A stretch of 64,000 nt of DNA, from positions 371,805 through 435,804 of the IMG/VR virus record IMGVR_UViG_3300028840_001395; one strand, given 5' to 3'. The number at the start of each line of letters is the position of its first letter. Within the stretch, counting starts at the first letter, position 1. A program made the position numbers and the translations under genes. The notes below the pieces were generated by a model. The model was not told the origin of the DNA, ran no database searches, and saw nothing but the letters and a program-made list of their open reading frames with translations. Shown here piece after piece: positions 1-64,000 of the stretch.

Positions 1-584
1 CGGTTCGCCAGGGTCACCCCCTCGTCCAGCACCATGTCAGAGCCCTGGGAGGACGATGCGACGATGTTGCCCGGCTGGATGTGCCGGAGCTTGAAACGTG
101 TCCGATCATGGACGCCCTTGACGAACTCCTGGTCGGTCGGGGAGTCGAGGTCGTATTCGTCCACCTCGAAGTCCGCACCTGTGACCCACTCACGACCCAT
201 CCAGGGGCCAGGGACGGCCCAGGCCAGGATGACCGGAACCTTGGTTCCTCCGTGGGGGGAGGCGGTCTCCTGGGGCATCCAGCCGACGATGCAGTAGTCC
301 CCGACCTCGGGCATGGCTCCGAAGAAGTGGCGCTTTCCGGCTCCGGGCACCGTGAGTGGAATCGGAACGCGGTCATGGGTCTCCGCAACACCCGTGAGGG
401 TACGGAGGGTCACCATGAAGTCCTCGTAGTCGATGACCATGACCTTGGCGACACCCAGACCGTAGTTACGATCTGGCCCCATCTGACTCAAGTCCATCTC
501 GGCCTTGAGTGTGGACTGACGGATCTGTCCCCGATTTACTTGTCTGAGCGCCGAAAACGGAGGGAGTCCGCCCCTTTTAGCCAT
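1..584 (-). CDS. Baseplate central spike protein, gpV/gp5-like N-terminal OB fold (partial, runs off left edge)
   Basis: Not in the ORF track because it has no stop in the window. Manual translation from ATG 584 (TGATG overlap with hub stop) gives MAKRGGLPPF...GVAKVMVIDYEDFMVTLRTLTG...HFFGAMPEVGDYCIVGW. The P-x-VGD-x-x-x-V-G motif is typical of gp5/gpV OB folds, and the gene follows the hub. Confidence 0.6.
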   Translation of the reverse strand, partial: MAKRGGLPPFSALRQVNRGQIRQSTLKAEMDLSQMGPDRNYGLGVAKVMVIDYEDFMVTLRTLTGVAETHDRVPIPLTVPGAGKRHFFGAMPEVGDYCIVGWMPQETASPHGGTKVPVILAWAVPGPWMGREWVTGADFEVDEYDLDSPTDQEFVKGVHDRTRFKLRHIQPGNIVASSSQGSDMVLDEGVTLAN

Positions 585-3500
585 CAGAGTTCTCCGTCAT
601 CTACGACTTCCACGTCGTTCCTGATTCGCCGGGCCTCCTCCTCAATGGACTCAGCCTGGGCGGTCAATGCCCTTGTCTGTTCCGAGATTCTGTCCACCTG
701 GTCACGGAAAGCCTCTCCCGTCGAGAGGATGGTCGAGACAATCGTGCTCTTTCTCGTGTCAGGCACCGTCCCCCGCAGCGCATCCTGGCTGACCTTCCAG
801 GCCCCAGACTGTCGCGCCACCTCGGCCATGAGCCACTGAGTCGGACGATCTTCCTCACCCGTCCCCGCCGTGTCCGCCGTCTGGTTGGCCGGAGCGGCGA
901 AGTCAAGGAAGTTGTCCTGCCCAGCGGCGTCTAGCATCACCTCGGCCTCGGCCATCTTGCAGGAGCAGATGCGCTTGCTCGTGTGCAAGGTCATGTCGGC
1001 CAGCGAATAGGCCGCGTTGTTGATGGGCAGCTTCTGGACACCCTCCTTGCCCTTCTCCGAGAACCAGTTCATGAAGTTGATCTCAAGCATGTTCGGGTCA
1101 CTGGTCTTCTCCGCCAGGCCCAGGTCGAGAAGCTGCTTGTCTGTGTATTCCCTCCGGAGAGCTGCGATGACCTGACGGGACGCCTCATCGTAGGCATCCT
1201 GGCCTTCCAGCAACTCCTTGCGAGTCACCGGGTTGCCGTTCTTGTCCGTCTTGACGCTGCCGTCTGGATTCTCGACAGGGACATCGGCGTAGAGGCCCTC
1301 CTTCTTCACGATGACTCGCAGGATGAGATCCATCTGGTGTTTGTCGAGGATATCCAGCGGGGACTGGTTGTGCAGGGCATCGAACACCCCGTTGGGATCG
1401 ATGTCCACGTCACGCCCGTAGCGATACGACCCGAAGACTTCGTATCCACGGGCATCCGACACGGGGAACACAGGCGTCTGGAGCCTGAACGGACGCTTGG
1501 CCTCCGTGCTCTGTTTCGCCTTCTCCACGGTAGGCATCGAAGCATCGTAGTGCCCACCGAGGGATTGCTCGAACAAGCCGAGCCGATACTTGGCCTCTGT
1601 GAACGGAAGACCCATGCTCCGCATCGAGTCGAACCACTCATACTTGGCTGCCGCGATCATCACCCGATATGCCTGAGTCCCCAGTTCCACCGCCATCCTC
1701 TCCCAGAACGCTCGGAGGGTGGTGTTCTTTGATGACCCAGGCCACGCCTCGGGGAGACCTGTGGTGGCCGAGTTCACGTCCGAGAATCTGTAGCTGGAGC
1801 CGATGGGGGTCTCGAAGTCGAATACCGTCCCGCCAACGGTCAGGCTCAATATCACCGGGAGTTGGGGGAAAACGGGAATCGAGGAGGGGTCTATCCCAGG
1901 GGTGTTCTTGGTGGCTTCTGCGGACTGGTTTACGTTGGTGTTGAAGTTCACCAGCCACGACCCGAAGATATCTTCGAGGGTCTGGCTTGTGTTCCCCTGC
2001 TGGTACTGCTGAACCTCGGTCAGTGCCGACTTCTGAAGGGCCTCTCGAAGCTGGGCCTCTCCGTCAGAAACCTCCCGGCGGCGTTGCGTACTGATGATCC
2101 TCCGGCTGATGTCCGCCGAGTGGGTGGCGAACATCAACTCCCGGATCTCACTTGTCGGAAGGATCTCTCCATCGGCCTGCTCTGGGTTGTTGGTGAGCAC
2201 CCTGATACCCCACTTGGGCGTCACGGGGGCCAGCCTCGCCTCGGGCCGGATGCTCCCCACGGGCTGCGTCACCTGGTCTGAGGGGACGAAGCCCTCAACG
2301 GTGGTGTTCTTCCAGAGCCCCTCCAGGTAGGGGCTCCGATACTTGGTCGTGCTCGTGGTCGCCGTATCCGTGGAGGGTGATTGATCGGCGGCGTCTGGGC
2401 TCTGGAAGCTGACTTCGAGCTGACCCTGGTGCTTCGGGTCGGGGTGTGACGCCGAGTAGTAGCGGAAGTCACCGGGGATGTTGCCGCCGATCATGGCAGC
2501 TTTCTTGTTCGAGAGGATGTCCAGCAGGTTGTTGGTGGTCTTGAGCTTGCTCGACCTCCCCTGACCACGGGACGTGTATCTCTCGCCGTATGCTTCCCCA
2601 AGGCGCTTGATCAGTTCGATGAGCCAGCGAATCCCCACGTTGTCCTCGTTCGACAGGTAGGTCTCGAAGTCCTGCTGGCTCTGGGTGTACTGGGCCATGA
2701 GTTCCCGGCGCTGTTTCTCCAGGTCAGAGATCTGCTGCTGCTTCTGAAGAATGTACTTCTTATAGTCCTCGTAGGAGTCATACTTCTGTGCCTGTGCGCG
2801 CTGGACATTCTGGGTGAGGAGGATGATCTGCTGATTGAGGCTGTTGACCTTTGCCTGCTGTGCCTTGAGCTTCTCGACCTGAGTATCCTGGGCAGCCACG
2901 AGGGTCTTGGCCGCAGCGAGAAGATTCACCGCGCCACTGGGGGTCTCTGGCGACCCCGCCTGCGGGTTGGATGCCTCATCAAAAGGATTCAGGAAGTAGA
3001 GGAGCTGTCTCTCCCGCTCCCCGATGTCCAAGACGTAGAGCCCTTCAGTGCCCTCCGAACGATCTGTCACGTCATCGATATTGGCCGGACGAATGACGTG
3101 GAGTTCATCCACGGCGATCCTGATCAGGTTGGCCAGTGTGTCCGGGTTGTCGATCATGTCCACGTCAGAACCGACGATCAGGAACAGCGGGTTGAGCTTC
3201 TTCATGTCGAGAGCCATCACGACATTCGGGAAGCCAGCCAACCGAGGACGCCCGGCGTTATCCAGAACCTGCAAGGGTCGCGGAGGCAGAATGGAATCCC
3301 CCAGGTCAATAGCGTCAATACCCCGGCGGGAAGGGTCACCGGGGGCGTAGAACTTCGCCCGCTTCGCCTGAAGGGTCAGAGAGGTCGTCGCCTGGCCCCC
3401 CACCCCATAGCTGTGGGCGAAGGAGGGGCAGTAGTAGAAGCAGTCGAGATACTGGATGTAGAACGGGTATCCGGGTCGAATCTCCGGACGCATCGGGATA

Positions 3501-5935
3501 CTCAACTGAGCCCCGTTCATCGGGGCGTTCATCACATCCATCCGGTTGATGGAAGCGAAGAACATGCTCTTGGGGTCGTTGAAGTAGTTGGCCTCGAAGT
3601 CTCCAGGTCGCCAACCGAACTGGGCCACCAGGCGGTAGTCGATGTACTGACCCTGGACGCCCCACTCATTCTCCAGACCCGAGCCAAGGAAGTTCTTGAA
3701 CCCCGGCCCCTTGCCGGTCATGTAGGTGACCTGGGGCTCCTGTTCGTTGAAGTTGATGTTGATAATGTCGATGTCCTCGATGCGATAGACCCGTGCGCTC
3801 GACGTGTCGAGGTTGTACATGGGTGGCTTGAACACGAAGTCGCCATCCACGTCCTGGAAGAACTCGAAGCCCGTCACCTCACACACCCGCTGGGCGATGT
3901 CCATCTTGGACTCGTAGGTGGACTCGAAATCGTTGAAATTACCCCAGTTTCCAAGGTTGGTCACGAAAGCCTGCATCTCGATCATGTTCAACTCGAACTG
4001 GGGAGTGCTGGATGCCCCGGCCTCGGTATCCCGAGTCTGCCGCTGTTGGATGAGAGCTTCCAGGCGTCGGTTCCGAGTCAGCCCGAGTGCGATGGACTGC
4101 TGGAGGATCTCCGGCCTCACGCTCTGCTTCAGGTTGAACCGACCCCGGACGAGACTCGTGAGTTCCGTGCTGCTGGTCGAGCCCAGAAAAGCTGCCTGGG
4201 CGGCACTGTATAGCTCACCCGTGACCCCGTGCATCCGGAGCTTGGTCTCCTTGGTCTTGAATCGCTGCTCCCAGTACTTGATGTTCAAGGAGAACAGCGA
4301 ATCCGAGTTGACTGGCGAGCGGGCATCCTGGTTGGTCTTCTGTGAGAGCGCCCAGGAGACACCCGCCGCCGATCCCGCCACGTCATTGTGGAGGGTGTAG
4401 AGGATCTCGTAAGGGTGCATCCCCGTGTAGTTGTGGCCCACCACCGACGCCTTGAGCTTTGAGTTCAAGGGTCGAGCACCGAACAGCGAGGCATTGGTCG
4501 ATACCCGGTGATACTGCCAGAAGTGCAGCATCGAAGAACATGACACGGAGATGCTCTGAACACCTGTGCTGTAGGAGTGACCCACCTGGGTCACCACGCC
4601 TCTGAAAACGTGGTAGTAGGGGTAGGCCAGCACATCTTCAAGCCCGAAGCCCGCCAGACCCACCTCGTCCAGCAAGGACTGGTTGAAGGCCGGATCCACG
4701 ACATCCTCGTTCGGCTTCTGCTCGATGGGATCTCCGGGCAACGACTCGTTCACCACGGCCATCGGCTCCTGGCCGAGCTGCTGCTGGAGGTTCGGGATGC
4801 CCTCACCCACCGAGGGAATGAATCCGTCTCCGGCCCCTCTGTTCTCGAAGTAGCTGGCCACATCGCCGCGACCATTGTTCCGGAGCCATGCCAGAGCGGC
4901 CTTCGTGCCCGAAGTCCCCGGAGGCCCTATCTCATGCCCACCCCTGCCATCCGTGTTGACCCACAGCCAGGAAGCCGTGCTGCCCGGCTTTGTCCCTCGG
5001 GCATCGAACCCATAGGAGCCCCGGAAGTCGTAGTGCGTCCCGGAAGACCCGCCGGGAGGAGCGCCCTTCTTGCCCGTGGGAGCCCCCTGGTCAGAAGGAC
5101 TCGTGCCGTTGCAGGTAGCCCCATTGACATAGAGGCCCTGTCCGCCCTTGGGGAGACGACCCTGACGGGCCAACTCCTGCGTTCCGGCCCACGCCTGAAG
5201 GGCCGGCACCGTGCGACGGTTACCTGACGCATCGGTGTAATTGATGGTGTAGTCGATGGCCGCCCCGTCCGGATGTGACGAGCCCCCGCCCGGCCCGCGA
5301 TGGTGATCCGCGATGGACACCTCGGCGTTGGGGTATTGCTGCTGCCAGTACTTCTCGATGATTTCTGCCACTCCGGCAGCGATGACGGAGTTCTCCGCCT
5401 CGGGACCAGCCCCCAACTCGTCCATCCCACGACCGAGCCACTTGTTGAGGAGCCCCTCGGGCACATTGTTGAAGTTGACCCCAGACTTCGAGGCCGGGAA
5501 GCTGTCCTTCTTCTCCCCAATCTGTCGCTGGGCGATGATCTCCGGGGGCACCTCGCCTGCCGGGTTGATGCCTCCCTCGACGTTACGGGGGTCATCGAGG
5601 TTCGAGAAGAGACCCTTCACCGGGAAGTAACCCCGGAAGTAGATGTGGACTTCAAGCCCTGGGCGAAGGATGAAGCGAGCGTCACGGGCGAACGCCTCGT
5701 TGTGATGGACTGGCACTGACAGGGTGAAACTGGCCGACATCGCACCGGGGTCGGTGCCTGCATCAACGGAGACCTCGGTGATGAACTGCTGGATGTCGAT
5801 CTTGCCGTTGCACTTGGGGCAGCCGGGGATGGACACGTCCCCGTTGATGTACACCAGGGCATCAGGGGTGTGCTGCACCAACTCGTGCTGGCCGAGCCGC
5901 CAGCTTCCCACGTATGGTCTGTTCGTGATGCCCAT
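584..5935 (-). CDS. Baseplate hub protein (gp27/gpD-like) with inserted M15-type zinc peptidase domain
   Basis: 1783 aa. Hub-like segments (VFRGVVTQV, FEFFQDVDGDFVFKPP, PEIRPGYP, HSYGVGG..TTSLTL). Insert carries SSHPDGAAID...GLY...HYDFR. Position downstream of tape measure and initiators. Confidence 0.65.
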   Translation of the reverse strand: MGITNRPYVGSWRLGQHELVQHTPDALVYINGDVSIPGCPKCNGKIDIQQFITEVSVDAGTDPGAMSASFTLSVPVHHNEAFARDARFILRPGLEVHIYFRGYFPVKGLFSNLDDPRNVEGGINPAGEVPPEIIAQRQIGEKKDSFPASKSGVNFNNVPEGLLNKWLGRGMDELGAGPEAENSVIAAGVAEIIEKYWQQQYPNAEVSIADHHRGPGGGSSHPDGAAIDYTINYTDASGNRRTVPALQAWAGTQELARQGRLPKGGQGLYVNGATCNGTSPSDQGAPTGKKGAPPGGSSGTHYDFRGSYGFDARGTKPGSTASWLWVNTDGRGGHEIGPPGTSGTKAALAWLRNNGRGDVASYFENRGAGDGFIPSVGEGIPNLQQQLGQEPMAVVNESLPGDPIEQKPNEDVVDPAFNQSLLDEVGLAGFGLEDVLAYPYYHVFRGVVTQVGHSYSTGVQSISVSCSSMLHFWQYHRVSTNASLFGARPLNSKLKASVVGHNYTGMHPYEILYTLHNDVAGSAAGVSWALSQKTNQDARSPVNSDSLFSLNIKYWEQRFKTKETKLRMHGVTGELYSAAQAAFLGSTSSTELTSLVRGRFNLKQSVRPEILQQSIALGLTRNRRLEALIQQRQTRDTEAGASSTPQFELNMIEMQAFVTNLGNWGNFNDFESTYESKMDIAQRVCEVTGFEFFQDVDGDFVFKPPMYNLDTSSARVYRIEDIDIININFNEQEPQVTYMTGKGPGFKNFLGSGLENEWGVQGQYIDYRLVAQFGWRPGDFEANYFNDPKSMFFASINRMDVMNAPMNGAQLSIPMRPEIRPGYPFYIQYLDCFYYCPSFAHSYGVGGQATTSLTLQAKRAKFYAPGDPSRRGIDAIDLGDSILPPRPLQVLDNAGRPRLAGFPNVVMALDMKKLNPLFLIVGSDVDMIDNPDTLANLIRIAVDELHVIRPANIDDVTDRSEGTEGLYVLDIGERERQLLYFLNPFDEASNPQAGSPETPSGAVNLLAAAKTLVAAQDTQVEKLKAQQAKVNSLNQQIILLTQNVQRAQAQKYDSYEDYKKYILQKQQQISDLEKQRRELMAQYTQSQQDFETYLSNEDNVGIRWLIELIKRLGEAYGERYTSRGQGRSSKLKTTNNLLDILSNKKAAMIGGNIPGDFRYYSASHPDPKHQGQLEVSFQSPDAADQSPSTDTATTSTTKYRSPYLEGLWKNTTVEGFVPSDQVTQPVGSIRPEARLAPVTPKWGIRVLTNNPEQADGEILPTSEIRELMFATHSADISRRIISTQRRREVSDGEAQLREALQKSALTEVQQYQQGNTSQTLEDIFGSWLVNFNTNVNQSAEATKNTPGIDPSSIPVFPQLPVILSLTVGGTVFDFETPIGSSYRFSDVNSATTGLPEAWPGSSKNTTLRAFWERMAVELGTQAYRVMIAAAKYEWFDSMRSMGLPFTEAKYRLGLFEQSLGGHYDASMPTVEKAKQSTEAKRPFRLQTPVFPVSDARGYEVFGSYRYGRDVDIDPNGVFDALHNQSPLDILDKHQMDLILRVIVKKEGLYADVPVENPDGSVKTDKNGNPVTRKELLEGQDAYDEASRQVIAALRREYTDKQLLDLGLAEKTSDPNMLEINFMNWFSEKGKEGVQKLPINNAAYSLADMTLHTSKRICSCKMAEAEVMLDAAGQDNFLDFAAPANQTADTAGTGEEDRPTQWLMAEVARQSGAWKVSQDALRGTVPDTRKSTIVSTILSTGEAFRDQVDRISEQTRALTAQAESIEEEARRIRNDVEVVDDGEL

Positions 5936-5938
5936 GCC

Positions 5939-7534
5939 CTATCCCGAGAACGTCTGCGCGATCTTGAACTTGTCCACCCGCACATTCTCTGCTTCATCTA
6001 CCGGACGGCTCCCCGGTGCGGGTGCTGTCACGGGAGCCTGGAACCCACCCGGCGTCGGAGGCTGGCTCGGAGTGCCCGTCTGCTGTCCCTGCGACCCCGG
6101 CGGAGCCGGAGGGGGTGGGTTGAAATCGGGATCCCCGAAGAACATATCGCTGGCCTCCTGGGGGAGCAGAGAGGAGAAGGCATCGTTGGCGCTGACCTGC
6201 TGGCCCTGTGTCGAAAGCTGCAAGCTCCCGTCATCGTTGAACCCGACCGAGAAGTTCCCCGGCTGGTTCTGGGCCTGGTTGACGAGCCCCCGGTAGCGAG
6301 GGTCACTCAAGCTCGGGATGGGTGACCGCATCGGGGTGACAACGAACGGCTGCTGGGCGGTGTCCTGCATCGCGGAGACCACAAAATCCATCGAGAACGC
6401 GATGCCGCCGCCCGGCAGGGACTCATCGTAGGTGTAGTTGAAGCTCTCCAGGTGACCGTAGTACACCCACTGATCGTAGTGGATGGACAGGGCTCCAACG
6501 AAGTGGTGGGCGTTCGACTTGTCCACCGTGTTGTAGATGTAGCCGTTGTTCCGGTAGAGGTGGAACAGGTTCATGAGATTCTGCCAGGAAGCCGAATCCC
6601 GCTTCGACGCGAACTGGACGCCCTTGCCCCCAGCCAGGAACGCACCGCACTTGGCCTCGATAGACAGACGGGGCTGATCCTCCCCCCACGCCTGAAAGAT
6701 GTAGCCGAAGCGGCTGCGATCCTGGTACTGCTGGATCTTGGTGATGGCCAGGTTCAATGACTGGGGGTTGATCAGCAACACCAGCGGCGGTGTGTTGATC
6801 GCCACCGAGAGCTGCCAGGCGATGTCCAGCGCCGCCATCACGTCCGCAATCGCGGGCTGCCCCAGTCGAGATGAGTCCTTCCCCGTGTCGTCCGCCCGGT
6901 CGCCCTTGGGGGTGGGATTCTGACGGGGGCTGTTGGCGTTCTTGACCACCATCTCTTGGCCAGAGGCCGCGTTGGTGGAGATGCTGTTGAAGGCCGACTG
7001 GGCGAGCTGCGAACGGGCCGCGTCGTAGCCCGAGTTGCTCCCTTGGGCTGCCGAGTAGATACCGACGTTGGTGCCAGTCTTCTTCGTCGGGGCCGTGAAG
7101 CTCCCGTCGCTGGCGAACACCAGCGGGGGCTCGACCTGGATCATGAACGGCGAGAGTGTCCGTAGCAGCGACTGGGCCTGCGAGAGTGGCATCGCCTGGG
7201 GTGGCTCGTAGCCAATCTCTAGTTCCGGCCCAGTCCGAAGTCCCTGGAAGGCCAACGGGGGTGGAGGAGACTTCACCGACTGGGCTGTCGTGAAAGCCCG
7301 CTCCTGCTCGTAGTTCTTGTTCCCCGCCTGACTGGTGGGGACGTTCACAGGGACGTTGCCCTCATTCTCTCGATTCGCCTGGGCCTGCTGTAGAAGCTGG
7401 TCAGCCCCCTCCCGACCACCGGGAGCATTCGGCCCCGAACTCTGCGGGGGAATAGGCACCAGCGGGATATCGAATCCCTCCGTCTGGGTGATGGTCGGCT
7501 CGCCCACAGTGATCACTACATCGTCAGCCATCAT
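5939..7534 (-). CDS. Baseplate/tail tube initiator-like protein
   Basis: 531 aa. Core LLINPQSL...WGEDQPRLS...YYGHLESFNY is paralogous to the adjacent gene. Lies between tape measure and hub. Confidence 0.5.
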   Translation of the reverse strand: MMADDVVITVGEPTITQTEGFDIPLVPIPPQSSGPNAPGGREGADQLLQQAQANRENEGNVPVNVPTSQAGNKNYEQERAFTTAQSVKSPPPPLAFQGLRTGPELEIGYEPPQAMPLSQAQSLLRTLSPFMIQVEPPLVFASDGSFTAPTKKTGTNVGIYSAAQGSNSGYDAARSQLAQSAFNSISTNAASGQEMVVKNANSPRQNPTPKGDRADDTGKDSSRLGQPAIADVMAALDIAWQLSVAINTPPLVLLINPQSLNLAITKIQQYQDRSRFGYIFQAWGEDQPRLSIEAKCGAFLAGGKGVQFASKRDSASWQNLMNLFHLYRNNGYIYNTVDKSNAHHFVGALSIHYDQWVYYGHLESFNYTYDESLPGGGIAFSMDFVVSAMQDTAQQPFVVTPMRSPIPSLSDPRYRGLVNQAQNQPGNFSVGFNDDGSLQLSTQGQQVSANDAFSSLLPQEASDMFFGDPDFNPPPPAPPGSQGQQTGTPSQPPTPGGFQAPVTAPAPGSRPVDEAENVRVDKFKIAQTFSG

Positions 7535-7540
7535 CTACCC

Positions 7541-8254
7541 TCATAGCCCAGAAGGGAGACCAATCCCGAACGAAGGCGTCTGGCTAGTCTCAGGCTGCGG
7601 GACACCCGCCCCGAAGGACTGGGAACCCAGGTTGCTGTAGGGCATCGAACGGAACCGCTGAACCTCACTGTCCACCATGAAGTTGGCTGACAGGTTGAAC
7701 TGGTAGGGGCTCTCCACAGATTCGGTCACGGTGAAGCTGGTGAACCAGCCCAGGTAGACGCCTCCATCGAAGGTGACCTTGATGATCCCCTGGAACACCA
7801 CCTTGCCCGTCGCGTCGTAGACCGAGCCGTTGTTGTGGAACAGGGCCAGGAGGTCGAGATACTTGTCGTAGGCGATGGTCTCTCGACGGTTGCCCTGTGT
7901 CTCATAGGCTCCGGGGCCACCCGTGACATTGGACAGGCCGGAGTAGAGGCGCATGAAACCACCCGTGGCGATGTCGAAGTCCATCGACCGGATGCCTTCC
8001 CCCCAGTGCTGTTCTACGAAGCCGCCCTTGGTGTTGATGCGCTCGATGACCTTGGTGTAGCTGAACGACATCGTTTTCGGGTTGACGTGCAAGACCATCT
8101 TCAGGTCGCTGGGCAGGATGCTGGTCTCCTGATCGGGAGCCAGAATATCGAACACCACCGGACGAACCCCTCGATTCGGGTTGTACTCGTCCTCCCACGA
8201 CCGGAACGCCGACCGGAAGAGAGGGATCGCAGGGGTTCGCTTGAACCGGGGCAT
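7541..8254 (-). CDS. Baseplate/tail tube initiator-like protein
   Basis: LHVNPKTMSF...WGEG...YLGWFTSFTVTE..PYQFN pattern of tube-fold baseplate proteins. ATG overlaps the tape measure stop (TGATG). Confidence 0.55.
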   Translation of the reverse strand: MPRFKRTPAIPLFRSAFRSWEDEYNPNRGVRPVVFDILAPDQETSILPSDLKMVLHVNPKTMSFSYTKVIERINTKGGFVEQHWGEGIRSMDFDIATGGFMRLYSGLSNVTGGPGAYETQGNRRETIAYDKYLDLLALFHNNGSVYDATGKVVFQGIIKVTFDGGVYLGWFTSFTVTESVESPYQFNLSANFMVDSEVQRFRSMPYSNLGSQSFGAGVPQPETSQTPSFGIGLPSGL

Positions 8255-11200
8255 CAAGACACCATCTGGGGTGCGACAGTCCTAATCGTCTCTTCCGCTG
8301 CCTTCTGCTGCGCGGGGGCAGCACCGTGAAATTCAAAGGACAGGTGGCCAATGGGAGGCTTGTCCTTCGACCCTGCTGGGGGAGTTTTCGCGGCCTCACT
8401 CCTCATAGAATCGATGAACTCCTTGGCTCGCTGACCTCTCTCGGACGAGGATGTCTCAAGAACACCCTCGGAAATCTTTTTCAACAGCTTCTTCTCTTCC
8501 TCCCCGAGCATCTTGGCCAGTCTCTTGGCCTCCTCGCGCCTCCGATCAGCCTCATTCTGGCGACGAATTCGAGCGTCCTCGGCCTCGGCCTGTTCCTTCG
8601 TTGCGCCTCGTGCTTGCAATCTATCGGCTGCCCTCTCCAGATCCTGCTCCAGCTTCTTCTTGAACTCGGCCTCGACCTCGCCAGATATCTTTGCCACGGA
8701 CTTCTTGTCGAACATGCCAGAGAGGATCATCTTGATTTGTCCCAATTTTGCGGGGGAGACAGCTTCCTCGTATTCACGAGGTATGCCGTGTGCCCGCCCC
8801 CTCGGGCCGATACCTGGAACACGAACAGTCCTGGGAGCGGCCACTACATCCAGCACCGTTTCTGCGGCACGTTTGATGTAATCATCCGTTTTGTAATCGG
8901 AGATCGTCCCTCCGGCTTCATCCTTCCGGGCAATCTTGGCGAGGGTTTTGCTCATCTTCTCCTGGCGCTCGATAGCGGCCCTCTCCTCCGGAGTCTTGGC
9001 TGCAGCTTTCCTCGCAGCCAGCTTCTTCGCATTCCGGTCGAATTGTTTCGCCGCCTCATTTCGCGCCTGACGCTCATCTGTGTTCGCCCCTCCGGTCAGC
9101 CAGACCTTGATGTCCACCACCGCATCCCGGATGTCCCGCAGGAACTCCTCGACGTGCTGCTGGATACGCTTGCCAATCGTGAGGGTGTTCTCCGCAATCT
9201 TCTTCGCAAACTCCTCCTGCTTCGTCAGCTTCTCAGGCATGTTGGCGAGGGCCGACCCCTGGGCCATGATAGCATCCGTCACATCCTTGATCTCTCCACC
9301 AAGACGGACATTGCCCTTGTCCATAGTGGCATGGAAGATCTTGTCACCCTTGATGGCCATCCCGAATGCCTTGGCAAAGACCTTGTTCTGTTCCTTGGTA
9401 ACCTTCTTCCCTGACGCTTGGAGCGCCGCAAGCTCCTTCTGCATGTCACCGAAGGAGGACTGACGCTCTCGGGCGATACGAATGTACTGCCGGGTCTGCT
9501 CGTTGTTCCAACCCATCTGATCTTGGAGGATCTTCCAGTCGATCTTCTGGCTCTTGGCCAGCTCCTTTCCTGTCCACCTAGCGGCCACGGCAAAGTCGGC
9601 GGCGAGCTTCCCTCCAGGCCCCATCACCGCCAAAGCAGCGGCCTGCTCGTTGATGTCCCCGGACATCCCCCGAGTCAGGTCGATGAGATCCTCCAACTCA
9701 CGAATGAGCTTCGGGTCGGCACCGGCTTTTCGCATGTCTGCGATGGCAGTCGCAATCTGGCCGGGGTTCATCTGCTGGAGCTGATCCGCGACCTGCTTCG
9801 CCAATGACTCACGGGCCTTCTGAGCCGCCGGACCCCCTCTACCGATGGTTCGCAGCAGATCCTGGCTCACTCCCATGTCGATTCCGAGAGCAGCGAGGGC
9901 CTCCGAGCCCTTCTTGAAATCCTTGCCGAAGATGTCCGACGCCTTCTGCGCCCACTCACGGGAGGTCGCGGCGATCTGCTTGGTCAGAATCTTCCCGAAC
10001 TCCTCTGGCCCCAGGAGCATGACCTTCTTGATACGGTCCTCCTGAGACAGATCAGAGAAACCCTTGGTCAAGCTCTGGAAGAACTGATCGCCTACACGCG
10101 ATCCCAGAACCTTAGACAGATTGAGCATCATGCCCGCAGCTTCTTCCAGCCGGACGTTGTACATGCTCAAGCCCGAGGTGGCCTGAAGAACCATGTTGAA
10201 GAACCGCTTGGTGCCGAAACCACTCATCTGAGCAGCCTCGTAGATGTTGGCGAAGCCCTCGCGGACACCTCGGAGAGACAGACCCATGTCCTCCATTCGG
10301 TCGGCCATGTCGGTCGCCGGCTTATCGGCGGACTCACCGAGGAGCTTCGAGTAGGTCAGCGCTGCCGAGGTTGCCTGCTGGTAGGCCTGCATCTCGGTCT
10401 TGGCACCCTTGATCTGCGTCCGCATCTCCTTGAGGGTGAACCCTGCCCCGGAGAAAGCACCCAGAATCTTCACCTGATCTTCGGCCAGGGTATCCCAGAC
10501 CTTGTTGAACTCGCTCTGCTGGGCCATCTTGGAGATCCTGTCAAATGCCCCTTCCAAAGCGTGTACGTTACTGGTGATGTCCCCCGCCATTGCACCACTG
10601 TCGATGAGAGTCCGATTCAATTCCTTCGTCTTGGTGTCCGCGTCAATCATCACCTTGACGACACCAGCAAAGGCCATCGCAATCGCACCCACAGCGGCGA
10701 TGATCCCACCGAGCTGTCCGATGATGCCACCCAGCTTGCCCTTGATGCTACCAGCGGTCTTGTCGGTCTGCTTGGCCTGAAGGGCGAGACCACCCTTTTT
10801 CGTCATGTCGCCCCAGCGCTTGAACATCCCACCGACGCCACCAAGTTCACCTGATAGAACATCGTTGAGGGACTGCCCCATCTCCTCCCCGACCTTGGCT
10901 GCAAGGGCAGCAGGCTTCTCTGCCCCTATCAAGGCCCCCTTGTCGAGATCCCTGCTAGCTTGCTTGCGACGGGATACGATGTCCTCTAGGTTCTTCTTCT
11001 CCTTATCAAATTTCTCCTGGATTGCGGCCTCTTGCTCCTTGTTCCCTTCGGCACGGGCCTTGGCGATTTCATTACGGATATCACGCATCTTCTTGGTGAT
11101 GCGTTCCAGATCCTTGTCGGAGTAGCCGACTTTGGCCAACTTGCCCACCACACCGGAGATCTGCTTGGACACCTGATCGATGAACTTCTTCACCGACCGG

Positions 11201-11280
11201 ACAGTCTCGGGGCCAGCCTTGATGGAGGGAAGGAACTCCCACTCCGTCAGCATCTTGGCCATATCATTCGTTCGGCCCAC
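8254..11280 (-). CDS. Tail tape measure protein
   Basis: 1008 aa, A/K/G-rich and helical with a hydrophobic segment (GGIIAAVGAIAMAFAGVV). Follows tube and two chaperone genes. Confidence 0.75.
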   Translation of the reverse strand: MGRTNDMAKMLTEWEFLPSIKAGPETVRSVKKFIDQVSKQISGVVGKLAKVGYSDKDLERITKKMRDIRNEIAKARAEGNKEQEAAIQEKFDKEKKNLEDIVSRRKQASRDLDKGALIGAEKPAALAAKVGEEMGQSLNDVLSGELGGVGGMFKRWGDMTKKGGLALQAKQTDKTAGSIKGKLGGIIGQLGGIIAAVGAIAMAFAGVVKVMIDADTKTKELNRTLIDSGAMAGDITSNVHALEGAFDRISKMAQQSEFNKVWDTLAEDQVKILGAFSGAGFTLKEMRTQIKGAKTEMQAYQQATSAALTYSKLLGESADKPATDMADRMEDMGLSLRGVREGFANIYEAAQMSGFGTKRFFNMVLQATSGLSMYNVRLEEAAGMMLNLSKVLGSRVGDQFFQSLTKGFSDLSQEDRIKKVMLLGPEEFGKILTKQIAATSREWAQKASDIFGKDFKKGSEALAALGIDMGVSQDLLRTIGRGGPAAQKARESLAKQVADQLQQMNPGQIATAIADMRKAGADPKLIRELEDLIDLTRGMSGDINEQAAALAVMGPGGKLAADFAVAARWTGKELAKSQKIDWKILQDQMGWNNEQTRQYIRIARERQSSFGDMQKELAALQASGKKVTKEQNKVFAKAFGMAIKGDKIFHATMDKGNVRLGGEIKDVTDAIMAQGSALANMPEKLTKQEEFAKKIAENTLTIGKRIQQHVEEFLRDIRDAVVDIKVWLTGGANTDERQARNEAAKQFDRNAKKLAARKAAAKTPEERAAIERQEKMSKTLAKIARKDEAGGTISDYKTDDYIKRAAETVLDVVAAPRTVRVPGIGPRGRAHGIPREYEEAVSPAKLGQIKMILSGMFDKKSVAKISGEVEAEFKKKLEQDLERAADRLQARGATKEQAEAEDARIRRQNEADRRREEAKRLAKMLGEEEKKLLKKISEGVLETSSSERGQRAKEFIDSMRSEAAKTPPAGSKDKPPIGHLSFEFHGAAPAQQKAAEETIRTVAPQMVS

Positions 11281-11282
11281 GA

Positions 11283-12488
11283 CTACTCCTCACCAGGTCC
11301 ACGTCGGAACGTCAGATCCCTGTCTTGCAAGGCTTCCGTGAAATCCCGCCCGCCCGGCTTCATCTCTACGCGACCATCGCTCCCTTCGAGCATCCCCGCA
11401 TCGGGGACACTCTCTAGGTACTTCTCATAGAGATAATCGCGGTCGTCACGGTCACTCTCGAACACCCGCTTCACACCCGGCGCTCCAGGCTTGCGGTTCT
11501 TCAAGATCTCCTGCAACTGGGCTGCCGTATAACCCACCAGCGGGCGCTCCATATCTCCGAACGTATCCGACTGCTCATCCAGGCGCTTGCGGAGCATCGC
11601 CTGGCGCTCCTCCCGAGCTGCCTTCTCGGCCCGGTAGTTGGCGATCACGCGCTGCTTGTAGTCGCTGACCACCTTGTCGTGGTGATCCTCCTTCCCCGTG
11701 ACCCAGTTGTGCATCTCCTCGGCCAGTTCGTCCGGAGTCTTGGAGAATGTGATGTAAGGCGAGAAGTCCTCCTTGGCCTTCCCGTCCGGCATCAGGACAC
11801 CCATCTGGATGTAGTAGAAGCGGTCGCGGACGGCCTGACGGCGTTCGTCTTCCGCACTCCGCATCTGCTGTTCCTTCTGCTCCATCTTCTGGACGCCCTT
11901 GGGGGCTGCCGCCGATGCCACGAGCTTGAACCCGTCCCAGAGATTCTGATCTTGGACGCGCTTGTCCTCCATGTCGTTGAAGGCCGTCCACATCTGCTGG
12001 ACGTAGTTCAACCCCAGGTGTTCGGCCCCAGGGACACCCGCATACCTCCCCGGTGCGTGCCCGTTGTAGCCCTTCCACTTGAAGCGGGAGGTGGCTTCGT
12101 AACAGTAGGGCTCGACCGCGTTGATGGCCTGGTTCTGTCTCGTATAGAGACCCATCGACAGACTGAACAGAATCTCCCTCAACGGACGGGGAAACCGCTG
12201 GACAGCCTCGAACATCCGAACAGGAGCGTGAGGCTCCGTCAAGAGGTTGACTCCGTTGACCATCCAGATAGAAGTGGCCAGCATCCAAAGCTGCCAAGAA
12301 GAACCAAACACCTCATTCCCGGCTCTCATCTGGAGAAGAAAGAGATCACCTGGCCCCAACGACCGAAGAACGAAGGTGACGCCATGAGCCCGAAACGTGT
12401 GGGTGAGAAACCCGACCTGGATCAGGGTCTCCACATCCTCGTAGAAAGGACTACGTTGCTCGAACGTCGTCTGAGGAAGGGAAGCCAT
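11283..12488 (-). CDS. Putative tail assembly chaperone
   Basis: 401 aa. Synteny between tail tube and tape measure. Coding-like codon usage. Confidence 0.5.
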   Translation of the reverse strand: MASLPQTTFEQRSPFYEDVETLIQVGFLTHTFRAHGVTFVLRSLGPGDLFLLQMRAGNEVFGSSWQLWMLATSIWMVNGVNLLTEPHAPVRMFEAVQRFPRPLREILFSLSMGLYTRQNQAINAVEPYCYEATSRFKWKGYNGHAPGRYAGVPGAEHLGLNYVQQMWTAFNDMEDKRVQDQNLWDGFKLVASAAAPKGVQKMEQKEQQMRSAEDERRQAVRDRFYYIQMGVLMPDGKAKEDFSPYITFSKTPDELAEEMHNWVTGKEDHHDKVVSDYKQRVIANYRAEKAAREERQAMLRKRLDEQSDTFGDMERPLVGYTAAQLQEILKNRKPGAPGVKRVFESDRDDRDYLYEKYLESVPDAGMLEGSDGRVEMKPGGRDFTEALQDRDLTFRRGPGEE

Positions 12489-12497
12489 CGTCCTCCA

Positions 12498-13736
12498 TCA
12501 CTTCTGGCCGGGGCTGCGGAAGCGGGGGTTCCGTGACCCCTGGGGCTTCACCTGGTTGATTCCCGCGCTCGACGGCGGAGGGGCCGTCTGGGAAGCACTC
12601 CGGGTCAAGGGCTCCGGCGGCAACCGGAACGCCTGGACACCGTTCACCTCACCCGCGTCGGTGAAGCTCCCCACAGCGGCGTCGATCTCCGCCGCATCCG
12701 CATGGGGGGGCCGCCGAACAGACGCAGGGTCCGCCGGACCTTCGAGAGATGCCTCGGCCTCGACCTGGGCTCTTGCCTCGGCTTCGGCCTGTTCCATCTC
12801 CTGCTGTTGACGGCGGCGAGCGATGATGCGGGCCTCTTCCTCGGCCACAGCCGACCGCAGGTTGTCGGGGTCGGAGGTGTCCACCAGGGAGCCCTCCATC
12901 TCGGGCGGTACATGCGTTCCTGCCGCCTGTGGCGGCAGAACGTCCTCCGGGATGGGTGTTGGCCCCTCTGGGGGCTTCGGAGGCTCCTGGGGGCGCTGAG
13001 GCGGCGGAACGGCTGCGGCCTGGGTCGGGACAATGGGCTCCCGAGCGGGGGGAGGCGGCGTGGGGGCTTTGGGGGTGGTCGTTTCTTCTTCGGGGGGCGC
13101 TACGTCCTCATCGTCGCCGTGGAGGGGCTTCTCCATCTCGTTGATGGCCTCGATCTGGGACTTCATGCTGCCCTGGATAGAAGACCTACCCTTTTCCTTC
13201 TTCTCCCGGAGCTTCTCCAGGCGCTTCTCCAGGCGCTCAATCTCCGTGTCGATATCGGAAGGCTCGAACTCGATGGCCTCCTCTGCCTTCTTCTCCATGA
13301 TGTCCAGAAGCTCGGCATACTTCTGGAATAGCAGGGTGCGGAGAGCCCCCGACCACTTGTGGAGGATGCGACGCATGGCGACATGCTTCTCGATCTTGAT
13401 CTTCTGGCCGTTGTCCAGTTCCTCGCCGGTCTCAACGAACTTCAGGTCACGGAAGTCTGCCTCACCTACGGCCACCAGGGCATGGGACAACACGGCAACC
13501 TTGAACCGCTCGATGTAGTCAAGCTGATCAGTGCTGGTAGCTTCCCCACCGCCCTCATCATCCCCCAAGGGAGCCGGAAGGGCCTTGGTGGCGTATCTCT
13601 GAACCTCGTTCTCCTCCTCGGGGATCATGACCCGAAGAGAAACCTTGACCCCATCGGCCTCGAAGGTCGTTTCTTCACGCCCAATGTGCTCGATGGGAGC
13701 TAGGGCCTTCTCAAGAGCATCCAGTGTCGTCTGCAT
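12498..13736 (-). CDS. Putative tail assembly chaperone with Pro/Glu-rich C-terminus
   Basis: 412 aa. Chaperone-like N-terminal domain (VKVSLRVMIPEEE..., LSHALVAV) followed by coiled coil and low-complexity tail. Synteny. Confidence 0.5.
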   Translation of the reverse strand: MQTTLDALEKALAPIEHIGREETTFEADGVKVSLRVMIPEEENEVQRYATKALPAPLGDDEGGGEATSTDQLDYIERFKVAVLSHALVAVGEADFRDLKFVETGEELDNGQKIKIEKHVAMRRILHKWSGALRTLLFQKYAELLDIMEKKAEEAIEFEPSDIDTEIERLEKRLEKLREKKEKGRSSIQGSMKSQIEAINEMEKPLHGDDEDVAPPEEETTTPKAPTPPPPAREPIVPTQAAAVPPPQRPQEPPKPPEGPTPIPEDVLPPQAAGTHVPPEMEGSLVDTSDPDNLRSAVAEEEARIIARRRQQQEMEQAEAEARAQVEAEASLEGPADPASVRRPPHADAAEIDAAVGSFTDAGEVNGVQAFRLPPEPLTRSASQTAPPPSSAGINQVKPQGSRNPRFRSPGQK

Positions 13737-13739
13737 CGT

Positions 13740-13950
13740 CCGCTTCCCTCTCCGTAGGGAAGCAGCACCCGAGTAGCCCTAGACAGCGCAAGAGATTCTA
13801 TCTGTCCGTTTCCATTCGACCACATCTGACCATCCCACCCATTCGGGGGGAGGAGCACCAGCTCAAGCTCTAATCTCTCTGTCCGTTCGTCTGTCTGTCT
13901 TCAGGGCCACCGAGAACTGCTCCCGGTTGCATCTATCCTATCTAGCTATA
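13740..13950 (-). promoter_or_regulatory. Long structured intergenic leader of the tail chaperone gene
   Basis: About 210 nt non-coding. Nested long-range complementarity on the minus strand (GTGGCCCT/AGGGCTAC, AGACAG/CTGTCT, GAGATT/AATCTC). ACGGACAGA occurs twice. Short motifs shared with the sheath leader. Confidence 0.45.
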
Positions 13951-13953
13951 CCG

Positions 13954-14811
13954 CTAGACGGGCACGTTCACCGCTTCCTGGGCGAACAACGAAATCGCAC
14001 CGCCGCCGCCAGCACCCCGACCCGCCTGGGCGATGTCGAAGCCCTGCTCCGCGAACCGGATGGAACCGAGCTGACCGACCGTGGGGTCGTTGCCCGTGGC
14101 GAGGAACTCGCCGTAGACCGAGGCGAAGTCGTGAACGTCGGAGATGTTCACGTCGCCGGACTCCATGACCACTCCCGCGTCCTTGGCGAAGGAGGTGCTC
14201 CAGGAGATGAACCAGCACGCCTCGTTCATCGTGATGATGGCGCTGTGGCCCCGGTTGTCGCCCGGCTGACCGCCAGGGTAGTCGCCCTTCTTCGAGTCCG
14301 GGGTGACCTGGGAGAAGCTCACCCGCTTCACGCCACCATCGAAGGCCCCGCTCACGCCCGCCAAGCCCTGGTTCGGGACACCCAGATCCACGTCAGCCAA
14401 CGTCGAGAACACGAGCTGCTGCTCGATGTCGAACGGCCAGCGGTGGTGCTTCAGGGAGCGCACCGGCCCATCCACGCCCGCTGCGTAGCCCGTGGCCTGC
14501 CACAGGTTGCAGAGGTAGAGCAGCGCCCGCTCGAAGGAGCCGCTCATGGGCTCCGTGACGCCAGGCACCAGCTCGGCCACCTGGTCACCGAAGCCGATGC
14601 CACGGACGGGCTCGACGGCACGGGACTCGGACGGGTTGAAGGTCGAGATGACACCCATCTGATGGAGGGCCTTGACCTCTCCGTAGTGGGGCGTCAGCAG
14701 ACGCACCTTCTGGGACACCGCAGTACGGGTGTTCGGGGTCGTCCCGAAGTCGTACATGTAGGAGGTGCCACCGACACCCGACTGGGGGTTGAGGTCGAGA
14801 TTCTTCGCCAT
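13954..14811 (-). CDS. Tail tube protein
   Basis: 285 aa, beta-rich (MGVISTFNPSESRAVEPVRGIG...ELVPG...PFDIEQ, ACWFISWSTSF). Strong SD (GGAGGAGG), own late promoter motif, upstream of chaperones and tape measure. Confidence 0.7.
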   Translation of the reverse strand: MAKNLDLNPQSGVGGTSYMYDFGTTPNTRTAVSQKVRLLTPHYGEVKALHQMGVISTFNPSESRAVEPVRGIGFGDQVAELVPGVTEPMSGSFERALLYLCNLWQATGYAAGVDGPVRSLKHHRWPFDIEQQLVFSTLADVDLGVPNQGLAGVSGAFDGGVKRVSFSQVTPDSKKGDYPGGQPGDNRGHSAIITMNEACWFISWSTSFAKDAGVVMESGDVNISDVHDFASVYGEFLATGNDPTVGQLGSIRFAEQGFDIAQAGRGAGGGGAISLFAQEAVNVPV

Positions 14812-14861
14812 CGTAGTCCTCCTCCGCTCGCGGAGAGTAGTCCTCTATCACCTACTGTCGG

Positions 14862-14876
14862 ATTATAGGCTCATTA
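14862..14876 (-). promoter_or_regulatory. Putative late promoter motif TAA-N5-CTATAAT
   Basis: One of 7 copies of TAR-N5-CTATM. Upstream of the tail tube gene. Confidence 0.55.
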
Positions 14877-14966
14877 TTCGGGAGCGTTCTTCTCCCATAG
14901 GTCGTTGAACTCACTCTGGAACTCCTCAACGATGTATTTGAGTCGGAGAACAACGAAGTTCTCGGC
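14874..14966 (-). pseudogene. Orphaned second copy of the 3' end of the PLD gene
   Basis: Translates AENFVVLRLKYIVEEFQSEFNDLWEKNAPE*, versus the intact PLD C-terminus AENFVVIRLKYVIQEFQEEFEALWELNAP*. Confidence 0.85.
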
Positions 14967-14973
14967 GTCCTTC

Positions 14974-15003
14974 TTGACACCCAACACGAATTTAGTGTAG
15001 GAT
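14974..15003 (+). promoter_or_regulatory. Sigma70-like promoter of the HNH gene (probably leaderless mRNA)
   Basis: TTGACA-N18-TAGGAT, ending 6 nt before ATG 15010. Confidence 0.55.
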
Positions 15004-15009
15004 AGAGGC

Positions 15010-15702
15010 ATGGATGAAGCAACCTTCTGGGATACGACCATCAGGGAACCCAATGGCTGTTGGTTGTGGGCCGGAGCTGTGGCCAGGGATTATGGGGTGG
15101 TGCAGTTCAAGAAAAAGGCGTGGCGTGCCCATCGCCTGGCCTGGACTCTCGCCAACAAAAGACCTATCCCAGAAGGTCTTTATATCCTCCATACCTGCGA
15201 TGAACCCCTGTGCATCCGGCCCGATCATCTCTACGCCGGAACACAGTCTGACAATATGAAGGACGCCTATGCCAGAGGCCGGTGGGTTCGGAAAGGACAG
15301 CCTGGTGGGGAAGCCCATGCGATGGCCAAGCTCACAGAGAATGATGTAGAAGTAATCAGAAAGAGGCTCCTTGCAGGCGAGTCTCAGGCTCGGCTGGCCC
15401 TTGAATATGGGGTCACCCAGTCCAACATTTCCTGTATCGCAAGGGGGGTGTCCTGGCAGCATCTAAAATTGGAGCCCCTCCCCACCCGATGTGGAAGTGC
15501 GAAACCCGGAGCCAAGCTCACAGAAAAAGACATCCCTCTCATCCTCAAACGGATTCAAGACGGGGACTCGATTTCCCGTGTGGCCCACGACTTCAAAGTG
15601 GGGCGGACTCTCATATCTGATATCTGGCATGGGAAAAAGTGGAAACACATCCCACGTCCTCAAGGAGCATTCAACTCCCAGAGTGCCTCAAACTCCTCCT
15701 GA
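15010..15702 (+). mobile_element. Free-standing HNH homing endonuclease with two C-terminal HTH-like repeats
   Basis: CWLWAG...YG...AHRLAW...ILHTCDEPLCIRPDHL..GTQSDN motif. Two AKLTE.D repeats. Lower GC, opposite strand to neighbours. Confidence 0.9.
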
Positions 15703-16103
15703 AACTCCTGGATCACGTACTTCAATCGGATGACCACGAAGTTTTCTGCATTCCTCTGATCCGCGTTCTTCGTCCAGTTGAATGACCCCGTAGCTACTGC
15801 ACTTGCATCACCAATAACAAACTTATGATGGAGCGAACCGGACTGGTTATCCCGGCGGACAGGGATGCCCACCGCCTCCATCTTCTCGTCGTCCGCCCAC
15901 TTCATCCCGGCCTGGGACTTGTCCATCAAGACCCTGACACGGACCCCTCTCTGGTGGGCCTCGATGAGAGCCTGGGCGATGTCGTCGTGGGTGATGGAGT
16001 AGACGGCGGCGTCAATGAAAGTGTCACACCGCTTGATGAAGCCGATGACCTGTTCTGCCGCACCGCGTCGAGGAGAGAAGTAGACGCTGGCGTATCTTCC
16101 CAT
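15660..16103 (-). CDS. Single-domain phospholipase D family nuclease (Nuc/Zucchini-like)
   Basis: VYFSP, HHKFVIGD (HxKxxxxD), TGSFNWT and NAEN motifs. Confidence 0.9.
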   Translation of the reverse strand: MGRYASVYFSPRRGAAEQVIGFIKRCDTFIDAAVYSITHDDIAQALIEAHQRGVRVRVLMDKSQAGMKWADDEKMEAVGIPVRRDNQSGSLHHKFVIGDASAVATGSFNWTKNADQRNAENFVVIRLKYVIQEFQEEFEALWELNAP

Positions 16104-16138
16104 GTGACCTCCCTACAGAGAGGGAGGCCAAAGGAGAA

Positions 16139-18805
16139 CTACCGGGAGGTGCCCACCGAGATGACCATCTGCCAGCCCTCGTCCGCCGGGGTGTTGCCCG
16201 CGACGATGGACGTGGCCTTGACCAGGTAGTCGTGGGTCATCATGTAGGGCTTGATCTGCCGGTTCTCGATGAGGGTGATGACCCCAGCCAGGATGTCCTC
16301 GTTCTCGGCGTCCTTGTGGGCCTCCAGGAAGGCCACCATCCGGGTCAGGTGCATGTCGTAGGCCGACGTGTCCTTCTCGATGGACACCTTCAGCACCTCG
16401 ATGGCCAGGAGCGCCGTCAGGGTGATGCGGGTCTCGGTGTCGTCGGCGTCCAGGCCACCGTCGTCCCGCAGGTTGGCCAGGACGGTCACGAGGTCCGCGC
16501 CCGGCGGGATGGTGAGGTTGCACATCTCCTCGCTCAAGGAGTCCACGATCTCGCCGCAGGGGTTGTTGGAGTCGAGGAAGAAGCAGGCGTCCTGCACCAT
16601 GTCCGAACCATCGCTGGCGCTGGGGCCGCTGTCGTTGCAGCAGAGGGTCACGTTCTCGGAGATGGGCGTGATGCCCTTGGTGGTGCTGCCACCGCTGCTG
16701 GAGCCGAACACCGGGCTGTCCAGGCTGTCGTGCATCAGCGCCCGGCGCACGCGGGCACCCTTCTTCCGCTTGGCCGACCGGCGACCGCTCATGGACGCCC
16801 CGACCACCTGGTTCGTGTACACGCCCGGCATGGACGTGAATCCACCCCCGCCTGCGCTGGCGCAGATGTTCAGGCTCCGCATCCCGAGCGTCGGCTGACC
16901 GAACACGCCCGCCGCCTGCATGTTCTCAGGCGTCCCCACAGCGACGATCTTCTGCTCGGGCTGCTCACCCGCCTGGTCACCCAGACGCTTCACGACCGCA
17001 CAGAGGCTCATCACCCGGCTGGCCAGGCTGTAGGCCGTCGAAATCTCCTTGAGGTCACGCTCGATGGCCGACTTGGCAGGCCCATCCTGCCCGCACATGT
17101 CCAGGGAGGACTCCAGATCCTCGATCTGCCGCCCAGCCCACAGGAGAGCCACCAGGCCGTTGGGGGTCTCGTGACCCAGCGCGGGCTTGATGACCTTCTT
17201 GCCGCCGTCCCACTTGAGCGTGACCTGGACGGGCAGGAGCTTGCCCTTGCTGCCGTCGTCCGTGATGAGGATGGTCCGACCGTCCCAGATGGTGCCCACG
17301 GTGTGCTCCTGCTTCTTCTTGCCGCCCTTGAGCTTGACCGTGGCCTCCACGTCCGTCTGGACGGGCTGACGCACCGCGTTGAACATGTCGAGAGCGGTGG
17401 TGGCCACGTCCTCGTTGACGCCGACCATCTTGGAGACACCACCCGACCGGCGACCCAGCGCCTCCAGGAAGCGGTCCTGGCTGGCAGCCCCGATGCCCAT
17501 GACGTGGACGCGGGTGCCCGCAGCGGCGACCTGCTCGACAATGGGGCCGGTCTGATACACGGCCCCGTCCGTGATGAGGAAGATGTCCCCACCCGGACCG
17601 CCCAGCACATCCACGCCCGCCCCGAGACCCTCGGCCAGATGGGTGCCGCCACGGGCATCGATCCCAGCGAGCCACTTGCGGGCCTGCTTGCGGTTGGCGT
17701 CCGTGGCCTTGCCCATCTTCTTGTCGAACTTCTCGATGCTGGAGTCGAAGGCCACCAGGCCGAAGTAGTCCTGGGGCTGGAGCGCGGAGATGCACGCCTC
17801 ACAGGCGAGCTTAGCCCGCTCCATCGTGACGCCACCCATCGAACCGGAACGGTCCACCACGAAGCACACCCGGCGCGGCTCGTCCTTGGCCTTGGGAACC
17901 AGGGAGGAGGGCAGCGCGAGGGTCCAGCGGGGGGCCTTCTCGGGGATGGCCGGGTCGTCCTTGTCGGTGGTCTTGGAGACAAGCTCCTCGTCCGCGAACA
18001 TCGTCGGAGTGGCCTCCTGGGTCTTCACATCCACCACGAGGTCGCGGTTCGGCACGTCGGCGCTCCCCGCCAACTCGATCTCCGCCGCCCCATCCTTGAG
18101 GGGGCGCACCAGAACCCGATGCGAAGGCGAGGCCACGGAATCCAGGACTCCGCCGGTCTCGACCCGGATCTTGAAGCTGACCTGGTGCAACCCGTCCGGC
18201 ACGTTCTTCCACTCGGGCAGGATGAGATCCCCGAAGATGTCGGAGGGAAGCTCCATCTTGCCGCCCGCCTCGGTCGCGGTGGCGTTGCCCTTGGCGTGGT
18301 AGCTCGGGGCCAGCGTGAAGGGGAAGCGGAGCCGGAACTTCTCGTCCTCGACATCCACGCCCTGCACGATGTCCAGCATGACCGTGACCATCTCACCGGG
18401 GCGCACCTGACCCACAGAGAGCGTCACCATGCCGTCGTTGTAGGTCTCCGCGAGCACGGAGAGGTGTCCTTCGCTGACGCCCTCCTCGTACTCCTCACGG
18501 GCCTCCTGGCGGGGCGAGAGGGTGGACTCCATCTCGAAGTCCTCGCCCTTGACGATGAAACGCCGGAGCGTGCCCGCGCGCGGGAGCATGAAGGTGTACA
18601 GGGCCTCCATCGGGTTCTCGCCCTCGGCCTTGAAGGCATGGGTCACCCGCAGCAAGGCCCCGGCGGGACTGGCCCTCCCGGACAGGTGAAGCCGCTGCAT
18701 GGCCAGGGCAATCTCTTCCCCTGTGGCGGCGTTGGTCAGGACATTCCCCTGGGGGGTTGTGTCCAGGGCTGTCGCCCCATCGAATCGAGTCGTCCAGCTA
18801 GGCAT
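16139..18805 (-). CDS. VIT + von Willebrand factor A domain protein
   Basis: Start at MPSWTTR (18805), overlapping the MerR stop. VIT domain (EALYTFMLP, AREEYEE, SVGQVRPG). vWA MIDAS DRSGSM, GGT, LITDG. Confidence 0.85.
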   Translation of the reverse strand: MPSWTTRFDGATALDTTPQGNVLTNAATGEEIALAMQRLHLSGRASPAGALLRVTHAFKAEGENPMEALYTFMLPRAGTLRRFIVKGEDFEMESTLSPRQEAREEYEEGVSEGHLSVLAETYNDGMVTLSVGQVRPGEMVTVMLDIVQGVDVEDEKFRLRFPFTLAPSYHAKGNATATEAGGKMELPSDIFGDLILPEWKNVPDGLHQVSFKIRVETGGVLDSVASPSHRVLVRPLKDGAAEIELAGSADVPNRDLVVDVKTQEATPTMFADEELVSKTTDKDDPAIPEKAPRWTLALPSSLVPKAKDEPRRVCFVVDRSGSMGGVTMERAKLACEACISALQPQDYFGLVAFDSSIEKFDKKMGKATDANRKQARKWLAGIDARGGTHLAEGLGAGVDVLGGPGGDIFLITDGAVYQTGPIVEQVAAAGTRVHVMGIGAASQDRFLEALGRRSGGVSKMVGVNEDVATTALDMFNAVRQPVQTDVEATVKLKGGKKKQEHTVGTIWDGRTILITDDGSKGKLLPVQVTLKWDGGKKVIKPALGHETPNGLVALLWAGRQIEDLESSLDMCGQDGPAKSAIERDLKEISTAYSLASRVMSLCAVVKRLGDQAGEQPEQKIVAVGTPENMQAAGVFGQPTLGMRSLNICASAGGGGFTSMPGVYTNQVVGASMSGRRSAKRKKGARVRRALMHDSLDSPVFGSSSGGSTTKGITPISENVTLCCNDSGPSASDGSDMVQDACFFLDSNNPCGEIVDSLSEEMCNLTIPPGADLVTVLANLRDDGGLDADDTETRITLTALLAIEVLKVSIEKDTSAYDMHLTRMVAFLEAHKDAENEDILAGVITLIENRQIKPYMMTHDYLVKATSIVAGNTPADEGWQMVISVGTSR

Positions 18806-19193
18806 CTTCGTCCTCCCTCTCCTCCACATCTGTCGTGGTCTGTACGGCCCTGGCGAACGTCTCCAGGGCGCGAAAAACGATGCGCTTCCGATGGGGCGGG
18901 AGTGAGTTGTCCACACGAACCTCCACTCCCTTGGTTACCCCGAACACCTGATGGATGGATCCCTTGAGCGTCAGGGGGCGCTCCATCAGGTCGTTCTTGA
19001 TCTGGTCGAGGGTCATTCCCTCCGCCTGAAGCTCCTTGATGCGCTTGATGATGGTGAGGTGGTCTTCGGTGTAGGGGGCACCTGGCCCCTGACGAACCGG
19101 GCCGGGCAGGAGCTTGCTGGTCACATAGTAGCGAATCGTGCGAGCCGGAACCCCCGACTGCTCCGCGAGTTCCTTCATCGTGAGTGTCTTCAT
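18798..19193 (-). CDS. MerR-family HTH regulator
   Basis: MKELAEQSGVPARTIRYY..KLLPGP...YTEDHL...IKELQAEGMTLDQIK. Confidence 0.9.
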   Translation of the reverse strand: MKTLTMKELAEQSGVPARTIRYYVTSKLLPGPVRQGPGAPYTEDHLTIIKRIKELQAEGMTLDQIKNDLMERPLTLKGSIHQVFGVTKGVEVRVDNSLPPHRKRIVFRALETFARAVQTTTDVEEREDEDA

Positions 19194-19222
19194 CTTGGGC
19201 TCCTCATCTTGAACGCACGGAC

Positions 19223-19251
19223 ACTATACCCAACTGTCGAGTTACTGTCAA
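19223..19251 (-). promoter_or_regulatory. Sigma70-type promoter of MerR/VIT-vWA operon overlapped by ACTGTCRA direct repeats
   Basis: TTGACA-N17-TATAGT on minus strand. ACTGTCGA at 19233, ACTGTCAA at 19244 and ACTGTCGA at 19303 in an AT-rich intergenic region. Confidence 0.7.
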
Positions 19252-19321
19252 CATATCCTGGATAAAAGTTATTACAGTTTGTTTTTATTAGGGAATGGGG
19301 CCACTGTCGATTTAATAAAAG

Positions 19322-19351
19322 GGCTTACTTCGGGGGCTGACAGAGTAGTCT
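19322..19351 (+). promoter_or_regulatory. Phage promoter motif GGCTTAC-N14-GAGTAGTCT
   Basis: One of six copies with identical spacing. Confidence 0.7.
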
Positions 19352-19356
19352 AGGTG

Positions 19357-19470
19357 AGGGCGGTTACCGGGTTGACGCCAGCGGTTTTAGTGGATTTCTA
19401 ACTCGGCGGCCTGCGCGACACAGCAGGACGGCTCACCCGGCGGTCGGGGGACTTTGCCGGGTGAGCCACC
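19357..19470 (+). ncRNA. Candidate structured small RNA
   Basis: Directly downstream of a promoter motif with no credible ORF. Stems 19362-74/19399-411, 19410-14/19423-27 and a perfect 12-bp stem 19430-41/19456-67. The last stem may also be the terminator of the convergent gene. Confidence 0.4.
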
Positions 19471-19478
19471 CCACATCT

Positions 19479-19838
19479 CTAGTACATCGCCTTGTTCAGA
19501 TCGGAGAAGGAGAGTCCCACCCCATGAAGGGTGAGCTTGTCATTCTCCACCACGATCTTGTCGATCTGGGAGGTCGCTTCGTTGCTGCGGATCTTGAACT
19601 GCATGTCCAGCAGGACTTCAGCTTCACCGTCACTCTCGATGTCATAGCTGGCAGAGAGGATTTTCACCTTGGTCGGGCGACCGTTGAAGCCGGGGAACAT
19701 CCGGGCCAGGTCATATCCCTGATCCCAGTCCATGATCTCGCCAGCGTTGATCCTCTGCTCCACGACCTTCTTGAAAGGCCCGAGGGATCCCGCTGCTTCC
19801 CTGATGATCGGCCCCCACTGATCTGTCAGTTTCGACAT
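19479..19838 (-). CDS. Hypothetical protein with QWGPxIREA leader
   Basis: 119 aa with SD (AAGGAG). N-terminus resembles that of 45558..46250. Confidence 0.7.
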   Translation of the reverse strand: MSKLTDQWGPIIREAAGSLGPFKKVVEQRINAGEIMDWDQGYDLARMFPGFNGRPTKVKILSASYDIESDGEAEVLLDMQFKIRSNEATSQIDKIVVENDKLTLHGVGLSFSDLNKAMY

Positions 19839-19858
19839 CGTTCTCTCCTTTCAAAGCC

Positions 19859-22800
19859 CTAGAGGCTGCTCCGCAGGTGGAAGGTCAGGACGATGTACAG
19901 CAGCGGGAAGACCGGGCTGTAGTACGCCTCGACCTCGGCCACGGTCGGGTCGTCGGGAGCCACGTTGGCCTCGATGCCCGTGTAGGCCGTGATGATGTTC
20001 GCCGCCACCAGCGCCTTGAGCATCATGGACAGGTTGCCCTCGATCTGCGAGAGGACACCCGGCAGGAACTTGATGCCGATGAAGCGGTCGAGGGTGACCC
20101 GAGCCTGGCGCTGCACCTCGTCCGCGATGAGCACGATGGTCGGAACCTTGGTCAGGATGTTCGAGACATCCGTGGTCAGGCCGTGCCGCACCTTGAGGAA
20201 CGGAGGCTGATCCTCGACCACCGTGACGCCGTTGACCGCGAGCTGGTTCTGCTCCACCGCGTCGAGCACCCGAGCAAGCTGGGTGAACCCGACCAGACGC
20301 CGACCCGTCCACGGGGTCGCCACGTCGAAGTTCGGGGACACGACCGAACCCGTGAGCGCCGAGGCGATCATGGGGCCGTCCACCAGGTACTCCTTGGTGT
20401 TGTTCAGGGCGTCCGTCAGAGAGATGGTGGCGATGTCCGGGTACACGAGACGCATCCGGGGGTGCCCCAGAACCTGGGCCAGCGTGACCGCGTTCTCCAC
20501 CAGCGACCCCGCGTTCATGCCGATGATCGAGGTTCGCTCCGACTTGTAGCGGATGCTCGACATGATCTCGTTCGACTTCTTGAGGTACTGGTCAAGCTCG
20601 GTCGAATCGCCCCGCAGCGGCGTGATCATGTCGGGCTTGGCCTGGCCGGGCAGCGTGCCCTCCAGTTCATCGATGGCGTCCCGGTAGCTGGCCAGGGAGG
20701 CGTAGTTGCTCCCCTCCGCCCGCTGAACCTGGGTGATGCCCACCAGAATCGCACCGTTGAGGATGCTCAGGTAGGACGCGAGCGAGACCGGGTTGTCCGG
20801 GCTCACGACACCGTAGGCTTCCTCGATGGCTGCCATCTTGGTGAAGAAGGCCGTCCCGAAGTTCTGCTTCGTGTACGTGTAGGACACGTAGTAGAGGTCA
20901 CCGACGCTGGGCTCCAGACCACCGCGCTCGAAGGTCGAGACGATGGCCGTGTCACCCACGCCCACGTTCGCCGTGTTGGACACCCGCATGTCCAGCCCGT
21001 TGATGGCGTTGTGCGGGATGTTCGCGTCCGTCACGAAGGTCTTGCTCACGTTGATGCGGAACGTGGCGTTGCTACCCGTGGGGTAGGAAGTCCACGGCCC
21101 GGTCTGGTTGTCCGCCCAGTTGCGCGGGAGGATGGTGAAGGTCAGGCCCGTCACCGCATCCCGGTAGGTCTGTCCGACCACGCCGTCCTGGCCCACACCG
21201 TCGTTGAGGATCGAGGTGTTGGCCGACCCGGAGCCGTTGGCCACGTTGGAGACCACGAAGAAGCCGTCCAGGGCGTTCTCTCCCGTGGCTCCGTCACCAC
21301 TCTGGGCGTTGAGCCCGGTGAACGGGACGAGGGCGCTGTCGATGCTCTGGAAGGTGTCCCGCACCTCGATGCTGGAACCCTGGCCCAAGTCCCCGACCAG
21401 CGTGGGGGCATCCTGGAGATAGAGGAACTCCTTGCCAGTCTCGTCCTCCTCGACCGAGGCGATACCGACCGCAGCGAACAGGGCAGGCTGCGAGGCCGTG
21501 AAGTCGAGCAGCCAGGTGGCGAAGATGGCGGTACGGGAGGCCATGAGCGCCCCTGCCGTGGTCGCCGCCGGGACGGTGTTGCGAAGCGAAGTCGAGCCCG
21601 AGATGAACCCGAGGACGCCGTTGGCGCTCTCCTCACCGATGACGATGCGAGCCGACTCGTTGAACTGCCGTCCCGTGATCCGAATACCGGCACCTTCCTG
21701 CCGGACCATGCCCTCCGCGAACACAGAACCAGGCCCGCTCCAAGGCTGACCCGGAACCGTTCCCATCGCGTCGATGATCTGATCCATGACGGAGCCGTTG
21801 CCCGTCCCCGTCGCCGGGCCGAGGTCGGTCGCGTTGCCCGTGCCCGAGGCGGTGAATGTGACGTTCACGGGAACGCCGTCCACCTCGAAGGAGAACTTGT
21901 TGTTGGCTGCCCGCGTCCCGGAGCCATCGTAGAAGGTGACCTGGGGCTGTCCGTTGACCGCATTCTGGCCACCGGAGAAGCCCACAGAGCCCTTCGCCGT
22001 CGCCGCCTGCACGGTTGCCGCCCCCGCAGCGTAGGCCACGTCACCCGTCGAGAGAGCGGCCTTGGTGTTGCCCGCCTTGACCTCGACGTTGCCGAAGCTC
22101 TCGATGAAGTGGTGGGTCATCGTGCTGTTGGCCCCACCGCCCGGCAGGAGCCGGTTCCGCATGATGAGCCGGTCGAAGTTCTTGTTCGGCGGACCCAGAG
22201 CGGGAACCTCGTAGGTCTTGGCGACCGGCCCCTGGAGCAGAGCCGCCTGGCCCCCACCCACGGAAGCCGCACCATCGAAGCCCGCCAGAACCGCGAAGTC
22301 CGTGGCGAGACCACCGGCAGCGTTGACCACCTGGATGAAGCCCGAGGAGTCCACGCCCGGAAGCTGGAGGCGAAGCTCCAACTGGGCCGAGGAGTTGGCC
22401 ACGCACTCGACGCGCAGCCCAGCGTGGTTCGGGCTGCCCGGAACCGCAGCGGCGATGGCCGCGTCGATCTGGGTCTGAACCTCAGCGGCCAGCAGGATGC
22501 TGGTGCCGTAGGTGCCCGGAGTCAGCGTGATGTTCAGCGGAAGCACGCCGGACGTGTCACCCGTGTAGGTGATGGTCATGTCATCGAAGGCCCCACCCAC
22601 GACGGTCACGGGGGCATCGAAGGTCGTCGCACCCGGCATGGCACTCCGGGCGTCCGGCTTGAAGATGTAGTAGGGGTCGCCCGCCTGGATCGCGCCACCG
22701 GCCCAGTTGCCGGACACGGTGGCCTGGCCCGTGGTGCCGTCGTAGCTGGTCACGTCGAGGTACTGGCCCGCCGTGGCTGCCGCCGCCCCGTTGCCGACCA

Positions 22801-25165
22801 CGACCCGCCAGTTGAGGTAGGCATCGTCCACGTTCGAGCGCACCGTCGCGTCGAGGGTGATGGTGTTCACCGCTCCACCGTCCGCCGTGCTCTGGTGGCC
22901 CGACGCGGCCTCGTTGATGGCCGCTGCGAAGAAGGCGATGGTCTGGTTGGTCTGGTTCGCGGAGGTCTTCACATCCACGTCCGAACCGTCGATCCCGAGG
23001 TAGACCTGCTCCGAAGCGGTGATGTCGTAGGCCTGACCCGACACGGCGACGGTGCCGCCTGTGTAGACCACCTCGTCACCGACCAGCGAGCCAAAGAAGC
23101 CGCCGTCATGGGCCGGGGAGGGGTTGTCCAGGTCGAGGCCCACGCTCGTGGTCACGTCGATCCCGTGAACCAGGACGCGGAGCCGGTCGGAGTGATCCTT
23201 GATGAACTCGTAGGGTCCGCCGCCGGGCACCGAGTACTTGGCCGGAGTGGCTACGCGGCTGGCGAACTGGACGGTGACGATCTCCTCGATGGGGCCGTCG
23301 AAGGAGGTGCCACTGACGGACTCGAAGCGGAGGTCAGGCGACAGCTCGGAACCGCTCGGGAACTCGATGGTGACGCCGTTGAGGGCCGTGCCCTTGGTGC
23401 CCGTGCTGAAGAAGGCCCCGTAGACATCGTTGTTGCCCTTGTCCTGGATCGTGTAGGTGCCCGTGCCCGACACGCCCGCGATCTGGCACGTCAGGGTGAA
23501 CTCGTTGTCCGTCAGCAGGTTGTAGTACTGCGTGGCGTAGACGGTTGCACCCGGATCGATGGGCGCGGCCAGGGAGATCACGTTGCCCTCGACCTTGAGC
23601 ACCTCGACCCGGCCCCGCTCCAGAGCATCCTGGACGCTGAAGCCCCAGTAGGCCCAGACGACATCGGGCCGGTTGGTCGGCAGGTCGATGCGGCTGTTGC
23701 TCACCGTCTGGAAGAGGCTCTGACCCAGCGGGGTGTCGCGCCCGTTGCCCAGCGTCGGCTGGAAGGCAAGCTGGAACTCGGTCCGGCTGTCCGTGGCCAC
23801 GCCGCCGCTGCTGGTGACGACCGGGGTGCATTCCGAGAGGAAGGTCCGGTTGTCGATGAGCGTCCCCGACACCTGGGTCTCATCGAAGAACTCGGAGCCC
23901 TGGGTGTTGGTGCCGGACTCGACCGTCCAGGCCGTGCCCCACATGATCTTGTCGTTCTGGAGGATGAAGTCCGCCTCCTCCGTGTAGGAGGTGGAACCGG
24001 GGGCATCGCCGCACCGCTCGACGCTGGTGACGTTGATGTGCGCCAGGTAGTCGAACGTGTCCTGCCAGGTGTTGAAGTAGTACTGGATGGTGACGGTCGC
24101 TCCCGCTTCGGGGGCCACGGGCAGGGTGACCGCCCGTGTCGTGCCGTCCACCGCCACGGGGATGACCTGGGTGCCGTCCACCTTGACGGTGACGTGGGAC
24201 GGGTCGGTGGTGGTCACACCACCGTTGGAGCCGTCCACGATGGGACCCTGGAAGGTGTAGAAGGTCGCCACGCGGTTGTCGGCCTGGCCCGACACGAGCC
24301 CCAGCGGCCCGTTGGCCGTCCCGTTCTTGATGACGATGCTGTGGTCGGCGTTGAGTTGCAGAGCGGACTGACCGTAGTGGTTGCCGAAGGTCGAACCCGT
24401 GAGGGTCTCGGCCTGGGCTGCCGTGATCGCCGCTGCCACCTGGGCCATCGTGTAGTTCGTGCGGGGCGGGATGGTGATGGTGGTCTCGGTGCCGTCCACG
24501 ATCAGTTCGAGCGTGTTGTTGTTCTCCACGATCACGACACCCTCGTCGTTGAGGATGTCACCGTGGAGGTCGAGCACCTGGGAACCACCCACGCTGCCGG
24601 GCGAGTCGGCGTCGTAGATGCCGGTCTGGCCCCGAACCACGGCGGGGTCGGGGTCCACCTGGTCACTCAGATCGTCGGTGATCAGGGTGTCCGTCCGGTT
24701 GAAGAAGTACGTGCAGCGCACCTCATCGCCGGTCTTGGGCGGCTGGGCGAGCTGAACGATGCCTGTCGCCCCGGTCACTCCCAGAACCACGATGGGGTCA
24801 CCGTTGATGGTGACCGTCACGTCCGTCCGGTTGTTGGTCGTGGTACCGGTGCCGTCGCCGGAGACGATGGGGAAGTTCCGGACCTGGAACTTGTCCAGCT
24901 TGCCGTTGAAGTCACCCCGAGTCACGACCCCCGTGGCCGAGATGCTGACCACGGCCCGACCTGTTTCGTCCTCGCTGGGGACTCGCTGATCCACCGAGGA
25001 CGAGGAGCCACGAACGACCTCCAAGTCCTGCTGGAACAGCTCCTCGTTGCCCTCACCAATGAAGACCGGGATCTTCAGGGCATCGATGGCACCAGCCAGG
25101 GGGTTCTCGAACAGGGTCTTGGTGTAGGCACCGGGGGGTGCATACTGTGCGCCCGGAAAAGCCAT
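19859..25165 (-). CDS. Contractile tail sheath protein with large insertions
   Basis: 1768 aa. N-terminal PGAYTKT. C-terminal sheath core (RMRLVYP, EQNQLAVNGV, VRHGLTT, FIGIKFL, YYSPVFPLLYIVLTF). G/T/A/V-rich beta inserts. Confidence 0.85.
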   Translation of the reverse strand: MAFPGAQYAPPGAYTKTLFENPLAGAIDALKIPVFIGEGNEELFQQDLEVVRGSSSSVDQRVPSEDETGRAVVSISATGVVTRGDFNGKLDKFQVRNFPIVSGDGTGTTTNNRTDVTVTINGDPIVVLGVTGATGIVQLAQPPKTGDEVRCTYFFNRTDTLITDDLSDQVDPDPAVVRGQTGIYDADSPGSVGGSQVLDLHGDILNDEGVVIVENNNTLELIVDGTETTITIPPRTNYTMAQVAAAITAAQAETLTGSTFGNHYGQSALQLNADHSIVIKNGTANGPLGLVSGQADNRVATFYTFQGPIVDGSNGGVTTTDPSHVTVKVDGTQVIPVAVDGTTRAVTLPVAPEAGATVTIQYYFNTWQDTFDYLAHINVTSVERCGDAPGSTSYTEEADFILQNDKIMWGTAWTVESGTNTQGSEFFDETQVSGTLIDNRTFLSECTPVVTSSGGVATDSRTEFQLAFQPTLGNGRDTPLGQSLFQTVSNSRIDLPTNRPDVVWAYWGFSVQDALERGRVEVLKVEGNVISLAAPIDPGATVYATQYYNLLTDNEFTLTCQIAGVSGTGTYTIQDKGNNDVYGAFFSTGTKGTALNGVTIEFPSGSELSPDLRFESVSGTSFDGPIEEIVTVQFASRVATPAKYSVPGGGPYEFIKDHSDRLRVLVHGIDVTTSVGLDLDNPSPAHDGGFFGSLVGDEVVYTGGTVAVSGQAYDITASEQVYLGIDGSDVDVKTSANQTNQTIAFFAAAINEAASGHQSTADGGAVNTITLDATVRSNVDDAYLNWRVVVGNGAAAATAGQYLDVTSYDGTTGQATVSGNWAGGAIQAGDPYYIFKPDARSAMPGATTFDAPVTVVGGAFDDMTITYTGDTSGVLPLNITLTPGTYGTSILLAAEVQTQIDAAIAAAVPGSPNHAGLRVECVANSSAQLELRLQLPGVDSSGFIQVVNAAGGLATDFAVLAGFDGAASVGGGQAALLQGPVAKTYEVPALGPPNKNFDRLIMRNRLLPGGGANSTMTHHFIESFGNVEVKAGNTKAALSTGDVAYAAGAATVQAATAKGSVGFSGGQNAVNGQPQVTFYDGSGTRAANNKFSFEVDGVPVNVTFTASGTGNATDLGPATGTGNGSVMDQIIDAMGTVPGQPWSGPGSVFAEGMVRQEGAGIRITGRQFNESARIVIGEESANGVLGFISGSTSLRNTVPAATTAGALMASRTAIFATWLLDFTASQPALFAAVGIASVEEDETGKEFLYLQDAPTLVGDLGQGSSIEVRDTFQSIDSALVPFTGLNAQSGDGATGENALDGFFVVSNVANGSGSANTSILNDGVGQDGVVGQTYRDAVTGLTFTILPRNWADNQTGPWTSYPTGSNATFRINVSKTFVTDANIPHNAINGLDMRVSNTANVGVGDTAIVSTFERGGLEPSVGDLYYVSYTYTKQNFGTAFFTKMAAIEEAYGVVSPDNPVSLASYLSILNGAILVGITQVQRAEGSNYASLASYRDAIDELEGTLPGQAKPDMITPLRGDSTELDQYLKKSNEIMSSIRYKSERTSIIGMNAGSLVENAVTLAQVLGHPRMRLVYPDIATISLTDALNNTKEYLVDGPMIASALTGSVVSPNFDVATPWTGRRLVGFTQLARVLDAVEQNQLAVNGVTVVEDQPPFLKVRHGLTTDVSNILTKVPTIVLIADEVQRQARVTLDRFIGIKFLPGVLSQIEGNLSMMLKALVAANIITAYTGIEANVAPDDPTVAEVEAYYSPVFPLLYIVLTFHLRSSL

Positions 25166-25169
25166 TTTT

Positions 25170-25330
25170 CCACCTCTCAGGTCGGTTGCAGCTCAACTTC
25201 CCGTGTGTCGGTCCGTCTTTCTGTCCCCATTTGACCTTCCGCCCCGAAGGGAGGAGGAAGCGAGCAGCCCAAGAGGTGTGTCGTACTATCTAGCCGTCCA
25301 CATCTATCCAGCCCGGAGGCTCGGTTTCTC
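25170..25330 (-). promoter_or_regulatory. Long 5' leader of the tail sheath gene
   Basis: Non-coding. CACCTCT can pair with the SD-containing AGAGGTG. Shares GGATAGATG, GCTAGATAG, GGTCRAATGG, GGACAGA and TTGAGCTG with the 13740-13950 leader. Confidence 0.45.
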
Positions 25331-25368
25331 TGATACAGGGAACTTATCAACTCATTATCGAGGGAGGG

Positions 25369-25833
25369 TCAGGAAGATTCGGTTGAGGCTTTCTCCCTAA
25401 CCCGTTCCCGGAAGGTCTTCATCGCCAGGCTGTTGATGTTGTTCGCCCGGTCGTGAACTCCCCGTTCTTCCTTGGAAAGAACCCGATAGTCGCCGTCCGG
25501 CAGACGGGACAGATCCTCGGGATCCACTTCGGGATTGTCCCGCAAGATCCCCCGCTTCCGGGCTACCCGCTCCCTGACAGCAGCCCAGCCCTTCTTGGCC
25601 GAAGCCCCGATGGCCCGGTCTGCCACCACGTCAATCGAGGACACGCCGGTATTCTGGGGTTGGGGGAGCCCGTCAGTCTCCTGGTTGAACACCCCACCGA
25701 CCCCTTGTGGGAGGTGGCGAGGGGCATCTTCACCGCAGCTTCGGCACTTGACGGGCTCCATGTGGGCCTTCATCGAACCCGTGGCCTCGAAGCGCAGACC
25801 GCAGTTCTGGCACTGGTATTCGTAGGTTGGCAT
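25369..25833 (-). CDS. FmdB-like zinc ribbon protein
   Basis: MPTYEYQCQNCG...CRSCG. Paralog of 59626..60003. Confidence 0.8.
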   Translation of the reverse strand: MPTYEYQCQNCGLRFEATGSMKAHMEPVKCRSCGEDAPRHLPQGVGGVFNQETDGLPQPQNTGVSSIDVVADRAIGASAKKGWAAVRERVARKRGILRDNPEVDPEDLSRLPDGDYRVLSKEERGVHDRANNINSLAMKTFRERVREKASTESS

Positions 25834-25841
25834 CTAGACCC

Positions 25842-27041
25842 TCACCGGATGGTCTCGTAGGAATAGCCCCTCCCGCCGAAGAACGGGTCGCTGATGACTT
25901 CGAGCCCAAGGTTCTCCAACATCTTGATATTGGACTGTACCTGGGCGACAGCCTCGTCCGGGAGCCCGGACAGTCGCTGGGCCTCTTGCAGAGTGAGGGG
26001 ATTGGCCTGGCGTAGGAATACGCTGACAGGAAGATGAATCGACCAATCCGCCTGCAAGGTCAACGCGAGCGACGACGTGTAGAAGTAGTCATCCCCGTTC
26101 TCGTCGTACACCTCCTCGGCCTCCCCGCCCAGAGAGAGATCCAGCATCTCGATGCCCTCACTGGACAGATAAGACCGCAGGATACCGTAGAGGTAGATGA
26201 TGGTCTGGTCGGTGATCTCTTCCTGGGCGTCCACGTCCCGGCTCAGAATCTCGATGTCGAAACTCACATCCCAGCGACCACCGTATTCGAGAGCGGCGGG
26301 CTGGCGGAGTTGCTCGACCACCACGGCCATCCGGTCACCCTTCTTGTTCCGGTTCCCGAAGGCCAGGACGACACCGGGGATGGCCGTGTTGTTGGCGTAG
26401 GTCGGATAGAGCCGATGCGGCCCCGTCGAGGGCAGGACATGCCGGTAGTCTGCTGCCAGGTAGCGCCCACCGGACAGGGAGGACTTGAGAATGATCTCCC
26501 CTGTGGGCTTCCCCTGCGCGTCGCGCGTGAGCGTGTACGCGTCCGGTTCGTATAGCTGATACCCAGCAGGCATCTCGAACAGCCGGAGAGTGCCCTCCAA
26601 TGGGGCATTCTGAAGCTGGTAGGTGAGCGCATCCACCTGGGTCGCGTGCTCATTCATGACATCGAGGAGGGGATCCACGTAGAACTCCTCATCCTCGGTC
26701 AGTTCGATGAAGTACACGCCCGGAGCTGACGGAAATGTCCCGTCATTATCCTGGATGGCGACCGCATCTTCCCTAACCCACTCGATAGCTACACCAGGGT
26801 AATTCTTGAACTTTGCCAGGTGGGTGTAGCTCACAACGACGCCGATGTAGTTGTCTGGCGAGAGGGTGAACTGGCTTCCTCCGCCGACCCGGACGATCAT
26901 GCCGTGCTGGGGTCGTTCCTCGAAGGAATACTTGCCCTGGATGTTATGGACGAGATCCTCGTACTTGGGGTGATACTCCCAGTAGCGCCGAAGCTCCATG
27001 ATGAGGCGTCGTTTGAGGGCGGCGGAAAGCTGGAAGTACAC
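25842..27041 (-). CDS. Putative tail completion/terminator (neck) protein
   Basis: 399 aa upstream of sheath. C-terminal WDVSFDIEILSRD...QEEITD pattern resembles tail terminators. Confidence 0.45.
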   Translation of the reverse strand: MYFQLSAALKRRLIMELRRYWEYHPKYEDLVHNIQGKYSFEERPQHGMIVRVGGGSQFTLSPDNYIGVVVSYTHLAKFKNYPGVAIEWVREDAVAIQDNDGTFPSAPGVYFIELTEDEEFYVDPLLDVMNEHATQVDALTYQLQNAPLEGTLRLFEMPAGYQLYEPDAYTLTRDAQGKPTGEIILKSSLSGGRYLAADYRHVLPSTGPHRLYPTYANNTAIPGVVLAFGNRNKKGDRMAVVVEQLRQPAALEYGGRWDVSFDIEILSRDVDAQEEITDQTIIYLYGILRSYLSSEGIEMLDLSLGGEAEEVYDENGDDYFYTSSLALTLQADWSIHLPVSVFLRQANPLTLQEAQRLSGLPDEAVAQVQSNIKMLENLGLEVISDPFFGGRGYSYETIR

Positions 27042-27063
27042 GGTGTCCTCCTACCAGTCGATC

Positions 27064-27078
27064 CTGATAGGCGGATTA
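27064..27078 (-). promoter_or_regulatory. Putative late promoter motif TAA-N5-CTATCAG
   Basis: Copy of the TAR-N5-CTATM motif upstream of the 27041 start. Confidence 0.45.
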
Positions 27079-27312
27079 GTCCCGAAGGAGCTTGGTTGCC
27101 CCGTGGATGACCAGGTACCCCTGACCGCCAAGCAGCATCCCATCCTGACCGTGGAACACGGGACGATGCTGACAGAAATGGACATTGGAGGGATCCATCT
27201 GGAATGCCTCGGATGATGCGTTCCCATCCCCGTCCACGATGTTGAGTACCACCTCTACCTTGCGAAGGGGCTTCTTCAGAGTGGGGAGACCCAGCGCTTC
27301 TTCGATGGACAT
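27076..27312 (-). CDS. Small hypothetical protein, paralog 3 of a tandem triplet
   Basis: RKVEVVL...FQMDPSNVHF..HRPV. Confidence 0.75.
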   Translation of the reverse strand: MSIEEALGLPTLKKPLRKVEVVLNIVDGDGNASSEAFQMDPSNVHFCQHRPVFHGQDGMLLGGQGYLVIHGATKLLRD

Positions 27313-27492
27313 CTATTCCTCCAGGAGCCGCCTGCCGGAGACGGTCAGGAAGGCGTGATCAGCACCGACCGGGCGAGATTCCTCCAGATGAACCTCCGCC
27401 GGATCCATGTTGAAGACATCCTCCTCGGTCTTGTCGTCCTGGTCGGTCGTGCGGATGATCACTTCGATCTTCTTGTAGGGGGTATCGCTCAT
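27313..27492 (-). CDS. Small hypothetical protein, paralog 2 of a tandem triplet
   Basis: Start MSDTPY (27492). KKIEVIIRTTD...FNMDPAEVHL..SRPV. Confidence 0.75.
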   Translation of the reverse strand: MSDTPYKKIEVIIRTTDQDDKTEEDVFNMDPAEVHLEESRPVGADHAFLTVSGRRLLEE

Positions 27493-27731
27493 CACTCCTC
27501 CTCCACAGCCCTGCAACCCGTGATGACCACGAAGGATCGCTTGGCCGGGATCAGTTCCTCGACATTCCCGTCAAGGCCATATCGCTTGTCCACGGGCCGG
27601 TGCTCGTAGAAGCGGACATCCGAAGGATCCATGTTGAACACCGAGTCCTGCACCGTGCCCTCGGCATCCGTGGTACGGATGATGATCTCGATCTTCTGGA
27701 GCGGGGTCTTGATGGGCTTGGGGGTTTCCAT
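27492..27731 (-). CDS. Small hypothetical protein, paralog 1 of a tandem triplet
   Basis: QKIEIIIRTTD...FNMDPSDVRF.EHRPV. Confidence 0.75.
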   Translation of the reverse strand: METPKPIKTPLQKIEIIIRTTDAEGTVQDSVFNMDPSDVRFYEHRPVDKRYGLDGNVEELIPAKRSFVVITGCRAVEEE

Positions 27732-28016
27732 CTAGTCCTCCTTCAAGGCCTTGATCTGCTCCCGCTTCTCACGCCACTCCTCGGGAGTCCACTCCAGCAT
27801 AGAATTGAGAGCCGAGATCTCCGCTGGCAGGGAAGGCTTCCCCTTGAGTATCCGGGCGTCAATCCCGTACCACTTCCAGTCCGCCACGAATCCCAGGTAT
27901 CCGTCGAAGGCGGAGAAAGGCTCCGTGTGGATGCCCTTCTCCTTGAAGTCCGCGATGAGGCGGATGTAGTCCTTGACCGTCTCGACTACCTTGAAGCGGT
28001 CACGAGTGATCTTCAC
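27732..28016 (-). CDS. Hypothetical protein (paralog of adjacent gene)
   Basis: 94 aa. VETVKDYIRLIADFKEKG resembles VSTIEDYLTTLADYKDKG of the next gene. Confidence 0.7.
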   Translation of the reverse strand: MKITRDRFKVVETVKDYIRLIADFKEKGIHTEPFSAFDGYLGFVADWKWYGIDARILKGKPSLPAEISALNSMLEWTPEEWREKREQIKALKED

Positions 28017-28019
28017 CCG

Positions 28020-28298
28020 TTACCTCCCGGCGACCAGCTTGTGCCGCCCCGACTGGGTAGTCAAGAGTTGCCTCGCGGCCTCGGGAGTCTCTCCGAATCG
28101 CTGGGCGACCTCGGGAGAGGGCATCCTCTTCAGCTTGCGAACCGAGAGCCAGTACTCCCGGTCACCCACATGGAATCCGATGCGGAGCCGGAGGGCGTCA
28201 TCGAAGGCCACCACATCCTCACCCTTGTCCTTGTAGTCGGCCAGGGTGGTGAGGTAGTCCTCGATGGTGCTCACCTCGATACTGTGAGTTGTTTCCAT
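28020..28298 (-). CDS. Hypothetical protein (paralog of adjacent gene)
   Basis: 92 aa, translationally coupled to the actin-like gene. Confidence 0.7.
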   Translation of the reverse strand: METTHSIEVSTIEDYLTTLADYKDKGEDVVAFDDALRLRIGFHVGDREYWLSVRKLKRMPSPEVAQRFGETPEAARQLLTTQSGRHKLVAGR

Positions 28299-29321
28299 CT
28301 AGTCCTCCTCGTGCTCCTGCATGGCCTGGACGAGCAGGCCGTAGGCGACCGCGTTCAGCGGCTCCTTGGCGTGGCGGATCTCCGAGACCTCGATGGGGAA
28401 CTTCTTCCGGCGCTGCTCGAAGACCTTGGTGAAGAACTCCATGAATCCTCCGGCCTTGGAAGTCCCGCCGGACACGATCAGGGGGATGGGCTTGGACAGG
28501 GAGAACTCTCCCTCGATCTGCTTGAACCGGGCCGCGATCTGGTCGAGCACCGAGTCGATGAGCGCCTGGTAGTAGAAGGCGATGGCCTGGTGCATCCGGT
28601 CTTGGGGGTTGTTCAGATCCACCCCCTGCTCCTTGGCAGCACAGACACGGGCCTGCTTCGCCCCGATGGACTTGGCAGCCCCCGAGTCGATCCAGTCGCC
28701 GCCCTTGGCCACCGAGAAGGTCAGACCCTCGATGGTGTTGATGGACAGCGCCACGTTGGTCATGCCCGAGCCGAAGCTCATGGCGATACCGGAGAAGCCA
28801 TCCTTGGCGGTCTCGGAGTAGATGATGCCCATGCCCTCGTTGGAGGGGTAGGGCGTGTAGCCGCACTCCTTGACGATCTTCTCGAATACCATCCGGTGAT
28901 AGATGATGTCCTTGTCCGGCTGGTCGATGGGGTCGGCGGGCACCGAGAAGTAGCACGCCTCACCCTCGACCTGTGGAGGCCCGAGAACCTCCTTGATGAG
29001 CAGGCCCAGCACATCGAGGCTCTCCGCCTCGTCCGGGGACACGATGCCCGCCTTGAGGGGCCTCCGGGGGTCACGCCCGAACACGTTGGCGGTCTCCAGG
29101 GCTGCGTCACCCAGAATCAGGATGTCGTCCTCGCGGGCCACGAAGGAAGTGCCCGAGAGCTTGAGCATCTTCTTGGCGTTGGGCGGGAGATCGATGAACA
29201 GATCCCGCATCCGCTTGGTCTCGACACCCTTCGGCCCCCGCCGGGCTGAAACCAGGTTCATCGTGCCGATGTCGAGTCCGATACCGAGGGGAACCGCCAC
29301 CCCGTTTGTCTCTTCGCTCAT
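28299..29321 (-). CDS. Actin-like ATPase, volactin-like family
   Basis: Actin-fold motifs GLDIGTMN (phosphate 1), NEG (connect 1), SFGSGMTN (phosphate 2), GGDWID, SGGTS (adenosine) and AVAYG. PADPID..YH and RRP..G match recalled haloarchaeal volactin motifs. Confidence 0.85.
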   Translation of the reverse strand: MSEETNGVAVPLGIGLDIGTMNLVSARRGPKGVETKRMRDLFIDLPPNAKKMLKLSGTSFVAREDDILILGDAALETANVFGRDPRRPLKAGIVSPDEAESLDVLGLLIKEVLGPPQVEGEACYFSVPADPIDQPDKDIIYHRMVFEKIVKECGYTPYPSNEGMGIIYSETAKDGFSGIAMSFGSGMTNVALSINTIEGLTFSVAKGGDWIDSGAAKSIGAKQARVCAAKEQGVDLNNPQDRMHQAIAFYYQALIDSVLDQIAARFKQIEGEFSLSKPIPLIVSGGTSKAGGFMEFFTKVFEQRRKKFPIEVSEIRHAKEPLNAVAYGLLVQAMQEHEED

Positions 29322-29908
29322 GGCTTCCTCTTTTTCCTCATGCGGCGGAGAAGCGCGGTCGCTTCATCCACTGAACTTCCTTCGTCTTCACCCTCTTGCA
29401 CAGCGATATCGGCCCTTTCTTCTCCCACGAGGCCATCGGGGATGAACATGGGCATCGGCTCATCCGCGTGGCCTGGTGCTACTCTACCCGAGTTCCCGGT
29501 CTGAGTTCCACCACCAGAGGCCAGCGTCAGGCCCGAGAGTGTTTCAAGGAGAAGTTCCCGCATATCCCCCTTGAGCATCTTCCGAATGGCGTTCACGTCC
29601 CGGCCCATCTTGGCAGCCACCTTCTCGGCCAGAGCATCCAGGTCAATCTCCTCCTTCGTCGGGGGCTTTTCGGGCTCGGGGCGTGGGGGAGGCGGAGGCA
29701 GAGGGACGTTCTTCGGGCCGGGCCGCTGAGCCCGGCATCTGCCGATGTACTCGACCTTGACCCCGAAGGCAGCCTTGGCGATGGCCAGATCCTTGGAGGC
29801 GTCGGCCTTGTCGGCGTCCAGATGAATGACATTGCCCTTGCTCAGCGTGAGTTGCAGGTCAGGGATCCTGATAGAGGGGCACGTACAGGTGATGATGGCC
29901 TCCCTCAT
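29318..29908 (-). CDS. Hypothetical protein coupled to the actin-like gene (possible adaptor)
   Basis: Start MREAII (29908), ATGA overlaps on both sides. Pro-rich linker and basic C-terminal helix. Confidence 0.65.
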   Translation of the reverse strand: MREAIITCTCPSIRIPDLQLTLSKGNVIHLDADKADASKDLAIAKAAFGVKVEYIGRCRAQRPGPKNVPLPPPPPRPEPEKPPTKEEIDLDALAEKVAAKMGRDVNAIRKMLKGDMRELLLETLSGLTLASGGGTQTGNSGRVAPGHADEPMPMFIPDGLVGEERADIAVQEGEDEGSSVDEATALLRRMRKKRKP

Positions 29909-30519
29909 CTGGTTGGATCTCCTGCCTTTAGCAATTCGAGGGCCTGTTCTGCGATGGCGTCCAGGCATTGCTTCTTACCCTTCTCCACCGCCCGGCGGGC
30001 AAAGGTGAACTTGGCGATGCCGGGATGAATCCAGGCATTCTGCATCTTCAGAGGAGCCGTGCGGAACACCACCTCCCCGCTCTTGGCCCTCATAGGGACA
30101 ACCAGAGGCAGCCTAGTCCCCTTGGACACCCTACCGGCGGCGGACATTCCTCGTCTCTTCTCACCCTCGGTGCGTGCATACTTGTGCGGAGCCTGATCCT
30201 TGGCCTCCTGGGTCAGCCAGGTCATCCGACGTTGGGGGATGTCTCCTGAAACCAACTCGGCCATGCCCCAGAATGAGGACAGCAGTTCGACGGTGCTCTT
30301 GCCCTTGATGCGGTAGGAGAACGACTTGTGGATGTCCGGCCCACCCATCGGGTCACGGGTTGACCACCCTCGCTTGTGGAAGTCCTTGAGGGCCTCTTCG
30401 GAGAAGGCCTTGACCAGACACTCTCCAATGGCCTTGAGCGTAGCTGGGGTGAGATCGAACTTGCCGAGTTGAGACCACGGCTTCCCGTAGGTGCCCTTGA
30501 TGCGGTAATTCTTCGGCAT
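29905..30519 (-). CDS. Putative neck/tail completion protein (HK97 gp10-like)
   Basis: 204 aa, basic. C-terminal VVFR...HPG...F..RAVE motif typical of gp10-like proteins. Confidence 0.5.
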   Translation of the reverse strand: MPKNYRIKGTYGKPWSQLGKFDLTPATLKAIGECLVKAFSEEALKDFHKRGWSTRDPMGGPDIHKSFSYRIKGKSTVELLSSFWGMAELVSGDIPQRRMTWLTQEAKDQAPHKYARTEGEKRRGMSAAGRVSKGTRLPLVVPMRAKSGEVVFRTAPLKMQNAWIHPGIAKFTFARRAVEKGKKQCLDAIAEQALELLKAGDPTR

Positions 30520-31950
30520 CTAGTAGTTCTGGTTATCCCAGACCGGAGTGCGCCCCCGCTGCTCCACCTCGTCCGGGGTGTTGGCGTTCTCCGTCTGCAT
30601 CTGAAGCTGGCCCCACGTCCCCGGCCCAGTCCACGGACCCTGCGGATAGGCGGGCTTGTCGGGCGCAGTCGAGGGCGGCAACGCAAGCTCGCCGTCCACG
30701 GGCATCGAGGGGGCATGACGGAAGCCGTAGCGGGTCTGGGGCCATGCCAGACGATCCGTACCGTCGATGGGCACCTGGTAGCGGATATCGCCCTCATCGA
30801 AGTAGGCGATGTTGAAGTGCTGCTGCAGGAGATTGCCCCTGTTCGTCGGACGGCGGGAAGCCCCGATGCTGTATCGCTCGTTGGTCTGCTTGACCACGAA
30901 ATCCCGCTGGGTCACCACGGGAGATGGCCCCATCCAGACCTCGTAGGAGTGCTCCTTGCGACGACCCTGGGGCGTCTGGGCGATGCGACGCTCGGCATCG
31001 TCCGGGGCGATGATCACGTCGTAGGGGCCTTCGTATCCCCCGACGAACCCAGTCCCGAAACAGGTCAGACAGCGGTTCGAGGGCTGCTTGTTGTATTCCC
31101 GTGTCCGGGGGTCCATCTTGCAGGTGCAGGGGACTCCGGCCTGACGGCGGATGAAGATCTTGACCCGCTCGCCGCCCTGCTGGAGAATCCACTGGTTGCG
31201 TCGAATGGACTCCCGCCAGATGTAGTCGAGCCGCTCTGTCTCCATCAACGACTGGGGCTTGCACCAGTCGAGACTGGTCTCCCGGTATCCGCTGGGGCTA
31301 GTCGGGTCGAGGACGACGGTGGTGAGCCGATACCAGATATTCGCTTCGAGCCCCGACCGGATGTGATTCCGGTTGGCGTAGTAGATGACCTTGACCACCG
31401 AGTTGGCTGTGGGGAGCTTCGGGGGTTCGGCCTTCTCTGTAGCGACATTGAACGTGCTCTGGTTGATGAGCGTGACCTCGCCCGACATGCCGAACACGTC
31501 CTCTACGAACACGACTTCGCCGTCGATGATCACGGTCACGTCGGTCGGGTTGTCGGCCATCGTCTGTTTCTGGAAAGGGGCCAAGTCCCGCTGCTTGGAT
31601 ATCGGGTGCTTGGTTCTGAACACCCAGCGGCGGTCGTTGGGGGCGTCGCCCTTGAACACCCAGTCCTTGTCCCAGTTGACGGTCTCGCGGACCTGGATGT
31701 TGTCCGTGCGGTCACGGAAGAATGATCCCCCGACCGGGAACTCGTTGATGCGGAAGAAGGGGCCTCGGTCGGAGACATCCGACCGATAGATGTTCACGCC
31801 GACGACGTTGTAGACAGCATTCCGGGCAAGGATCGAGGGATCATCCCACTTGATGTCGAGGACACCCACCTGAAATGGCGTGGTGACCTCCACATTCTGC
31901 GGAGGAATGGGCTGGTCTCCCTGTCCTGGTGTCCAGATGCAATTCGCCAC
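30520..31950 (-). CDS. Putative head closure/neck protein with zinc knuckle
   Basis: 476 aa. Fn3-like N-terminus, then GERVKIFIRR..G.PCTC...CLTCFGTGFVGGY as in large myophage neck proteins. Confidence 0.55.
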   Translation of the reverse strand: MANCIWTPGQGDQPIPPQNVEVTTPFQVGVLDIKWDDPSILARNAVYNVVGVNIYRSDVSDRGPFFRINEFPVGGSFFRDRTDNIQVRETVNWDKDWVFKGDAPNDRRWVFRTKHPISKQRDLAPFQKQTMADNPTDVTVIIDGEVVFVEDVFGMSGEVTLINQSTFNVATEKAEPPKLPTANSVVKVIYYANRNHIRSGLEANIWYRLTTVVLDPTSPSGYRETSLDWCKPQSLMETERLDYIWRESIRRNQWILQQGGERVKIFIRRQAGVPCTCKMDPRTREYNKQPSNRCLTCFGTGFVGGYEGPYDVIIAPDDAERRIAQTPQGRRKEHSYEVWMGPSPVVTQRDFVVKQTNERYSIGASRRPTNRGNLLQQHFNIAYFDEGDIRYQVPIDGTDRLAWPQTRYGFRHAPSMPVDGELALPPSTAPDKPAYPQGPWTGPGTWGQLQMQTENANTPDEVEQRGRTPVWDNQNY

Positions 31951-32490
31951 TCACTTCTCCTCGGGGTCTCCCTCCGGCCCGGCCCCCTCGTCGGGAGAGG
32001 GCTGCGTCACCGTAGCCGCCGCCGGGGGCTGAGATGCCGGACGCGGAGGGGGTGCCCCCATGCCGGGCATCCCACCCTGCATCGCCTGCATGAAGTTCGG
32101 AGGCAGCGCACGGGCGTTCCCGTCACCACCGACCGTCCAGCTCACATCCTCGGGGATGCCGAGGCGCTGGCCGATCTGCCGCAGGACTGACTGGGACTGC
32201 TCATCGTTGGACCGGATGCGTTCCAGAATCTGCCCCTTCTGGAGTTCGAGCTTGCCGACTTCCAGGGTGAGTTGCTGGGACTGCCGCCGGAGCGTGGTCA
32301 GCATCGCGTTCTCCTGGGGCGTCAGGGCTCCCAGGATGGTCGGATCCTGTGGAGGCGGGGCCTCCTGCTCACCGGCCACCGAAGGGGGTGTGTCAGGTGT
32401 CGGGGTTCCCTCGGGAGGCGCACCCTCCGGCACAGGTGCCTGGCCGTCACTCTGATCATCGCGGGGCTGGGGGGTCTTCTCGTCTGTCAT
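31951..32490 (-). CDS. Hypothetical coiled-coil protein
   Basis: SD GGAG before ATG 32490. Central coiled coil with Pro-rich ends. Confidence 0.65.
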   Translation of the reverse strand: MTDEKTPQPRDDQSDGQAPVPEGAPPEGTPTPDTPPSVAGEQEAPPPQDPTILGALTPQENAMLTTLRRQSQQLTLEVGKLELQKGQILERIRSNDEQSQSVLRQIGQRLGIPEDVSWTVGGDGNARALPPNFMQAMQGGMPGMGAPPPRPASQPPAAATVTQPSPDEGAGPEGDPEEK

Positions 32491-32522
32491 CTCAGTCTCC
32501 ATGTGAAGGTTGACCCCTTACT

Positions 32523-32720
32523 CTACCCCTCGTCCTCATCTTCGGCCATCATGGTGAAAGTTGCAACCTCCCGCAGATAGTTGATGAAGCGGATGTAGAG
32601 CATCCCCACCCGATCCTGGAGAATCAGCCGGGTCGGTGGCGATAGCGTTTTCCTCTGTTTCTTGAAGGACCAGTAGGTGTTCCCGTCCGAGTCCTTGTAT
32701 TCGTACACCCTCGGCAGCAT
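32523..32720 (-). CDS. Hypothetical protein
   Basis: 65 aa, tightly packed in the operon. Confidence 0.6.
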   Translation of the reverse strand: MLPRVYEYKDSDGNTYWSFKKQRKTLSPPTRLILQDRVGMLYIRFINYLREVATFTMMAEDEDEG

Positions 32721-32722
32721 CT

Positions 32723-33292
32723 CTACTCCATGAGCCAGTCAGGCCTGTACTGCTTCTTGGACACCTGGATGGGCTTCGCAGCGGACTTGGGGCGCTTCTT
32801 GAGCTTCGGCTTGAACGGATTCTTCACATCCTCCAGGTTCTCCTTGAGGAACAGCCACTCCCGATACTCGTCCCAGTAGCGACGCCCTTCCTTTGGGATG
32901 CGTCGGTTCCGAGTCCAACCCCGCCTTCGGGCCAGCTTGTCGAGGCTCTGGAACCTCTTCTCGATGAGGGCTCCTCGGAGGGCATTGACCTCATCCAGCA
33001 GGTCATCAGTCAACTGTTTCTGCTCCTGGATCTGCTGATGCTGCACCTGGGCCTGCTTCATCAGGGGAGCCAATTCACTCACCCCATCAGAATCAGCATC
33101 CGCATCCGCGTTGTCTGCGGGCGGAGGAGCCACCATCGCTACCCCATCGGAGGGCTCGGAATCAGACATCAAAGCCATCACGGGCTCAGATTTCTCCATA
33201 GACCCCACAGATAAGTTCAGAAAAAATACCACCCCAGCCGTCATACCCAGGATCAGAGAAGTCATTGAACCTATGATGATTTTCCGGCTCAT
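32723..33292 (-). CDS. Membrane-anchored coiled-coil protein
   Basis: Start MSRKIIIG (33292). N-terminal TM segment, coiled coil, basic tail. Confidence 0.6.
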   Translation of the reverse strand: MSRKIIIGSMTSLILGMTAGVVFFLNLSVGSMEKSEPVMALMSDSEPSDGVAMVAPPPADNADADADSDGVSELAPLMKQAQVQHQQIQEQKQLTDDLLDEVNALRGALIEKRFQSLDKLARRRGWTRNRRIPKEGRRYWDEYREWLFLKENLEDVKNPFKPKLKKRPKSAAKPIQVSKKQYRPDWLME

Positions 33293-33293
33293 G

Positions 33294-33566
33294 CTACTTA
33301 TTGAGGAGATCCTTGATTTCTCCGAGTCGGACATTGGCTGCCCCAAGTTTCTCTTCTAGGCGTCCCAGGGCCATCGTATTCTGATTGACAGCTTCCTGAA
33401 TGGATTGAGCCTTCTCGATGTCCTGCTGTGCTCTGTTCAGTTCGCTCCTCATCACGGCCAGGTTCACTTCGAGCTTGATGCCCCAGGCGATCAGCGGGAT
33501 GACCAGGATGGCCAGAATCTTGAGTCCCACGTCCACGAACTTCTGCATGACGGCCTCCGAAGACAC
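33294..33566 (-). CDS. Small membrane protein (holin/XhlA-like candidate)
   Basis: 90 aa. One TM segment (ILAILVIPLIAWGI) plus coiled coil. Preceded by late promoter motif. Confidence 0.5.
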   Translation of the reverse strand: MSSEAVMQKFVDVGLKILAILVIPLIAWGIKLEVNLAVMRSELNRAQQDIEKAQSIQEAVNQNTMALGRLEEKLGAANVRLGEIKDLLNK

Positions 33567-33585
33567 CCTTCCTCGTAGAACGGGG

Positions 33586-33600
33586 ATTATAGACGTTCTA
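33586..33600 (-). promoter_or_regulatory. Putative late promoter motif TAG-N5-CTATAAT
   Basis: Copy of the motif at the head of the 33566-27076 minus-strand gene run. Confidence 0.55.
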
Positions 33601-33611
33601 CCCGATTGTAA

Positions 33612-33641
33612 GGCTTATTTGGGGCCGGAGTAGAGTAGTCT
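33612..33641 (+). promoter_or_regulatory. Phage promoter motif GGCTTAT-N14-GAGTAGTCT
   Basis: Copy of the six-member motif upstream of 33662. Confidence 0.7.
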
Positions 33642-33661
33642 GGTGGGTAGGAGGTGCGGAA

Positions 33662-34750
33662 ATGCTCGCACTCTTGGGACTTCTGATCATCCCACTCCTG
33701 GTGGGTGGGGCGATGTTCCTGATCTTCAAGGCCACGATCACCTGGAAGGAGTTCCTCCTGATGGAGGCGGCTGCCATCGGCATCCTCGTGGGGGGCTTCT
33801 TCCTGGCCAGGTGGGGTGCGCTGCAGGACGTCGAGCACTGGAACGGGCGCATCACGGCGAAGAATCACGGCACGATGAAGTGCTGCCACTGCCGCGAGGA
33901 GTGTGACACCTGCAAGGACTCGGAGGGCAAGTCCTATTCCTGTCGGTGCCGCGAGGTCTGCGACCACTTCCACGACTACTACTGGTCGCTGAGCGTATCC
34001 ACGGGCGACCGGGTGATGGTGCGGGACTGTGAGCCGAGCAGCCGCCGGGTGCCCGCTGCGTGGACGAACGCCTACAAGGGGGAGCCAGCCTCGGTCGCCC
34101 ACCGCTACACGAACTACCTGCTGGCCGACCCCGACAGCCTCATGCACGAGGGCGCACACGAGGAGTTCCTCAACCAGGTGCCTCGCTTCCCCCGTGTCCA
34201 CGGCTTCTACAAGGTCAACAAGGTCGTCCAGCACGGGGTCAAGGTGCCCGCCGCCTGGGAGAAGGCCTTGCGGGAGCTGAACGCCGACCTGGGCGGCTCC
34301 AAGCAGATCGACGTGACCCTGGTGGTGACCAAGGTGGCCGATCCCGCCTTCGCGGAAGCCGTCGAGGTCAAGTGGATGTATGGCCCGAAGAACGCGGTCA
34401 TCATCGTGGCCGGAGCGCCGGACGGCCAGAAGTTCAACTGGGTGCGAGCCGTGAGCTTGTCCCGGGTCGAGCGGCTGAAGATCGAGCTGCGGGACAAGCT
34501 GGCGGGATGGGAACTGGCCAAGGCGGACGAGGGCGTGACCCTCATCAGGAAGCTGATCTCAGCACACTACGAGCGGACACCGATGGCCGAGTGGGAGTAC
34601 TTGGCGTCGTCCGCAAAGCCCAAGACCTGGATGATCGTCTTGCTCTACATCCTGGCCCTGGTCGGGACAGGCATCTTGGGCGTCGTCATGCACCACAACG
34701 ACGTGTTCGGAGACGAACGCACCGCGCGTTGGCGCGGAAGGAGGTTCTAG
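33662..34750 (+). CDS. Membrane protein with Cys/His-rich extracytoplasmic domain
   Basis: SD GGAGGT. Two N-terminal TM segments, a CCHC..C.TC...C.C...CDH cluster and a C-terminal TM segment. Confidence 0.8.
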   Translation: MLALLGLLIIPLLVGGAMFLIFKATITWKEFLLMEAAAIGILVGGFFLARWGALQDVEHWNGRITAKNHGTMKCCHCREECDTCKDSEGKSYSCRCREVCDHFHDYYWSLSVSTGDRVMVRDCEPSSRRVPAAWTNAYKGEPASVAHRYTNYLLADPDSLMHEGAHEEFLNQVPRFPRVHGFYKVNKVVQHGVKVPAAWEKALRELNADLGGSKQIDVTLVVTKVADPAFAEAVEVKWMYGPKNAVIIVAGAPDGQKFNWVRAVSLSRVERLKIELRDKLAGWELAKADEGVTLIRKLISAHYERTPMAEWEYLASSAKPKTWMIVLLYILALVGTGILGVVMHHNDVFGDERTARWRGRRF

Positions 34751-34751
34751 A

Positions 34752-35357
34752 ATGAAGGGCGCACTGATCGCACTCGTAGCCGTCGTGGTCATCGGCCTCG
34801 GCATCGTGTTCGGGGTCATGGGCTGGTACGACACGGGCGTCGGCTTGCAGGAGTCCACGCTCGCCCAGTACCGGGACAACCAGAACAAGTACGACGCCTT
34901 CTGGAAGTCCGTGCAGGAGATGGCGCAGATCCCGGCGAAGTACAAGGAGGACTTCAAGGAGATCCTGGTCGCGGAGACCGGGGCCAAGTTCGGCCCGCAG
35001 GGCTCGCAGGCCATGTTCCAGTGGTTCAAGGAGCGTGAGCTGAAGCTGCCGCCGGAGATCTACACCAAGGTTCAGACGGCCATCGAGGCGGGCCGGGCCG
35101 ACTTCAAGCGCGGACAGAAGATGCTGATCGACAAGCAGCGGGCTGCCCGACAGCACCGGAAGAATGTCTGGGGCAAGTTCTGCCTGATGTTCACGGACTT
35201 CTTGGAGGAGATCAAGGGTGAGCTACAGCCGCCCAAGGATCTCGACGGGGACGGCAAGTACACCATCCTCGACTACGACATCGTGACCAGCAAGCAGACC
35301 AAGGAAGCCTTCAAGACCGGCGAAGCCGAGGCCACCAACGTGTTCGGCCCCCGCTAG
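34752..35357 (+). CDS. LemA-like membrane-anchored helical protein
   Basis: N-terminal TM then helical bundle (QYRDNQNKYDAFWKSVQEMAQIP...IEAGRADF). Coupled to the preceding gene. Confidence 0.55.
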   Translation: MKGALIALVAVVVIGLGIVFGVMGWYDTGVGLQESTLAQYRDNQNKYDAFWKSVQEMAQIPAKYKEDFKEILVAETGAKFGPQGSQAMFQWFKERELKLPPEIYTKVQTAIEAGRADFKRGQKMLIDKQRAARQHRKNVWGKFCLMFTDFLEEIKGELQPPKDLDGDGKYTILDYDIVTSKQTKEAFKTGEAEATNVFGPR

Positions 35358-35360
35358 CCC

Positions 35361-35390
35361 GGCTTACCCCTGTCATCCCCAGAGTAGGAT
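35361..35390 (+). promoter_or_regulatory. Phage promoter motif GGCTTAC-N14-GAGTAGGAT
   Basis: Copy of the six-member motif upstream of 35408. Confidence 0.7.
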
Positions 35391-35407
35391 GGTCAAGGAG
35401 GTCGAAG

Positions 35408-35938
35408 ATGAGTAACTGGATCTGGCTGCCTGTCGGCCTGGTTCTCTGCGTGGTGTTCGTCATCTTCTTCTCGATGCTGGTGCGAATCCTCTGGAACACC
35501 CCCCAGATCAAAGGCAAGTCCTCGAAGCTCAAGAATGCCACCGTCATCAAGAACTTCATGGGCGCGGATATGGTGGTCGAGAAGCTCCCCGACCGGAACC
35601 GATACTGGCTGGATGTCATGGGGCATCCCGTGGTGATGATGGTTGGGGATACCCTCCTGAAAGACTTGGAGGAAGGGGACAAGCTCGGCCCCGACACCCT
35701 CGACTTCATCATCGAGAACCAGGGCCTATGTCCGTTCTGCCTGGAGGGGCATCTGTGCGAAGGCCCGCACGGTGGGATGGCCGTGAACTACGACTGCAAC
35801 CACTGCGGGTCGAAGGTCAACTTCATAGGGCCATTCGGCATCGACGTGATGATCATTCGATCTCGGGCATACAGGACGGGTCGCTCACCCAAGGATGGGC
35901 TGGCCCTAGTCCCCGACACCAGTGAGAGTCCCTCGTAG
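35408..35938 (+). CDS. Membrane-anchored zinc ribbon protein
   Basis: SD AAGGAGGT. N-terminal TM. CPFC...EGPHGG...CNHCG. Confidence 0.7.
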   Translation: MSNWIWLPVGLVLCVVFVIFFSMLVRILWNTPQIKGKSSKLKNATVIKNFMGADMVVEKLPDRNRYWLDVMGHPVVMMVGDTLLKDLEEGDKLGPDTLDFIIENQGLCPFCLEGHLCEGPHGGMAVNYDCNHCGSKVNFIGPFGIDVMIIRSRAYRTGRSPKDGLALVPDTSESPS

Positions 35939-36221
35939 ACCACCGCATTCGCCCTCTGCCACGCTTCCCCCGCTTCAGCGCCCGCTCGGCCTTCTGTGCC
36001 TCCGACTGGCCCTTGTACGGGCCGTAGAGGGCACGAGGCACCCACGGACGATGCTTGGAAGTCCAACGGCCTCCTCCGACCAACTCACCGTTGTGCTGGC
36101 GGATGCGTCGGGGAGGTTCTGTGGTGCAGCCGACGTAGAAGAAGCCGGGTCGTCCGCCAGGCCGAATCACCTCGGATTGGATGACATAGACCCACCAGAG
36201 CTTGCTAGACTTGCGCCTCAT
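35853..36221 (-). CDS. GIY-YIG nuclease, SLX1-like
   Basis: Start MRRKSS (36221). WVYVI...FYVGCT..P.RRIRQHNGELVGG..WT..HRPW...AE.ALK. Confidence 0.85.
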   Translation of the reverse strand: MRRKSSKLWWVYVIQSEVIRPGGRPGFFYVGCTTEPPRRIRQHNGELVGGGRWTSKHRPWVPRALYGPYKGQSEAQKAERALKRGKRGRGRMRWSTRDSHWCRGLGPAHPWVSDPSCMPEIE

Positions 36222-37095
36222 ACGAAGACCATACCCGCCGGAAGACGCCCTGCCAACCCCGCTTGATGAGCTTCTTCTCGGACACCCGGAAGCGTGCCCA
36301 GTGCCGGGAGAACAGGCCATCGTCCGTCAGGAACAGGACAAGCTCCTCGACCACCTTCTCCACGTCACCCAGGTTCCGGCCCAGGGAGTGATACAGGTAG
36401 TCCAGCCCGCCCTGGGTCATGAGCGCCAGGAGGAACGCATTCTGGTTCACCTCGGCCCAGAAGTCTGGCAGGCCGGTCTTGATGGCCTTGAGCATCTCCA
36501 TCCAGATCTCCTGGGAGAGATAGAACACGTTCTCGTCCTCGTAGTCTGCCATCTCGCAGCCAGGGAACATGCCCTCCAAGGCCAGACCATTCATCTTCTT
36601 GTTGTGGCGCTTCCGGGTGAACTCGTCCTTGGCCCGCAGCGCGTCCTCGAAGGCCTGGGCGACCTCCTTCATGTTGTCCTGCTTCTGCTTGTAGCGAGGG
36701 TGTGCCTTCTCGATCTCCCGACGCTGGGACATGCACCCACCGCAGTCGTGGGCACACCCGTGAAGGGCATCCCATCGAGGACAGTCATCGGGAACGACTC
36801 TCTTCATCATTCCATCCGCGAGGATGGTCATCACCTTCTCATCGCAGGAGGCACAGGTATGAACCGTCGAAATGGAGCGAGTTTCGTCCTGACCCATCCG
36901 GGTCTCGTTCCAACGACTCTCCATGCAAGCGGTGAGGTGTTCACAATCCCGACAGGGGGCGAAGTCCTTTGCCCGATAGGACTCGATATTCTCGATACCC
37001 AGAATCTCCTCGACTGGCGGGCCGTTGTCGTCCGTAATGACCGCGTGATACCCGTCCTCGCACTTCACCCACAGCGTCTGCTCACTCAGACTCAT
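36205..37095 (-). CDS. Hypothetical Cys-rich protein
   Basis: 296 aa with multiple CxxC motifs, overlapping both neighbours. Confidence 0.7.
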   Translation of the reverse strand: MSLSEQTLWVKCEDGYHAVITDDNGPPVEEILGIENIESYRAKDFAPCRDCEHLTACMESRWNETRMGQDETRSISTVHTCASCDEKVMTILADGMMKRVVPDDCPRWDALHGCAHDCGGCMSQRREIEKAHPRYKQKQDNMKEVAQAFEDALRAKDEFTRKRHNKKMNGLALEGMFPGCEMADYEDENVFYLSQEIWMEMLKAIKTGLPDFWAEVNQNAFLLALMTQGGLDYLYHSLGRNLGDVEKVVEELVLFLTDDGLFSRHWARFRVSEKKLIKRGWQGVFRRVWSSYEAQV

Positions 37096-37777
37096 CAGCC
37101 TTGTCCCCCTCGGGAAGCCCCTTCTTCAGACGGGGATCCTGCGGCCCCTTGACGAACACGACCTCGACCCCGTGCTGTCGGAGGTAGTCCACACCGTTCC
37201 GACCCATGTAGCCTCCTCCCACGGCGAACACCTTGACGATGCCCGCATGGTGGATGAGCTTGGAGCACATGAGGCAGGGCTCACCCGTGACGAACAGCCA
37301 GGTTCCCTTGGTGGGAACACCATCGTGGGCGCAGTTGCAGATGATGTTCATCTCGGCGTGGACGCAACCCACCTCGACGTTCCCCCCAGAGGGGATGGGA
37401 GGATACTTGGCCAGGAGCAACTCACGGAAGGACTCGGCCTCGGCCTTGGGAAATCTCTTCCGCCCGCTGAAGTGGACGGCCTCGTCTCCCTTGGCCTCGA
37501 CGTAGAACTTGGGCTCCTCGGCGTCGGGTTCCTCATCGCCGTCGAACGCGACCTCCACATCGTCGGGGGTCAGACCGTCCCGGATGCAGTGATCTCCGCC
37601 ACAGAGGTCACCTCCTCCACGCGGGCCTCCATTGTATCCGTCCATGAGGATGGTGTTGCGGTCGGGGTTGATGAGCACGGCCCCGAACTTCCGGCGGGGA
37701 CAGTTCGATGCCTGGGCCAACGCGAGGCACTGCTTGACCCGGATTCTGAGATGCTTTTCTTTCACGGGAACCTCCAC
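37082..37777 (-). CDS. dCMP deaminase family protein with internal insertion
   Basis: S.C.RRKFGAV, GYNG, HAE.N and PCLMC zinc motifs. Confidence 0.85.
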   Translation of the reverse strand: MEVPVKEKHLRIRVKQCLALAQASNCPRRKFGAVLINPDRNTILMDGYNGGPRGGGDLCGGDHCIRDGLTPDDVEVAFDGDEEPDAEEPKFYVEAKGDEAVHFSGRKRFPKAEAESFRELLLAKYPPIPSGGNVEVGCVHAEMNIICNCAHDGVPTKGTWLFVTGEPCLMCSKLIHHAGIVKVFAVGGGYMGRNGVDYLRQHGVEVVFVKGPQDPRLKKGLPEGDKADESE

Positions 37778-37858
37778 TTCCGCTCTCTACTTCTACCCCA
37801 AAACCGACGCAATGGGGCCACCTTGAATCACCTCCCCCGAGAAATCGGCAGAAAGTGC

Positions 37859-37887
37859 TTGACAGGTCTGACGGCCTCCTGTAGAGT
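37859..37887 (+). promoter_or_regulatory. Sigma70-type promoter of the small RNA array
   Basis: TTGACA-N17-TAGAGT. Predicted start about 37894, at the 5' arm of RNA1. Confidence 0.7.
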
Positions 37888-37895
37888 GACCCATC

Positions 37896-38027
37896 GTGAG
37901 CACGAGAACTGTCGTGCCGGTTCAGTGACATGGCGCAGTTGGAAGCGCATCTGCCTTCAAGCAGAGTGTCGTAGGTTCAAGTCCTACTATCACTACCTTC
38001 TTCCGACACGCGACCTACTCGGCTCAC
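37896..38027 (+). ncRNA. Y-RNA-like RNA1: end-paired stem enclosing a complete tRNA cloverleaf
   Basis: GTGAGC/GCTCAC, CGAG/CTCG, GTCG/CGAC and CGG/CCG pairings flank the tRNA at 37924-37995. Carries the shared motif CGAGAACT-N9-GTTCAG. Confidence 0.65.
37924..37995 (+). tRNA. tRNA-like element with 6-nt anticodon loop (CTTCAA), no encoded CCA
   Basis: Acceptor AGTGACA/TATCACT (one mismatch), D arm GCGC-AGTTGGAA-GCGC, anticodon stem TCTGC/GCAGA, T arm GTAGG-TTCAAGT-CCTAC. Confidence 0.75.
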
Positions 38028-38029
38028 AA

Positions 38030-38111
38030 ACCCAACGGGAACTTGAGGGTTGGTTCAGGAAGGCTTCCACAAGGCCATGACAACCCCCGACGCTCTCCTT
38101 GCCCGTTGGTT
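38030..38111 (+). ncRNA. Y-RNA-like RNA2
   Basis: CCAACGGG/CCCGTTGG, GGGTTG/CAACCC and TCA/TGA stems. Motif CGGGAACT-N9-GTTCAG ... CCTTGCCCG. Confidence 0.6.
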
Positions 38112-38120
38112 CCCCAGCTA

Positions 38121-38150
38121 GGCTTACTCAGCCCAACCATAGAGTAGTCA
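38121..38150 (+). promoter_or_regulatory. Phage promoter motif GGCTTAC-N14-GAGTAGTCA
   Basis: Copy of the six-member motif upstream of RNA3 and the TROVE-like gene. Confidence 0.7.
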
Positions 38151-38151
38151 T

Positions 38152-38218
38152 TAGCTGCGGGGACTGTGCCGCCAGTTCAGCTTGGCAACGCTTCTGACGG
38201 CCATCCTGCCCGCAGCTA
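38152..38218 (+). ncRNA. Y-RNA-like RNA3
   Basis: TAGCTGCGGG/CCCGCAGCTA, GCCG/CGGC and CAG/CTG stems. Motif CGGGGACT-N9-GTTCAG ... CCTGCCCG. Confidence 0.6.
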
Positions 38219-38258
38219 TCATCCCCCAGGGGAGGGGGATTCGACCTGGAGGTGTCCC

Positions 38259-39866
38259 ATGACGAGCATGACCATCACGACCGCCGATGAGCTGACCCTG
38301 TGGCAGCCTCGGAGCGGAATCGCTCCCGCACAGGCGGGATCCGCCGTGTGCTCGTTCCTCGACACCGCGACCACGAGCATGGGTCGGGCGACCCACTACA
38401 ACACCCGGCAGGAGCAGCAGGACGCGGAGCTTGCCGCTCACGCGATGCTGCTGGATCTGAGCCGTGATCTGTACACCGTCCTCCTGGCGCTGCCGGGCGT
38501 GACCGACCGTTCGGTCCAGGTCGGAATGAAGAAGCTGCTCTCCACGCACCGGAACGGCACCAGCGACGAGTTCCTGACCCCGGCGATGGAGAGGGCCGTC
38601 CTCTACCACCTCATCCAGGCGCTTCCGGTGCCCAGGATGATGCGCTTGATGGACGCCTTCCGCTTCGGGAACCCGGAGCTTGGCGTCAGCCGGGCGAACA
38701 ACGCTCGGACGCGGAAGCTCATCCTGCGGACACTGCTCGGGTCTCCGCGCCTGCCCCTGTGGTCGGTCAAGTACCGCTCCAAGATGGCGTCGGCACTGAC
38801 CCACGCCTGGGGCAAGAGGATGGCCTCCATCCTGCGGGAGATCCTGCGGAAGGATGGTCGTCGGCTGACGGCCAAGGACAAGGCGATCCTGGGCCAGAAC
38901 CTCGACAAGTACTGCGAGGCGAAGCCGAAGCAGGCCCGTGAGTGCGTGGCCTTCATCCTGGGTGTCCGGTCGCGCCTGAGCGTCCCGCTGCTCAAGGCCT
39001 TCGAGGCTGCCAAGACCGACCTGTCCAAGGGGACGAAGCTGCCGTTGGAGGTTCTGGAGGGCATCCGCTCGACGTACCACGCGGACGTGAGCAAGGACGA
39101 GGTGCTCAAGCTGGTCGCCCGTGGCGGCAAGATGACTGACCACCAGAAGAAGGCCGTCCAGAAGCGGGCCAAGGCAGCGGATGTCGAGGTCAAGATGGAT
39201 CCGACCCGCTACGAGGCCGTCGAGCTGTATCTCTACGCCTTCGAGATGGGCCTCGATGAGTCCATCACCAAGGCCCTGGAAGAGAAGGCGGTCAAGGCCG
39301 CGTCGGCGTTCCCGGCTCGCTACGGAGACGTGGGCATCGTCGTGGACGCCTCGGCCTCGATGAAGGGCCACCAGACCCAGGCGCTGCGCCCGATGGCGGC
39401 GACCCTGGCCATGCGGGACATGCTCCAGCACGTCGGGGAGCGCCAGTCCACGCACTACGTGGGTGGGCAGATGGGCGACCTGGTGCGTCCGATGGGCGAC
39501 ACGGCCCTGGCGGACGGTCTGGTCGAGGCTCTGGAGGCCAGCCCGGACGTGGTGTTCGTGCTGTCTGATGGATACGAGAACGCTCCGGCAGGCCGCTTCT
39601 CGGAGGTCATGGAGCAGGTGCGGGAGATCGGCATCGAGACCCCGGTGTACCACCTGAACCCGGTCTTCGCAGCGGAGCGCACGGGTGTCCGGGAGCTTGC
39701 TCCCAGCTTCGTGCCGACCATGCCGGTCAAGTCCCCCACGGGACTCGGTACGACCATGCTCAGGGGCCTCATCGAGGCAGAGCCGGTCAAGGGCATCAAC
39801 TCCCTCGTGAGGATGGCCCTGATGAGCGGCCCGGTCGAGATGAAGTTCCTGGCCGAAGGAAAGTGA
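38259..39866 (+). CDS. Divergent Ro60/TROVE-like helical domain + vWA protein
   Basis: SD GGAGGTG before ATG 38259. Basic all-helical N-terminal ~360 aa, then vWA with DASASM and VFVLSDGYEN (Ro60-type architecture). vWA is secure; TROVE is inferred. Confidence 0.6.
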   Translation: MTSMTITTADELTLWQPRSGIAPAQAGSAVCSFLDTATTSMGRATHYNTRQEQQDAELAAHAMLLDLSRDLYTVLLALPGVTDRSVQVGMKKLLSTHRNGTSDEFLTPAMERAVLYHLIQALPVPRMMRLMDAFRFGNPELGVSRANNARTRKLILRTLLGSPRLPLWSVKYRSKMASALTHAWGKRMASILREILRKDGRRLTAKDKAILGQNLDKYCEAKPKQARECVAFILGVRSRLSVPLLKAFEAAKTDLSKGTKLPLEVLEGIRSTYHADVSKDEVLKLVARGGKMTDHQKKAVQKRAKAADVEVKMDPTRYEAVELYLYAFEMGLDESITKALEEKAVKAASAFPARYGDVGIVVDASASMKGHQTQALRPMAATLAMRDMLQHVGERQSTHYVGGQMGDLVRPMGDTALADGLVEALEASPDVVFVLSDGYENAPAGRFSEVMEQVREIGIETPVYHLNPVFAAERTGVRELAPSFVPTMPVKSPTGLGTTMLRGLIEAEPVKGINSLVRMALMSGPVEMKFLAEGK

Positions 39867-39876
39867 GAGGTGTGCT

Positions 39877-40869
39877 ATGCCGCGTAGGAACCAGGCGACA
39901 CTGACGGTCGAGGAGATCCTTCAGGGGACTCGCCTCGGGCGTACTCAGTCGGTCGGCCACATGGAGGTCATCCCGATCTTGGACGACGGGGACGCGGCGG
40001 ACGACACGTTCGCACCCCCATACTTCTCGGCGGGAACCCAGAACTACGGGAGCGTCCGTGTTCAGAACATGGATCCAGACCGTCCGACCATCGTTCCCAC
40101 GGGCTCGGGGTTCGTCACGAGTCAGCGGGCGCAGGATCACGCGACTTCGGGCGCGAAGTTCCTCAAGCCGGGCGAGAACAAGACCATCGAGGGTGCCATG
40201 TGCATCCAGGAGACTCAGGGTGGCCTCATCCGGCAGGAAGAGGACACGATGCTGGTGGTTCTCCCGGCATCGATGCGGGCGTCCATCCTCGCCATGCGGA
40301 ACGACGGGGACTACTCTCGGGCGTGGCCCTACATCCGGGAGTTCAACGCGAGCGTGGGCGTCCCCGGTGCGGGTGACCTCGTGAACTTCCTGCGGGAGTA
40401 CGACCGTCAGCTTGACGAGTTCGTGGCCGAGTTCGAGCTTCTGCCGAACCAGATCGGGGCCATCGTCCTGGTCGGGGGCCGGGTCGTGGGTGTCGAGCGT
40501 GCCCCGAACGTGCCCTTCTGGGAGAAGCTCTGGGTGCCGCTCGTCCGTGTCTGCTACGGCTCGCTGGCCTTGCGGACGGCCCGTGTGCTGGGTGACCAGC
40601 CGCCTGCGACGCGGACGGCGCTCACGGTACAGGACAAGTCGCTCGCTGGCATCAAGCAGGCCCTTCGGGACGCTCGCGTCAAGGCCGAGGGTCTGATCGA
40701 GGCCGCATACAACGAGGTTCGCTCGACGCCCCTGCTCTACGCAGAGGGTGCCGAGGGAAAGCTCGGCGGTGCGGAACTGTTCACGGTCGCCAACACCCGG
40801 TTGGCTGGCCAGATGGTTCGCCGTGGGGCGCTCGCGTCCTACGTGTCCCTCTGCGCCCCAGGGCTCTGA
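39877..40869 (+). CDS. ARPP/DUF6569-like domain protein
   Basis: 330 aa. MEVIPI, YGSVRV.N, AQDHA, CIQETQGG and FELLPNQIGAIVLVGG...GVE match recalled ARPP-family motifs. Confidence 0.6.
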   Translation: MPRRNQATLTVEEILQGTRLGRTQSVGHMEVIPILDDGDAADDTFAPPYFSAGTQNYGSVRVQNMDPDRPTIVPTGSGFVTSQRAQDHATSGAKFLKPGENKTIEGAMCIQETQGGLIRQEEDTMLVVLPASMRASILAMRNDGDYSRAWPYIREFNASVGVPGAGDLVNFLREYDRQLDEFVAEFELLPNQIGAIVLVGGRVVGVERAPNVPFWEKLWVPLVRVCYGSLALRTARVLGDQPPATRTALTVQDKSLAGIKQALRDARVKAEGLIEAAYNEVRSTPLLYAEGAEGKLGGAELFTVANTRLAGQMVRRGALASYVSLCAPGL

Positions 40870-40875
40870 GGGACT

Positions 40876-40925
40876 GGCTTCGGGGCCGGGACGGGACACT
40901 CCCGGTGCCCGAGGCCGCGTTCTTT
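40876..40925 (+). terminator. Terminator-like hairpin after the ARPP gene
   Basis: GGCTTCGGG-GCCGGGA/TCCCGGT-G-CCCGAGGCC followed by TTCTTT. Confidence 0.5.
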
Positions 40926-40935
40926 GAGAACTTCG

Positions 40936-40965
40936 GGCTTACTTCCCGCCCTGTGGGAGTAGTCT
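40936..40965 (+). promoter_or_regulatory. Phage promoter motif GGCTTAC-N14-GAGTAGTCT
   Basis: Copy of the six-member motif just upstream of the tRNA-like pair. Confidence 0.7.
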
Positions 40966-40982
40966 AGGAGAGGAGAACACGT

Positions 40983-41059
40983 CGGAGTGTACCTCAGTGG
41001 TAGAGGGCCTGGCTCTTGGGACCGGGCTGACATAGGTTCGAGCCCTATCACTCCGACCA
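40983..41059 (+). tRNA. tRNA-Pro-like gene with 9-nt anticodon loop (CTCTTGGGA), CCA encoded
   Basis: Acceptor CGGAGTG/CACTCCG + ACCA (Pro-type C1-G72, A73), D arm CCTC/GAGG, anticodon stem CCTGG/CCGGG, T arm ATAGG-TTCGAGC-CCTAT. Confidence 0.8.
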
Positions 41060-41071
41060 CATACGATGAGT

Positions 41072-41145
41072 TGCGGCGTAGCTCAGTGGTAGAGGGCCTG
41101 GCTCTTGGGACCGGGCTGACATAGGTTCGAGCCCTGCCGTCGTAA
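41072..41145 (+). tRNA. Chimeric tRNA-like gene: different acceptor stem, same 54-nt core with 9-nt loop
   Basis: Acceptor TGCGGCG/CGTCGTA. 41082-41135 is identical to 40993-41046. Mismatches at D and T stem junctions. No CCA. Confidence 0.65.
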
Positions 41146-41164
41146 CGCGATTCGGAGGCCCCAG

Positions 41165-42541
41165 ATGACCGACTTGGAGAAGCTGTATCAGTCCATCAAG
41201 GAGCGGTGGCGTCCGGAGGACGTGGCACAGGTCATCTACAACTCCCACGGTCGGCACATGAGCCCGTCCATGAAGCGGAACCTCGCGCGGGCTTCGGGGC
41301 GGGGTGAGGGCTACTCCTCGATGTCCCGCAAGTTCGCGGGAGCGAGCGGCCTGTCCAAGCAGATCGCCATCGCGGAGGTGCTGTTCCCGGACGTGCCGGT
41401 TCCGGTCAACCTGGGGGACGAGGACACCGTCTGGGACTACATCGAGCGTCTGGACGAGGCGCTGTGCAAGAGCGGTGAGAAGTCGGGTGACGACTTCGCG
41501 AACGACCGCCGGAACCGGCGTGGCCGGGCCGTCAAGGGTGTCCCGTGGCGCGGCCACCGGGCCTACAACAAGCGGTTCCGTCTCGTGACCCGCATGAAGG
41601 CCAAGTTCGGTCGCTGGGGCCGGAACAAGGAGCTGCGCGAGATGGCGCAGATCGCCAAGTCCCGGCTCGCCTGCCGCCTGTCCTGGGAGGAGTTCTCCCG
41701 TGACGGCAACACGGCCTGCTTCATCGCCTACATGACGGCCCGGCTGAACCTGCGTTCGGTGTTCACCTGCGGCAAGCAGGATCGGGCCTACGACAGCATC
41801 GCGGACATGCTGTTCAAGCGGCTGCGTCCGGGCCGGGCGAACTGGTACGCCGTGGCGCACGTCCACGTTCTGCCGGAGGTCACCAACCGCCTGACGGACG
41901 AGGAGAAGGGCAAGCTCATCGGTGTCTGGTTCGGCCAGATGAAGCGGTGCTGCGTCTACCTGGACGAGCTTCAGCAGACGCAGGACGTGGATCTCACCGG
42001 GTTGGTGGTTCACCGGGGCAACGACTCCTCGACCTGGAACGATGTCGCCGGGGCCTACAACAAGTGCCGGGACGGCTGGATCTCGACGCTCTACGCGATG
42101 GGCAAGGAGGCCCTGCTGGACAAGTTCGCTCCGCCGAAGATGCTGCGCCTGATGGCCGCTGACGTGGTCGCCTGGCACCGGAGCACCAACGGCCTGGAGC
42201 CGGACACCCTCGTCTGGAACGACCTGCCGAAGCCGTGGGAGGTTGTCCTGGGCCGGGAGTCCTGCACCCGGAAGGATATCGAGCGGGCCTGCCAGCGCCG
42301 GGGCATCAAGGGCAAGGGCTGGATCACCCCGCGAGCCAAGAAGGTCGCCCCGTTCAAGCCCACCCCGGAGCTTGTCCACGGCGTCGTAGTGGCTTCGCCG
42401 GAGCTTGCCGCCGTGCTCAAGAAGTGCGGCTACTTCTCCGGTCCGTCCAAGGGCGTCAAGGGCATCGCGGACGTGCCGATCTCCAAGCAGCAGGAGGGCG
42501 ACGTGACGGTCGTCCGCGACGCTCTGGAGCAGACCGCCTGA
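41165..42541 (+). CDS. Hypothetical basic helical protein (RPEDVA family) of the TROVE/ARPP locus
   Basis: SD GGAGG. 458 aa with strong coding bias. R/K/W-rich (YNKRFR, GNDSSTWN, LRLMAADV..WH, PTPELVHGV). Confidence 0.8.
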   Translation: MTDLEKLYQSIKERWRPEDVAQVIYNSHGRHMSPSMKRNLARASGRGEGYSSMSRKFAGASGLSKQIAIAEVLFPDVPVPVNLGDEDTVWDYIERLDEALCKSGEKSGDDFANDRRNRRGRAVKGVPWRGHRAYNKRFRLVTRMKAKFGRWGRNKELREMAQIAKSRLACRLSWEEFSRDGNTACFIAYMTARLNLRSVFTCGKQDRAYDSIADMLFKRLRPGRANWYAVAHVHVLPEVTNRLTDEEKGKLIGVWFGQMKRCCVYLDELQQTQDVDLTGLVVHRGNDSSTWNDVAGAYNKCRDGWISTLYAMGKEALLDKFAPPKMLRLMAADVVAWHRSTNGLEPDTLVWNDLPKPWEVVLGRESCTRKDIERACQRRGIKGKGWITPRAKKVAPFKPTPELVHGVVVASPELAAVLKKCGYFSGPSKGVKGIADVPISKQQEGDVTVVRDALEQTA

Positions 42542-42549
42542 CCCTCCCC

Positions 42550-42579
42550 GGCTTACTTCTCATCCTATCAGAGTAGTAT
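42550..42579 (+). promoter_or_regulatory. Phage promoter motif GGCTTAC-N14-GAGTAGTAT
   Basis: Sixth copy, upstream of a short basic ORF. Confidence 0.7.
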
Positions 42580-42612
42580 AGGTGACAGTGGAACTCTCGT
42601 GGAGAGGAGAGG

Positions 42613-42720
42613 ATGGGGAGCCGTAAAAGGAATCGGAAGCGCCGCTTGAAGCGGAAAGCCCGTCAGGCAGAGAAGAAATCCCAGAAGAAGGAGAAGCCCG
42701 CCAAGGAAGGCAGCAACTAG
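42613..42720 (+). CDS. 35-aa highly basic peptide
   Basis: MGSRKRNRKRRLKRKARQAEKKSQKKEKPAKEGSN*. Purine-rich SD GGAGAGGAGAGG and own promoter motif. Below the ORF track cut-off. Confidence 0.55.
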   Translation: MGSRKRNRKRRLKRKARQAEKKSQKKEKPAKEGSN

Positions 42721-44942
42721 CTGCGAGGACGGCCTCCGGGCCAGCGCTTCTCCTCGTAGTCCTTGTCGCCTCGGGTCTTGGGCTTGGTCTGACCGCCAGG
42801 GCCACCCTTCGTGGTGACGTAGCAGCGGTCGGCCTCATCGCCGGTCTCGTAGTAGCACTTGCCTTTGGCCTCGGGAGTCCAGTTGCCCGGCCCTCGAACG
42901 TCGGGGCCGGTCATCCCGTAACCCTTGCCGGGCTCGCCCTTCCACAGACGGCCAGCCATCTGCTCGTCACCACATCCTGCTGCCGTGCGGCGCAAGATGG
43001 GGATGAGGTGCTTCCGCATCTCGGGGACATCGTGAGCGAGCTTCATCACAGCGTTCCGCAGTGGCGTCGGCTGAGCCGTGGCCGTCTTGCCTCCCTCTCC
43101 GCCTTCTTCCTCATCCATGATCGACTTGAACATGATCATGAAGTCCGCGACGCTCATGCCCTTCATCCGTTCCTTGGTCTCGGGCTTCGCCTCACGCATG
43201 AACTTCTGCATGAGCTGAGCATCGGTCATCTTCTTGTAGTTCTTGAGCTTCTTCTTGAACTTGCCGACCTCCTTCTCATCATCGTCGGTGAGGTCGAGTT
43301 CCTTCTTCACGTCGGCCACGGAACGCTTGGGCTTCTCACCCTCGTCCTTCTTGCCCTTGGTCTTGTCCTCACGCTTCTGCTTCTTGCGCTCAGCAGTCTG
43401 CTCGGGAGTCTCCTTATCGGCTCGGGTCTGGGCCTTGGCCCACTCCATCTTCGTCTCGGTGGGGTTGATGGAACCACCCTCCTCGAAGTAGAGCTTGGAC
43501 TGAGAGCCGAAGTTCCAGCCGTCCTTGACCTTCTTGGTGACCTTCTTGCCACTCTTGGGATCCTTGAAGGTGACGACATCACCAATGCCGACATCCTCCC
43601 AGTTCTTGATGGGAGAACCCGGATTCCGCTTCTGCTTCTTCTGCCTACCGAGCGGACGCTTCTCCCCCGACTCGTACTCCTCCTTCTCCTCCCGATGCTT
43701 CTTCTGCTTCTTCTGCTTCCTCCGAAGCCGCTTCTGCATGTCCTCGGGGAGGCTCTTGAAGTTCACCTTGTTCCCGGTGTCCGGGTGGGTGAACTTCTGC
43801 TCCTCAAGCTCGAATGCCCGCTTGAGCAGAGGAACGAGATACTTCCGAAGCTCGGGCATGTCATGGGCGAGCTTGATTGTGGCCCGCCGAAGAGAGGCCA
43901 GGCGACCGTCCTCGTAGTCATTCTCGTGCTGCTGACCAGCCGCGAGCCAGAAGGTGTACTCGTTGAGGTCGTCCTCATCCATCTCCTCGACGCGCTCCTC
44001 CTCGATACCCGCTTCCGTGAGGTACTGCCGGGCCTCGTCCGCCGGGACGTTCCAGCCAAGCTCCTTGACCCAGTGCTTCACGGCCTCGTCGGCACTGCCG
44101 GGCTGGGACACGTCCTCTGCGGCTTCGTTCGGGAACCGCACCCCGACCCAGCCGTCGAAGCCGTTGAAGTCCTTGGGGTCGAAGTCCTTCTTGAACGACT
44201 CGGTGGACACGTCGTACTCGTCGTCATCGTCTCCGCCGCCGTCGTCCTTCTTCTCGTCGTCGGAGTCGTCTGGCTTCTTCTCGTCCTCGGGCTTCTTGCC
44301 CTCGTCCTTGGGCTTCTCGTCGTCCTTGGGGGCCTCGTAGAAGTCCTTGGGGGTCTTCTCGGTGTTGGGGTGCTTCTCCTTGTACTCCTTGTAGAGCTTC
44401 TCCGCACCCTCCTCGGTCTTGGCCTTGTCGCCCGCCCACCGGGCGGCGAAACCCTCCGGGAGCGGCTTCTTGACACCGTAGTCCTCGGGGGTGAGTTCAC
44501 CATCCCGGACCTGCTGCTCGAATTCTCGGGCGAAGTGCGCCGCCACGGCTTCACGATGCTTCTTCGGGAACATGAGCGGCCACTTCGAGTAGTGGAACGG
44601 CTCCCCGTCCCGGCTGGAGTTGCCGTTCATGTCCCAGTTCATGTAGCCATCAGTACTCTTGTAGAGCGCCTTGGCCCCGGTCTCGACGGCATACATCCAG
44701 AGCTTGACGGCCAGACGAGGGTCGTATTTGCCGTTGACGATCTTCCGCATGAGGTTCTTGCGGATGGACTCCATCTGTCGATAGACGAAGGAATCGTTGT
44801 CCATCCACATGACGAGATCATCCCCGTACCCCGGCAGGTTGAGGCGAGATGCTTGCCGGGTCCGACGCAGGATGGGGATGAGATGCTTCCGAAGCTCAGG
44901 GTTCTCTTGAGCCAGCTTGATCGTGGCTTCACGCAGGGTCAT
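42717..44942 (-). CDS. Multidomain charged protein with three LRxAxxKLAxxxPExRKxLxPxL repeats (putative internal head polyprotein)
   Basis: 741 aa. Three copies of a ~24-aa motif separating unrelated domains. Late promoter motif upstream. Confidence 0.75.
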   Translation of the reverse strand: MTLREATIKLAQENPELRKHLIPILRRTRQASRLNLPGYGDDLVMWMDNDSFVYRQMESIRKNLMRKIVNGKYDPRLAVKLWMYAVETGAKALYKSTDGYMNWDMNGNSSRDGEPFHYSKWPLMFPKKHREAVAAHFAREFEQQVRDGELTPEDYGVKKPLPEGFAARWAGDKAKTEEGAEKLYKEYKEKHPNTEKTPKDFYEAPKDDEKPKDEGKKPEDEKKPDDSDDEKKDDGGGDDDDEYDVSTESFKKDFDPKDFNGFDGWVGVRFPNEAAEDVSQPGSADEAVKHWVKELGWNVPADEARQYLTEAGIEEERVEEMDEDDLNEYTFWLAAGQQHENDYEDGRLASLRRATIKLAHDMPELRKYLVPLLKRAFELEEQKFTHPDTGNKVNFKSLPEDMQKRLRRKQKKQKKHREEKEEYESGEKRPLGRQKKQKRNPGSPIKNWEDVGIGDVVTFKDPKSGKKVTKKVKDGWNFGSQSKLYFEEGGSINPTETKMEWAKAQTRADKETPEQTAERKKQKREDKTKGKKDEGEKPKRSVADVKKELDLTDDDEKEVGKFKKKLKNYKKMTDAQLMQKFMREAKPETKERMKGMSVADFMIMFKSIMDEEEGGEGGKTATAQPTPLRNAVMKLAHDVPEMRKHLIPILRRTAAGCGDEQMAGRLWKGEPGKGYGMTGPDVRGPGNWTPEAKGKCYYETGDEADRCYVTTKGGPGGQTKPKTRGDKDYEEKRWPGGRPRS

Positions 44943-44979
44943 GAGATCCTCCCACCACTCAGGGTTCTACCAGGGCGGG

Positions 44980-44994
44980 AGTATAGAGGCTCTA
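44980..44994 (-). promoter_or_regulatory. Putative late promoter motif TAG-N5-CTATACT
   Basis: Copy of the motif upstream of the 44942 start. Confidence 0.55.
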
Positions 44995-45165
44995 CCGACC
45001 GGCGAACTTCTCCCCGATGGTCGGCACCTTGGGGGCCTTGACCACCTCGCTCACACTGGCCTTGGGCTTGGGACGCCCACCGCTAGCCTGACGGACTTTC
45101 TCACGATACTCCTCGACCGAGCCGACTTCCTGGTGTGTCTCGGCCTCGACGCTGAATCTCTTCAT
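44992..45165 (-). CDS. Small basic hypothetical protein
   Basis: MKRFSVEAET..., 57 aa, SD GGAGG. Confidence 0.55.
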   Translation of the reverse strand: MKRFSVEAETHQEVGSVEEYREKVRQASGGRPKPKASVSEVVKAPKVPTIGEKFAGR

Positions 45166-45229
45166 CACAGCCTCCTCGGTGGGTCTTCTATCCCACGACA
45201 GAGGGTAGTATAGCTGGAAAAGGGTAGAA

Positions 45230-45574
45230 ATGTCCAGAACTAGCACCGACCACCTCTACATCATCCAGTCCGGCAAGACCGGGGCTATCAAGATAGGGCG
45301 CTCCCACAACGTCAAGCGACGGCTCCGAGAACTTCAGACGGCAAGCCCCTACCCCCTCAAGATAATCCTCGTCCTCCAGAATCAGGGGTGGCGGGAAAGA
45401 CGAATCCATGAGCGGCTGAAGAGAGAGCGGTCAAGGGTCAAGGGGGAGTGGTTCAACTACGAGGCGCTGCCCTTGCTGCCGGATGAGATCTACGAGAAGC
45501 TGGATATCGAGCTTGTGGACTGGTGGTGGACGAAGACGGGGAGACCGCCCAAAGGCCCTAGTCCAGGGACTTGA
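45230..45574 (+). CDS. GIY-YIG nuclease, T5orf172/MUG113-like
   Basis: LYIIQ...IKIGRS..VKRRLRELQT...ERRIH...GEWF. Confidence 0.85.
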   Translation: MSRTSTDHLYIIQSGKTGAIKIGRSHNVKRRLRELQTASPYPLKIILVLQNQGWRERRIHERLKRERSRVKGEWFNYEALPLLPDEIYEKLDIELVDWWWTKTGRPPKGPSPGT

Positions 45575-46250
45575 CCGCCGCCTTCAGGGCCTTGATCAGC
45601 TTGACCTTGAGGTCACGGAGATCCTTGAAAGCGAAGGTGGTCTCGAAGGTCGTGATGAGGCGACCAGGCAGGAAGTGGCCGTCGAAATCGACCAGGGCGA
45701 ACACGTACATGTTCTCCTCGCCCTTGCGACCCTCCCGCGAGTTGTCGGGGCCGTAGTAGAAGGCCCCCAGACGGAACGTGATGGTCTCGTCGTTCTGGGC
45801 CTCCATCTCGTACTCGGACAGATCCTCGGCCTCACTGCTGAAACCCAGTTCGTGCAGGTCGTGGTAGTTCACCTTGTCCTGGGGGATGCCGTTTTCCGCG
45901 AGGAACGCCTTGTTGGCCCGCATCCACTCATCCTTGGCGTAGTCGTAGGCATCCGATTCGGCCTTGAGGAGGGGGCCATTGAGCTTGCTGTTGTTGGGCC
46001 AGCCACCGCTTCCCGACATGTGACCCAAGGTGGTGATCGCCTCCCCGCCGACTCCGCCGTCCGAACCCGACCCGAATCGGAAGCCTCGTCCACCGGGCTC
46101 TAGCGTGTTGGTGGTGTAAGCCTCGTAGCTGCTCTCGACATCCTCGACGGCATCTTCCACCGCACTTGATACGATGCGATACATGTCGAAAGGAAGCTGC
46201 GGGCCACGGGCCTCACGGATGGTCGGCCCCCACTGCTTGGACAGGCTCAT
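45558..46250 (-). CDS. Hypothetical acidic protein with QWGPxIREA leader
   Basis: 230 aa with SD GGAGG and late promoter motif upstream. Confidence 0.75.
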   Translation of the reverse strand: MSLSKQWGPTIREARGPQLPFDMYRIVSSAVEDAVEDVESSYEAYTTNTLEPGGRGFRFGSGSDGGVGGEAITTLGHMSGSGGWPNNSKLNGPLLKAESDAYDYAKDEWMRANKAFLAENGIPQDKVNYHDLHELGFSSEAEDLSEYEMEAQNDETITFRLGAFYYGPDNSREGRKGEENMYVFALVDFDGHFLPGRLITTFETTFAFKDLRDLKVKLIKALKAAVKSLD

Positions 46251-46264
46251 GGCATCCTCCTGTG

Positions 46265-46573
46265 CTACCCAGGGCGAAGTATAGAGAAGCTAACGGGAGG
46301 CCCGAGGAATCGGGTGGGGCTGGCATGGCTAGACCTCTGCGCTTGGAGAGCCTCCCGAACCTGGCGCTCCTCCGGGATGGTCAGACCCCCGTGCTCAAGG
46401 AGAAGCATCAACTCCGAGAACGAGAGCGTCAGATAGGGGTTCTTCCCTGTGTAGAGGGGGTGATCATCGAGGCCATCTCCGGGCATCCGAGCCCCGATAC
46501 GATCCTCAGCCTCTGTTCGTGGACTCTCCACCGGGGCTTCTTGCCCCACCAGGTCTCGAAGTGTTCGGGACAT
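46265..46573 (-). CDS. Hypothetical protein
   Basis: About 102 aa, starts 3 nt after the endonuclease stop. Confidence 0.5.
   Translation of the reverse strand: MSRTLRDLVGQEAPVESPRTEAEDRIGARMPGDGLDDHPLYTGKNPYLTLSFSELMLLLEHGGLTIPEERQVREALQAQRSSHASPTRFLGPPVSFSILRPG
46278..46292 (-). promoter_or_regulatory. Putative late promoter motif TAG-N5-CTATACT
   Basis: Copy of the motif upstream of the 46250 start. Confidence 0.55.
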
Positions 46574-46576
46574 CAA

Positions 46577-47896
46577 CTACCCCACGAAACTCAAGATACG
46601 TCTCTCAACCTCTTGTGGATCAGATTTCACTTCTGACTCCCACACCACAAGACACTCTATCCCAATCTCCTTGAAAGCTGCAACAAGCTCCGACTCGTGA
46701 TCGAAAGGGGCCTTCCCAGTGAACATCCGGGAGTGCCAGAAGTTCCCGAAGACCTCCACGACCCTAGTGACACCCTTGAAAGGCTTCTTCGGGTCGAGGC
46801 CAGGGACGATGAAGTCCGGATTCTTGTACTGGCCCAACAAGGAGAGCCACTTCCAGAATTGACCGTCTCCCGTGAACATCATGCGGTCGCACATCGCAGC
46901 TACCCGACCTTCGAGAAGGTTTGGGCCTCTGGTGCAAAGGCCTGGGAATGGAGTGCCGTATCTCTGGATATTCGTCTGCCGTTGCTTCTCCCTGAACCCC
47001 TCAAGTTGAAGTGGGTGGTCAACCCCATACCGCTCCCGGAACACCTCCACGAGCCTGTCCCAGTGACCTTCAATAGCCCCAGGAAACTCCACCCCGAACC
47101 GCTCCTTGAGGGCCTCCCTGACGATCCTCTTTCCCTCCTCTGACGCGAAGAAATGACTCCCCCAGTTGGCCTCCATCGTCTCCAACTGTTTGCGCCTGAT
47201 CTCCGGGTCCAGGCACGTCCAGGGGACCCCATACCGCTCTTGGTTGGTCTTCTGCGCCTTGCCCCTTACTTCAGGAGAGCAGGAAGGAGACGGACCACCA
47301 TACCGATCCTCACAGGTGGCCCTGATCTGTTCTCTGCGCTCGGGCAGTGATAGGAGTTCCTCAGCCCCGTAGACCTCCAGATTCGTGGCCCTCGTAGATG
47401 CTCGTATCTCGGGCACCTGCTGAGGGTTGCCCACGCCATGTTCTCGCCGCCAATGCTCTCGTATCTTCTCCTTGACCTCGGGCTTGGCGAAAGGATTGTC
47501 CTGACCCCTCAAGACAGGGCGCTTCCCTTCCAAAGACGCCTGCACCTTCGCAAACGTCGAGGCTCCCCGACTGAATGGATTCTCGGCCCCGTATCTCTCC
47601 CGATTCGTAGCCGCCCTCTTGGCATCCGCCTCCGGTGTCCTCCGAGCATCCTCTACCCCGTATCTCGCCAGACTCGTGGACTTCCTCCGAGCATTGGCCA
47701 CAGCCTTCCTGTCCCGACTCTGCCAGACTTCACACGTCCGGCGGTGGCGCTTCATCTGGGTCAGACTCGTGGCCTCATGGCCACAGAGGCACGGGGGAAC
47801 CTTGGGAGAGGATTGCGGATGACACTTGGAAAGATGACGGGCGTTGAGCTTGTCGCCCTTGAACTCTCGATTACAGTAGGGGCAGGTTACTGACAT
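46577..47896 (-). mobile_element. Putative homing endonuclease: Zn fingers + ERYGV repeats + Vsr/PD-(D/E)XK domain
   Basis: CPYC..H..C and CLCG..H..C motifs. Roughly ten (TN)xERYGx repeats. C-terminal PDFIV...VEVFGNFWH...G..CLVVWESE. Atypical codon usage. Confidence 0.75.
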
Positions 47897-48848
47897 GCTC
47901 CATAACATAGCTCAGAAGATTGCCAAATGTCAAGAGGATGGGAATGACCACAAAATTCCTCGGGCTCAAGACACCCCGGCCCACGTAAGGGCCAAAGGCC
48001 GACCGGACTCCGCGACCGAAGCGTGGCTGCTGCAGGCCCTTGATGTACTTGACCGTCCGGGCCTTGGCCTCGGTCGCCTTGTCGAACTGGCTCTCGGCGT
48101 TCTGCTTGAGGCTCTCGTACTTGCTGGACTTCTCCAGGTTGAGGCTCACGCCACCGATGCTGTAGTCAAACTCGTCTGCGACCCAGTTGGCCGACAGGGC
48201 GAAGGTGGCGTGGGTGATGGCGTCCCAGAGGATTGCGGTGCGCCAGCAGGAGTACTCGTTGCAGAGCTTGTTGATGTTGTTCAGCGTCCCGCAGGTGTTC
48301 GGCGGGAACATGTTCCACCAGTCCATCGCCCGCTCGATGTACTCCAGCAGCTCCTCGTCCTCCCAGATCTGGCCGAAGATGCGGTTGTACTGGCCGATGT
48401 CCCCCTCATACTCCGGGGGCCGGAAGTGGTAGAACTTGTCGGGATTCTGGTCACGTAGCAGCATCCGCAGGCTGTGGATGAGTTCCTGCTCGCACTGGGT
48501 GTACGGCGAAGACCCGGTGCTCTGACAGGCGGACACGATGGCGAACTCCTGCACAACCATCTGGAGCGGCGAGTTGGCGTTCTCTCTGAAGTACCACCGG
48601 ATGCGATAGGTGCCCGCACAGGCTGTGCCTGGCACCATCAGAGAGGCGTAGTACTCGCCCACCTGGGGGTTGACCGGAGTGCGATGGTCGGAGCCGATGA
48701 GGACTTCCTGCTCCGGAGGGCCGGGATCCACGTAGTAGAGGGCGTAGTAGATCTCGGCGGCGTTCGAGGGGTGTCCGTGGCAGTTCTGGAGGAAGATATC
48801 CAGGTCGCCCCGCCCCAACGTCTGTCCTGGTGTGAAGGCGATGCCCAT
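47871..48848 (-). CDS. Putative head-tail adaptor/connector protein
   Basis: Ig-like N-terminus, then LRMLLRD...IWEDEELLEYIE..., YSIGGVSL..EKS.KY helical adaptor pattern. Confidence 0.55.
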   Translation of the reverse strand: MGIAFTPGQTLGRGDLDIFLQNCHGHPSNAAEIYYALYYVDPGPPEQEVLIGSDHRTPVNPQVGEYYASLMVPGTACAGTYRIRWYFRENANSPLQMVVQEFAIVSACQSTGSSPYTQCEQELIHSLRMLLRDQNPDKFYHFRPPEYEGDIGQYNRIFGQIWEDEELLEYIERAMDWWNMFPPNTCGTLNNINKLCNEYSCWRTAILWDAITHATFALSANWVADEFDYSIGGVSLNLEKSSKYESLKQNAESQFDKATEAKARTVKYIKGLQQPRFGRGVRSAFGPYVGRGVLSPRNFVVIPILLTFGNLLSYVMEHVSNLPLL

Positions 48849-48849
48849 G

Positions 48850-49341
48850 TCAGCCTCCGGGATAGTGGAAGTGGGCGTCCGTGGTCAAGATGATCTCCGT
48901 ATCGCTGACGGCGAACCCCACTCTCAAGCTCACCAGGTCAAGCGGCGACACACCCGCTTCGGGAGGAATCGGGCTCACTTCACCCTCCACAGAGGACAAG
49001 AATACATCACTTCCGGCCCCAAGGGGAATTGCACCCGTGACAATGGGCGTGACCTTCGACCCCCGACCCGTGATGATTCGAGGTGACACCCCCACGGCGG
49101 CATCCGTCGCACAGAATCCAGCCCAGTTGGTTGGCCTCCCTGTGGGGAGTGCCCCGCAACGGACGAACACGAGGTCGGGAGACCCGATGGACACGGGACT
49201 CGGGTTCGGGATGATGGCAACGGATTCACCGGCTTGGAGGCCGCCCGTGGAGATGTCCACCTCGATACCCGGATACTGGATGAGGATGGCGTTGATGTTC
49301 TCGGCAACGCCGCCCTGTTCTGGTAGCCGGGCAATGGGCAT
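48850..49341 (-). CDS. Putative virion structural protein (capsid cement/fibre-tip-like fold)
   Basis: 163 aa. VFLSS.EGEVS..PP...VGFA resembles the C-terminal domain of 50403..55388 (VYLATDPGEAT.SPP...LGIL). Confidence 0.5.
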   Translation of the reverse strand: MPIARLPEQGGVAENINAILIQYPGIEVDISTGGLQAGESVAIIPNPSPVSIGSPDLVFVRCGALPTGRPTNWAGFCATDAAVGVSPRIITGRGSKVTPIVTGAIPLGAGSDVFLSSVEGEVSPIPPEAGVSPLDLVSLRVGFAVSDTEIILTTDAHFHYPGG

Positions 49342-49647
49342 CTAGTGGGTCTCCTTGGACACGTTCTCGGGCATGAACTGGACAAGATTCTGTCCAGCCT
49401 GCTTGCGCCGGGCCGTCACAACCTCCTTGAGCGTGTTGGTCAGGCGATCCCGAATGGAGGGGAGGAACGCCTCCTGTACCCGGATACGGGCTACGACGGT
49501 CGCCGCCCCCTCCGTGGGCGAGTGAACCAGGAAGTCGAGGAACCACTCGTTTCCCGAGTCGTGAAGCAGCCGGAAGGCGTTGGCGAACATCCCGACCTGA
49601 TGCTCCGCCGGAACCCTGACTTCGGGATTCGCTTGCTTCGTCGTCAT
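49342..49647 (-). CDS. DUF3467-like small protein
   Basis: Start MTTKQ (49647). G.FANAF...EWFLDF...VVARIRV. Confidence 0.55.
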   Translation of the reverse strand: MTTKQANPEVRVPAEHQVGMFANAFRLLHDSGNEWFLDFLVHSPTEGAATVVARIRVQEAFLPSIRDRLTNTLKEVVTARRKQAGQNLVQFMPENVSKETH

Positions 49648-49955
49648 GATCCCCGACTCTCTTCCAGCCAGACCGTGAGTACGTCCATGAAGTAGCAGAA
49701 CACCGTCGAGGCAAAGGCCCAGACGAACCCAGACGCCACCAGGGCGACGATCTCCCCGGACGGGTCGCCCAGGACGGGTTGCCCCTGTGCGAGCCAGGAG
49801 AGGCCCCAGGAGGCCCACCCCATCCAGAACCCCAGGCAGTAGGAGCAGGCCAGGAGCTTGTCCAGCAGGTTGAGCTTCCCGTGAAGGAAGGGAACCTTGT
49901 GCTGGACTCCGAACACGAGTCCGTAGGCGCACAGGAGGAAGAGCAGGATGTTCAT
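49644..49955 (-). CDS. DUF1360-like small membrane protein
   Basis: Three hydrophobic segments and LLACSYCLGFW motif. Confidence 0.6.
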   Translation of the reverse strand: MNILLFLLCAYGLVFGVQHKVPFLHGKLNLLDKLLACSYCLGFWMGWASWGLSWLAQGQPVLGDPSGEIVALVASGFVWAFASTVFCYFMDVLTVWLEESRGS

Positions 49956-50293
49956 GCCTTCTTCGTCTTTCTCCGGCTGGAAGTCTTCTTCTTGGGCTTC
50001 TGGGGCTTCCGCCGATCAGTGTCGAAGGGGAGGATGCGGCAGCAGGAGGTGGCGGCGGACTGCTCGAAGATCTCCACGGTGTCGGGGATTCCGTCCGTGT
50101 TGCAATCGAAGGAGAGATCGAGCTGGAACTGGTTGAGGGCTGCGACGATCATCTCCCGCTCTGCCCGGATGTCCTCGGGAACCTGGGCGACACCAGCGGC
50201 GGCCATCGTATTGATCCGCATGAGGCGGTTGATAGCCTCCCCAAGACCCATCTTCATGATCTTCTGGTGCGGGGGGTTCTTCTTTTTCGCCAT
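49952..50293 (-). CDS. Hypothetical protein
   Basis: Start MAKKKN (50293) with SD GGAG. DCNTDGIPD possible Ca-binding motif and basic tail. Confidence 0.65.
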   Translation of the reverse strand: MAKKKNPPHQKIMKMGLGEAINRLMRINTMAAAGVAQVPEDIRAEREMIVAALNQFQLDLSFDCNTDGIPDTVEIFEQSAATSCCRILPFDTDRRKPQKPKKKTSSRRKTKKA

Positions 50294-50334
50294 CGTTGCT
50301 CCGCGTGCTGTCATCGCTACTTTACCCCTCAAGG

Positions 50335-50375
50335 CGAAGGCCCCGCTAGGTTTTCCAGGCCTAGCGGGGCCTTCG
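50335..50375. terminator. Perfect 16-bp hairpin downstream of the fibre gene
   Basis: CGAAGGCCCCGCTAGG-N9-CCTAGCGGGGCCTTCG. Confidence 0.7.
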
Positions 50376-50402
50376 TTGCTAGGCCCGAAGTGTCAGTCCC
50401 GG

Positions 50403-53400
50403 CTAGGCGTTGCTGTACCGGAACTGAGGCATCCAGATGACGTTCGGGGTCTGGGTCGCGCCATCAGCGCCCACCAGAATCCCGAGCTGCCAGACATCCG
50501 TTTCCGGGGCGGACGGCGGGGACAGCGTGGCCTCACCCGGGTCAGTGGCCAGGTAGACCACCTGGCCGTTGTCCGCAGTGCCCGGAGCGGCGGCGAAGTA
50601 GACCGGCACCGGCATCCCGTGGATGGTGTTGATCTGGCACTCGGTTCCATCCTTGGCGACCACGACACCGAACACGTTGGCCTGGTCGGGAGCACCGATG
50701 CTGTGAGGGGCACCCGCGTCAGCCCGGAGGGCCTTGGTCTCACCACCCGAGTACTGGGCGTAGGCGATGTATCCGACCGCCAGGGCTCCGCCGTCACCGT
50801 CCGCCATCACCACACCGCCGCCAGCAGCGCCCGTGGTGGTGTTGACATCATCGCCCCTCGGAGTCCGAAGGAACTGCTCCAGCTCGACCTGCTTGGAGTT
50901 GGTCAGGGTGTTCAGGACGAGGTAGTCGTTCGTCCCGTCATCGAGCGTCAGAGCATCGGCATCGTTCGCGTCGAAGCTCCAGGTCGAGGAAGCCTCGATG
51001 TCCAGCGTGAGAGCCCCGCCCGTCAGCGTGATGGTAGAGGTGCCATCACCCAACGTGATCTCGGTGCCCGCGATGGCCACGTCCACGCCACCCGTGTCAC
51101 CGATGTCCACCGTGTCGTTCTCGGCGTCCGTCGAGAGGTAGTTCCCGGTGGTGCTGGTGACGGTGAAGTCCGCGAAGGTGCCGGTCTCGTCCAGGGTGAT
51201 GGCCAGGTCACCCTGCCCGTCGTCCAGGTCGATGGTGTTGCCCGCCTCGTAGGCCGCCTGAAGCGTCGTCCCGACCGCCGATGCAAGCTGCACCCAGGTG
51301 CCGGTGTCGTCGTAGTACCAGACCGACCCGTCACCCGTGGTGTCGTAGCGGATGTTGCCCGCCGTGGCGTTGTTGGTGCCACGGGGGAGGTTGAGGGCCG
51401 TGTTCACATACACGACACCGTTGGTGCCGGGGCTCAGGGTGATGTCGTCATCCTCGACCGTGAGGTTGAGGTCAGTCTTGGCGTAGATGTTGACGGTGCA
51501 ATCGCCCGTCCCGGTGCCACCCACCGAGGCAGAGGGGTTGACCGCACCGAGGTTCAGCTCATGGGCATCGTCGGTGTCGTTGGACATCGTGATGGTCATG
51601 TCCAGGCCGCTGAACACATTCAGGGCGTTGACCGCCGTGACCTCGGCCTGGGCAGCCGACATCAGGATGTCGTAGTCGAACCCGGCCCCGATGTTCAGTG
51701 CCGTCTTGTTGGCCGCCCCGACTCCACCTGCGACTGCCGAGAAGGCGTTGAGGTTGGCCGTCGCAGAGGTATCCCCCGCCACTCCGATCACGCTTCCGAC
51801 CACGGCGTCGATGCTCTGCGACCCGGTGAGGCCACCCGAGGTCAGCGTGGAGTTGATCCCGTGGGCTCCCGTGGCATCCGCAGCCGTGGTGCTGTTGGAG
51901 TAGATGGCCCTTTCACCCGTCTGGATCGTCCCGTAGGTGACGGTGAACGGGTAGATTGCCTCGATGTCGTCCGTGTTGGTGTCCACCCAGAGGATGTCCT
52001 CGGAACCGTCGTTGATCTTCCAGGCAGTTCCGCGACCGTCCTGTACAACCTCCCAGATGTCCGAGTCCGTGCCCGCCGAGAGCTTGAGGAAGTTGTCCGA
52101 GTTGATCTCCAGGTCGTTGCCCGGAGCGCCGCCCGAAGAGATCGTCAGCGCACCATCTGCGGTTACCGCCGTCCCGGTGAGGGCCAAGGCACCTGCGATA
52201 TCGACCTGGGTGGAGACATAGACGTTTCCGGGCCGGTAGTCGGCAGCCTGGCCGATGTCGTGTCCGCCATCGGCATCGAAGTAGAGGTGCGACCCGTTGA
52301 GGTAGGTCTCCTCGTTGTCCGGGGCGAGGTAGATGGCACCATCCATCGCGCTCAGGAGCATGTTGGTGCCAGCCGCAATCGTCTGAGCATCTTCGCCACC
52401 GCTGTTGCCGTCCAGCAGGATGTGGGTGAAGTACTGGGCATCGTTGGTGGGATTGGCCAGCATCAAACCAGCGCCAAAAGCGCCTCCACCGTTCGCCCCC
52501 ATGAACACCGAACCGAGGCCGATTACCGCCGCCCCTGCCACGTCAGAGGCATCCCCCTCGAACGAAGCCGCCACCGCGATGGCTGTCGCACCATCATCTC
52601 CGACACCATCACCAGCAAGACCACCCGAGGTCATGCTGGTGAGGGAAACAAACTGCCTCTCACCGATGGCGACGTTCCGGCCCACCTCACCAGTGGCGGT
52701 GAGAGCGGCGTCATTGGCTCCGTCAAGGGAGTCGGTGACCATCAAGCCACCGCGAACCTGAGTGCCGATCAGCGTGGCCGTGGCCGAAGCCTCGCCCAGC
52801 CGGAGGTAGGATGCCTCCCCATCGGTGACGATGTACTCGTTGGACGAACCGAGAGAAGCGCCCTCACCGCGAACGATGAAGTCGGCTCCCGGGTTGGTCT
52901 CGTCAATGATGAACTCCAGGTCACCCGTCGAGTCCGCGAGGGTGATGGTGTTCCCGACCTCGTAGGCCGTCTGGAGGCCACCCGATGTTCCAGGGGTGAG
53001 CTGGGTGACGTTCCCCGACTCATCCATGTAGTACAGCTCGGTGTTGCCGGAGCCGTCATCCTTGGTGTAGAGGACGCCCGTGTTGGCCACGTTCGTCGGG
53101 TCGGCACCTTCCCGCAGGAAGCTGTGGACGCCGTGGATCTCGCCCCAGTAGTTCGTGGAGTTACCGAAGGAGTAGGTGCCCACGCCGTCCGGGAGGACTT
53201 CAAGGTCACCACCACCGCAGGTCAGGAGGATGTCCGTGGTCGCCTGAAGCTCCAGGCGACCGTCCGTGTTGATGACACCCTTGGTGGTCTCATGCGACAT
53301 GCCGATGGCGACCGAGTGCGTGGAGTCGAGGGCACTCACGGTGCCCGCCGTCCCGCTCGGCCCCCGAACCTGGACGTAGCCGTTGTTCGACAGGAGCTTG

Positions 53401-55388
53401 GCGTAGTCGCCCGCGAACTCGATCTCGACATCGTAGCCGCTGTCGAAGTAGATGCCCCGGCTCTCGGCGGTGCCGCCGTTGTCCGTGAAGTCGAGGTGCA
53501 GGCCCGCGATGGTGCCGTCCGAGTCCCCGGCGTTGGTCACAGTGTCCAGCTTCGCCGCCGAAAGAACAGCGCTGCCCACCGACAGCCCCGGGGAAGTCAT
53601 GCGACCCCGCAGAGCAGAACCCTGGGTGTCGGCCCCTGTGGTGTTGATCCAGAGGGAGGATGTGTCGAACCCAGCAACGAGGGTCTGGGTGAGGGACACC
53701 TGGCCGCCCGTACCGGGGCTGAGGACGATGGCCTCGGAGCCCGTCGCCACATCGATGGTCAGTGTGCCTCCGGTGCAGGTCACAGCATCCGTCGTGATGG
53801 AGACAGAATCGCCAGCCTTGAGTTCGGTCTTGGCGTACACATGGTCGGGCCGATTGTCCGCCGAACCGCCGATGTCTCCGCCGCCGTCCGTCACCCAGAG
53901 AAGGTCGCTGTCCTGCATGTAGACATCGACCGCCCCGGACTCACCCAGAAGGAGCCGGGTGTTCTCGGCATCCGTCTGGAGGTACTGGTTGGAACCACCG
54001 AGGGAAGCACCCTCACCCCGGACAACGAAGTTCGTGTAGTCCGCCGCAGTCTCGTCAAGGATGATCTCCATGTCACCCTTGTTCTCGTCCAGTCCGATGG
54101 TCTGGCCTGCGTCGTAGGCTGCCTGGAGGGTGACGCTGCCTGTCGCGGCAGCCAGGACGATCCAGTCGGTGCCGTTGAAGTACTGCACGTCCTTGTCGCC
54201 CGAGTGGTAACGGATGTTACCCTCGGCGGCGATGGAGTCCTGGAACGGCAGGTTGAGCGCGGTCAGGATATCCACCTGACCGCTACCGAATACCGTGAGC
54301 AGGCCGTTGCCGGTGTTGTCCCTGACCTGGAACGCCGTGTCACCGTCATCCGTCCCGAGGCTGAAGTAGGTGCGTGTCCCGGCAGTTGTCTCCTGGTTGT
54401 CGAATTCCCAGCTACCAGTGGTGTTGACGAAACTGGCGGCGGCTCCCGTGTGGACGAGGGTGAGTTCCTTGGAAGATCCGAGTTCCAGGTTGATGTTGTC
54501 GTTGAGGTGGACATCGCCGCCCGAGAACAGCCAGTCAGTGCTGCCCGAGAATGTGCCCCCCGCGTTGGCCGTGAGTTGCCCACCGGACACATCGAGGCCC
54601 AATTCGGCGTCCACGTTACCGGCAAACTGGCTTGTCAAACCGGCATCGGACGCATAGACACTGCCGACACGGAGCGGCATGTAGTCGATGGGGGTGATGT
54701 CCAGTCCCGGTGTCGAGGCGTCGTCGTTCGTCGTCACCATTGCGAACGTGTTGTTGGTGTGATCCCAGAACACGGCGATATTGGAGTCCCCACCACCACC
54801 GATGGAATCCGCACCTCGGTCACCGATCCAGCCGATGTCGAGGCTGTCTCCGATGTTGCCCTTGGCCAGCTCGATGACGTTATCCTCGACCGTCAACGTC
54901 TCGGTGTTGATGGTCGTGGTCGTTCCATCGACCGTCAGATCCTGGGAGATGATCAGGCTGCCCGTGATGTTGATGGTGTCCGAACTTGCCGGGTCGGCCA
55001 CCAACGTCCGCAACCCGTAGATGTCCACCGGAGTCTCATCCGTGGCGTTGCCGATAGTCATCAAGGAGGTGTCGAGATTCAGGACATCCTTCGACGCCGC
55101 CGTCAGGTTGTCGTTGGTCAGCCGAAGAGAGCCGGAATCATCGAAAAGCTCCCACGGGCCATCCTGAGAACCACCAGTTCCGCCGAACTGGAGCTTGGGG
55201 ATGTTGCCCCCGGTGGCTCCCAACTGGAGGACGCCCGCTGTTCCGCTGCCGTCCCAGGAGAACTGGGGATCACCCGAGAGGTTGTTGAGCCCAAACTCGG
55301 CCACCGTGAAGGAGATGGTGTCCGCAGGCAGAAGCGTGATTGCCTTGCCCTGGTGTGCCTGGAGACTCTTGTTGATGTAATCAGTCAT
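50403..55388 (-). CDS. Large fibre protein (head or tail fibre) with internal repeats
   Basis: Start MTDYINK (55388), 1661 aa, G/T/D/A-rich. LTVDGTTTTINTETLTVEDNVIEL fibre motif. Three (T/G)LQxAYxxGxTI repeats. Confidence 0.75.
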   Translation of the reverse strand: MTDYINKSLQAHQGKAITLLPADTISFTVAEFGLNNLSGDPQFSWDGSGTAGVLQLGATGGNIPKLQFGGTGGSQDGPWELFDDSGSLRLTNDNLTAASKDVLNLDTSLMTIGNATDETPVDIYGLRTLVADPASSDTINITGSLIISQDLTVDGTTTTINTETLTVEDNVIELAKGNIGDSLDIGWIGDRGADSIGGGGDSNIAVFWDHTNNTFAMVTTNDDASTPGLDITPIDYMPLRVGSVYASDAGLTSQFAGNVDAELGLDVSGGQLTANAGGTFSGSTDWLFSGGDVHLNDNINLELGSSKELTLVHTGAAASFVNTTGSWEFDNQETTAGTRTYFSLGTDDGDTAFQVRDNTGNGLLTVFGSGQVDILTALNLPFQDSIAAEGNIRYHSGDKDVQYFNGTDWIVLAAATGSVTLQAAYDAGQTIGLDENKGDMEIILDETAADYTNFVVRGEGASLGGSNQYLQTDAENTRLLLGESGAVDVYMQDSDLLWVTDGGGDIGGSADNRPDHVYAKTELKAGDSVSITTDAVTCTGGTLTIDVATGSEAIVLSPGTGGQVSLTQTLVAGFDTSSLWINTTGADTQGSALRGRMTSPGLSVGSAVLSAAKLDTVTNAGDSDGTIAGLHLDFTDNGGTAESRGIYFDSGYDVEIEFAGDYAKLLSNNGYVQVRGPSGTAGTVSALDSTHSVAIGMSHETTKGVINTDGRLELQATTDILLTCGGGDLEVLPDGVGTYSFGNSTNYWGEIHGVHSFLREGADPTNVANTGVLYTKDDGSGNTELYYMDESGNVTQLTPGTSGGLQTAYEVGNTITLADSTGDLEFIIDETNPGADFIVRGEGASLGSSNEYIVTDGEASYLRLGEASATATLIGTQVRGGLMVTDSLDGANDAALTATGEVGRNVAIGERQFVSLTSMTSGGLAGDGVGDDGATAIAVAASFEGDASDVAGAAVIGLGSVFMGANGGGAFGAGLMLANPTNDAQYFTHILLDGNSGGEDAQTIAAGTNMLLSAMDGAIYLAPDNEETYLNGSHLYFDADGGHDIGQAADYRPGNVYVSTQVDIAGALALTGTAVTADGALTISSGGAPGNDLEINSDNFLKLSAGTDSDIWEVVQDGRGTAWKINDGSEDILWVDTNTDDIEAIYPFTVTYGTIQTGERAIYSNSTTAADATGAHGINSTLTSGGLTGSQSIDAVVGSVIGVAGDTSATANLNAFSAVAGGVGAANKTALNIGAGFDYDILMSAAQAEVTAVNALNVFSGLDMTITMSNDTDDAHELNLGAVNPSASVGGTGTGDCTVNIYAKTDLNLTVEDDDITLSPGTNGVVYVNTALNLPRGTNNATAGNIRYDTTGDGSVWYYDDTGTWVQLASAVGTTLQAAYEAGNTIDLDDGQGDLAITLDETGTFADFTVTSTTGNYLSTDAENDTVDIGDTGGVDVAIAGTEITLGDGTSTITLTGGALTLDIEASSTWSFDANDADALTLDDGTNDYLVLNTLTNSKQVELEQFLRTPRGDDVNTTTGAAGGGVVMADGDGGALAVGYIAYAQYSGGETKALRADAGAPHSIGAPDQANVFGVVVAKDGTECQINTIHGMPVPVYFAAAPGTADNGQVVYLATDPGEATLSPPSAPETDVWQLGILVGADGATQTPNVIWMPQFRYSNA

Positions 55389-55507
55389 CCCTCGACTCCT
55401 GCATCCTGACCCCAACACGGGGGGATCGCCAACGTGACAGCGAAGCTCAAGATGTAATCGAATCGAGGGAGGCACACGCGCACGCGCGCCTCTATCTATT
55501 ATGGGGG

Positions 55508-55522
55508 ATTATAGAGGGACTA
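55508..55522 (-). promoter_or_regulatory. Putative late promoter motif TAG-N5-CTATAAT
   Basis: Copy of the motif about 120 nt upstream of the fibre start. Confidence 0.55.
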
Positions 55523-55539
55523 GCGGGCCGGGAAAACGG

Positions 55540-56097
55540 CTAGAGTTCCGGAGGCTCCGGCTTCTTGGTCTTGTCATCCGACTTCTCGGTGGGGATGTCC
55601 ACGACCTTGCCCTCACCCTCTGCGAGCTTCGGAGCCTCGGGCTCCTTGTCGAGATCGGAGGGCTCATCCTCGAAGGACGGCGGCTCGGGGGTCTCCTCCA
55701 TCGGAGGGGGGTCGGTGCCCTTCTCCATGTTGTCCCGGCCCAGGAGGTAGTTGCGGATCTTGATCTTGTCCTGCAGCTCGGCCTGGGTCTCATTGAGCTT
55801 CTGCTGGGCCTTCTGCTTGGTCTCGCCCTTCTCGACCTCCATGTCACGAACCTTGTCCCAGACCCCGGCCTCGGTCAGAATCGCCTTGACCGTGGCATCG
55901 ACCTCCTGGGCGTAGGTCTGCCACTTCTTCATGATGTCCTGGAGCTTGGCCTCCAGGGCACTGATCTCCTTGTTGAGGGCCTCGACATCCTTCTGACGGC
56001 TCATCCGTAGCCTCCTCTGGTTCCTCTTGCGAGCTTCCCGTTGTTCAGCCCGAGTCTTCGTCTTGCGCTTCCTCGGCTGATTTTTCTTTTTCTTCAT
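55540..56097 (-). CDS. Coiled-coil hypothetical protein
   Basis: 185 aa. Basic N-terminus, coiled coil, acidic Pro-rich tail. Confidence 0.65.
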   Translation of the reverse strand: MKKKKNQPRKRKTKTRAEQREARKRNQRRLRMSRQKDVEALNKEISALEAKLQDIMKKWQTYAQEVDATVKAILTEAGVWDKVRDMEVEKGETKQKAQQKLNETQAELQDKIKIRNYLLGRDNMEKGTDPPPMEETPEPPSFEDEPSDLDKEPEAPKLAEGEGKVVDIPTEKSDDKTKKPEPPEL

Positions 56098-56353
56098 CGC
56101 CTACTCTACCCGAGTGCGCGGACTGCTTCGCCACTTTCACCAGACCGTGCATTGTCCGACACGCTGCGTCATACTTCTGTTCGGCGGAGCCGGGGTACAG
56201 GTTCACCACGTCCTTCGCCTTGGGGTTAGTGGCGTTTCCGAAGATGAATACGACTTCCCCGCGACCATTGATTTCCGTCCCAACGAAGGCGACTTCGCGG
56301 GATACCAGGAATCCGGCCATCCGGAAATCCGTCAGCTTGAGGTATTCGGACAT
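56045..56353 (-). CDS. DUF5659-like small protein
   Basis: LTDFRMAGFL...VVFIF. Resembles 56749..56988. Confidence 0.55.
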   Translation of the reverse strand: MSEYLKLTDFRMAGFLVSREVAFVGTEINGRGEVVFIFGNATNPKAKDVVNLYPGSAEQKYDAACRTMHGLVKVAKQSAHSGRVGDEEKEKSAEEAQDEDSG

Positions 56354-56745
56354 CAACCGCCCTTGACGAAGTTCGCCACCAGTCCGCAGCAGCAGGCCCC
56401 TCCGATAGATCCCCCTCCGCCCTGTCCCCTATTGGCGGAGATGGCGACCACTTGCTGTTCGGTGATCATGTTCAGGCTCGTGGTGGGATCCACTCCGCCC
56501 ATCTCACCGTAGATCGAATCACCATCGTTGAAGGTCGTCGGGATCATGTAAGTATAGACGTATCTTCCGGTTTCGGGGGGCACTACAGGCACCATCGGGG
56601 AGGACACCAACGTCTGCTTTCCACCCAGCGGGGTGAACGTGAAGATGTTGATGGTCGGGTTGTTCACGTTGATCGGGGTGTTCGTGTCGTCCACGAACAG
56701 CACCTCGAAGGTGAACGGCTGCCCGATGACTGCCTGCAAGGCCAT
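56353..56745 (-). CDS. Putative virion structural protein (Ig-like)
   Basis: 130 aa, beta-rich. TGRYVYTY motif similar to the adaptor N-terminus (VGEYYASL). Confidence 0.55.
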   Translation of the reverse strand: MALQAVIGQPFTFEVLFVDDTNTPINVNNPTINIFTFTPLGGKQTLVSSPMVPVVPPETGRYVYTYMIPTTFNDGDSIYGEMGGVDPTTSLNMITEQQVVAISANRGQGGGGSIGGACCCGLVANFVKGG

Positions 56746-56748
56746 CGG

Positions 56749-56988
56749 TTACCCCTCCATGTGCGTCAGCGCCTTCATGTTCTTGATCTCGTCGGCGTAG
56801 GTCAGCGCCGGAACCTTGGCCTGGCGGTTGAAGTACTGGTTCTTCAGGTCACGGAGGCCCTCGACCTTCTTGAAGACGAAGTGGACACGCTGGCCCTCTC
56901 GCTGTGTCTCCAAGAACGGAACCTGGGCGACCCGAAGGTAGGCTGCGAAGTAAAGGTCTGAAGTTCGGTAGGTCTCTTCGTCGGCCAT
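56749..56988 (-). CDS. DUF5659-like small protein
   Basis: YRTSDLYFAAYL...VHFVF...YF....V.AL.Y..EIKNMK. Confidence 0.7.
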   Translation of the reverse strand: MADEETYRTSDLYFAAYLRVAQVPFLETQREGQRVHFVFKKVEGLRDLKNQYFNRQAKVPALTYADEIKNMKALTHMEG

Positions 56989-57046
56989 CTCATCTCCTCC
57001 ATCTACATCAATCCACCCGCAAAGGGGGTTCTTCTACTACACTCGC

Positions 57047-57061
57047 ATTATAGGAGAGTTA
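57047..57061 (-). promoter_or_regulatory. Putative late promoter motif TAA-N5-CTATAAT
   Basis: Copy of the motif upstream of 56988. Confidence 0.55.
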
Positions 57062-57067
57062 TGGAGG

Positions 57068-57103
57068 CCGAAGCCCCTCGGCCCAGAGGACCGAGGGGCT
57101 CGG
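57068..57103. terminator. Hairpin downstream of the paralog pair
   Basis: AGCCCCTCGG-N9-CCGAGGGGCT. Confidence 0.55.
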
Positions 57104-57144
57104 TATCGGAAGGAGGGGGTCGGGGGTTACCCCCAGGGAGCACG

Positions 57145-57909
57145 TCAGGTGATGACGGTACCGACCGCGTCGTAGACCACGACCGCCGCTCCGGCCCCCG
57201 TCGTCGGGATGGCGGTGCCGTCCACGAAGAGAGCCGTGCCACCCGCCCCGTAGGTCAGGAGCGGGTCGAGGAACGTGTAGGTCGCCGCCGCCAGCTTCGA
57301 CAGGACGCCCTGGCTCCGCGAGATGTGCAGGGCTCCCGTCCTCTCGTACTCGCGGAGGTTGCGACCGCTCGCCCCGGTGGTCACGAAGGAGCCCTTGGCG
57401 GTGTGCGGAGCAGCGAAGGCACCGGCACCGTCATCGATCTGGGAGTTGGCCGGGAGCACGTAGGCGTAGCCCTGGAGCAGCTTGAGGACATCCGCCAGGG
57501 TGCCTGTCGAGTTGCCCACGCCGATGCCCGAGGCCGCAGCGCCCGCCGCCACGATGGCCGCGTTGACGTTGGCGACGGACATCGACTGGCCCGCCACGAC
57601 CCGCGCCAGCAGGAGCGGCCCGATGGCGTTGGCGATGGCCGGGGTCAGCGGGATGTTGCCGCCGCCGACGTTCTCGATGTTGTCCATCATCCATGCCGCG
57701 ATGCCCGAGTAGGCCGCGTTGGTGGTGATCGGACCCGCGCCCGTGGTGGCCACGGTGTCGTTCTGCGGGGTCATCGACATGTAGCCGGTCTGACCGAGAC
57801 CGGGCTCGTAGATGGCCGACTTCTGGGAAGTGTTCGGCCAGAGGTCGGTCACCTGGAGGCCGTTGTCCGCCAGATCGGCGCGTGCGAGGCAGATGAAAGC
57901 GGTTGCCAT
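57145..57909 (-). CDS. Putative head decoration/structural protein, paralog 2
   Basis: FICLARADL...STGTLADVLKLLQG..Y.LPA...VVVYDAVGTV. Highly biased codons. Confidence 0.6.
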   Translation of the reverse strand: MATAFICLARADLADNGLQVTDLWPNTSQKSAIYEPGLGQTGYMSMTPQNDTVATTGAGPITTNAAYSGIAAWMMDNIENVGGGNIPLTPAIANAIGPLLLARVVAGQSMSVANVNAAIVAAGAAASGIGVGNSTGTLADVLKLLQGYAYVLPANSQIDDGAGAFAAPHTAKGSFVTTGASGRNLREYERTGALHISRSQGVLSKLAAATYTFLDPLLTYGAGGTALFVDGTAIPTTGAGAAVVVYDAVGTVIT

Positions 57910-57930
57910 GATTCTTCTCCTTACCGGCGG

Positions 57931-58740
57931 TTACGCCAGAACCGTTCCGTCGTCGTTGTAGACCGTGACCACGCGGGCGTTCGTCACGGTGGGGTACGTC
58001 AGGCTCCCCTGGTAGTGCCACGGGAAGTGGGGCACGCGGTCACTGTCCGGCCAGAGGGTCACTCCGGAGGCGAAGTCCTTGATGTCACCAGCGCTGATGG
58101 AGAGCATGAGGGAACCGCTCAGCACCGTGTGGCGGATGCCCTTGTACTCGCGGGCCTGGGGGTCGCCGCCGATGTTGACCGGGACCAGCTCGCCCGCGAC
58201 CATCTGGGTGTCGTTGACCAGGACGTTGAAGGTGAAGGCACCGCGCTGGGTCGCGTCCCAGACACCGAGCGGACCCTTGGTCGCCCCGGCAGGAAGTCCG
58301 TAGCCCCGACCCGCGAGGACGGCGAGAAGCTCGGTGAGAACGCCCGTGGAGTTCGAGCCTGCACCGTCGAAGTCCGACAGCGGGAAGGTCGCCTGAATGG
58401 CGGCGTTCACGTCAGCCAGGGTCATCGTCTGGCCCGCATCCAGACGAGTCGTGATGGCGGTGGCCACCGCAGTCTGATGGGCAGCCGTCCACTCCGTCGC
58501 CCCGATGCTGTTCGGGAGAGGCTCCACGCGATCCACCAGGTAGGACTTGAGGCCCCTGGTCGTCTTCGTGGTGACGCCCGCCCCGGTGAAGGGAACCACC
58601 TCATCCTGCACCCGGTTGACGTACCGGGACTGGCCGTAGCCATCGTAGATGAGGTTCCGCTGGGAGTCGTTGGGCTTCAGGTCGAGGATCTGGACTGTTC
58701 CGTCCGGGAGATCCGCTCGTGCGAGACAGATGTAGGGCAT
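57931..58740 (-). CDS. Putative head decoration/structural protein, paralog 1
   Basis: YICLARADL...STGVLTELLAVLAG..Y.LPA...VTVYNDDGTV. Confidence 0.6.
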   Translation of the reverse strand: MPYICLARADLPDGTVQILDLKPNDSQRNLIYDGYGQSRYVNRVQDEVVPFTGAGVTTKTTRGLKSYLVDRVEPLPNSIGATEWTAAHQTAVATAITTRLDAGQTMTLADVNAAIQATFPLSDFDGAGSNSTGVLTELLAVLAGRGYGLPAGATKGPLGVWDATQRGAFTFNVLVNDTQMVAGELVPVNIGGDPQAREYKGIRHTVLSGSLMLSISAGDIKDFASGVTLWPDSDRVPHFPWHYQGSLTYPTVTNARVVTVYNDDGTVLA

Positions 58741-58827
58741 GGTTACCTCTCAGTCTGGCGGGACTTCGCCCGCGTTTTCATCTACAAGGGGGAGACTATA
58801 AAATGAGAGGGAGGCCCGTTATTCTGC

Positions 58828-59622
58828 CTATTCGGCAGAGAGGTCGCTGCTCACATCCACCACGAAGTCACAGGCACCGGCTTCACCAGCCAGAACCAGC
58901 TCGTAAATGGCCGGAGTTCCGAAGGAACTTGTCTCCGTCAAGGGAGGCAAGGGCGACATCGGCATACCCAGACCGAAGGAGAACAGCAGTGTCTGGGCCG
59001 GGTCGATGTTCCGGATGCTCGCCAGATAGGAAGGCCGGGGGAAGGCGATGTGCATCGGGAGCGGGACAGTGACGGTCTCATCGATGTTGGGGGTATGGCC
59101 CGGAGTACAGAGCGTCCCCGCCGGAGCTGTGCCCGTGAGGGTCATCGCCATGCCACCCAATCCGAACTGGATGGCGGGTGGGATGGGCATGATCGGCCCC
59201 TGGATATCCCATCCTGCGTTGGGGCCTGCGGCCACCTGGAGCCAGGCGTTGGTCGTCTTCCGCATCTCCTGCACCCGGACGAAGAGATACTCATCATCCG
59301 AGCCGATGCTGCTGGGCGACCCGAAGTCACGGACATCGAACTGGAAGCTCGTCAGACCTCGACGGCTCTCCTCCACGCGCCACCGCTTGGTGACTTCGAG
59401 GGTCTGAGCGATCTGGCCTGCATCGACTTCCTGAAGGATACTGCCCCCGGCTCCACCGACACCGCTACCTACCAGATTACCGTAGGCGTCGTTGAGAGTC
59501 CGGGCACCCCAGAGACGCAGGCGCTTCATCTCGGGGGTGGATCTGACTGCGAGATCCACGAAGTCCGTGGACCGCTGAATGATGCCTGCCCTGGTTGCGA
59601 ACGGTCCGAAGTTGCCGCTCAT
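58828..59622 (-). CDS. Hypothetical (probably virion) protein
   Basis: 264 aa, SD GAGGTG, beta-rich. Confidence 0.65.
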   Translation of the reverse strand: MSGNFGPFATRAGIIQRSTDFVDLAVRSTPEMKRLRLWGARTLNDAYGNLVGSGVGGAGGSILQEVDAGQIAQTLEVTKRWRVEESRRGLTSFQFDVRDFGSPSSIGSDDEYLFVRVQEMRKTTNAWLQVAAGPNAGWDIQGPIMPIPPAIQFGLGGMAMTLTGTAPAGTLCTPGHTPNIDETVTVPLPMHIAFPRPSYLASIRNIDPAQTLLFSFGLGMPMSPLPPLTETSSFGTPAIYELVLAGEAGACDFVVDVSSDLSAE

Positions 59623-59625
59623 GTA

Positions 59626-60003
59626 TCACCTCGCTGCTTTCTCTTTCCGCACCATCGGCTCATAGGTCGAAGTGTCCTTGCCCTTGCTCTTGGCGAGCTT
59701 CTTGGCCTCGGCCCATGAACCTGTCCGCTCGCCATCCACGTTGGGGGCAAGCGTCACCGGAGGTTGGTCACGCAGGCGCTCGTCCTGTTTGGCCCCAAGC
59801 CGCCGGTTCTTCTCCTTCATCTGACCCCTGACACGGGCTGCCTTGCCCGGCCAGTTGTCGCCTCGGAGCACGAAGCCCGTCTTGGAGATGAGCTTCTTGG
59901 CCTGCTCCCCACACTCACAGGTCTGGGGATCGTTGGACTCGGCCAACCGCAGAACCCGCTCAAAGACTCCGCACTTCGGGCACTCGAATTCGTAGTTCGG
60001 CAT
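59626..60003 (-). CDS. FmdB-like zinc ribbon protein
   Basis: MPNYEFECPKCG...CECG...LIS..GFVLRG..W. Confidence 0.8.
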   Translation of the reverse strand: MPNYEFECPKCGVFERVLRLAESNDPQTCECGEQAKKLISKTGFVLRGDNWPGKAARVRGQMKEKNRRLGAKQDERLRDQPPVTLAPNVDGERTGSWAEAKKLAKSKGKDTSTYEPMVRKEKAAR

Positions 60004-60005
60004 CG

Positions 60006-62930
60006 TCAGACCCTCCTGGTCTTTTCAAGATACCGAGCTGCGACCCGAGAGGCCATCTCACGCTCCTCGAATACGAAGAACACTCTCCCTCTATCCAGAA
60101 TATCGGCCAGATACCGGGAACCCTGCTTTCCACGGCTCCCTGGCAACGCGAACCCCTTGATGCGCTCGAACACCGCGAGGACATGCTTACAGGCCCCGTG
60201 ACGGCCCTTCGGATCCTTGATGTCCGGCTTGGTCGCCGTACCCCTCGGCTTCCCCAGCAGGTAGCCCTTCTTCTTCGCCCAGTGCTCCGGCCCCTGCCAC
60301 TGCCAGAAAGGACACGAGCAGGCCACGAGGACATCCACCTTGTAGGGATCCCGGACGTTGGCCCGGCGCTTCACCACTCGGACGCTGACCTTGTAGGTGC
60401 CCGATGTGCCTCGGACATCGAAGTTCCACTGGGCGTTGCGGGTATCCACCCGGCGGAGCTTGATGGGGATGTTCCGTGCCCTGCGATGGATGTCGGGGCC
60501 ACAGGAGGACATGATCTCGGGGATCTTGACCGCGACCTTGGACGCCTTGTTGTGATGGATGAGCGGCCACCGCTTGTGGTTCATCAGGTCGGTGTTGCGT
60601 TCGGGAATGACCTTGGCGGAGCCGGGGTTGTCATCTACCTCTGTGATGTCATTCATCTTCTCGGCCCGCTCTCGGTCTTCGTGAAGATCCTTCATCAGCG
60701 GGTCGGTGGCTCGGTCGTGCCAGTTGGACTGCCCGGCCTCGGGGGGCTTCTTGACCATGTAGTAATCGGCCACTCGCTTGGCCGCTTCCACGTCCTCGGG
60801 GAGGTTGACGATGCCGTAGATGAGGTCGTCGTCGGTGCGGTCGATCATCTCGTCGTCCAACTCGGATTCAGTCTCATCCTCATGGGGCTCCTGTCCCTCC
60901 GAGGGCATGTCATAGACGTACATGCTGATCAGGTGACCCTCGACAGCAGAAAGCTCACTGGGGGTCATGTCCACCAGCTCTCGCTTGCCGACCAGGCGCT
61001 CACACTCGTCCTTGAACTCCTCCTCAGAGCAGTCGATGCCCTCCAGGTCGGCTGACCCCTCGACACCTTCAGGGGACAGCTCGGCGTAGCCTTCCAGTCC
61101 AAGCTCGGCGTCGATCAGCCGAAACATCGCGTCCGCATCCTCTTCGGTGAGGAAGCCTACGGAGGCGAGAAAGTCCGGCACGTCAATCGACTCAAGCATG
61201 TTCTGACCGGGCGTATCCCGGAAGTAGGTCACCATCCCGGTCATCGGGGAAAGCTCGTGGACGTAGCCCAGATCGAGGTCGTTGCCGATAAGGAAGGTAA
61301 TCTCGGGGGCTGTGAGGACAGCCCCCCGCCGACGCTTGAACCGCTGAGGGTGCTTGCGACGGATCTTCCGCTGTTTCTTGAAGTGAGGCTTGTTCTTGTT
61401 CCGGCGATAGCGCATCTTGGCCCGTCTCTTGGCCTTCTGCCGATTCTTCCGGTAGTACTGCCGGGACTTGATGCGAGACTTGCCCTTCTGGCGACGCTGG
61501 CGCTTCCGAGGCCGGTGACGGATCTGGATGGCCTGCTTCTCCATAGCCTCCCACCCGAACACGGAGTCCAGGTAGGGGATGAGACGCTCAACCCCATGAG
61601 TGACCTCGAACTCATCGAGGAACTGCTCCAGAGGGATCTCGCCCGACCAGTCCACTATCATCAGAGCAACACCGTCTGGGCCAGGCGGGGGGCCAAGCTC
61701 GATGTGAACAATCCCCGTGTCCGGGTTCACCGAGAGCAGGCTGCCCCACTGGCCCGTATCAGGATGGCTGATACCGATGGGCGGATTGAGGAGAAGCTCG
61801 GTGGCCTCCTTCTCCTTGCGCTCCTTCTTCTTGGGCTGACCCTTGTTCTTGATGCGCCAGTCACGGGAACGCTCTGACAGGGACGTGTACCCTCCGGTGG
61901 GCTTGCGCTCGTAACGGTGGGGGTAGTCCCGGCGGCGCTCCTTGTCCTTCTTCCACTGGGCGCGGTTCTTCCACTTCCGCTGCCACTTCTCCACACGTTT
62001 CTGGATGGCGTTCCGGTTGCGCTGATAGTACTTCTCGTAGTACTTCTTCGCCTCGCCCTTCTGATCCCGCTGCTTCTCCGTCCCCGGCGGGAAGGGGCGG
62101 TAGAGACCACCCTCGATAGACCGACGCTTCGGGGTCGTCCTCGCAGGCTGGTTGGCAGGTGGGGACTCGTCTCCGGGGACTCCGGGCGTCCGCACCTTGT
62201 CCTTGTGCAACGTCTTGCCGTCACCACTGGTGCCAGAACCCCCAGGGACATTGTACTCCCACTTGCCCGTGGGCTTCTCGGTCTTCCAGGGTGGCGAGGG
62301 AAGGGCTCGCTCGGGATACTGACCGTCCTCGGTCTCTCCCGGCTGGGTGCCGTCCGGGTTGGTCACGAACGTCCGCCAGCCGGACTTCTCATCGATGGGC
62401 GGCTGGTATCCACTGGTCACAGGACACTGACCCAGACCTGGCCCCTTGGGATCCTTGATGCCCTTCCAGTAGGTCGTGACGATCTTCAACCCATCTCGGC
62501 CATACCGGGTGAACACCACGAACAGACCCACTTTGTCATAGACCCACTCAATAGGCTCCGCTCGGGCGAGCATCTCGGTGTAGTGCTCATACTGCCAGTC
62601 CTGACGGGACTTCCAATCCATGAGGTGCTTCAGGAAGTCCTGAACTGCGCCCCGGACGATGGGCACCTGGATACCCCGCAGATCCATCCGATACTGGGCG
62701 TGAGGCCCGATGATGAGCTTCTTGTAAGGCCCCCTCGGACCCTTCTCGACCTCCAAGTCATAGACCTTGGCGGCCTCGGGATTCGACAGGGGCTTGCCCT
62801 TCTCCACTTCGTCGGTCAGGTGGTCTTTCAAACGAGGATTCTGAACCTCCTCGTCAATGCGTTTGACGACATGGCACGGGCCACCTGGGTAACCCAGCGG
62901 GGGTGTCAGGTCTGCCTGACGACGGCCCAC
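60006..62930 (-). CDS. Multidomain protein: DUF4258-like domain, K/R-rich tracts, C-terminal SWIM zinc finger
   Basis: 974 aa. HAQYRMDLRGI...IVTTYW, two very basic helices, and CSCPFW...CKH. Confidence 0.7.
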   Translation of the reverse strand: MGRRQADLTPPLGYPGGPCHVVKRIDEEVQNPRLKDHLTDEVEKGKPLSNPEAAKVYDLEVEKGPRGPYKKLIIGPHAQYRMDLRGIQVPIVRGAVQDFLKHLMDWKSRQDWQYEHYTEMLARAEPIEWVYDKVGLFVVFTRYGRDGLKIVTTYWKGIKDPKGPGLGQCPVTSGYQPPIDEKSGWRTFVTNPDGTQPGETEDGQYPERALPSPPWKTEKPTGKWEYNVPGGSGTSGDGKTLHKDKVRTPGVPGDESPPANQPARTTPKRRSIEGGLYRPFPPGTEKQRDQKGEAKKYYEKYYQRNRNAIQKRVEKWQRKWKNRAQWKKDKERRRDYPHRYERKPTGGYTSLSERSRDWRIKNKGQPKKKERKEKEATELLLNPPIGISHPDTGQWGSLLSVNPDTGIVHIELGPPPGPDGVALMIVDWSGEIPLEQFLDEFEVTHGVERLIPYLDSVFGWEAMEKQAIQIRHRPRKRQRRQKGKSRIKSRQYYRKNRQKAKRRAKMRYRRNKNKPHFKKQRKIRRKHPQRFKRRRGAVLTAPEITFLIGNDLDLGYVHELSPMTGMVTYFRDTPGQNMLESIDVPDFLASVGFLTEEDADAMFRLIDAELGLEGYAELSPEGVEGSADLEGIDCSEEEFKDECERLVGKRELVDMTPSELSAVEGHLISMYVYDMPSEGQEPHEDETESELDDEMIDRTDDDLIYGIVNLPEDVEAAKRVADYYMVKKPPEAGQSNWHDRATDPLMKDLHEDRERAEKMNDITEVDDNPGSAKVIPERNTDLMNHKRWPLIHHNKASKVAVKIPEIMSSCGPDIHRRARNIPIKLRRVDTRNAQWNFDVRGTSGTYKVSVRVVKRRANVRDPYKVDVLVACSCPFWQWQGPEHWAKKKGYLLGKPRGTATKPDIKDPKGRHGACKHVLAVFERIKGFALPGSRGKQGSRYLADILDRGRVFFVFEEREMASRVAARYLEKTRRV

Positions 62931-62932
62931 AG

Positions 62933-63340
62933 CTACTCCTTCAGGTAACGATCAGCGATGCGCTCGGCCATCGAGATTCGGGAACGAGGCTTCCCGAAGG
63001 CAGCCTCGACGGCCTCCTCGACCATCACCTTGTCCGACAAGGGGAGCCGGGAATCGAGGAACTCCTCACCCATCTTGGCCAACGCGAGGAGAGTGCGGTC
63101 GAGATCCTGGTCGAGAGTGTCGAGCAGACGAGGTGCGCCCGTGATGATATCTCCGGCCATCTGATAGAAGTGCTCCTTGTGCTCGGAGCCCTCGATGAGC
63201 TTCAGAGCCCGATCCATCATGTGTCGGAGGCGATGAGCGTCCACTCGGGCTCGGGTACTTCCCTCGGTGATGAGCGCCCAAGCGGCCTGACTGCTGGCTG
63301 TTTTCGGGGGGTTAGGCACTTCAACCTCCGTAGGAGACAC
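62933..63340 (-). CDS. Hypothetical helical protein ending in ERIADRYL
   Basis: 135 aa with GTG start. C-terminal motif shared with 60006..62930. Confidence 0.7.
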   Translation of the reverse strand: MSPTEVEVPNPPKTASSQAAWALITEGSTRARVDAHRLRHMMDRALKLIEGSEHKEHFYQMAGDIITGAPRLLDTLDQDLDRTLLALAKMGEEFLDSRLPLSDKVMVEEAVEAAFGKPRSRISMAERIADRYLKE

Positions 63341-63384
63341 ACGGGCTCCTACAGAGGGATACCTATTGACGAAAAAGCGGGACG

Positions 63385-64000
63385 CTACTCGACCTGCTTG
63401 CCCTCACGGGCCAGCATGGAGCGGATGTGCTTGGCCACGTTGGGGGACTCCTGAGAGAGGATCTGTCGGATCGCCGCCGGGTTGTCGCCGTGCTCGTTGA
63501 CCGCCTTCTGCACCCTGGAGCGCCAGTGGGCCTTCGTATCCCAGTTGATCTGCGGTGTGGGCTCCGGAGCCGGGGTGCTGGCCGCGTCCGGCAAGATGTC
63601 GGTCAGATCGTCGCCCGCCTTCGCTTCGGACACGTCACCCGTGGCCCCGTCCGGGCCAGTGGCCTTGATGTCCTGGCTCCCGGCCTTGGTGATCTTCTCG
63701 GCCTTGGGTGGAGGCTTGTTGTCGAGCTTGCTGACCTCATGGGCCGCAGCAGAGCTGTCCGTGATGAGGGTCTTCTGCTTGGCCGGAGTGCGGATGTTGG
63801 CCACAGGCTCGGCATCCTCGTTCTCCGCCGTGTCCGAGATGACCTCCATCTGCCGACCGACCTTCGTGGTCTGAGGCTCGGTGGCGGGGGCGGGTGGCGG
63901 AGCCGGGGTCTGGTACTCGACCTCGGTGGGGGGCTCCTCACTCACCGTCATCGTGGCCTTCTCCGGCACCGGAGTGGAGGTGGCCTCTTCACCCGGAGCA
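63385..64000 (-). CDS. Hypothetical Pro/Glu/Thr-rich protein (partial, start beyond right edge)
   Basis: Frame remains open to the window end. Folded-looking C-terminal domain WDTKAHWRSRV. Confidence 0.65.
   Translation of the reverse strand, partial: APGEEATSTPVPEKATMTVSEEPPTEVEYQTPAPPPAPATEPQTTKVGRQMEVISDTAENEDAEPVANIRTPAKQKTLITDSSAAAHEVSKLDNKPPPKAEKITKAGSQDIKATGPDGATGDVSEAKAGDDLTDILPDAASTPAPEPTPQINWDTKAHWRSRVQKAVNEHGDNPAAIRQILSQESPNVAKHIRSMLAREGKQVE

What the first reader, a model, noticed from the sequence alone, without database searches (positions are those of the whole stretch)
14874..16103. HNH homing endonuclease cassette that replaced the 3' end of its PLD target gene
The last 30 codons of PLD exist twice. 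One copy is on the intact gene (15660 onward, overlapping the HNH 3' end antisense); the other is a diverged orphan at 14874-14966 on the far side of the HNH. The intact gene's 3' part (about 15660-15850, including the HKD motif) has visibly more A/T third positions than its 5' half. Inference: the endonuclease cassette brought a recoded, cleavage-resistant gene end (intronless homing). The old end may persist because its stop codon is part of the tail tube promoter motif.
Basis: partly seen in the sequence, partly recalled or inferred. Interest (0 to 1): 0.65.

Follow-up and report, generated by a model that had tools for sequence, protein, structure and literature searches.

The report
Homing endonuclease that swaps gene ends
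In a 436-kb jumbo phage, a selfish HNH endonuclease gene sits inside a PLD-type nuclease gene without breaking it, because it brought its own replacement copy of the gene's end and left the original end stranded next door. This is a phage counterpart of a trick described so far in fungal mitochondria and yeast.

Summary
The window lies in a 435.8-kb phage genome with terminal repeats. PLD (15660-16103, minus strand) is a mosaic. Codons 1-90 are 89% nt identical to the HNH-free relative L099, but codons 91-147 are only 68% identical, with saturated synonymous divergence. The orphan (14874-14975) matches L099's functional gene end (30/33 aa). So the orphan is the native end, and the working end arrived with the HNH gene (15010-15702).

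Eight HNH-free loci carry a single copy. Three further HNH-bearing lineages (L098, L017, L108) each carry an orphan that resembles HNH-free alleles. A second lineage (P0124) has an almost identical cassette (C-part 98%, HNH 95%) joined to a diverged 5' part (81%) at the same junction, and its HNH-free partner P0125 has the native-type end.

The junction lies at the catalytic HKD motif. The HKD-to-GSFNW stretch has lowered GC3 in all six HNH-linked alleles and in none of the five HNH-free ones.

Cleavage itself is untested. The promoter idea explains only the last few bases of the orphan. The closest analogues are fungal mitochondrial mORFs and yeast WHO elements, so this is a new variant of a known kind.

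The parts
15836..16103 (-). Native 5' part of PLD (codons 1-89/90)
   Evidence: 89% nt and 93% aa identical to HNH-free L099, with pS 0.30, like the flanking genes
15660..15835 (-). Foreign 3' part of PLD, from the HKD motif to the stop; part of the cassette
   Evidence: 68% nt and 70% aa identical to L099, pS 0.78. It is 98% aa identical to P0124, whose N-part is only 81% identical. dN/dS against L098 is 0.09
15774..15830 (-). Wobble-recoded stretch HxK..GSFNW (codons 92-110); candidate recognition/cleavage region
   Evidence: GC3 is 6/19 here against 74/91 upstream (p 4e-5). GC3 is lowered in 6/6 HNH-linked alleles and 0/5 HNH-free ones. The segment just after GDG is missing from every orphan
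15010..15702 (+). HNH_3 endonuclease with two HTH modules (230 aa), convergent with PLD and overlapping it by 43 nt
   Evidence: Pfam HNH_3 4.5e-10 and phrog_59 4e-34. The catalytic motif is conserved in 7 homologues. dN/dS is 0.07 against L098
15639..15655 (-). Terminator-like hairpin just after the PLD stop, inside the cassette
   Evidence: Consensus scan only; 6-bp stem followed by a T-run
14974..15003 (+). Sigma-70-like promoter (TTGACA-18-TAGGAT) ending 6 nt before the HNH ATG
   Evidence: It is the only such site in 14700-16250. The same geometry occurs in L098, L104 and L017. Function is inferred
14976..14993 (-). Scrap of the native HKD motif (K-F-x-V-G), now the spacer of the HNH promoter
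   Evidence: The motif and DNA resemble HKD codons. Equivalent scraps sit next to the HNH start in L098, L017, L104 and L108
14874..14975 (-). Orphan: displaced native PLD tail (33 codons + TAA)
   Evidence: 30/33 aa identical to L099's functional end (E 9e-19), against 66% to the intact end in cis
14812..14873 (-). Intergenic region with the phage promoter-like motif (CCTATAAT at 14862-14869) for the downstream gene
   Evidence: The motif is conserved upstream of this gene in most of the roughly 80 relatives and precedes many ORFs in the genome. The spacing to the PLD/orphan stop is the same as in HNH-free L099
13954..14811 (-). Conserved 285-aa structural gene (tail-tube-like lead only); right-hand homology flank
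   Evidence: 125 relatives in viral contigs. No Pfam or PHROG hit. Atlas feature hit to Phi812_tail_tube clusters at 0.95. The AF2 model failed

Best explanation
This is a gene-end-replacing homing element. A cassette of about 0.84 kb (roughly 14976/14994 to 15835) holds two things. One is an HNH_3-HTH endonuclease gene with its own host-type promoter. The other, convergent with it and overlapping tail-to-tail, is a foreign copy of the PLD 3' part that begins at the catalytic HKD motif.

The cassette entered a phage whose PLD looked like that of L099. The new end was fused in frame to the native 5' part, so PLD stays intact and under purifying selection. The native end was pushed downstream, lost its HKD-proximal middle, and survives as a 33-codon orphan abutting the promoter of the next gene. 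These steps are shown by comparison with relatives.

The following steps are inferred. During co-infection the HNH enzyme cuts HNH-free PLD alleles in or next to the HKD-GSFNW coding stretch. The break is repaired from the HNH-bearing genome, using the PLD 5' part and the orphan or downstream gene as homology arms, which copies in the cassette. The cassette's own PLD end escapes cutting because its wobble positions differ across that stretch.
For: Mosaic gene: against HNH-free L099, nt identity is 89% in codons 1-90 and 68% in codons 91-147 (p 2e-7), and pS is 0.30 against 0.78.

The orphan is the native end: 30/33 aa identical to L099's end, in the same position 62 nt upstream of the next gene.

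Copy number tracks the HNH: HNH-free loci have one copy, while the HNH-bearing loci L098, L017 and L108 have a second. Each of those second copies is closest to an HNH-free allele (L099 94%, L024 83%, L041 74%) rather than to the intact end in cis.

Cassette mobility: N-parts group as {window, L098, L099} and {P0124, P0125}. C-parts group as {window, L098, P0124} and {L099, P0125}. The switch lies between residues 86 and 100.

Association: HNH homologues of 51-95% identity are tail-to-tail with a PLD end in 6 loci, one of them in a different gene neighbourhood.

Recoding: GC3 of HxK..NW is below that of the N-part in 6/6 HNH-linked alleles and 0/5 HNH-free ones.

The HNH gene is intact and constrained. 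No intron or other RNA family is present.
Against: No cleavage data exist, and the target site is inferred from junctions and deletions only. Free-standing phage endonucleases often cut far from their own gene (PMC2988022), so the true cut site may lie elsewhere.

HNH-linked C-parts from distant lineages do not form a tight clade, so the donors are unsampled. Low GC3 could partly reflect a lower-GC donor rather than selection for escape. HNH synonymous divergence between the window and L098 (0.55) is no lower than in the flanks, so that pair fits vertical descent and gives no evidence of recent homing. A related HNH (L107) sits at a different site without PLD.
Confidence: 0.78

Rival explanations
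1. Ordinary recombination between diverged phages replaced the PLD end. The HNH gene is a passive neighbour that does not cut PLD.
For: No cleavage evidence exists. Jumbo-phage relatives are highly mosaic around this locus: PLD and the HTH genes are variably present.
Against: The junction is at the same motif in at least four lineages. PLD end and HNH are always tail-to-tail, even in a different neighbourhood (L106). In P0124 the cassette is more conserved than the flanks. Plain homologous exchange would not leave a displaced native end.
Confidence: 0.14
2. A local tandem duplication of the PLD end arose in situ, the copies diverged, and the HNH gene inserted between them later.
For: The two copies are direct repeats flanking the HNH gene.
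Against: The orphan is about 91-94% aa identical to the working end of HNH-free relatives. The working copy here is saturated at synonymous sites against those relatives (pS 0.78, against 0.30 in the same gene's 5' part). Copies of equal age could not differ like that.
Confidence: 0.02
3. The polarity is reversed: the intact end is native and the orphan was imported with the HNH gene.
For: None beyond symmetry of the repeat.
Against: HNH-free partners of both lineages (L099, P0125) carry the orphan-type end as their functional end. The orphan sits at the native distance from the next gene.
Confidence: 0.02
4. The layout is an assembly chimera of two strains.
For: The data are metagenomic.
Against: The same layout is found in separate assemblies from other samples (L098; the Logan contig with P0001 and P0124). 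The identical PLD protein is on 5 contigs, the longest 437,927 bases.
Confidence: 0.01

Closest known systems
WHO elements of Torulaspora yeasts (bioRxiv 10.64898/2026.08.13.744650)
   Same: The element is an endonuclease gene plus an alternative 3' part of the host gene. Integration replaces the 3' part and leaves the old 3' fragment downstream. The two gene halves have different phylogenies, and the target region diversifies. Older, decayed endonuclease copies lie further from the gene, compare the nuclease-less HTH genes in L017 and L108.
   Different: WHO endonucleases are LAGLIDADG + zinc finger, relatives of HO, in a eukaryotic nuclear genome, and the host gene is FBA1. Here the enzyme is HNH_3 + HTH, it is antisense and overlaps the gene end, the host gene is a PLD nuclease, and the genome is a phage.
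Fungal mitochondrial mobile ORFs carrying foreign gene C-termini (Allomyces atp6; Glomus atp6/atp9/cox2/nad3; PMC3630166, PMC6279837)
   Same: There is an inserted foreign C-terminus, an endonuclease ORF, and a native C*-terminus left downstream. The native remnant matches the close relative and the inserted end does not.
   Different: Those are LAGLIDADG or GIY-YIG ORFs, usually on the same strand and often in frame with the host gene, in organelle genomes.
Intronless homing of free-standing endonucleases in T-even phages (SegF, SegG, MobE; PMC2988022, PMC2790892)
   Same: It is a free-standing phage endonuclease between genes. Repair co-converts flanking sequence, so the endonuclease-linked allele replaces the sensitive one.
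   Different: In the passages read, no displaced duplicate of the target gene's end is described. Here the cassette carries the gene end, and the old end persists.
Nuc / Zucchini (MitoPLD) single-HKD nucleases (PDB 1byr, 4ggj)
   Same: The host gene is a 147-aa single-HKD PLD-family protein (E 2e-17 to 3e-20), with HKD and GSxN motifs intact in the chimera.
   Different: Its role in the phage is unknown. The gene is absent from many relatives.

Membership tests
Free-standing HNH (HNH_3) homing endonuclease | HNH/beta-beta-alpha-Me nuclease domain with conserved catalytic residues | tested here: met
   PF13392 4.5e-10 and phrog_59 4e-34. The HRLAW..LHxCD..C..HL..N motif is invariant in 7 homologues
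Free-standing HNH (HNH_3) homing endonuclease | Presence/absence polymorphism at one site among close relatives | tested here: met
   Window, L098 and P0124 have it; L099-L102 and P0125 do not
Free-standing HNH (HNH_3) homing endonuclease | Element phylogeny discordant with flanks (horizontal spread) | tested here: met
   Window against P0124: N-part 81%, C-part 98% (p 0.0015), HNH 95%
Free-standing HNH (HNH_3) homing endonuclease | Site-specific cleavage of the endonuclease-free allele, with the own allele resistant | not testable with these tools
   There is only indirect evidence: the junction position, wobble recoding, and segments deleted from orphans
Gene-end-replacing homing element (WHO / mORF type) | The functional 3' part of the host gene is foreign and linked to the endonuclease gene | tested here: met
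Gene-end-replacing homing element (WHO / mORF type) | The native 3' fragment is retained downstream and matches element-free relatives | tested here: met
Gene-end-replacing homing element (WHO / mORF type) | LAGLIDADG (WHO) or LAGLIDADG/GIY-YIG (mORF) endonuclease homologous to those families | tested here: not met
   The enzyme is HNH_3, so this works like those elements but is not a member by descent
Group I/II intron or intein | Ribozyme or in-frame intein interrupting the host gene | tested here: not met
   There is no Rfam match at E <= 1. The PLD ORF is continuous and the HNH gene is on the opposite strand
PLD superfamily, Nuc/Zucchini type | HxK(x)4D motif plus GSxN, single-domain size | tested here: met
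   PLDc_2 5e-28, and PDB 1byr and 4ggj hits. H92, K94, D99, G106, S107 and N109 are invariant

The most novel reading that the evidence does not exclude
Jumbo phages host a family of HNH elements that work like yeast WHO elements. Each carries a replacement end for a PLD nuclease gene, starting at the catalytic HKD codons. An arms race is fought at wobble positions of that motif. Successive invasions leave nuclease-less HTH relics and stranded gene ends. A scrap of the old catalytic motif has been recruited as the promoter of a leaderless endonuclease mRNA. A further possibility is that the stranded end is still read as a 45-codon ORF (15011-14874): its window-L098 changes are 4 synonymous to 1 non-synonymous, apart from the codon at the deletion junction.
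Probability: 0.45. Interest if true: 0.72.

Novelty: new variant of a known kind. Interest (0 to 1): 0.62.

Why it matters
It shows that the 'bring your own gene end' way of invading a coding gene without breaking it also operates in bacteriophages, using an unrelated endonuclease family. This route needs no intron and no intein, and has been described for fungal mitochondria and yeast nuclei.

It gives a natural matched set for mapping an HNH_3 target and its escape code: sensitive alleles, resistant alleles, orphans, and two lineage pairs. It also warns annotators that short gene-end duplicates beside phage HNH genes are footprints of homing, and that such genes are chimeras with two histories.

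Tried and rejected
- The phage GenBank collection gave only two remote hits.
- A pattern scan of viral contigs with the HNH protein returned only distant HNH genes.
- A PDB sequence search with the HNH protein found nothing.
- A genome-wide self-tblastx timed out.
- Flank-against-flank tblastx at the other three nuclease genes of the genome (a second HNH_3, an HNH, a GIY-YIG) gave only compositional noise and no gene-end duplicate.
- AF2 of the 285-aa downstream protein failed (pLDDT 28), so 'tail tube' stays a lead.
- DNA of the Logan contigs for P0001/P0124, P0125 and P0002 was not available, so those comparisons are at protein level only.
- A clade of all HNH-linked C-parts was looked for and not found among distant lineages.
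- In L104 and L106 only short HKD scraps are seen, below BLAST significance.

Full report
**Setting.** The window is the last 64 kb of a 435,804-base virus record with direct terminal repeats, that is, a jumbo phage. Around the finding, all on the minus strand except the HNH gene, the order is:
- a 925-aa VIT/VWA protein (16139-18916);
- PLD (15660-16103, 147 aa, PLDc_2 E 5e-28, Nuc/Zucchini type);
- an HNH_3 + HTH ORF on the plus strand (15010-15702, 230 aa);
- the orphan;
- a conserved 285-aa structural gene (13954-14811).

**Observation.** PLD and HNH overlap tail-to-tail by 43 nt. The orphan (14874-14975) repeats the last 31-33 PLD codons in one open frame: 66% aa and 68% nt identity, tblastn E 4e-13, and no hit in 20 shuffles. 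GC3 along PLD is about 0.8-1.0 through codon 85. It drops to 6/19 across HxK..NW (15774-15830) and returns to about 0.7 in the tail. The HNH gene has 0.60 and the neighbouring genes 0.77-0.90.

**Relatives without the HNH gene.** A word search with PLD found an 84%-identical protein, P0123. Its contigs (L099-L102) read VWA, PLD, 62 nt, then the 285-aa gene, with no HNH.
- Against L099, the window's PLD is 89% nt identical in codons 1-90 and 68% in codons 91-147 (Fisher p 2e-7).
- Synonymous difference is 0.30 in the 5' part, like the flanking gene (0.27), but 0.78, i.e. saturated, in the 3' part.
- Sliding identity breaks at about 15836-15850, just before the Leu-His-His-Lys codons.
- L099's functional end is 30/33 aa identical to the window's orphan (E 9e-19) and lies at the same distance from the next gene.

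So the orphan is the native end in its original place, and the working end is foreign. Eight HNH-free loci (L099-L102, L036, L041, L022, L024) contain a single PLD end.

**Independent occurrences.**
- L098 (PLD 93%, HNH 92% identical) has the same layout and the same orphan.
- More distant HNH homologues (51-60% identical) are also tail-to-tail with a PLD end, overlapping by 11-46 nt, in L104, L106, L017 and L108. L106 lies in a different gene neighbourhood.
- L017 and L108 carry significant orphans. These are closest to HNH-free alleles of other phages (L024 83%, E 4e-6; L041 74%, E 1.5e-5), not to the intact end beside them.
- L104 and L106 keep only scraps.

**Mobility.** P0124 shares a 1.2-kb contig with P0001, an HNH 95% identical to the window's. 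Its PLD is 81% identical to the window's in residues 1-90 and 98% in residues 91-147 (p 0.0015). All but one of the differences lie at or before residue 86.

P0125 is 88% identical to P0124 in the N-part. It has the native-type end and no HNH: PLD, then 61 nt, then the next gene.
- N-parts group as {window, L098, L099} and {P0124, P0125}.
- C-parts group as {window, L098, P0124} and {L099, P0125}.

One cassette has therefore entered the same codon position in two lineages. This is the expected signature of homing.

**Anatomy of the junctions.** In every HNH-bearing locus, a scrap of the HKD motif (K-F-x-x-G, and in L108 also the His) lies next to the HNH start. The segment that follows GDG (the AVxTGSFNW codons) is missing from all the orphans. 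The left edge of that gap agrees within about two codons in four lineages, while the right edge varies.

The HKD-GSFNW stretch of the intact gene has GC3 below that of its own N-part in 6/6 HNH-linked alleles and in 0/5 HNH-free ones. I read this as follows. The recognition or cleavage region lies in or just after the HKD codons. The cassette's copy differs there at wobble positions, and the displaced copy has lost it. A lower-GC donor is an alternative reading of the GC3 signal. None of this replaces a cleavage assay.

**The endonuclease.** The catalytic HNH_3 motif is invariant in seven homologues, and dN/dS against L098 is 0.07. The chimeric PLD end has dN/dS 0.09 and keeps H92, K94, D99, G106, S107 and N109.

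The only sigma-70-like site in 14700-16250 is TTGACA-18-TAGGAT at 14974-15003. It ends 6 nt before the HNH ATG. The same geometry recurs in L098, L104 and L017, which suggests a leaderless, host-polymerase transcript. The -35 box lies at the orphan's deletion junction, and the HKD scrap forms the spacer. This is a consensus match, not evidence of function. No RNA family, and hence no intron, is detected.

**The promoter idea.** A motif of the form TAG-n5-CTATA precedes the 285-aa gene in most of the roughly 80 relatives examined. In this genome, CCTATA is depleted overall (33 seen against 112 expected). Even so, 32% of CTATA sites precede an RBS plus ORF, against 13% of random positions.

The orphan's TAA (14874-14876) aligns with the TAG element, and the HNH-free L099 has the same arrangement. 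So the overlap is real and predates the invasion, but it constrains only a few bases.

Why 33 codons persist is open. Between the window and L098, the orphan tail shows 4 synonymous changes and 1 non-synonymous change, plus changes in the junction codon. That could mean recent or repeated capture of functional ends, or residual coding. A 45-codon frame runs from the palindromic CATG at the HNH start, 15011-14874. The counts are too small to decide.

**Comparison with known systems.** The nearest descriptions are two:
- fungal mitochondrial mobile ORFs that insert a foreign C-terminus and leave a native C*-terminus (Allomyces atp6; Glomus atp6, atp9, cox2 and nad3; PMC3630166; also PMC6279837);
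- yeast WHO elements, each made of an endonuclease gene and an alternative 3' half of FBA1 (bioRxiv 10.64898/2026.08.13.744650).

T-even 'intronless homing' gives the phage mechanism of co-conversion (PMC2988022). The passages of that review that I read do not describe a retained displaced gene end. Here the enzyme family (HNH_3), the antisense overlapping layout and the host gene all differ, so this works like those elements but is not a member by descent. My literature search was limited to open-access full text, so an earlier phage report cannot be excluded.

**Verdict.** The historical reconstruction (foreign end plus native orphan, and a mobile cassette) is close to certain. HNH-driven homing with a target at the HKD region is the best-supported mechanism, at about 0.7 on its own, but it is untested.

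Noticed in passing
L015:3158-3541, L017:5516-5890, L018:5438-5896, L020:5425-5871, L022:5519-5992, L023:5508-6011, L024:5522-5926, L108:2-283: Many relatives have a 125-150-aa two-HTH gene, antisense, in the slot just upstream of the 285-aa gene. It aligns with the C-terminal half of the HNH protein and shares its ..VWE end with L104's HNH. These look like nuclease-less relics, or domesticated derivatives, of the same endonuclease family. In L017 and L108 a full HNH cassette sits beside such a relic, like the clusters of WHO elements.
   Followed up: partly
window 14974-15003 (+): A sigma-70-like promoter ends 6 nt before the HNH ATG. The geometry is conserved in L098, L104 and L017. This hints at a leaderless transcript made by the host polymerase, whereas neighbouring genes carry a phage-type CTATA motif.
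   Followed up: partly
window 14862-14876 (-); genome-wide: A promoter-like motif TAG-n5-CTATA occurs upstream of many ORFs. CCTATA is about 3-fold depleted in the genome overall.
   Followed up: partly
L108:345-381: A perfect 16-nt-arm palindrome with a 5-nt loop, built from the orphan's HKD scrap (C-V-G-D-G codons), lies about 20 nt upstream of the HNH start. It could be a repair scar, an operator or a hairpin.
   Followed up: no
window 14874-15011 (-): An open 45-codon frame runs from the palindromic CATG shared with the HNH start through the orphan. L098 keeps it open despite a 3-nt indel. Changes in the orphan tail are mostly synonymous (4 to 1).
   Followed up: partly
L107:4001-4654: An HNH 61% identical to L108's PLD-linked enzyme sits at a different site, beside the MerR and VWA genes, with no PLD nearby. 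The family appears to have changed target at least once.
   Followed up: no
window 35961-36197 (-); genome C1:149749-150012 and C1:107629-107766: The genome has three other nuclease genes of homing types (GIY-YIG, a second HNH_3, HNH). None shows a flanking gene-end duplicate.
   Followed up: yes
window 15639-15655 (-): A terminator-like hairpin with a T-run lies directly after the PLD stop, inside the HNH coding sequence. If real, the cassette supplies the terminator of the chimeric gene.
   Followed up: no
relatives L003-L082: PLD itself is absent from most relatives, where VWA is followed directly by the 285-aa gene. The host gene of the element is therefore itself accessory in this phage group.
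   Followed up: partly

What the first reader, a model, noticed from the sequence alone, without database searches (positions are those of the whole stretch)
37859..42541. Candidate phage Ro/Y-RNA-like ribonucleoprotein system: small RNA array + TROVE-like vWA + ARPP + tRNA mimics + unknown protein
Seen: a co-oriented island inside a virion gene region, with three promoters, containing three related end-paired RNAs, a helical+vWA protein, an ARPP-like protein, two tRNA-like genes and a 458-aa basic helical protein. All three cloverleaves have non-canonical anticodon loops (6, 9, 9 nt). Established: Ro60/Rsr (TROVE+vWA) proteins bind adjacently encoded Y RNAs, often tRNA-like, and are linked to RNA decay and repair. 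Inference: the three proteins and the RNAs form one system that repairs, protects or decoys RNA during infection, for example against host anticodon nucleases or RNA ADP-ribosylation. No RtcB ligase is seen in the window, so the effector may be new.
Basis: partly seen in the sequence, partly recalled or inferred. Interest (0 to 1): 0.92.

Follow-up and report, generated by a model that had tools for sequence, protein, structure and literature searches.

The report
Ro-like protein, new RNA, ARPP enzyme
A huge phage carries a previously undescribed relative of the Ro60/Y-RNA particle: a Ro-shaped protein, its own conserved structured RNAs with tRNA-like inserts, and an always-adjacent ARPP enzyme; the same trio sits inside tRNA gene arrays of myxobacteria and planctomycetes, next to a second, separate pair made of an unknown protein and tRNA-like RNAs with oversized anticodon loops.

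Summary
The island 37859-42541 (+ strand) contains three related end-paired RNAs, a helical+vWA protein (A), an ARPP protein (B), two tRNA-like genes and a 458-aa orphan (C).

It is two modules, not one. Module 1 is the RNA array plus A plus ARPP.
- A is followed by ARPP in 74 of 74 untruncated related loci.
- A covariance model of the RNA gives 104 hits, all on A's strand and almost all just upstream of A. Fifteen of 16 base pairs show compensatory changes.
- A's AlphaFold model matches only Ro60 structures in the PDB over its full length, but with TM 0.31-0.45. No TROVE signal is detectable by sequence.
- In bacteria the module sits inside arrays of up to 54 tRNA genes, sometimes beside a canonical Ro60.

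Module 2 is C plus its own tRNA-like family.
- The family has an invariant CUCU and an anticodon loop of 7, 8 or 9 nt.
- It occurs without A/ARPP in other huge phages and in Gemmata.

Best reading: a Ro/Y-RNA-like ribonucleoprotein with ARPP as effector, acting on tRNA. RNA binding and the enzyme's chemistry are inferred. I found no published description.

The parts
37859..37887 (+). Sigma-70-like promoter (TTGACA-17-TAGAGT) ahead of the RNA array
   Evidence: 10 of 12 consensus positions. The region holds 2 such sites against 0.2 expected. Conserved in L085.
37900..38024 (+). RNA unit 1: P1 / AACU loop / P2 / UUCAG, enclosing a full cloverleaf (37924-37997) with a 6-nt anticodon loop
   Evidence: R2 34.0 bits, E 1.5e-4. 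Rfam tRNA 57 bits. The end helices covary with L002. The loop is 7 nt in L089 and 6 nt here.
38033..38109 (+). RNA unit 2 (hairpin insert, no tRNA-like module)
   Evidence: R1 56.5 bits and R2 53.9 bits. Seed member of alignment A5.
38121..38147 (+). Recurrent phage promoter-like motif GGCTTA-N15-GAGTAG
   Evidence: 6 copies in the window, all on the + strand, 0.03 expected.
38152..38218 (+). RNA unit 3, about 40 nt upstream of A's start codon
   Evidence: R1 57.7 bits and R2 54.4 bits at 38155-38216. 10-nt perfect inverted repeat 38152-38161 / 38209-38218.
38259..39866 (+). Protein A, 535 aa: Ro60-like helical repeat domain plus C-terminal vWA with intact MIDAS
   Evidence: AF2 pLDDT 85.1, pTM 0.77. 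Foldseek PDB top 10 are all Ro60, E 6e-6 to 3e-4, TM 0.31-0.45. Invariant DxSxS..T..D. 677 family representatives. The ATG start with GGAGGTG upstream is conserved.
39877..40869 (+). Protein B, 330 aa: ARPP
   Evidence: Pfam PF20208 E 1.4e-18 and PF22549 E 1.8e-6. H88 and C109 invariant, Q86/Q111/Q114 at least 90% conserved in 64 sequences. Directly downstream of A in 74 of 74 untruncated loci.
40936..40962 (+). Second copy of the GGCTTA-N15-GAGTAG motif, ahead of module 2
   Evidence: Conserved in L085 and L002.
40983..41059 (+). tRNA-like RNA t2: perfect cloverleaf, encoded CCA, 9-nt loop CUCUUGGGA
   Evidence: Member of the C-linked family A8, whose anticodon stem is 100% paired.
41072..41146 (+). 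tRNA-like RNA t3: same 54-nt core as t2, different acceptor stem, no CCA, weakened T stem
41165..42541 (+). Protein C, 458 aa: orphan, mostly helical protein paired with the CUCU tRNA-like family
   Evidence: AF2 pLDDT 88.4, pTM 0.86. No PDB fold match. Only two uncharacterised giant-virus proteins match in BFVD. 963 homologs. tRNA-like neighbours in nearly all C loci.

Best explanation
The island holds two separate RNA-protein modules.

Module 1, 37859-40869:
- It is a distant analogue, and probably a remote homologue, of the Ro60/Y-RNA particle.
- Protein A is a Ro-shaped helical ring closed by a vWA/MIDAS domain.
- A binds the RNAs encoded just upstream. The likely platform is helix P1, an AACU/CCU internal loop, helix P2 and a UWCAG junction.
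- The variable distal part of the RNA is a hairpin or a whole tRNA-like cloverleaf. It either presents a tRNA shape to tRNA-handling factors or mimics a tRNA.
- ARPP, with invariant Cys and His, is the catalytic partner that the particle brings to its RNA substrate.
- In bacteria the module lies inside tRNA gene arrays, so the substrate is most likely tRNA: surveillance, end or ribose clean-up, or protection of the tRNA pool.
- In the phage it would keep translation running when host nucleases or modifying enzymes attack tRNA.

Module 2, 40936-42541:
- It is protein C plus two tRNA-like RNAs of a family that always accompanies C.
- C probably binds or processes these RNAs at the invariant GG-CUCU anticodon arm.

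Shown: the gene and RNA linkage, the RNA structure, the fold resemblance and the conserved catalytic residues. Inferred: RNA binding by A and by C, the substrate, and the chemistry.
For: A-ARPP linkage: the order A then ARPP is kept in 74 of 74 untruncated loci, down to 30% identity. These come from Myxococcota, Planctomycetota, a few other phyla and about 25 huge-phage contigs.

RNA structure:
- On 15 seed units, 86% of cells pair against 38-51% when the partner is slid, and 14 of 17 pairs have compensatory changes.
- On 42 units, 81% pair against 33-53%, and 15 of 16 pairs are compensatory.

RNA specificity:
- 104 R2 hits in 1.41 Mb are all on A's strand and lie in 51 sources.
- They sit mostly within 600 nt upstream of A, and downstream of ARPP in L072 and L078.
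- There are none in the C-only loci tested with R2 (L005, L007, L008) and none beside the canonical Ro60 of L001.

Fold: A's confident model matches only Ro60/TROVE structures at E below 1e-3, over its full length. The vWA domain starts at the same place, about residue 355. MIDAS is intact.

tRNA link:
- 21 of 42 bacterial loci carry at least 5 tRNA genes within 10 kb, up to 54.
- 28 RNA units enclose an ARAGORN-detectable cloverleaf.

ARPP: invariant C109 and H88 fit the conserved Cys/Gln centre described in PMC9503650.

Module 2:
- The cloverleaf is 98.6% paired, CUCU is invariant and the loop is 7-9 nt.
- The family lies next to C in nearly all C loci and is absent from about 70 A/ARPP loci without C.
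Against: - No sequence method links A's helical domain to TROVE. Pfam finds nothing, the profile search against PDB finds nothing, and hhalign gives 38.6% over the vWA part only.
- TM-scores to Ro60 are below 0.5, so ring closure is not shown.
- The RNA lacks the Ro-binding motifs GNCGAAN0-1G and GGUCCGA and hits no Rfam Y-RNA model.
- The tRNA-like module is joined to the stem through its acceptor end, unlike the topology I recall for YrlA.
- About a third of A loci gave no RNA hit with default filters.
- No ligase, kinase or nuclease recurs next to the module. Only an HNH (11 of 68 loci) and Ro60 (8 in the clustering; 9 by tblastn) do.
- ARPP has no assayed activity.
- The window itself has no tRNA array.
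Confidence: 0.5

Rival explanations
1. The RNA units are cis-regulatory leaders. A binds its own 5' UTR to autoregulate the A-ARPP operon, as ribosomal-protein leaders do. There is no stable trans-acting RNP, and A and ARPP work on something other than these RNAs.
For: The proximal unit ends 40-130 nt before A's start codon in most loci, and all units are on A's strand. In the window, unit 3 lies between a promoter-like motif and A's ribosome-binding site.
Against: There are 2-5 tandem units per locus. Many carry whole cloverleaves, which a leader does not need. In L072 and L078 the units lie downstream of ARPP. A separate sigma-70-like promoter precedes units 1-2.
Confidence: 0.15
2. The module is a bait or decoy device. 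The embedded tRNA-like cloverleaves, with their fast-changing anticodon loops, imitate the targets of anticodon nucleases or tRNA-modifying toxins. A holds the bait, and ARPP reverses or senses the damage.
For: Orthologous 116-nt units of Pirellulales genera are about 92% identical, with invariant flanks and D/T arms. Yet the anticodon triplet reads AUG, UAG, CUU, AUU or UUU. In the window clade the unit-1 loop is 7 nt in L089 and 6 nt in the window. ARPP elsewhere belongs to predicted conflict systems (PMC9503650).
Against: Many units have no tRNA-like part at all. Loop variation may simply reflect the lack of any constraint. No PADLOC model is hit. The bacterial loci are flanked by housekeeping genes.
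Confidence: 0.2
3. A is a generic vWA scaffold or co-chaperone unrelated to RNA. Its proximity to RNAs only reflects insertion of a mobile two-gene cassette into tRNA arrays.
For: Weak VWA_CoxE hit. HNH genes occur in the arrays. TM-scores to Ro60 are modest.
Against: The RNA family tracks A itself, including in loci without any tRNA array such as Yinghuangia L039 and L042, and the window. No MoxR-type ATPase is adjacent. Every significant PDB fold match is Ro60.
Confidence: 0.08

Closest known systems
Ro60 (Rsr) with Y RNAs (YrlA/YrlB, Yrn1), including the rsr-yrlBA-rtcBA operon and phage Ro60 (Thermus phage phiLo)
   Same: - Helical-repeat domain followed by a vWA/MIDAS domain of the same size and order.
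- Best and only significant structural matches.
- Partner ncRNAs encoded next to the gene, about 65-140 nt long.
- The RNAs have a long stem formed by the 5' and 3' ends, plus a variable module that often mimics tRNA (PMC4201824).
- Found in bacteria and in large phages (PMC7824862).
   Different: - No TROVE or vWA_Ro60 Pfam match, although 25%-identical Ro60s in the same loci do match.
- A different conserved RNA motif: AACU/CCU loop plus UWCAG.
- The tRNA-like module is attached through its acceptor end and keeps an anticodon arm.
- The fixed protein partner is ARPP, not RtcB, RtcA or PNPase.
- It co-exists with a canonical Ro60 in 9 loci, each with its own RNA type.
ARPP in ARG/rhodanese-phosphatase-centred ADP-ribose systems (Iyer, Burroughs, Anantharaman, Aravind 2022; PMC9503650)
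   Same: Same Pfam family. Conserved Cys and Gln residues.
   Different: That paper lists ARG/R-P, HIRAN, WYL and deacetylase contexts. A Ro-like vWA partner, a dedicated ncRNA and tRNA arrays are not among them. No ARG or phosphatase gene is adjacent here.
tRNA array units of bacteria, plasmids and phages (PMC4758250, PMC5966550, PMC12803027)
   Same: In Myxococcota and Planctomycetota the module lies inside arrays of 13-54 co-oriented tRNA genes covering all amino acids.
   Different: The window has only three tRNA-like genes, none canonical. The papers retrieved do not mention a Ro-like or ARPP gene pair in arrays.
Phage tRNAs with altered anticodon loops that escape anticodon nucleases, and frameshift-suppressor tRNAs with 8-nt loops (from my own knowledge, not tested here)
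   Same: tRNA-shaped RNAs of a phage with non-standard anticodon loops.
   Different: The loop length varies from 7 to 9 nt within one family that has an invariant CUCU prefix. The family is tied to one orphan protein, C. It also occurs in the Gemmata chromosome.

Membership tests
Ro60 / TROVE protein family | TROVE domain detectable by sequence (Pfam PF05731) | tested here: not met
   No hit for A. No TROVE hit is precomputed for any of the 120 listed homologs: 118 have no Pfam hit at all and 2 have only VWA_CoxE PF05762. A profile of 38 sequences finds no Ro60 among PDB sequences. hhalign against 8 Ro60s aligns only the vWA part, probability 38.6%. Control: 25%-identical Ro60s from the same loci pass Pfam.
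Ro60 / TROVE protein family | Fold: alpha-helical repeat toroid closed by a C-terminal vWA domain with MIDAS | tested here: inconclusive
   The top 10 Foldseek PDB hits are all Ro60, probability 1.0, 557-599 aligned columns, but TM 0.31-0.45 and rmsd 11-14 A. MIDAS DxSxS, T and D are invariant.
Ro60 / TROVE protein family | Adjacent ncRNA with an end-paired stem and a tRNA-like or looped module | tested here: met
Ro60 / TROVE protein family | Physical binding of the ncRNA and of misfolded RNA ends | not testable with these tools
   Needs pull-down, EMSA or an experimental structure.
Y RNA / YrlA | Match to the Rfam Y-RNA models, or presence of the 5' motif GNCGAAN0-1G (vertebrate GGUCCGA) | tested here: not met
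   Rfam gathering and E-value scans give only tRNA hits. The conserved motif here is AACU ... UWCAG. Motif definition taken from PMC4201824.
ARPP (PF20208 / PF22549) | Pfam match above the curated cutoff, plus conserved Cys and Gln | tested here: met
   67.7 bits against a cutoff of 27. C109 and H88 invariant, Q86/Q111/Q114 at least 90% conserved.
Decoding tRNA | Cloverleaf with a 7-nt anticodon loop, U33 and a purine at position 37 | tested here: not met
   The cloverleaf is met. The loops are 6, 9 and 9 nt in the window. The unit-1 loop is not conserved among close relatives.
tRNA array unit (at least 20 tRNA genes at 2 or more per kb) | tRNA gene number and density | tested here: not met
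   The window has 3 tRNA-like genes in 64 kb. The criterion is met in relatives, for example L009 (54 tRNAs), L001 (48) and L061 (37).
Known anti-phage defence systems (PADLOC-DB) | Match to any PADLOC protein model | tested here: not met
   No hit for A, B or C.

The most novel reading that the evidence does not exclude
There are two undescribed tRNA-centred RNPs.

(1) A third lineage of Ro-type particles.
- Its RNA carries a swappable tRNA-like bait.
- Its effector, ARPP, is a new RNA-acting enzyme using a covalent Cys mechanism on ribose, 2'-phosphate or ADP-ribose lesions.
- It serves as the dedicated guardian of tRNA gene arrays in large-genome bacteria and has been captured by huge phages.

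(2) Protein C is a new-fold enzyme that acts on tRNAs whose anticodon loops are built 1-2 nt too long. For example, such tRNAs could become functional only after processing, or could resist wobble-excising nucleases.
Probability: 0.25. Interest if true: 0.93.

Novelty: new variant of a known kind. Interest (0 to 1): 0.85.

Why it matters
Ro60/Y-RNA particles are the model for how a non-coding RNA adapts a ring-shaped RNA-surveillance protein to different effectors. Bacterial examples have so far been found by sequence similarity to TROVE.

- A Ro-shaped family that is invisible to sequence searches suggests this design principle is broader than the TROVE family. This one has its own covariation-supported RNA and a fixed partner enzyme of unknown chemistry.
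- The link gives ARPP a concrete, testable nucleic-acid context.
- Its placement inside tRNA arrays offers a functional handle on those arrays, whose role is still debated.
- It also points to a tRNA maintenance or counter-defence function in huge phages.
- The second module pairs an orphan protein with tRNA-like RNAs whose loops are 7-9 nt long. It is a separate, equally untouched lead in tRNA biology.

Tried and rejected
- Nucleotide search of the island against GenBank phages: no match. By protein, A occurs only in the uncultured 462-kb phage LR756500.1 and C in no record.
- Sequence-level homology of A to Ro60 was tried in four ways: phmmer against PDB, a profile against PDB, and hhalign against one Ro60 and against eight. 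Only the vWA part aligns weakly.
- C as a core member of the system: rejected, because it is absent from about 70 A/ARPP loci.
- C as a paralogue of the 445-aa gene next to it in Gemmata: rejected by BLASTP. That neighbour gives only weak, sub-threshold TPR hits.
- Fold assignment of C: no PDB match. BFVD gives only two uncharacterised giant-virus proteins.
- Other recurrent partner genes: ORF clustering over 68 loci found only an HNH and Ro60.
- Known ribozyme, riboswitch or Y-RNA identity of the units: none in Rfam 15.
- A first DNA search pattern for the CUCU family had a wrong spacer and found nothing. It was redone in Python.
- The first regex for the RNA motif was too strict and then too loose. 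Only the covariance-model results are used for counts.
- 'Virion gene region': PHROG and Pfam scans of about 25 neighbouring ORFs gave almost nothing.
Full report
**1. What is in the window**

The island is a + strand block between two - strand genes: a dCMP deaminase (37082-37777) and a 741-aa ORF (42717-44942). The window is 100% identical to IMG/VR contig UViG_3300028840_001395, which is 435.8 kb long. It has about 62% G+C. Almost none of its large ORFs has a Pfam or PHROG hit.

- ARAGORN and Rfam both find three cloverleaves, at 37924-37997, 40983-41059 and 41072-41146.
- Protein A (38259-39866) shows only a sub-threshold VWA_CoxE hit.
- Protein B (39877-40869) is ARPP-1, E 1.4e-18.
- Protein C (41165-42541) hits nothing.

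**2. A and ARPP form an invariant pair**

A has 462 homologs at 90% clustering and 677 representatives at 50%. All are unannotated.

I fetched 46 loci from GTDB species genomes and 30 from viral contigs. The genome loci are mainly Myxococcota and Planctomycetota. A few come from Actinomycetota, Bacteroidota, Gemmatimonadota, Gammaproteobacteria and Desulfobacterota. I also fetched close relatives of the window.

tblastn shows ARPP directly downstream of A, on the same strand, in every locus that is not cut off, down to 30% identity. In 64 ARPP sequences H88 and C109 are invariant, and Q86, Q111 and Q114 are nearly so. This matches the conserved Cys/Gln centre described for ARPP in PMC9503650. 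That paper does not list this gene context.

ORF clustering found no third recurrent protein. Only an HNH endonuclease (11 of 68 loci) and canonical Ro60 recur.

**3. C is not part of that pair**

C accompanies A/ARPP only in the window's close kin: L002-L004, L085, L087 and L089. Elsewhere it stands alone, in the Gemmata obscuriglobus chromosome and in other huge-phage contigs.

**4. The small RNAs are a real, conserved family**

The region upstream of A holds three units that share a motif. They are conserved in relatives whose A is 69-93% identical.

Each unit reads, from 5' to 3':
- helix P1;
- (G)AACU;
- helix P2;
- UWCAG;
- a variable insert;
- the return strand of P2;
- (C)CU(N);
- the return strand of P1.

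| Alignment | Cells paired | Paired when partner is slid | Pairs with compensatory change | Covariation score (slid) |
|---|---|---|---|---|
| 15 short units | 86% | 38-51% | 14 of 17 | 0.67 (0.14-0.24) |
| 42 model-aligned units | 81% | 33-53% | 15 of 16 | 0.61 (0.07-0.26) |

Model R2 finds 104 hits at E up to 0.1 in 1.41 Mb.
- All are on A's strand, in 51 sources.
- Nearly all lie within about 600 nt upstream of A. In L072 and L078 they lie downstream of ARPP.
- There are none in the C-only loci tested with R2 (L005, L007, L008).
- There are none beside the canonical Ro60 of L001.
- In the window there are exactly three, the units listed in section 1 of the parts.

Rfam has no matching family.

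**5. The insert is often a whole tRNA-like cloverleaf**

Of the regex-defined units, 28 enclose an ARAGORN tRNA and 45 carry a T-loop motif.

In Pirellulales the orthologous 116-nt unit is about 92% identical across genera, with invariant flanks and D/T arms. Its anticodon triplet nevertheless differs: AUG, UAG, CUU, AUU or UUU. In the window clade the same loop is 7 nt in L089 and 6 nt in the window. These cloverleaves therefore do not behave like decoding tRNAs.

**6. A is Ro-like by structure only**

The AlphaFold model is confident (pLDDT 85.1, pTM 0.77). It has about 20 helices, then a vWA fold from about residue 355, then terminal helices.

- Foldseek against the PDB returns Ro60 structures as all ten matches below E 1e-3. 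They are frog and human Ro60, Thermus phage phiLo Ro60 and a TROVE domain entry.
- These matches align over 557-599 columns at probability 1.0.
- TM-scores are only 0.31-0.45. The next hits are unrelated Rossmann-like proteins.
- MIDAS residues are invariant.

No sequence method sees TROVE. Ro60s that are only 25% identical to the Minicystis Ro60, from the same loci, do pass Pfam. I therefore call A Ro-like, not a member of the TROVE family.

**7. Genomic setting in bacteria**

In the Minicystis MAG and in M. rosea, A/ARPP lie inside an array of 48-54 co-oriented tRNA genes that covers all amino acids. A canonical Ro60 and an HNH gene lie in the same array.

- 21 of 42 bacterial loci carry at least 5 tRNA genes within 10 kb.
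- Nine loci have a Pfam-positive Ro60 within about 5 kb.
- The Ro60 of L001 has its own long tRNA-model hits at 5268-5515. The R2 units lie only next to A.

**8. Module 2**

The tRNA-like genes beside C form one family.
- The cloverleaf is 98.6% paired.
- All seven acceptor pairs covary.
- The 5-bp anticodon stem is 100% paired.
- The loop always begins with CUCU.
- The loop is 7 nt in Gemmata and L008, 8 nt in many phages, and 9 nt in the window, L002, L085, L087, L094 and L101.

A pattern for this arm is found next to C in nearly all C loci. It is essentially absent from the A/ARPP loci without C, despite their 600 or more tRNAs.

C's model is confident (pLDDT 88.4). It has no PDB counterpart, and only two uncharacterised giant-virus relatives in BFVD.

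In the window, t2 and t3 share an identical 54-nt core but have different acceptor stems. Only t2 encodes CCA.

**9. Transcription signals**

One sigma-70-like site precedes unit 1. The other two 'promoters' are copies of GGCTTA-N15-GAGTAG. This motif occurs six times on the + strand, each time ahead of a + strand gene or RNA, against 0.03 expected.

**10. Interpretation**

The best-supported reading is a Ro/Y-RNA-like particle with ARPP as its fixed effector, working on tRNA. C and its RNAs form an independent neighbour. Rival readings are a cis-regulatory leader, a bait or decoy device, and a generic vWA scaffold. They are weighed in their own sections.

Searches of the paper library found Ro60 in jumbo phages (PMC7824862), bacterial Y RNAs (PMC4201824), ARPP (PMC9503650) and tRNA arrays. 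They found no description of this protein family, this RNA or their linkage. This absence is limited to the papers held in that library.

Noticed in passing
window 19322, 33612, 35361, 38121, 40936, 42550 (+ strand): A 27-nt motif, GGCTTA-N15-GAGTAG, occurs six times, always on the + strand and ahead of + strand genes or RNAs (expected 0.03). It is probably a phage-specific promoter class distinct from the sigma-70-like site at 37859.
   Followed up: partly
window 42613-42720 (+): A 35-codon ORF for an extremely basic peptide, rich in Lys and Arg. It follows C and has its own copy of the promoter-like motif and a purine-rich ribosome-binding site. It overlaps the end of the convergent 741-aa ORF.
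   Followed up: no
L001:5268-5515 (Minicystis MAG), just downstream of the canonical Ro60 at 3493-5139: Two tRNA-model hits of 119 and 124 nt, with a long insertion in the anticodon arm. They are likely Y-RNA-like partners of the canonical Ro60, and they differ from the RNA family next to protein A.
   Followed up: partly
L001:12450-12962, L038:4635-5177 and 9 other loci: An HNH endonuclease gene recurs inside the tRNA arrays that hold A/ARPP (11 of 68 loci).
   Followed up: partly
BFVD entries A0A3G4ZSE3 (Edafosvirus) and A0A5K0U9D9 (Yasminevirus): The only structural relatives of protein C are uncharacterised proteins of giant viruses of amoebae (E 3e-12 and 2e-10, TM 0.5-0.6).
   Followed up: no
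L062:9738-9864, L075:9244-9510, L100:6979-7052: Some embedded or neighbouring tRNA-like genes carry stop-reading anticodons: UUA, UCA and CUA. This hints at suppressor tRNAs or stop-codon recoding in some of these huge phages.
   Followed up: no
window 37082-37777 (-); L085:1716-2399; L089:77-574; L002:15757-16239: A dCMP deaminase gene recurs near the module in the window's relatives. It lies immediately upstream and divergent in the window and L085, further upstream in L089, and about 6 kb downstream in L002.
   Followed up: no
L002:12451-12942; L008:5943-6848 and 784-1182: NAD/ADP-ribose-related genes lie close to C in some phages: CinA/PncC-like, ADP-ribosylglycohydrolase and Nudix. The association was not quantified.
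   Followed up: no
window 46577-47908 (-): A DUF7487 / homing-endonuclease-like gene (PHROG 3339), 4 kb downstream of the island.
   Followed up: no

What the first reader, a model, noticed from the sequence alone, without database searches (positions are those of the whole stretch)
37896..38027. Whole, non-permuted tRNA with a 6-nt anticodon loop mounted on a Y-like stem
Seen: a complete cloverleaf (37924-37995) with loop CTTCAA, one base short, and no CCA. Its flanks pair to extend beyond the acceptor end. Established: in bacterial YrlA RNAs the long stem replaces the anticodon arm of a permuted tRNA module. Here the anticodon arm is instead kept and displayed distally while the acceptor end is blocked. 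Inference: a non-aminoacylated bait for anticodon-recognising enzymes or a tether. If processed out, the loop could present UCA (opal) or UUC (Glu), or promote -1 slippage.
Basis: partly seen in the sequence, partly recalled or inferred. Interest (0 to 1): 0.8.

Follow-up and report, generated by a model that had tools for sequence, protein, structure and literature searches.

The report
Phage Y-like RNA carrying a tRNA
The odd tRNA is real, but it is most likely the tRNA-shaped head of a Y-RNA-like small RNA that partners a Ro60-like protein encoded just downstream in a 436-kb phage, a known kind of RNA-protein particle in a new arrangement, not a decoding tRNA.

Summary
Positions 37924-37995 form a canonical cloverleaf (Rfam 57 bits) with a 6-nt anticodon loop, CUUCAA. 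ARAGORN calls a 2-nt anticodon. The same loop appears in contigs from three public runs and in two database assemblies of the same phage.

The flanks at 37896-37923 and 37996-38027 pair into a two-helix stem. An invariant 5' RACU internal loop separates the helices. Across 31 related loci, 13 of 14 stem pairs covary (89% paired, against 66% when shuffled).

The window comes from a 436-kb phage contig. The gene 260 nt downstream (38259-39866) folds as Ro60/TROVE+VWA, with Z 16.4 to Thermus phage Ro60. Two more stem modules without a tRNA lie between the RNA and that gene.

This matches Ro60 with upstream Y RNAs. The non-permuted topology and a 6-nt "anticodon" loop both have a precedent in Deinococcus Yrn1.

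The tRNA head evolves faster than neutral sites. In the closest relative it is no longer detectable as a tRNA, so decoding is unlikely to be its selected role.

I rate this a new variant of a known kind. A second module in the same operon, a 458-aa protein with tRNA-likes whose loops are 6-9 nt, is widespread in bacteria. I found no description of it.

The parts
37859..37887 (+). Sigma-70-type promoter: TTGACA, 17-nt spacer, TAGAGT. The predicted start falls about 37893-37896, at the first base of the stem.
   Evidence: 10 of 12 matches; 0.3 expected in shuffles. Conserved in the relative L003.
37896..37923 (+). Y1 5' strand. It holds outer helix H1 (GUGAGC-a-CGAG, 37896-37906), the invariant internal loop AACU (37907-37910), helix H2 (37911-37920) and the linker UUC.
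   Evidence: The loop is AACU or GACU in 30 of 33 loci. This stretch is 92% identical to L003, against 80% at neutral sites.
37924..37995 (+). Complete, non-permuted tRNA cloverleaf forming the head of Y1. The elbow signature is intact (U8, A14, GG in the D loop, UUCAAGU T loop). It is followed by A73-C-C-U.
37955..37960 (+). 6-nt anticodon loop CUUCAA. This equals the usual tRNA-Gly(UCC) loop CUUCCAA minus one C.
   Evidence: A loose end in run X4 shows UCUGC-CUUCCAA-GCAGA in another organism.
37996..38027 (+). Y1 3' strand: linker ACCUUCUU, H2' (CCGACACGCGAC, 38003-38014), loop CUA, and H1' (CUCG-GCUCAC, 38018-38027).
38032..38109 (+). Y2, a second stem module without a tRNA. H1 is CCAACGGG/CCCGUUGG, followed by the AACU loop, H2 and a small variable apical hairpin.
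   Evidence: The stems are conserved but the apex differs in L003 and L095.
38152..38218 (+). Y3, a third stem module. H1 is UAGCUGCGGG/CCCGCAGCUA, followed by the GACU loop, H2 and an apical loop. It lies in the 5' untranslated region of the Ro-like gene.
   Evidence: z -3.9.
38259..39866 (+). Ro60-like protein (HEAT-repeat ring plus VWA domain with a full MIDAS motif), 535 aa. The true start is ATG 38259, behind a GGAGGUG ribosome-binding site. The longer ORF from 38166 is an artefact.
39877..40869 (+). ARPP-1 domain protein. It follows the Ro-like gene in nearly every related locus long enough to show the downstream gene.
40983..41146 (+). Two tRNA-like genes of a different family. Both have the anticodon arm CCUGG-CUCUUGGGA-CCGGG with a 9-nt loop. 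They belong with the next gene. Whether they work together with Y1 and the Ro-like protein is unknown.
41165..42541 (+). 458-aa protein of an uncharacterised family, always found next to tRNA-likes with the GG-CUC...CCG arm.

Best explanation
The 132-nt element at 37896-38027 is the first of three tandem Y-RNA-like small RNAs. They are transcribed from their own promoter just upstream of a phage gene for a Ro60-like protein.

Shown:
- The 5' and 3' ends pair into a conserved two-helix stem.
- An invariant RACU internal loop sits on the 5' strand of that stem.
- The far end of the stem carries a complete tRNA cloverleaf.
- The downstream protein has the Ro60 fold.

Inferred by analogy with Ro60/Y RNA particles:
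- The stem is the docking site for the Ro-like ring.
- The L-shaped tRNA head is the exposed module. It recruits or occupies a tRNA-binding partner, such as a host exoribonuclease like PNPase, RNase P or the CCA-adding enzyme, the adjacent ARPP-1 protein, or a tRNA-targeting nuclease.

The head is not selected for decoding. Its loop and arms change faster than neutral sites between close relatives, and the 6-nt loop is one outcome of that turnover.

The operon probably serves RNA surveillance or repair, or counter-defence, during infection. Related loci place the same gene pair inside large phage tRNA arrays.
For: 1. Protein partner.
- The AF2 model of 38166-39866 has pLDDT 80.6.
- The top 8 Foldseek PDB hits are all Ro60/TROVE over about 570 columns, probability 1.0.
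- VIA-align gives Z 16.4 to Thermus phage Ro60 (9KOP) and Z 13.9-14.6 to five Xenopus and human Ro60 entries over about 400 residues. VWA-only hits reach at most Z 11.9.
- The MIDAS residues DxSxS...T...D are invariant in 22 homologues.

2. Position.
- The RNA lies on the same strand as the gene. Its stem ends about 230 nt before the gene's start codon (the tRNA part about 260 nt), as with known Y RNAs, which lie within 4 kb of Ro60 on the same strand (PMC4201824).
- Thermus phage phiLo has two Y-like RNAs upstream of its Ro60 gene (PMC12135203).

3. Conservation of the stem.
- 31 loci, 14 pairs, 89% paired, 13 pairs with double changes, covariation score 0.70 against 0.27 when shuffled.
- Cognate flanks pair at -24.0 kcal/mol, non-cognate flanks at -14.0.

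4. Specificity.
- 64% of tRNAs within 750 nt upstream of the Ro-like gene have this stem plus the GRAC motif. Only 7% of the other tRNAs in the same loci do, and most of those lie 1-3.5 kb upstream of the gene.

5. Modularity.
- Y2 and Y3 repeat the plan H1, RACU loop, H2 without a tRNA. This parallels YrlA and YrlB.

6. The head is not a decoder.
- U33 is present in 77%, against 93% in neighbouring tRNAs.
- All 7 Ser or Leu 'anticodons' sit on short class-I bodies.
- 16% have A34, and 4 of 35 have loops that are not 7 nt.
- Between the window and L003 the head differs at 47% of positions, against 20% at 4-fold sites (p = 9e-6). The leader differs at 8%.
- The L003 head is a cloverleaf that neither ARAGORN nor Rfam recognises as a tRNA.
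- A third close relative has the loop CUUGUAA on the same stem.
Against: - No binding or expression data exist. The complex prediction was not run by the tool, and no RNA reads were examined.
- The conserved loop motif (G)RACU is not the known Ro60-binding motif (GGUCCGA in animals; GNCGAA or CGAA in bacteria and phiLo).
- No Rfam family other than tRNA matched meaningfully.
- Neither Pfam TROVE nor PDB sequence profiles detect the protein. The Ro60 assignment rests on a predicted fold with TM about 0.45.
- 31 of 35 heads keep a 7-nt loop with a purine at position 37, and 8 of 35 encode CCA. Some may therefore still be processed and used as tRNAs.
- No terminator separates the modules from the gene. 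They could act in cis as an mRNA leader.
Confidence: 0.6

Rival explanations
1. It is an ordinary phage tRNA gene, here crippled by a 1-nt deletion. The pairing flanks are only a precursor-processing or stability structure. The RNA is cut out by RNase P and RNase Z, and the stem has no function of its own.
For: The cloverleaf and elbow are canonical. Related loci lie inside large phage tRNA arrays, and most heads have 7-nt loops with R37. 8 of 35 encode CCA. M. smegmatis YrlA is itself cut by RNase P.
Against: The stem with the RACU loop is specific to tRNAs next to the Ro-like gene: 64% against 7%. It is more conserved than neutral sites, while the tRNA itself is less conserved. The same stem plan recurs twice without any tRNA. 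Anticodons do not fit the tRNA class. The L003 head is not a recognisable tRNA.
Confidence: 0.13
2. The three modules are a cis-acting leader of the Ro-like/ARPP-1 operon mRNA. They would serve for autoregulation by the Ro-like protein or for transcript stability, not as free small RNAs.
For: There is one strong promoter and no predicted terminator between 37860 and 42700 on the + strand. Y3 lies within 41 nt of the ribosome-binding site.
Against: Known Y RNAs are also co-transcribed with rsr and then processed. In many relatives the stem-mounted tRNAs lie 1-3.5 kb upstream of the gene, with other genes or tRNAs in between. That spacing does not suit a leader.
Confidence: 0.12
3. The stem-blocked tRNA is a decoy that soaks up anticodon-recognising enzymes, such as host anticodon nucleases, whether or not the Ro-like protein is involved.
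For: The head and loop change faster than neutral sites among close relatives while the anticodon stem stays fixed. Loop length and sequence vary across the family. The same operon carries a second set of tRNA-likes with hypervariable loops of 6-9 nt.
Against: No nuclease or target has been identified. Fast change could equally be relaxed constraint or cassette exchange. D and T arms change as well, not only the loop. In the closest relative (L003) the T and D loops that form the tRNA elbow are degenerate, a poor property for a tRNA decoy.
Confidence: 0.1

Closest known systems
Deinococcus radiodurans Yrn1 (Y RNA of Rsr/Ro60)
   Same: It is encoded beside a Ro60 gene, and its 5' and 3' ends form the Ro-binding stem. 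Its tRNA-like part is modelled in the normal, non-permuted order, with a 5-bp 'anticodon' stem and a 6-nt loop (PMC4201824).
   Different: Yrn1 lacks a variable arm and a clear D arm, and tRNA finders do not recognise it. The window's RNA has a complete cloverleaf scoring 57 bits. The conserved stem motif differs: RACU loop here, GGUCCGA-like there.
YrlA-type bacterial and mycobacteriophage Y RNAs
   Same: It is a stem plus a tRNA-mimicking module next to Ro60, often accompanied by a second, shorter Y RNA (YrlB), as with Y2 and Y3 here. M. smegmatis YrlA is cut by RNase P and receives CCA.
   Different: In YrlA the tRNA module is permuted. The stem enters at the anticodon-arm position and the acceptor stem is capped by a loop. 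Here the stem enters at the acceptor end and the anticodon arm is displayed. The GNCGAA motif is absent.
Thermus phage phiLo Ro60 with Yrl1 and Yrl2 (PDB 9KOP; PMC12135203)
   Same: It is a phage-encoded Ro60 with several Y-like RNAs directly upstream of its gene. Its protein is the best structural match to the window's protein (Z 16.4). With host PNPase it forms a RYPER-like complex.
   Different: The phiLo Yrls are stem-bulge-stem RNAs with a CGAA motif and no tRNA cloverleaf. The window's protein belongs to a family that Pfam TROVE does not detect and that is always paired with ARPP-1.
Frameshift-suppressor and other tRNAs with abnormal anticodon loops (sufD, SufB2, yeast mitochondrial tRNA-Thr1)
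   Same: The anticodon loop is not 7 nt.
   Different: Those are processed, charged, decoding tRNAs with enlarged loops. This RNA has a shortened loop, no identity elements matching its loop, and a conserved extra stem. I found no evidence of decoding.

Membership tests
Canonical decoding tRNA | Cloverleaf with the tertiary signature of D and T loops | tested here: met
   Rfam tRNA 57 bits over the full model, plus an ARAGORN call. U8, A14, GG and UUCAAGU are read directly from the sequence.
Canonical decoding tRNA | 7-nt anticodon loop with U33 and a 3-nt anticodon | tested here: not met
   The loop is the 6-nt CUUCAA, and ARAGORN reports a 2-nt anticodon. The loop is reproduced in independent contigs.
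Canonical decoding tRNA | Anticodon under decoding constraint, consistent with body class and conserved among close relatives | tested here: not met
   Three close relatives carry CUUCAA, UACGCAA and CUUGUAA on the same stem. In the family, all 7 class-II anticodons sit on class-I bodies and U33 is present in 77%.
Canonical decoding tRNA | Processed to about 75 nt, CCA-ended and aminoacylated | not testable with these tools
   No RNA data were available. The gene encodes ACCU after the acceptor stem.
Y RNA (Ro60-associated small RNA) | Encoded close to a Ro60 gene, on the same strand | tested here: met
   The stem ends about 230 nt upstream of a gene whose product has the Ro60 fold. The same arrangement occurs in dozens of related loci.
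Y RNA (Ro60-associated small RNA) | 5' and 3' ends pair into a long stem interrupted by a conserved bulge or internal loop | tested here: met
   Helices H1 and H2 covary, and the RACU loop is invariant.
Y RNA (Ro60-associated small RNA) | Known Ro60-binding sequence in the stem (GGUCCGA in animals; GNCGAA or CGAA in bacteria and phage) | tested here: not met
   The stem reads CGAG-AACU and the family consensus is YGRG-RACU. No Rfam family other than tRNA matched meaningfully.
Y RNA (Ro60-associated small RNA) | Physically bound by the Ro60 protein | not testable with these tools
YrlA subfamily | Permuted tRNA-like module: the stem enters at the anticodon-arm position and the acceptor stem is capped by a loop | tested here: not met
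   The cloverleaf is in the normal order and the stem extends from the acceptor end.
Ro60/TROVE protein (for the product of 38259-39866) | HEAT-repeat ring followed by a VWA domain with a MIDAS motif | tested here: met
   The predicted fold aligns over about 400 residues with Ro60 structures, Z 13.9-16.4. The Foldseek top 8 hits are all Ro60. DxSxS, T and D are invariant. This rests on a predicted model.
Ro60/TROVE protein (for the product of 38259-39866) | Sequence membership in Pfam TROVE | tested here: not met
   No TROVE hit at E <= 0.01, only a weak VWA_CoxE hit. A profile search of PDB sequences found nothing.

The most novel reading that the evidence does not exclude
The operon may hold two separate RNA-protein modules that both display fast-evolving mimics of the tRNA anticodon arm.

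1. A Ro60-like/ARPP-1 pair with tRNAs mounted on a docking stem.
2. A 458-aa protein of unmatched fold with tRNA-likes. These have an invariant GG-CUC...CCG arm, and their loops vary from 6 to 9 nt.

In this reading the variable loops are specificity determinants. They would act as decoys, sensors or guides in conflicts over tRNA cleavage and repair. The 458-aa/tRNA-like pair, found alone in many bacterial phyla, would then be an undescribed RNA-dependent system.
Probability: 0.2. Interest if true: 0.85.

Novelty: new variant of a known kind. Interest (0 to 1): 0.6.

Why it matters
Ro60/Y RNA particles are known from animals, about 5% of bacteria and a few phages. How their distal modules choose partners remains open.

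This finding adds three things:
- It defines a large clade of Ro60-like proteins that domain databases do not detect. The clade occurs in very large phages and is always paired with ARPP-1.
- The Y-like RNAs of this clade carry whole tRNAs in the normal orientation.
- The docking stem is under purifying selection, while the tRNA head turns over faster than neutral sites.

That gives a clean natural system for asking what the tRNA mimic binds, and whether phages use Ro particles to manage or protect tRNA pools.

It also warns annotators that some "odd tRNAs" in phage genomes, with 6-nt loops, A34 or wrong-class anticodons, are Y-RNA heads and not decoders or evidence of recoding.

Tried and rejected
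- **tRNA deaminase idea.** The divergent gene 37082-37777 is a deaminase. It matches dCMP/dCTP deaminase models (ComEB, anti-phage dCTP deaminase), not TadA. It is absent from most related loci, so I dropped it.
- **Similarity searches.** BLAST against phage and plasmid collections found no close relatives, only tRNA-sized or short hits. PHROGs, NCBIfam and PADLOC gave nothing for the Ro-like, ARPP-1 or 458-aa proteins.
- **Rfam at permissive thresholds.** No family other than tRNA matched meaningfully on the window or on L003.
- **String-based module finder.** It was only about 3.7-fold enriched upstream of the Ro-like gene and missed Y1 because of its bulged A. I replaced it with alignment-based covariation.
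- **Protein-RNA complex prediction.** The tool did not run the job, so it is no evidence either way.
- **Function of the 458-aa protein.**
  - Foldseek PDB gave no hit with E <= 0.001, and VIA-wide gave Z <= 6.3.
  - A PDB profile search, the ESM Atlas and neighbour clustering were all uninformative.
  - The one lead is an AlphaFold DB entry where a similar fold is fused to an RNA ligase domain.
- **Literature.** Searches for natural 8- or 9-nt anticodon loops in bacteria found no description of that module.

Full report
**What is in the sequence**

ARAGORN finds three tRNA-like genes in the 64-kb window, all abnormal. The one at 37924-37997(+) has a 2-nt anticodon. The two at 40983-41059 and 41072-41146 have oversized loops. 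Rfam's tRNA model matches all three, and the first scores 57 bits over the full model.

Read directly, the first is a textbook cloverleaf:
- acceptor AGUGACA/UAUCACU, with one C.A mismatch
- D arm with a GG in the loop
- anticodon stem UCUGC/GCAGA
- variable region GUGUC
- T arm with the loop UUCAAGU

The exception is the anticodon loop, CUUCAA (37955-37960), which has six bases. After the discriminator A come CC and then U, so no CCA is encoded.

A consensus promoter (TTGACA, 17 nt, TAGAGT; 37859-37887) places the transcript start at about the first base of the flank. The flanks 37896-37923 and 37996-38027 pair with each other.

**Is the 6-nt loop an artefact?**

Logan contigs from three public runs span 37000-41022 with no difference and no gap, at word depth 12-19. 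Two of the runs may be one data set. The IMG/VR and JGI records of the same phage (435,804 and 435,783 bp; possibly the same sample) also carry the loop.

Contigs hide rare variants and raw reads were not available. The consensus is nevertheless reproducible.

The loop equals the common tRNA-Gly(UCC) loop CUUCCAA minus one C. A loose end in run X4 shows UCUGC-CUUCCAA-GCAGA in another organism.

**Context**

The window is part of a 436-kb viral contig with few recognisable genes. The local gene order is:
- dCMP/dCTP-deaminase-like gene on the minus strand
- promoter and the tRNA element
- a 535-aa protein (38259-39866; start fixed by homologue lengths and a GGAGGUG site)
- an ARPP-1 protein
- two tRNA-likes
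- a 458-aa protein

The 535-aa protein has no Pfam TROVE hit and no PDB sequence hit. Its AlphaFold model, however, has pLDDT 80.6, and its top eight Foldseek matches are all Ro60/TROVE structures over about 570 columns.

VIA-align gives Z 16.4 to Thermus phage Ro60 (9KOP). It gives Z 13.9-14.6 to five Xenopus and human Ro60 entries over about 400 residues. Hits to VWA domains alone score clearly lower. The MIDAS residues are invariant in the family. I conclude that this is a divergent Ro60-like protein, with the caveat that the call rests on a predicted fold.

**Comparative evidence for the RNA**

A metagenome scan with the Ro-like family returned 80 loci. Nearly every locus long enough to show the downstream gene has ARPP-1 directly after the Ro-like gene. 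Many loci lie inside large phage tRNA arrays.

In 36 non-redundant loci a tRNA lies 100-500 nt upstream on the same strand. Its flanks always fold the same way:
- an outer helix H1 ending in G-C
- a 5' internal loop reading AACU or GACU in 30 of 33 loci
- a second helix H2
- short linkers, then the tRNA

On a MAFFT alignment of 31 such elements, RNAalifold recovers H1, H2 and the tRNA stems. For the 14 flank pairs alone, one search gives:
- 89.3% of cells paired, against 66.4% in shuffles (0 of 500 shuffles reach it) and about 40% with slid partners
- 13 pairs with changes on both sides
- a covariation score of 0.70, against 0.27 in shuffles

Cognate flanks pair at -24.0 kcal/mol and non-cognate flanks at -14.0.

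The stem plus motif marks 64% of tRNAs within 750 nt upstream of the Ro-like gene. It marks only 7% of the other tRNAs in these loci, and most of those exceptions lie 1-3.5 kb upstream of the gene and carry odd anticodons.

Two further modules with the same plan, H1 then RACU loop then H2, but with small non-tRNA tops, follow at 38032-38109 and 38152-38218.

**The head is not behaving like a decoder**

Across the family the loops are mostly 7 nt with a purine at position 37. However:
- U33 is present in 77%, against 93% of neighbouring tRNAs.
- All seven Ser or Leu anticodons sit on short class-I bodies.
- 16% have A34.
- Four of 35 have loops that are not 7 nt.

Between the window and its closest relative L003, Ro-like identity is 93% and 4-fold sites differ at 20%. 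The promoter and leader differ at 8%. The tRNA body differs at 47%, p = 9e-6 against neutral sites.

The L003 head still folds as a cloverleaf, but with a 4-nt D loop and a non-canonical 6-nt T loop. Neither ARAGORN nor Rfam recognises it as a tRNA.

A third close relative keeps the same anticodon stem with the loop CUUGUAA. The apex of Y2 varies in the same way. The docking stem is therefore conserved while the tops turn over by fast substitution or cassette exchange.

**Comparison with what is known**

Bacterial and phage Y RNAs are encoded within 4 kb of Ro60 on the same strand and contain tRNA-like modules (PMC4201824).

The same paper, however, models D. radiodurans Yrn1 in the non-permuted orientation, with a 5-bp "anticodon" stem and a 6-nt loop. 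The topology and even the loop length therefore have a precedent.

Thermus phage phiLo encodes a Ro60 with two Y-like RNAs upstream of its gene, and with host PNPase these form a RYPER-like complex (PMC12135203). Jumbo-phage surveys note TROVE proteins with tRNA-like partners (PMC7824862).

New here:
- a complete, detectable tRNA as the head
- the RACU stem motif in place of GNCGAA or CGAA
- a Ro-like family invisible to domain databases
- the fixed pairing with ARPP-1, which is not among the ARPP neighbourhoods listed in PMC9503650
- the faster-than-neutral turnover of the head

**Mechanism, with steps marked**

Shown: the promoter, the stem, the conserved loop, the tRNA head, the Ro60-like fold of the neighbouring gene, and the family-wide linkage.

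Inferred: the Ro-like ring binds the stem, and the L-shaped head tethers or occupies a tRNA-binding partner. RNase P may cut at the 5' end of the head while the stem holds the pieces together, as in M. smegmatis YrlA. The particle would act in RNA surveillance or repair, or in counter-defence, during infection.

The bait idea is compatible with the fast turnover but is untested. I put 0.6 on the Y-RNA-like reading.

**The neighbouring module**

The 458-aa protein belongs to a family of more than 900 members spread over many bacterial phyla and large phages. In 58 of 60 genome loci, 1-3 tRNA-like genes lie directly beside it on the same strand.

Among 134 distinct sequences these RNAs share almost invariant D and T arms and a GG-CUC...CCG anticodon arm. 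The rest of the loop varies in sequence and in length: 6 nt in 3, 7 nt in 49, 8 nt in 70 and 9 nt in 12. No other protein is a conserved neighbour.

The protein's fold matches nothing in the PDB. One AlphaFold DB entry fuses a similar fold to an RNA ligase domain. I found no description of this pairing in the literature searched.

It may be the more novel object in this window, but it lies outside the finding I was given and I followed it only partly.

Noticed in passing
window 40983-42541 (+); loci L006-L090: A 458-aa protein family with no Pfam hit and no PDB fold match is spread across many bacterial phyla and large phages. It is almost always directly flanked by 1-3 tRNA-like genes. These have near-invariant D and T arms and a GG-CUC...CCG anticodon arm, with the loop tail varying in sequence and in length (6-9 nt). 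No other protein is a conserved neighbour. I found no published description.
   Followed up: partly
window 40993-41046 and 41082-41135: The two tRNA-likes share an identical 54-nt core, whereas in relatives the second copy has a different loop (CUCUUUCAU). This looks like gene conversion from copy 1 into copy 2. It leaves mismatches in the D and T stems of copy 2, whose Rfam score falls to 33.7 bits, and it breaks the short-read contigs at this spot.
   Followed up: partly
window 39877-40869 (+) and about 80 related loci: An ARPP-1 domain gene follows the Ro60-like gene in nearly every related locus long enough to show it. This pairing is not among the ARPP neighbourhoods (ARG systems, HIRAN, WYL, deacetylase) described in PMC9503650.
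   Followed up: partly
L003:2558-2627, and L095:7-80: In the closest relatives the stem is nearly identical but the tRNA head is replaced. L003 has a cloverleaf with degenerate D and T loops that tRNA finders miss. L095 has a head that ARAGORN calls 'tRNA-Thr(UGU)'. The apex of the second module differs among all three as well.
   Followed up: yes
AlphaFold DB entry A0A0G3GV89: A 608-aa protein annotated as containing an RNA ligase domain matches the 458-aa protein's fold over its whole length (E 6e-24). This hints that the family works on RNA ends.
   Followed up: no
window 28299-29321 (-): There is a strong match to Pfam Volactin (E 7e-75), an actin-family protein described from haloarchaea, here in a large phage genome.
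   Followed up: no
window 584-5935, 19859-25165, 50403-55475, 8254-11280, 60006-62930 (all -): Five very large ORFs (974-1783 aa) with good coding statistics have no Pfam hit at all. A VIT+VWA protein lies at 16139-18916.
   Followed up: no
window 46577-47908 (-): This ORF matches DUF7487 and PHROG homing-endonuclease families, so it may be a mobile endonuclease gene.
   Followed up: no
window 37082-37777 (-): A dCMP/dCTP-deaminase-like gene is transcribed divergently from the Y-like RNA promoter. It matches anti-phage dCTP deaminase and ComEB models below their cut-offs. It is probably nucleotide metabolism, unrelated to the RNA.
   Followed up: partly
loci L111, L113, L122, L127, L128, L131, L133, L134, L155, L157, L167: Many stem-mounted tRNAs near Ro-like genes carry A34 'anticodons' (AUC, ACU, ACA, AAC, AGU, AUU) that are rare in real bacterial tRNAs. 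Automated annotation would report these as unusual tRNAs.
   Followed up: partly
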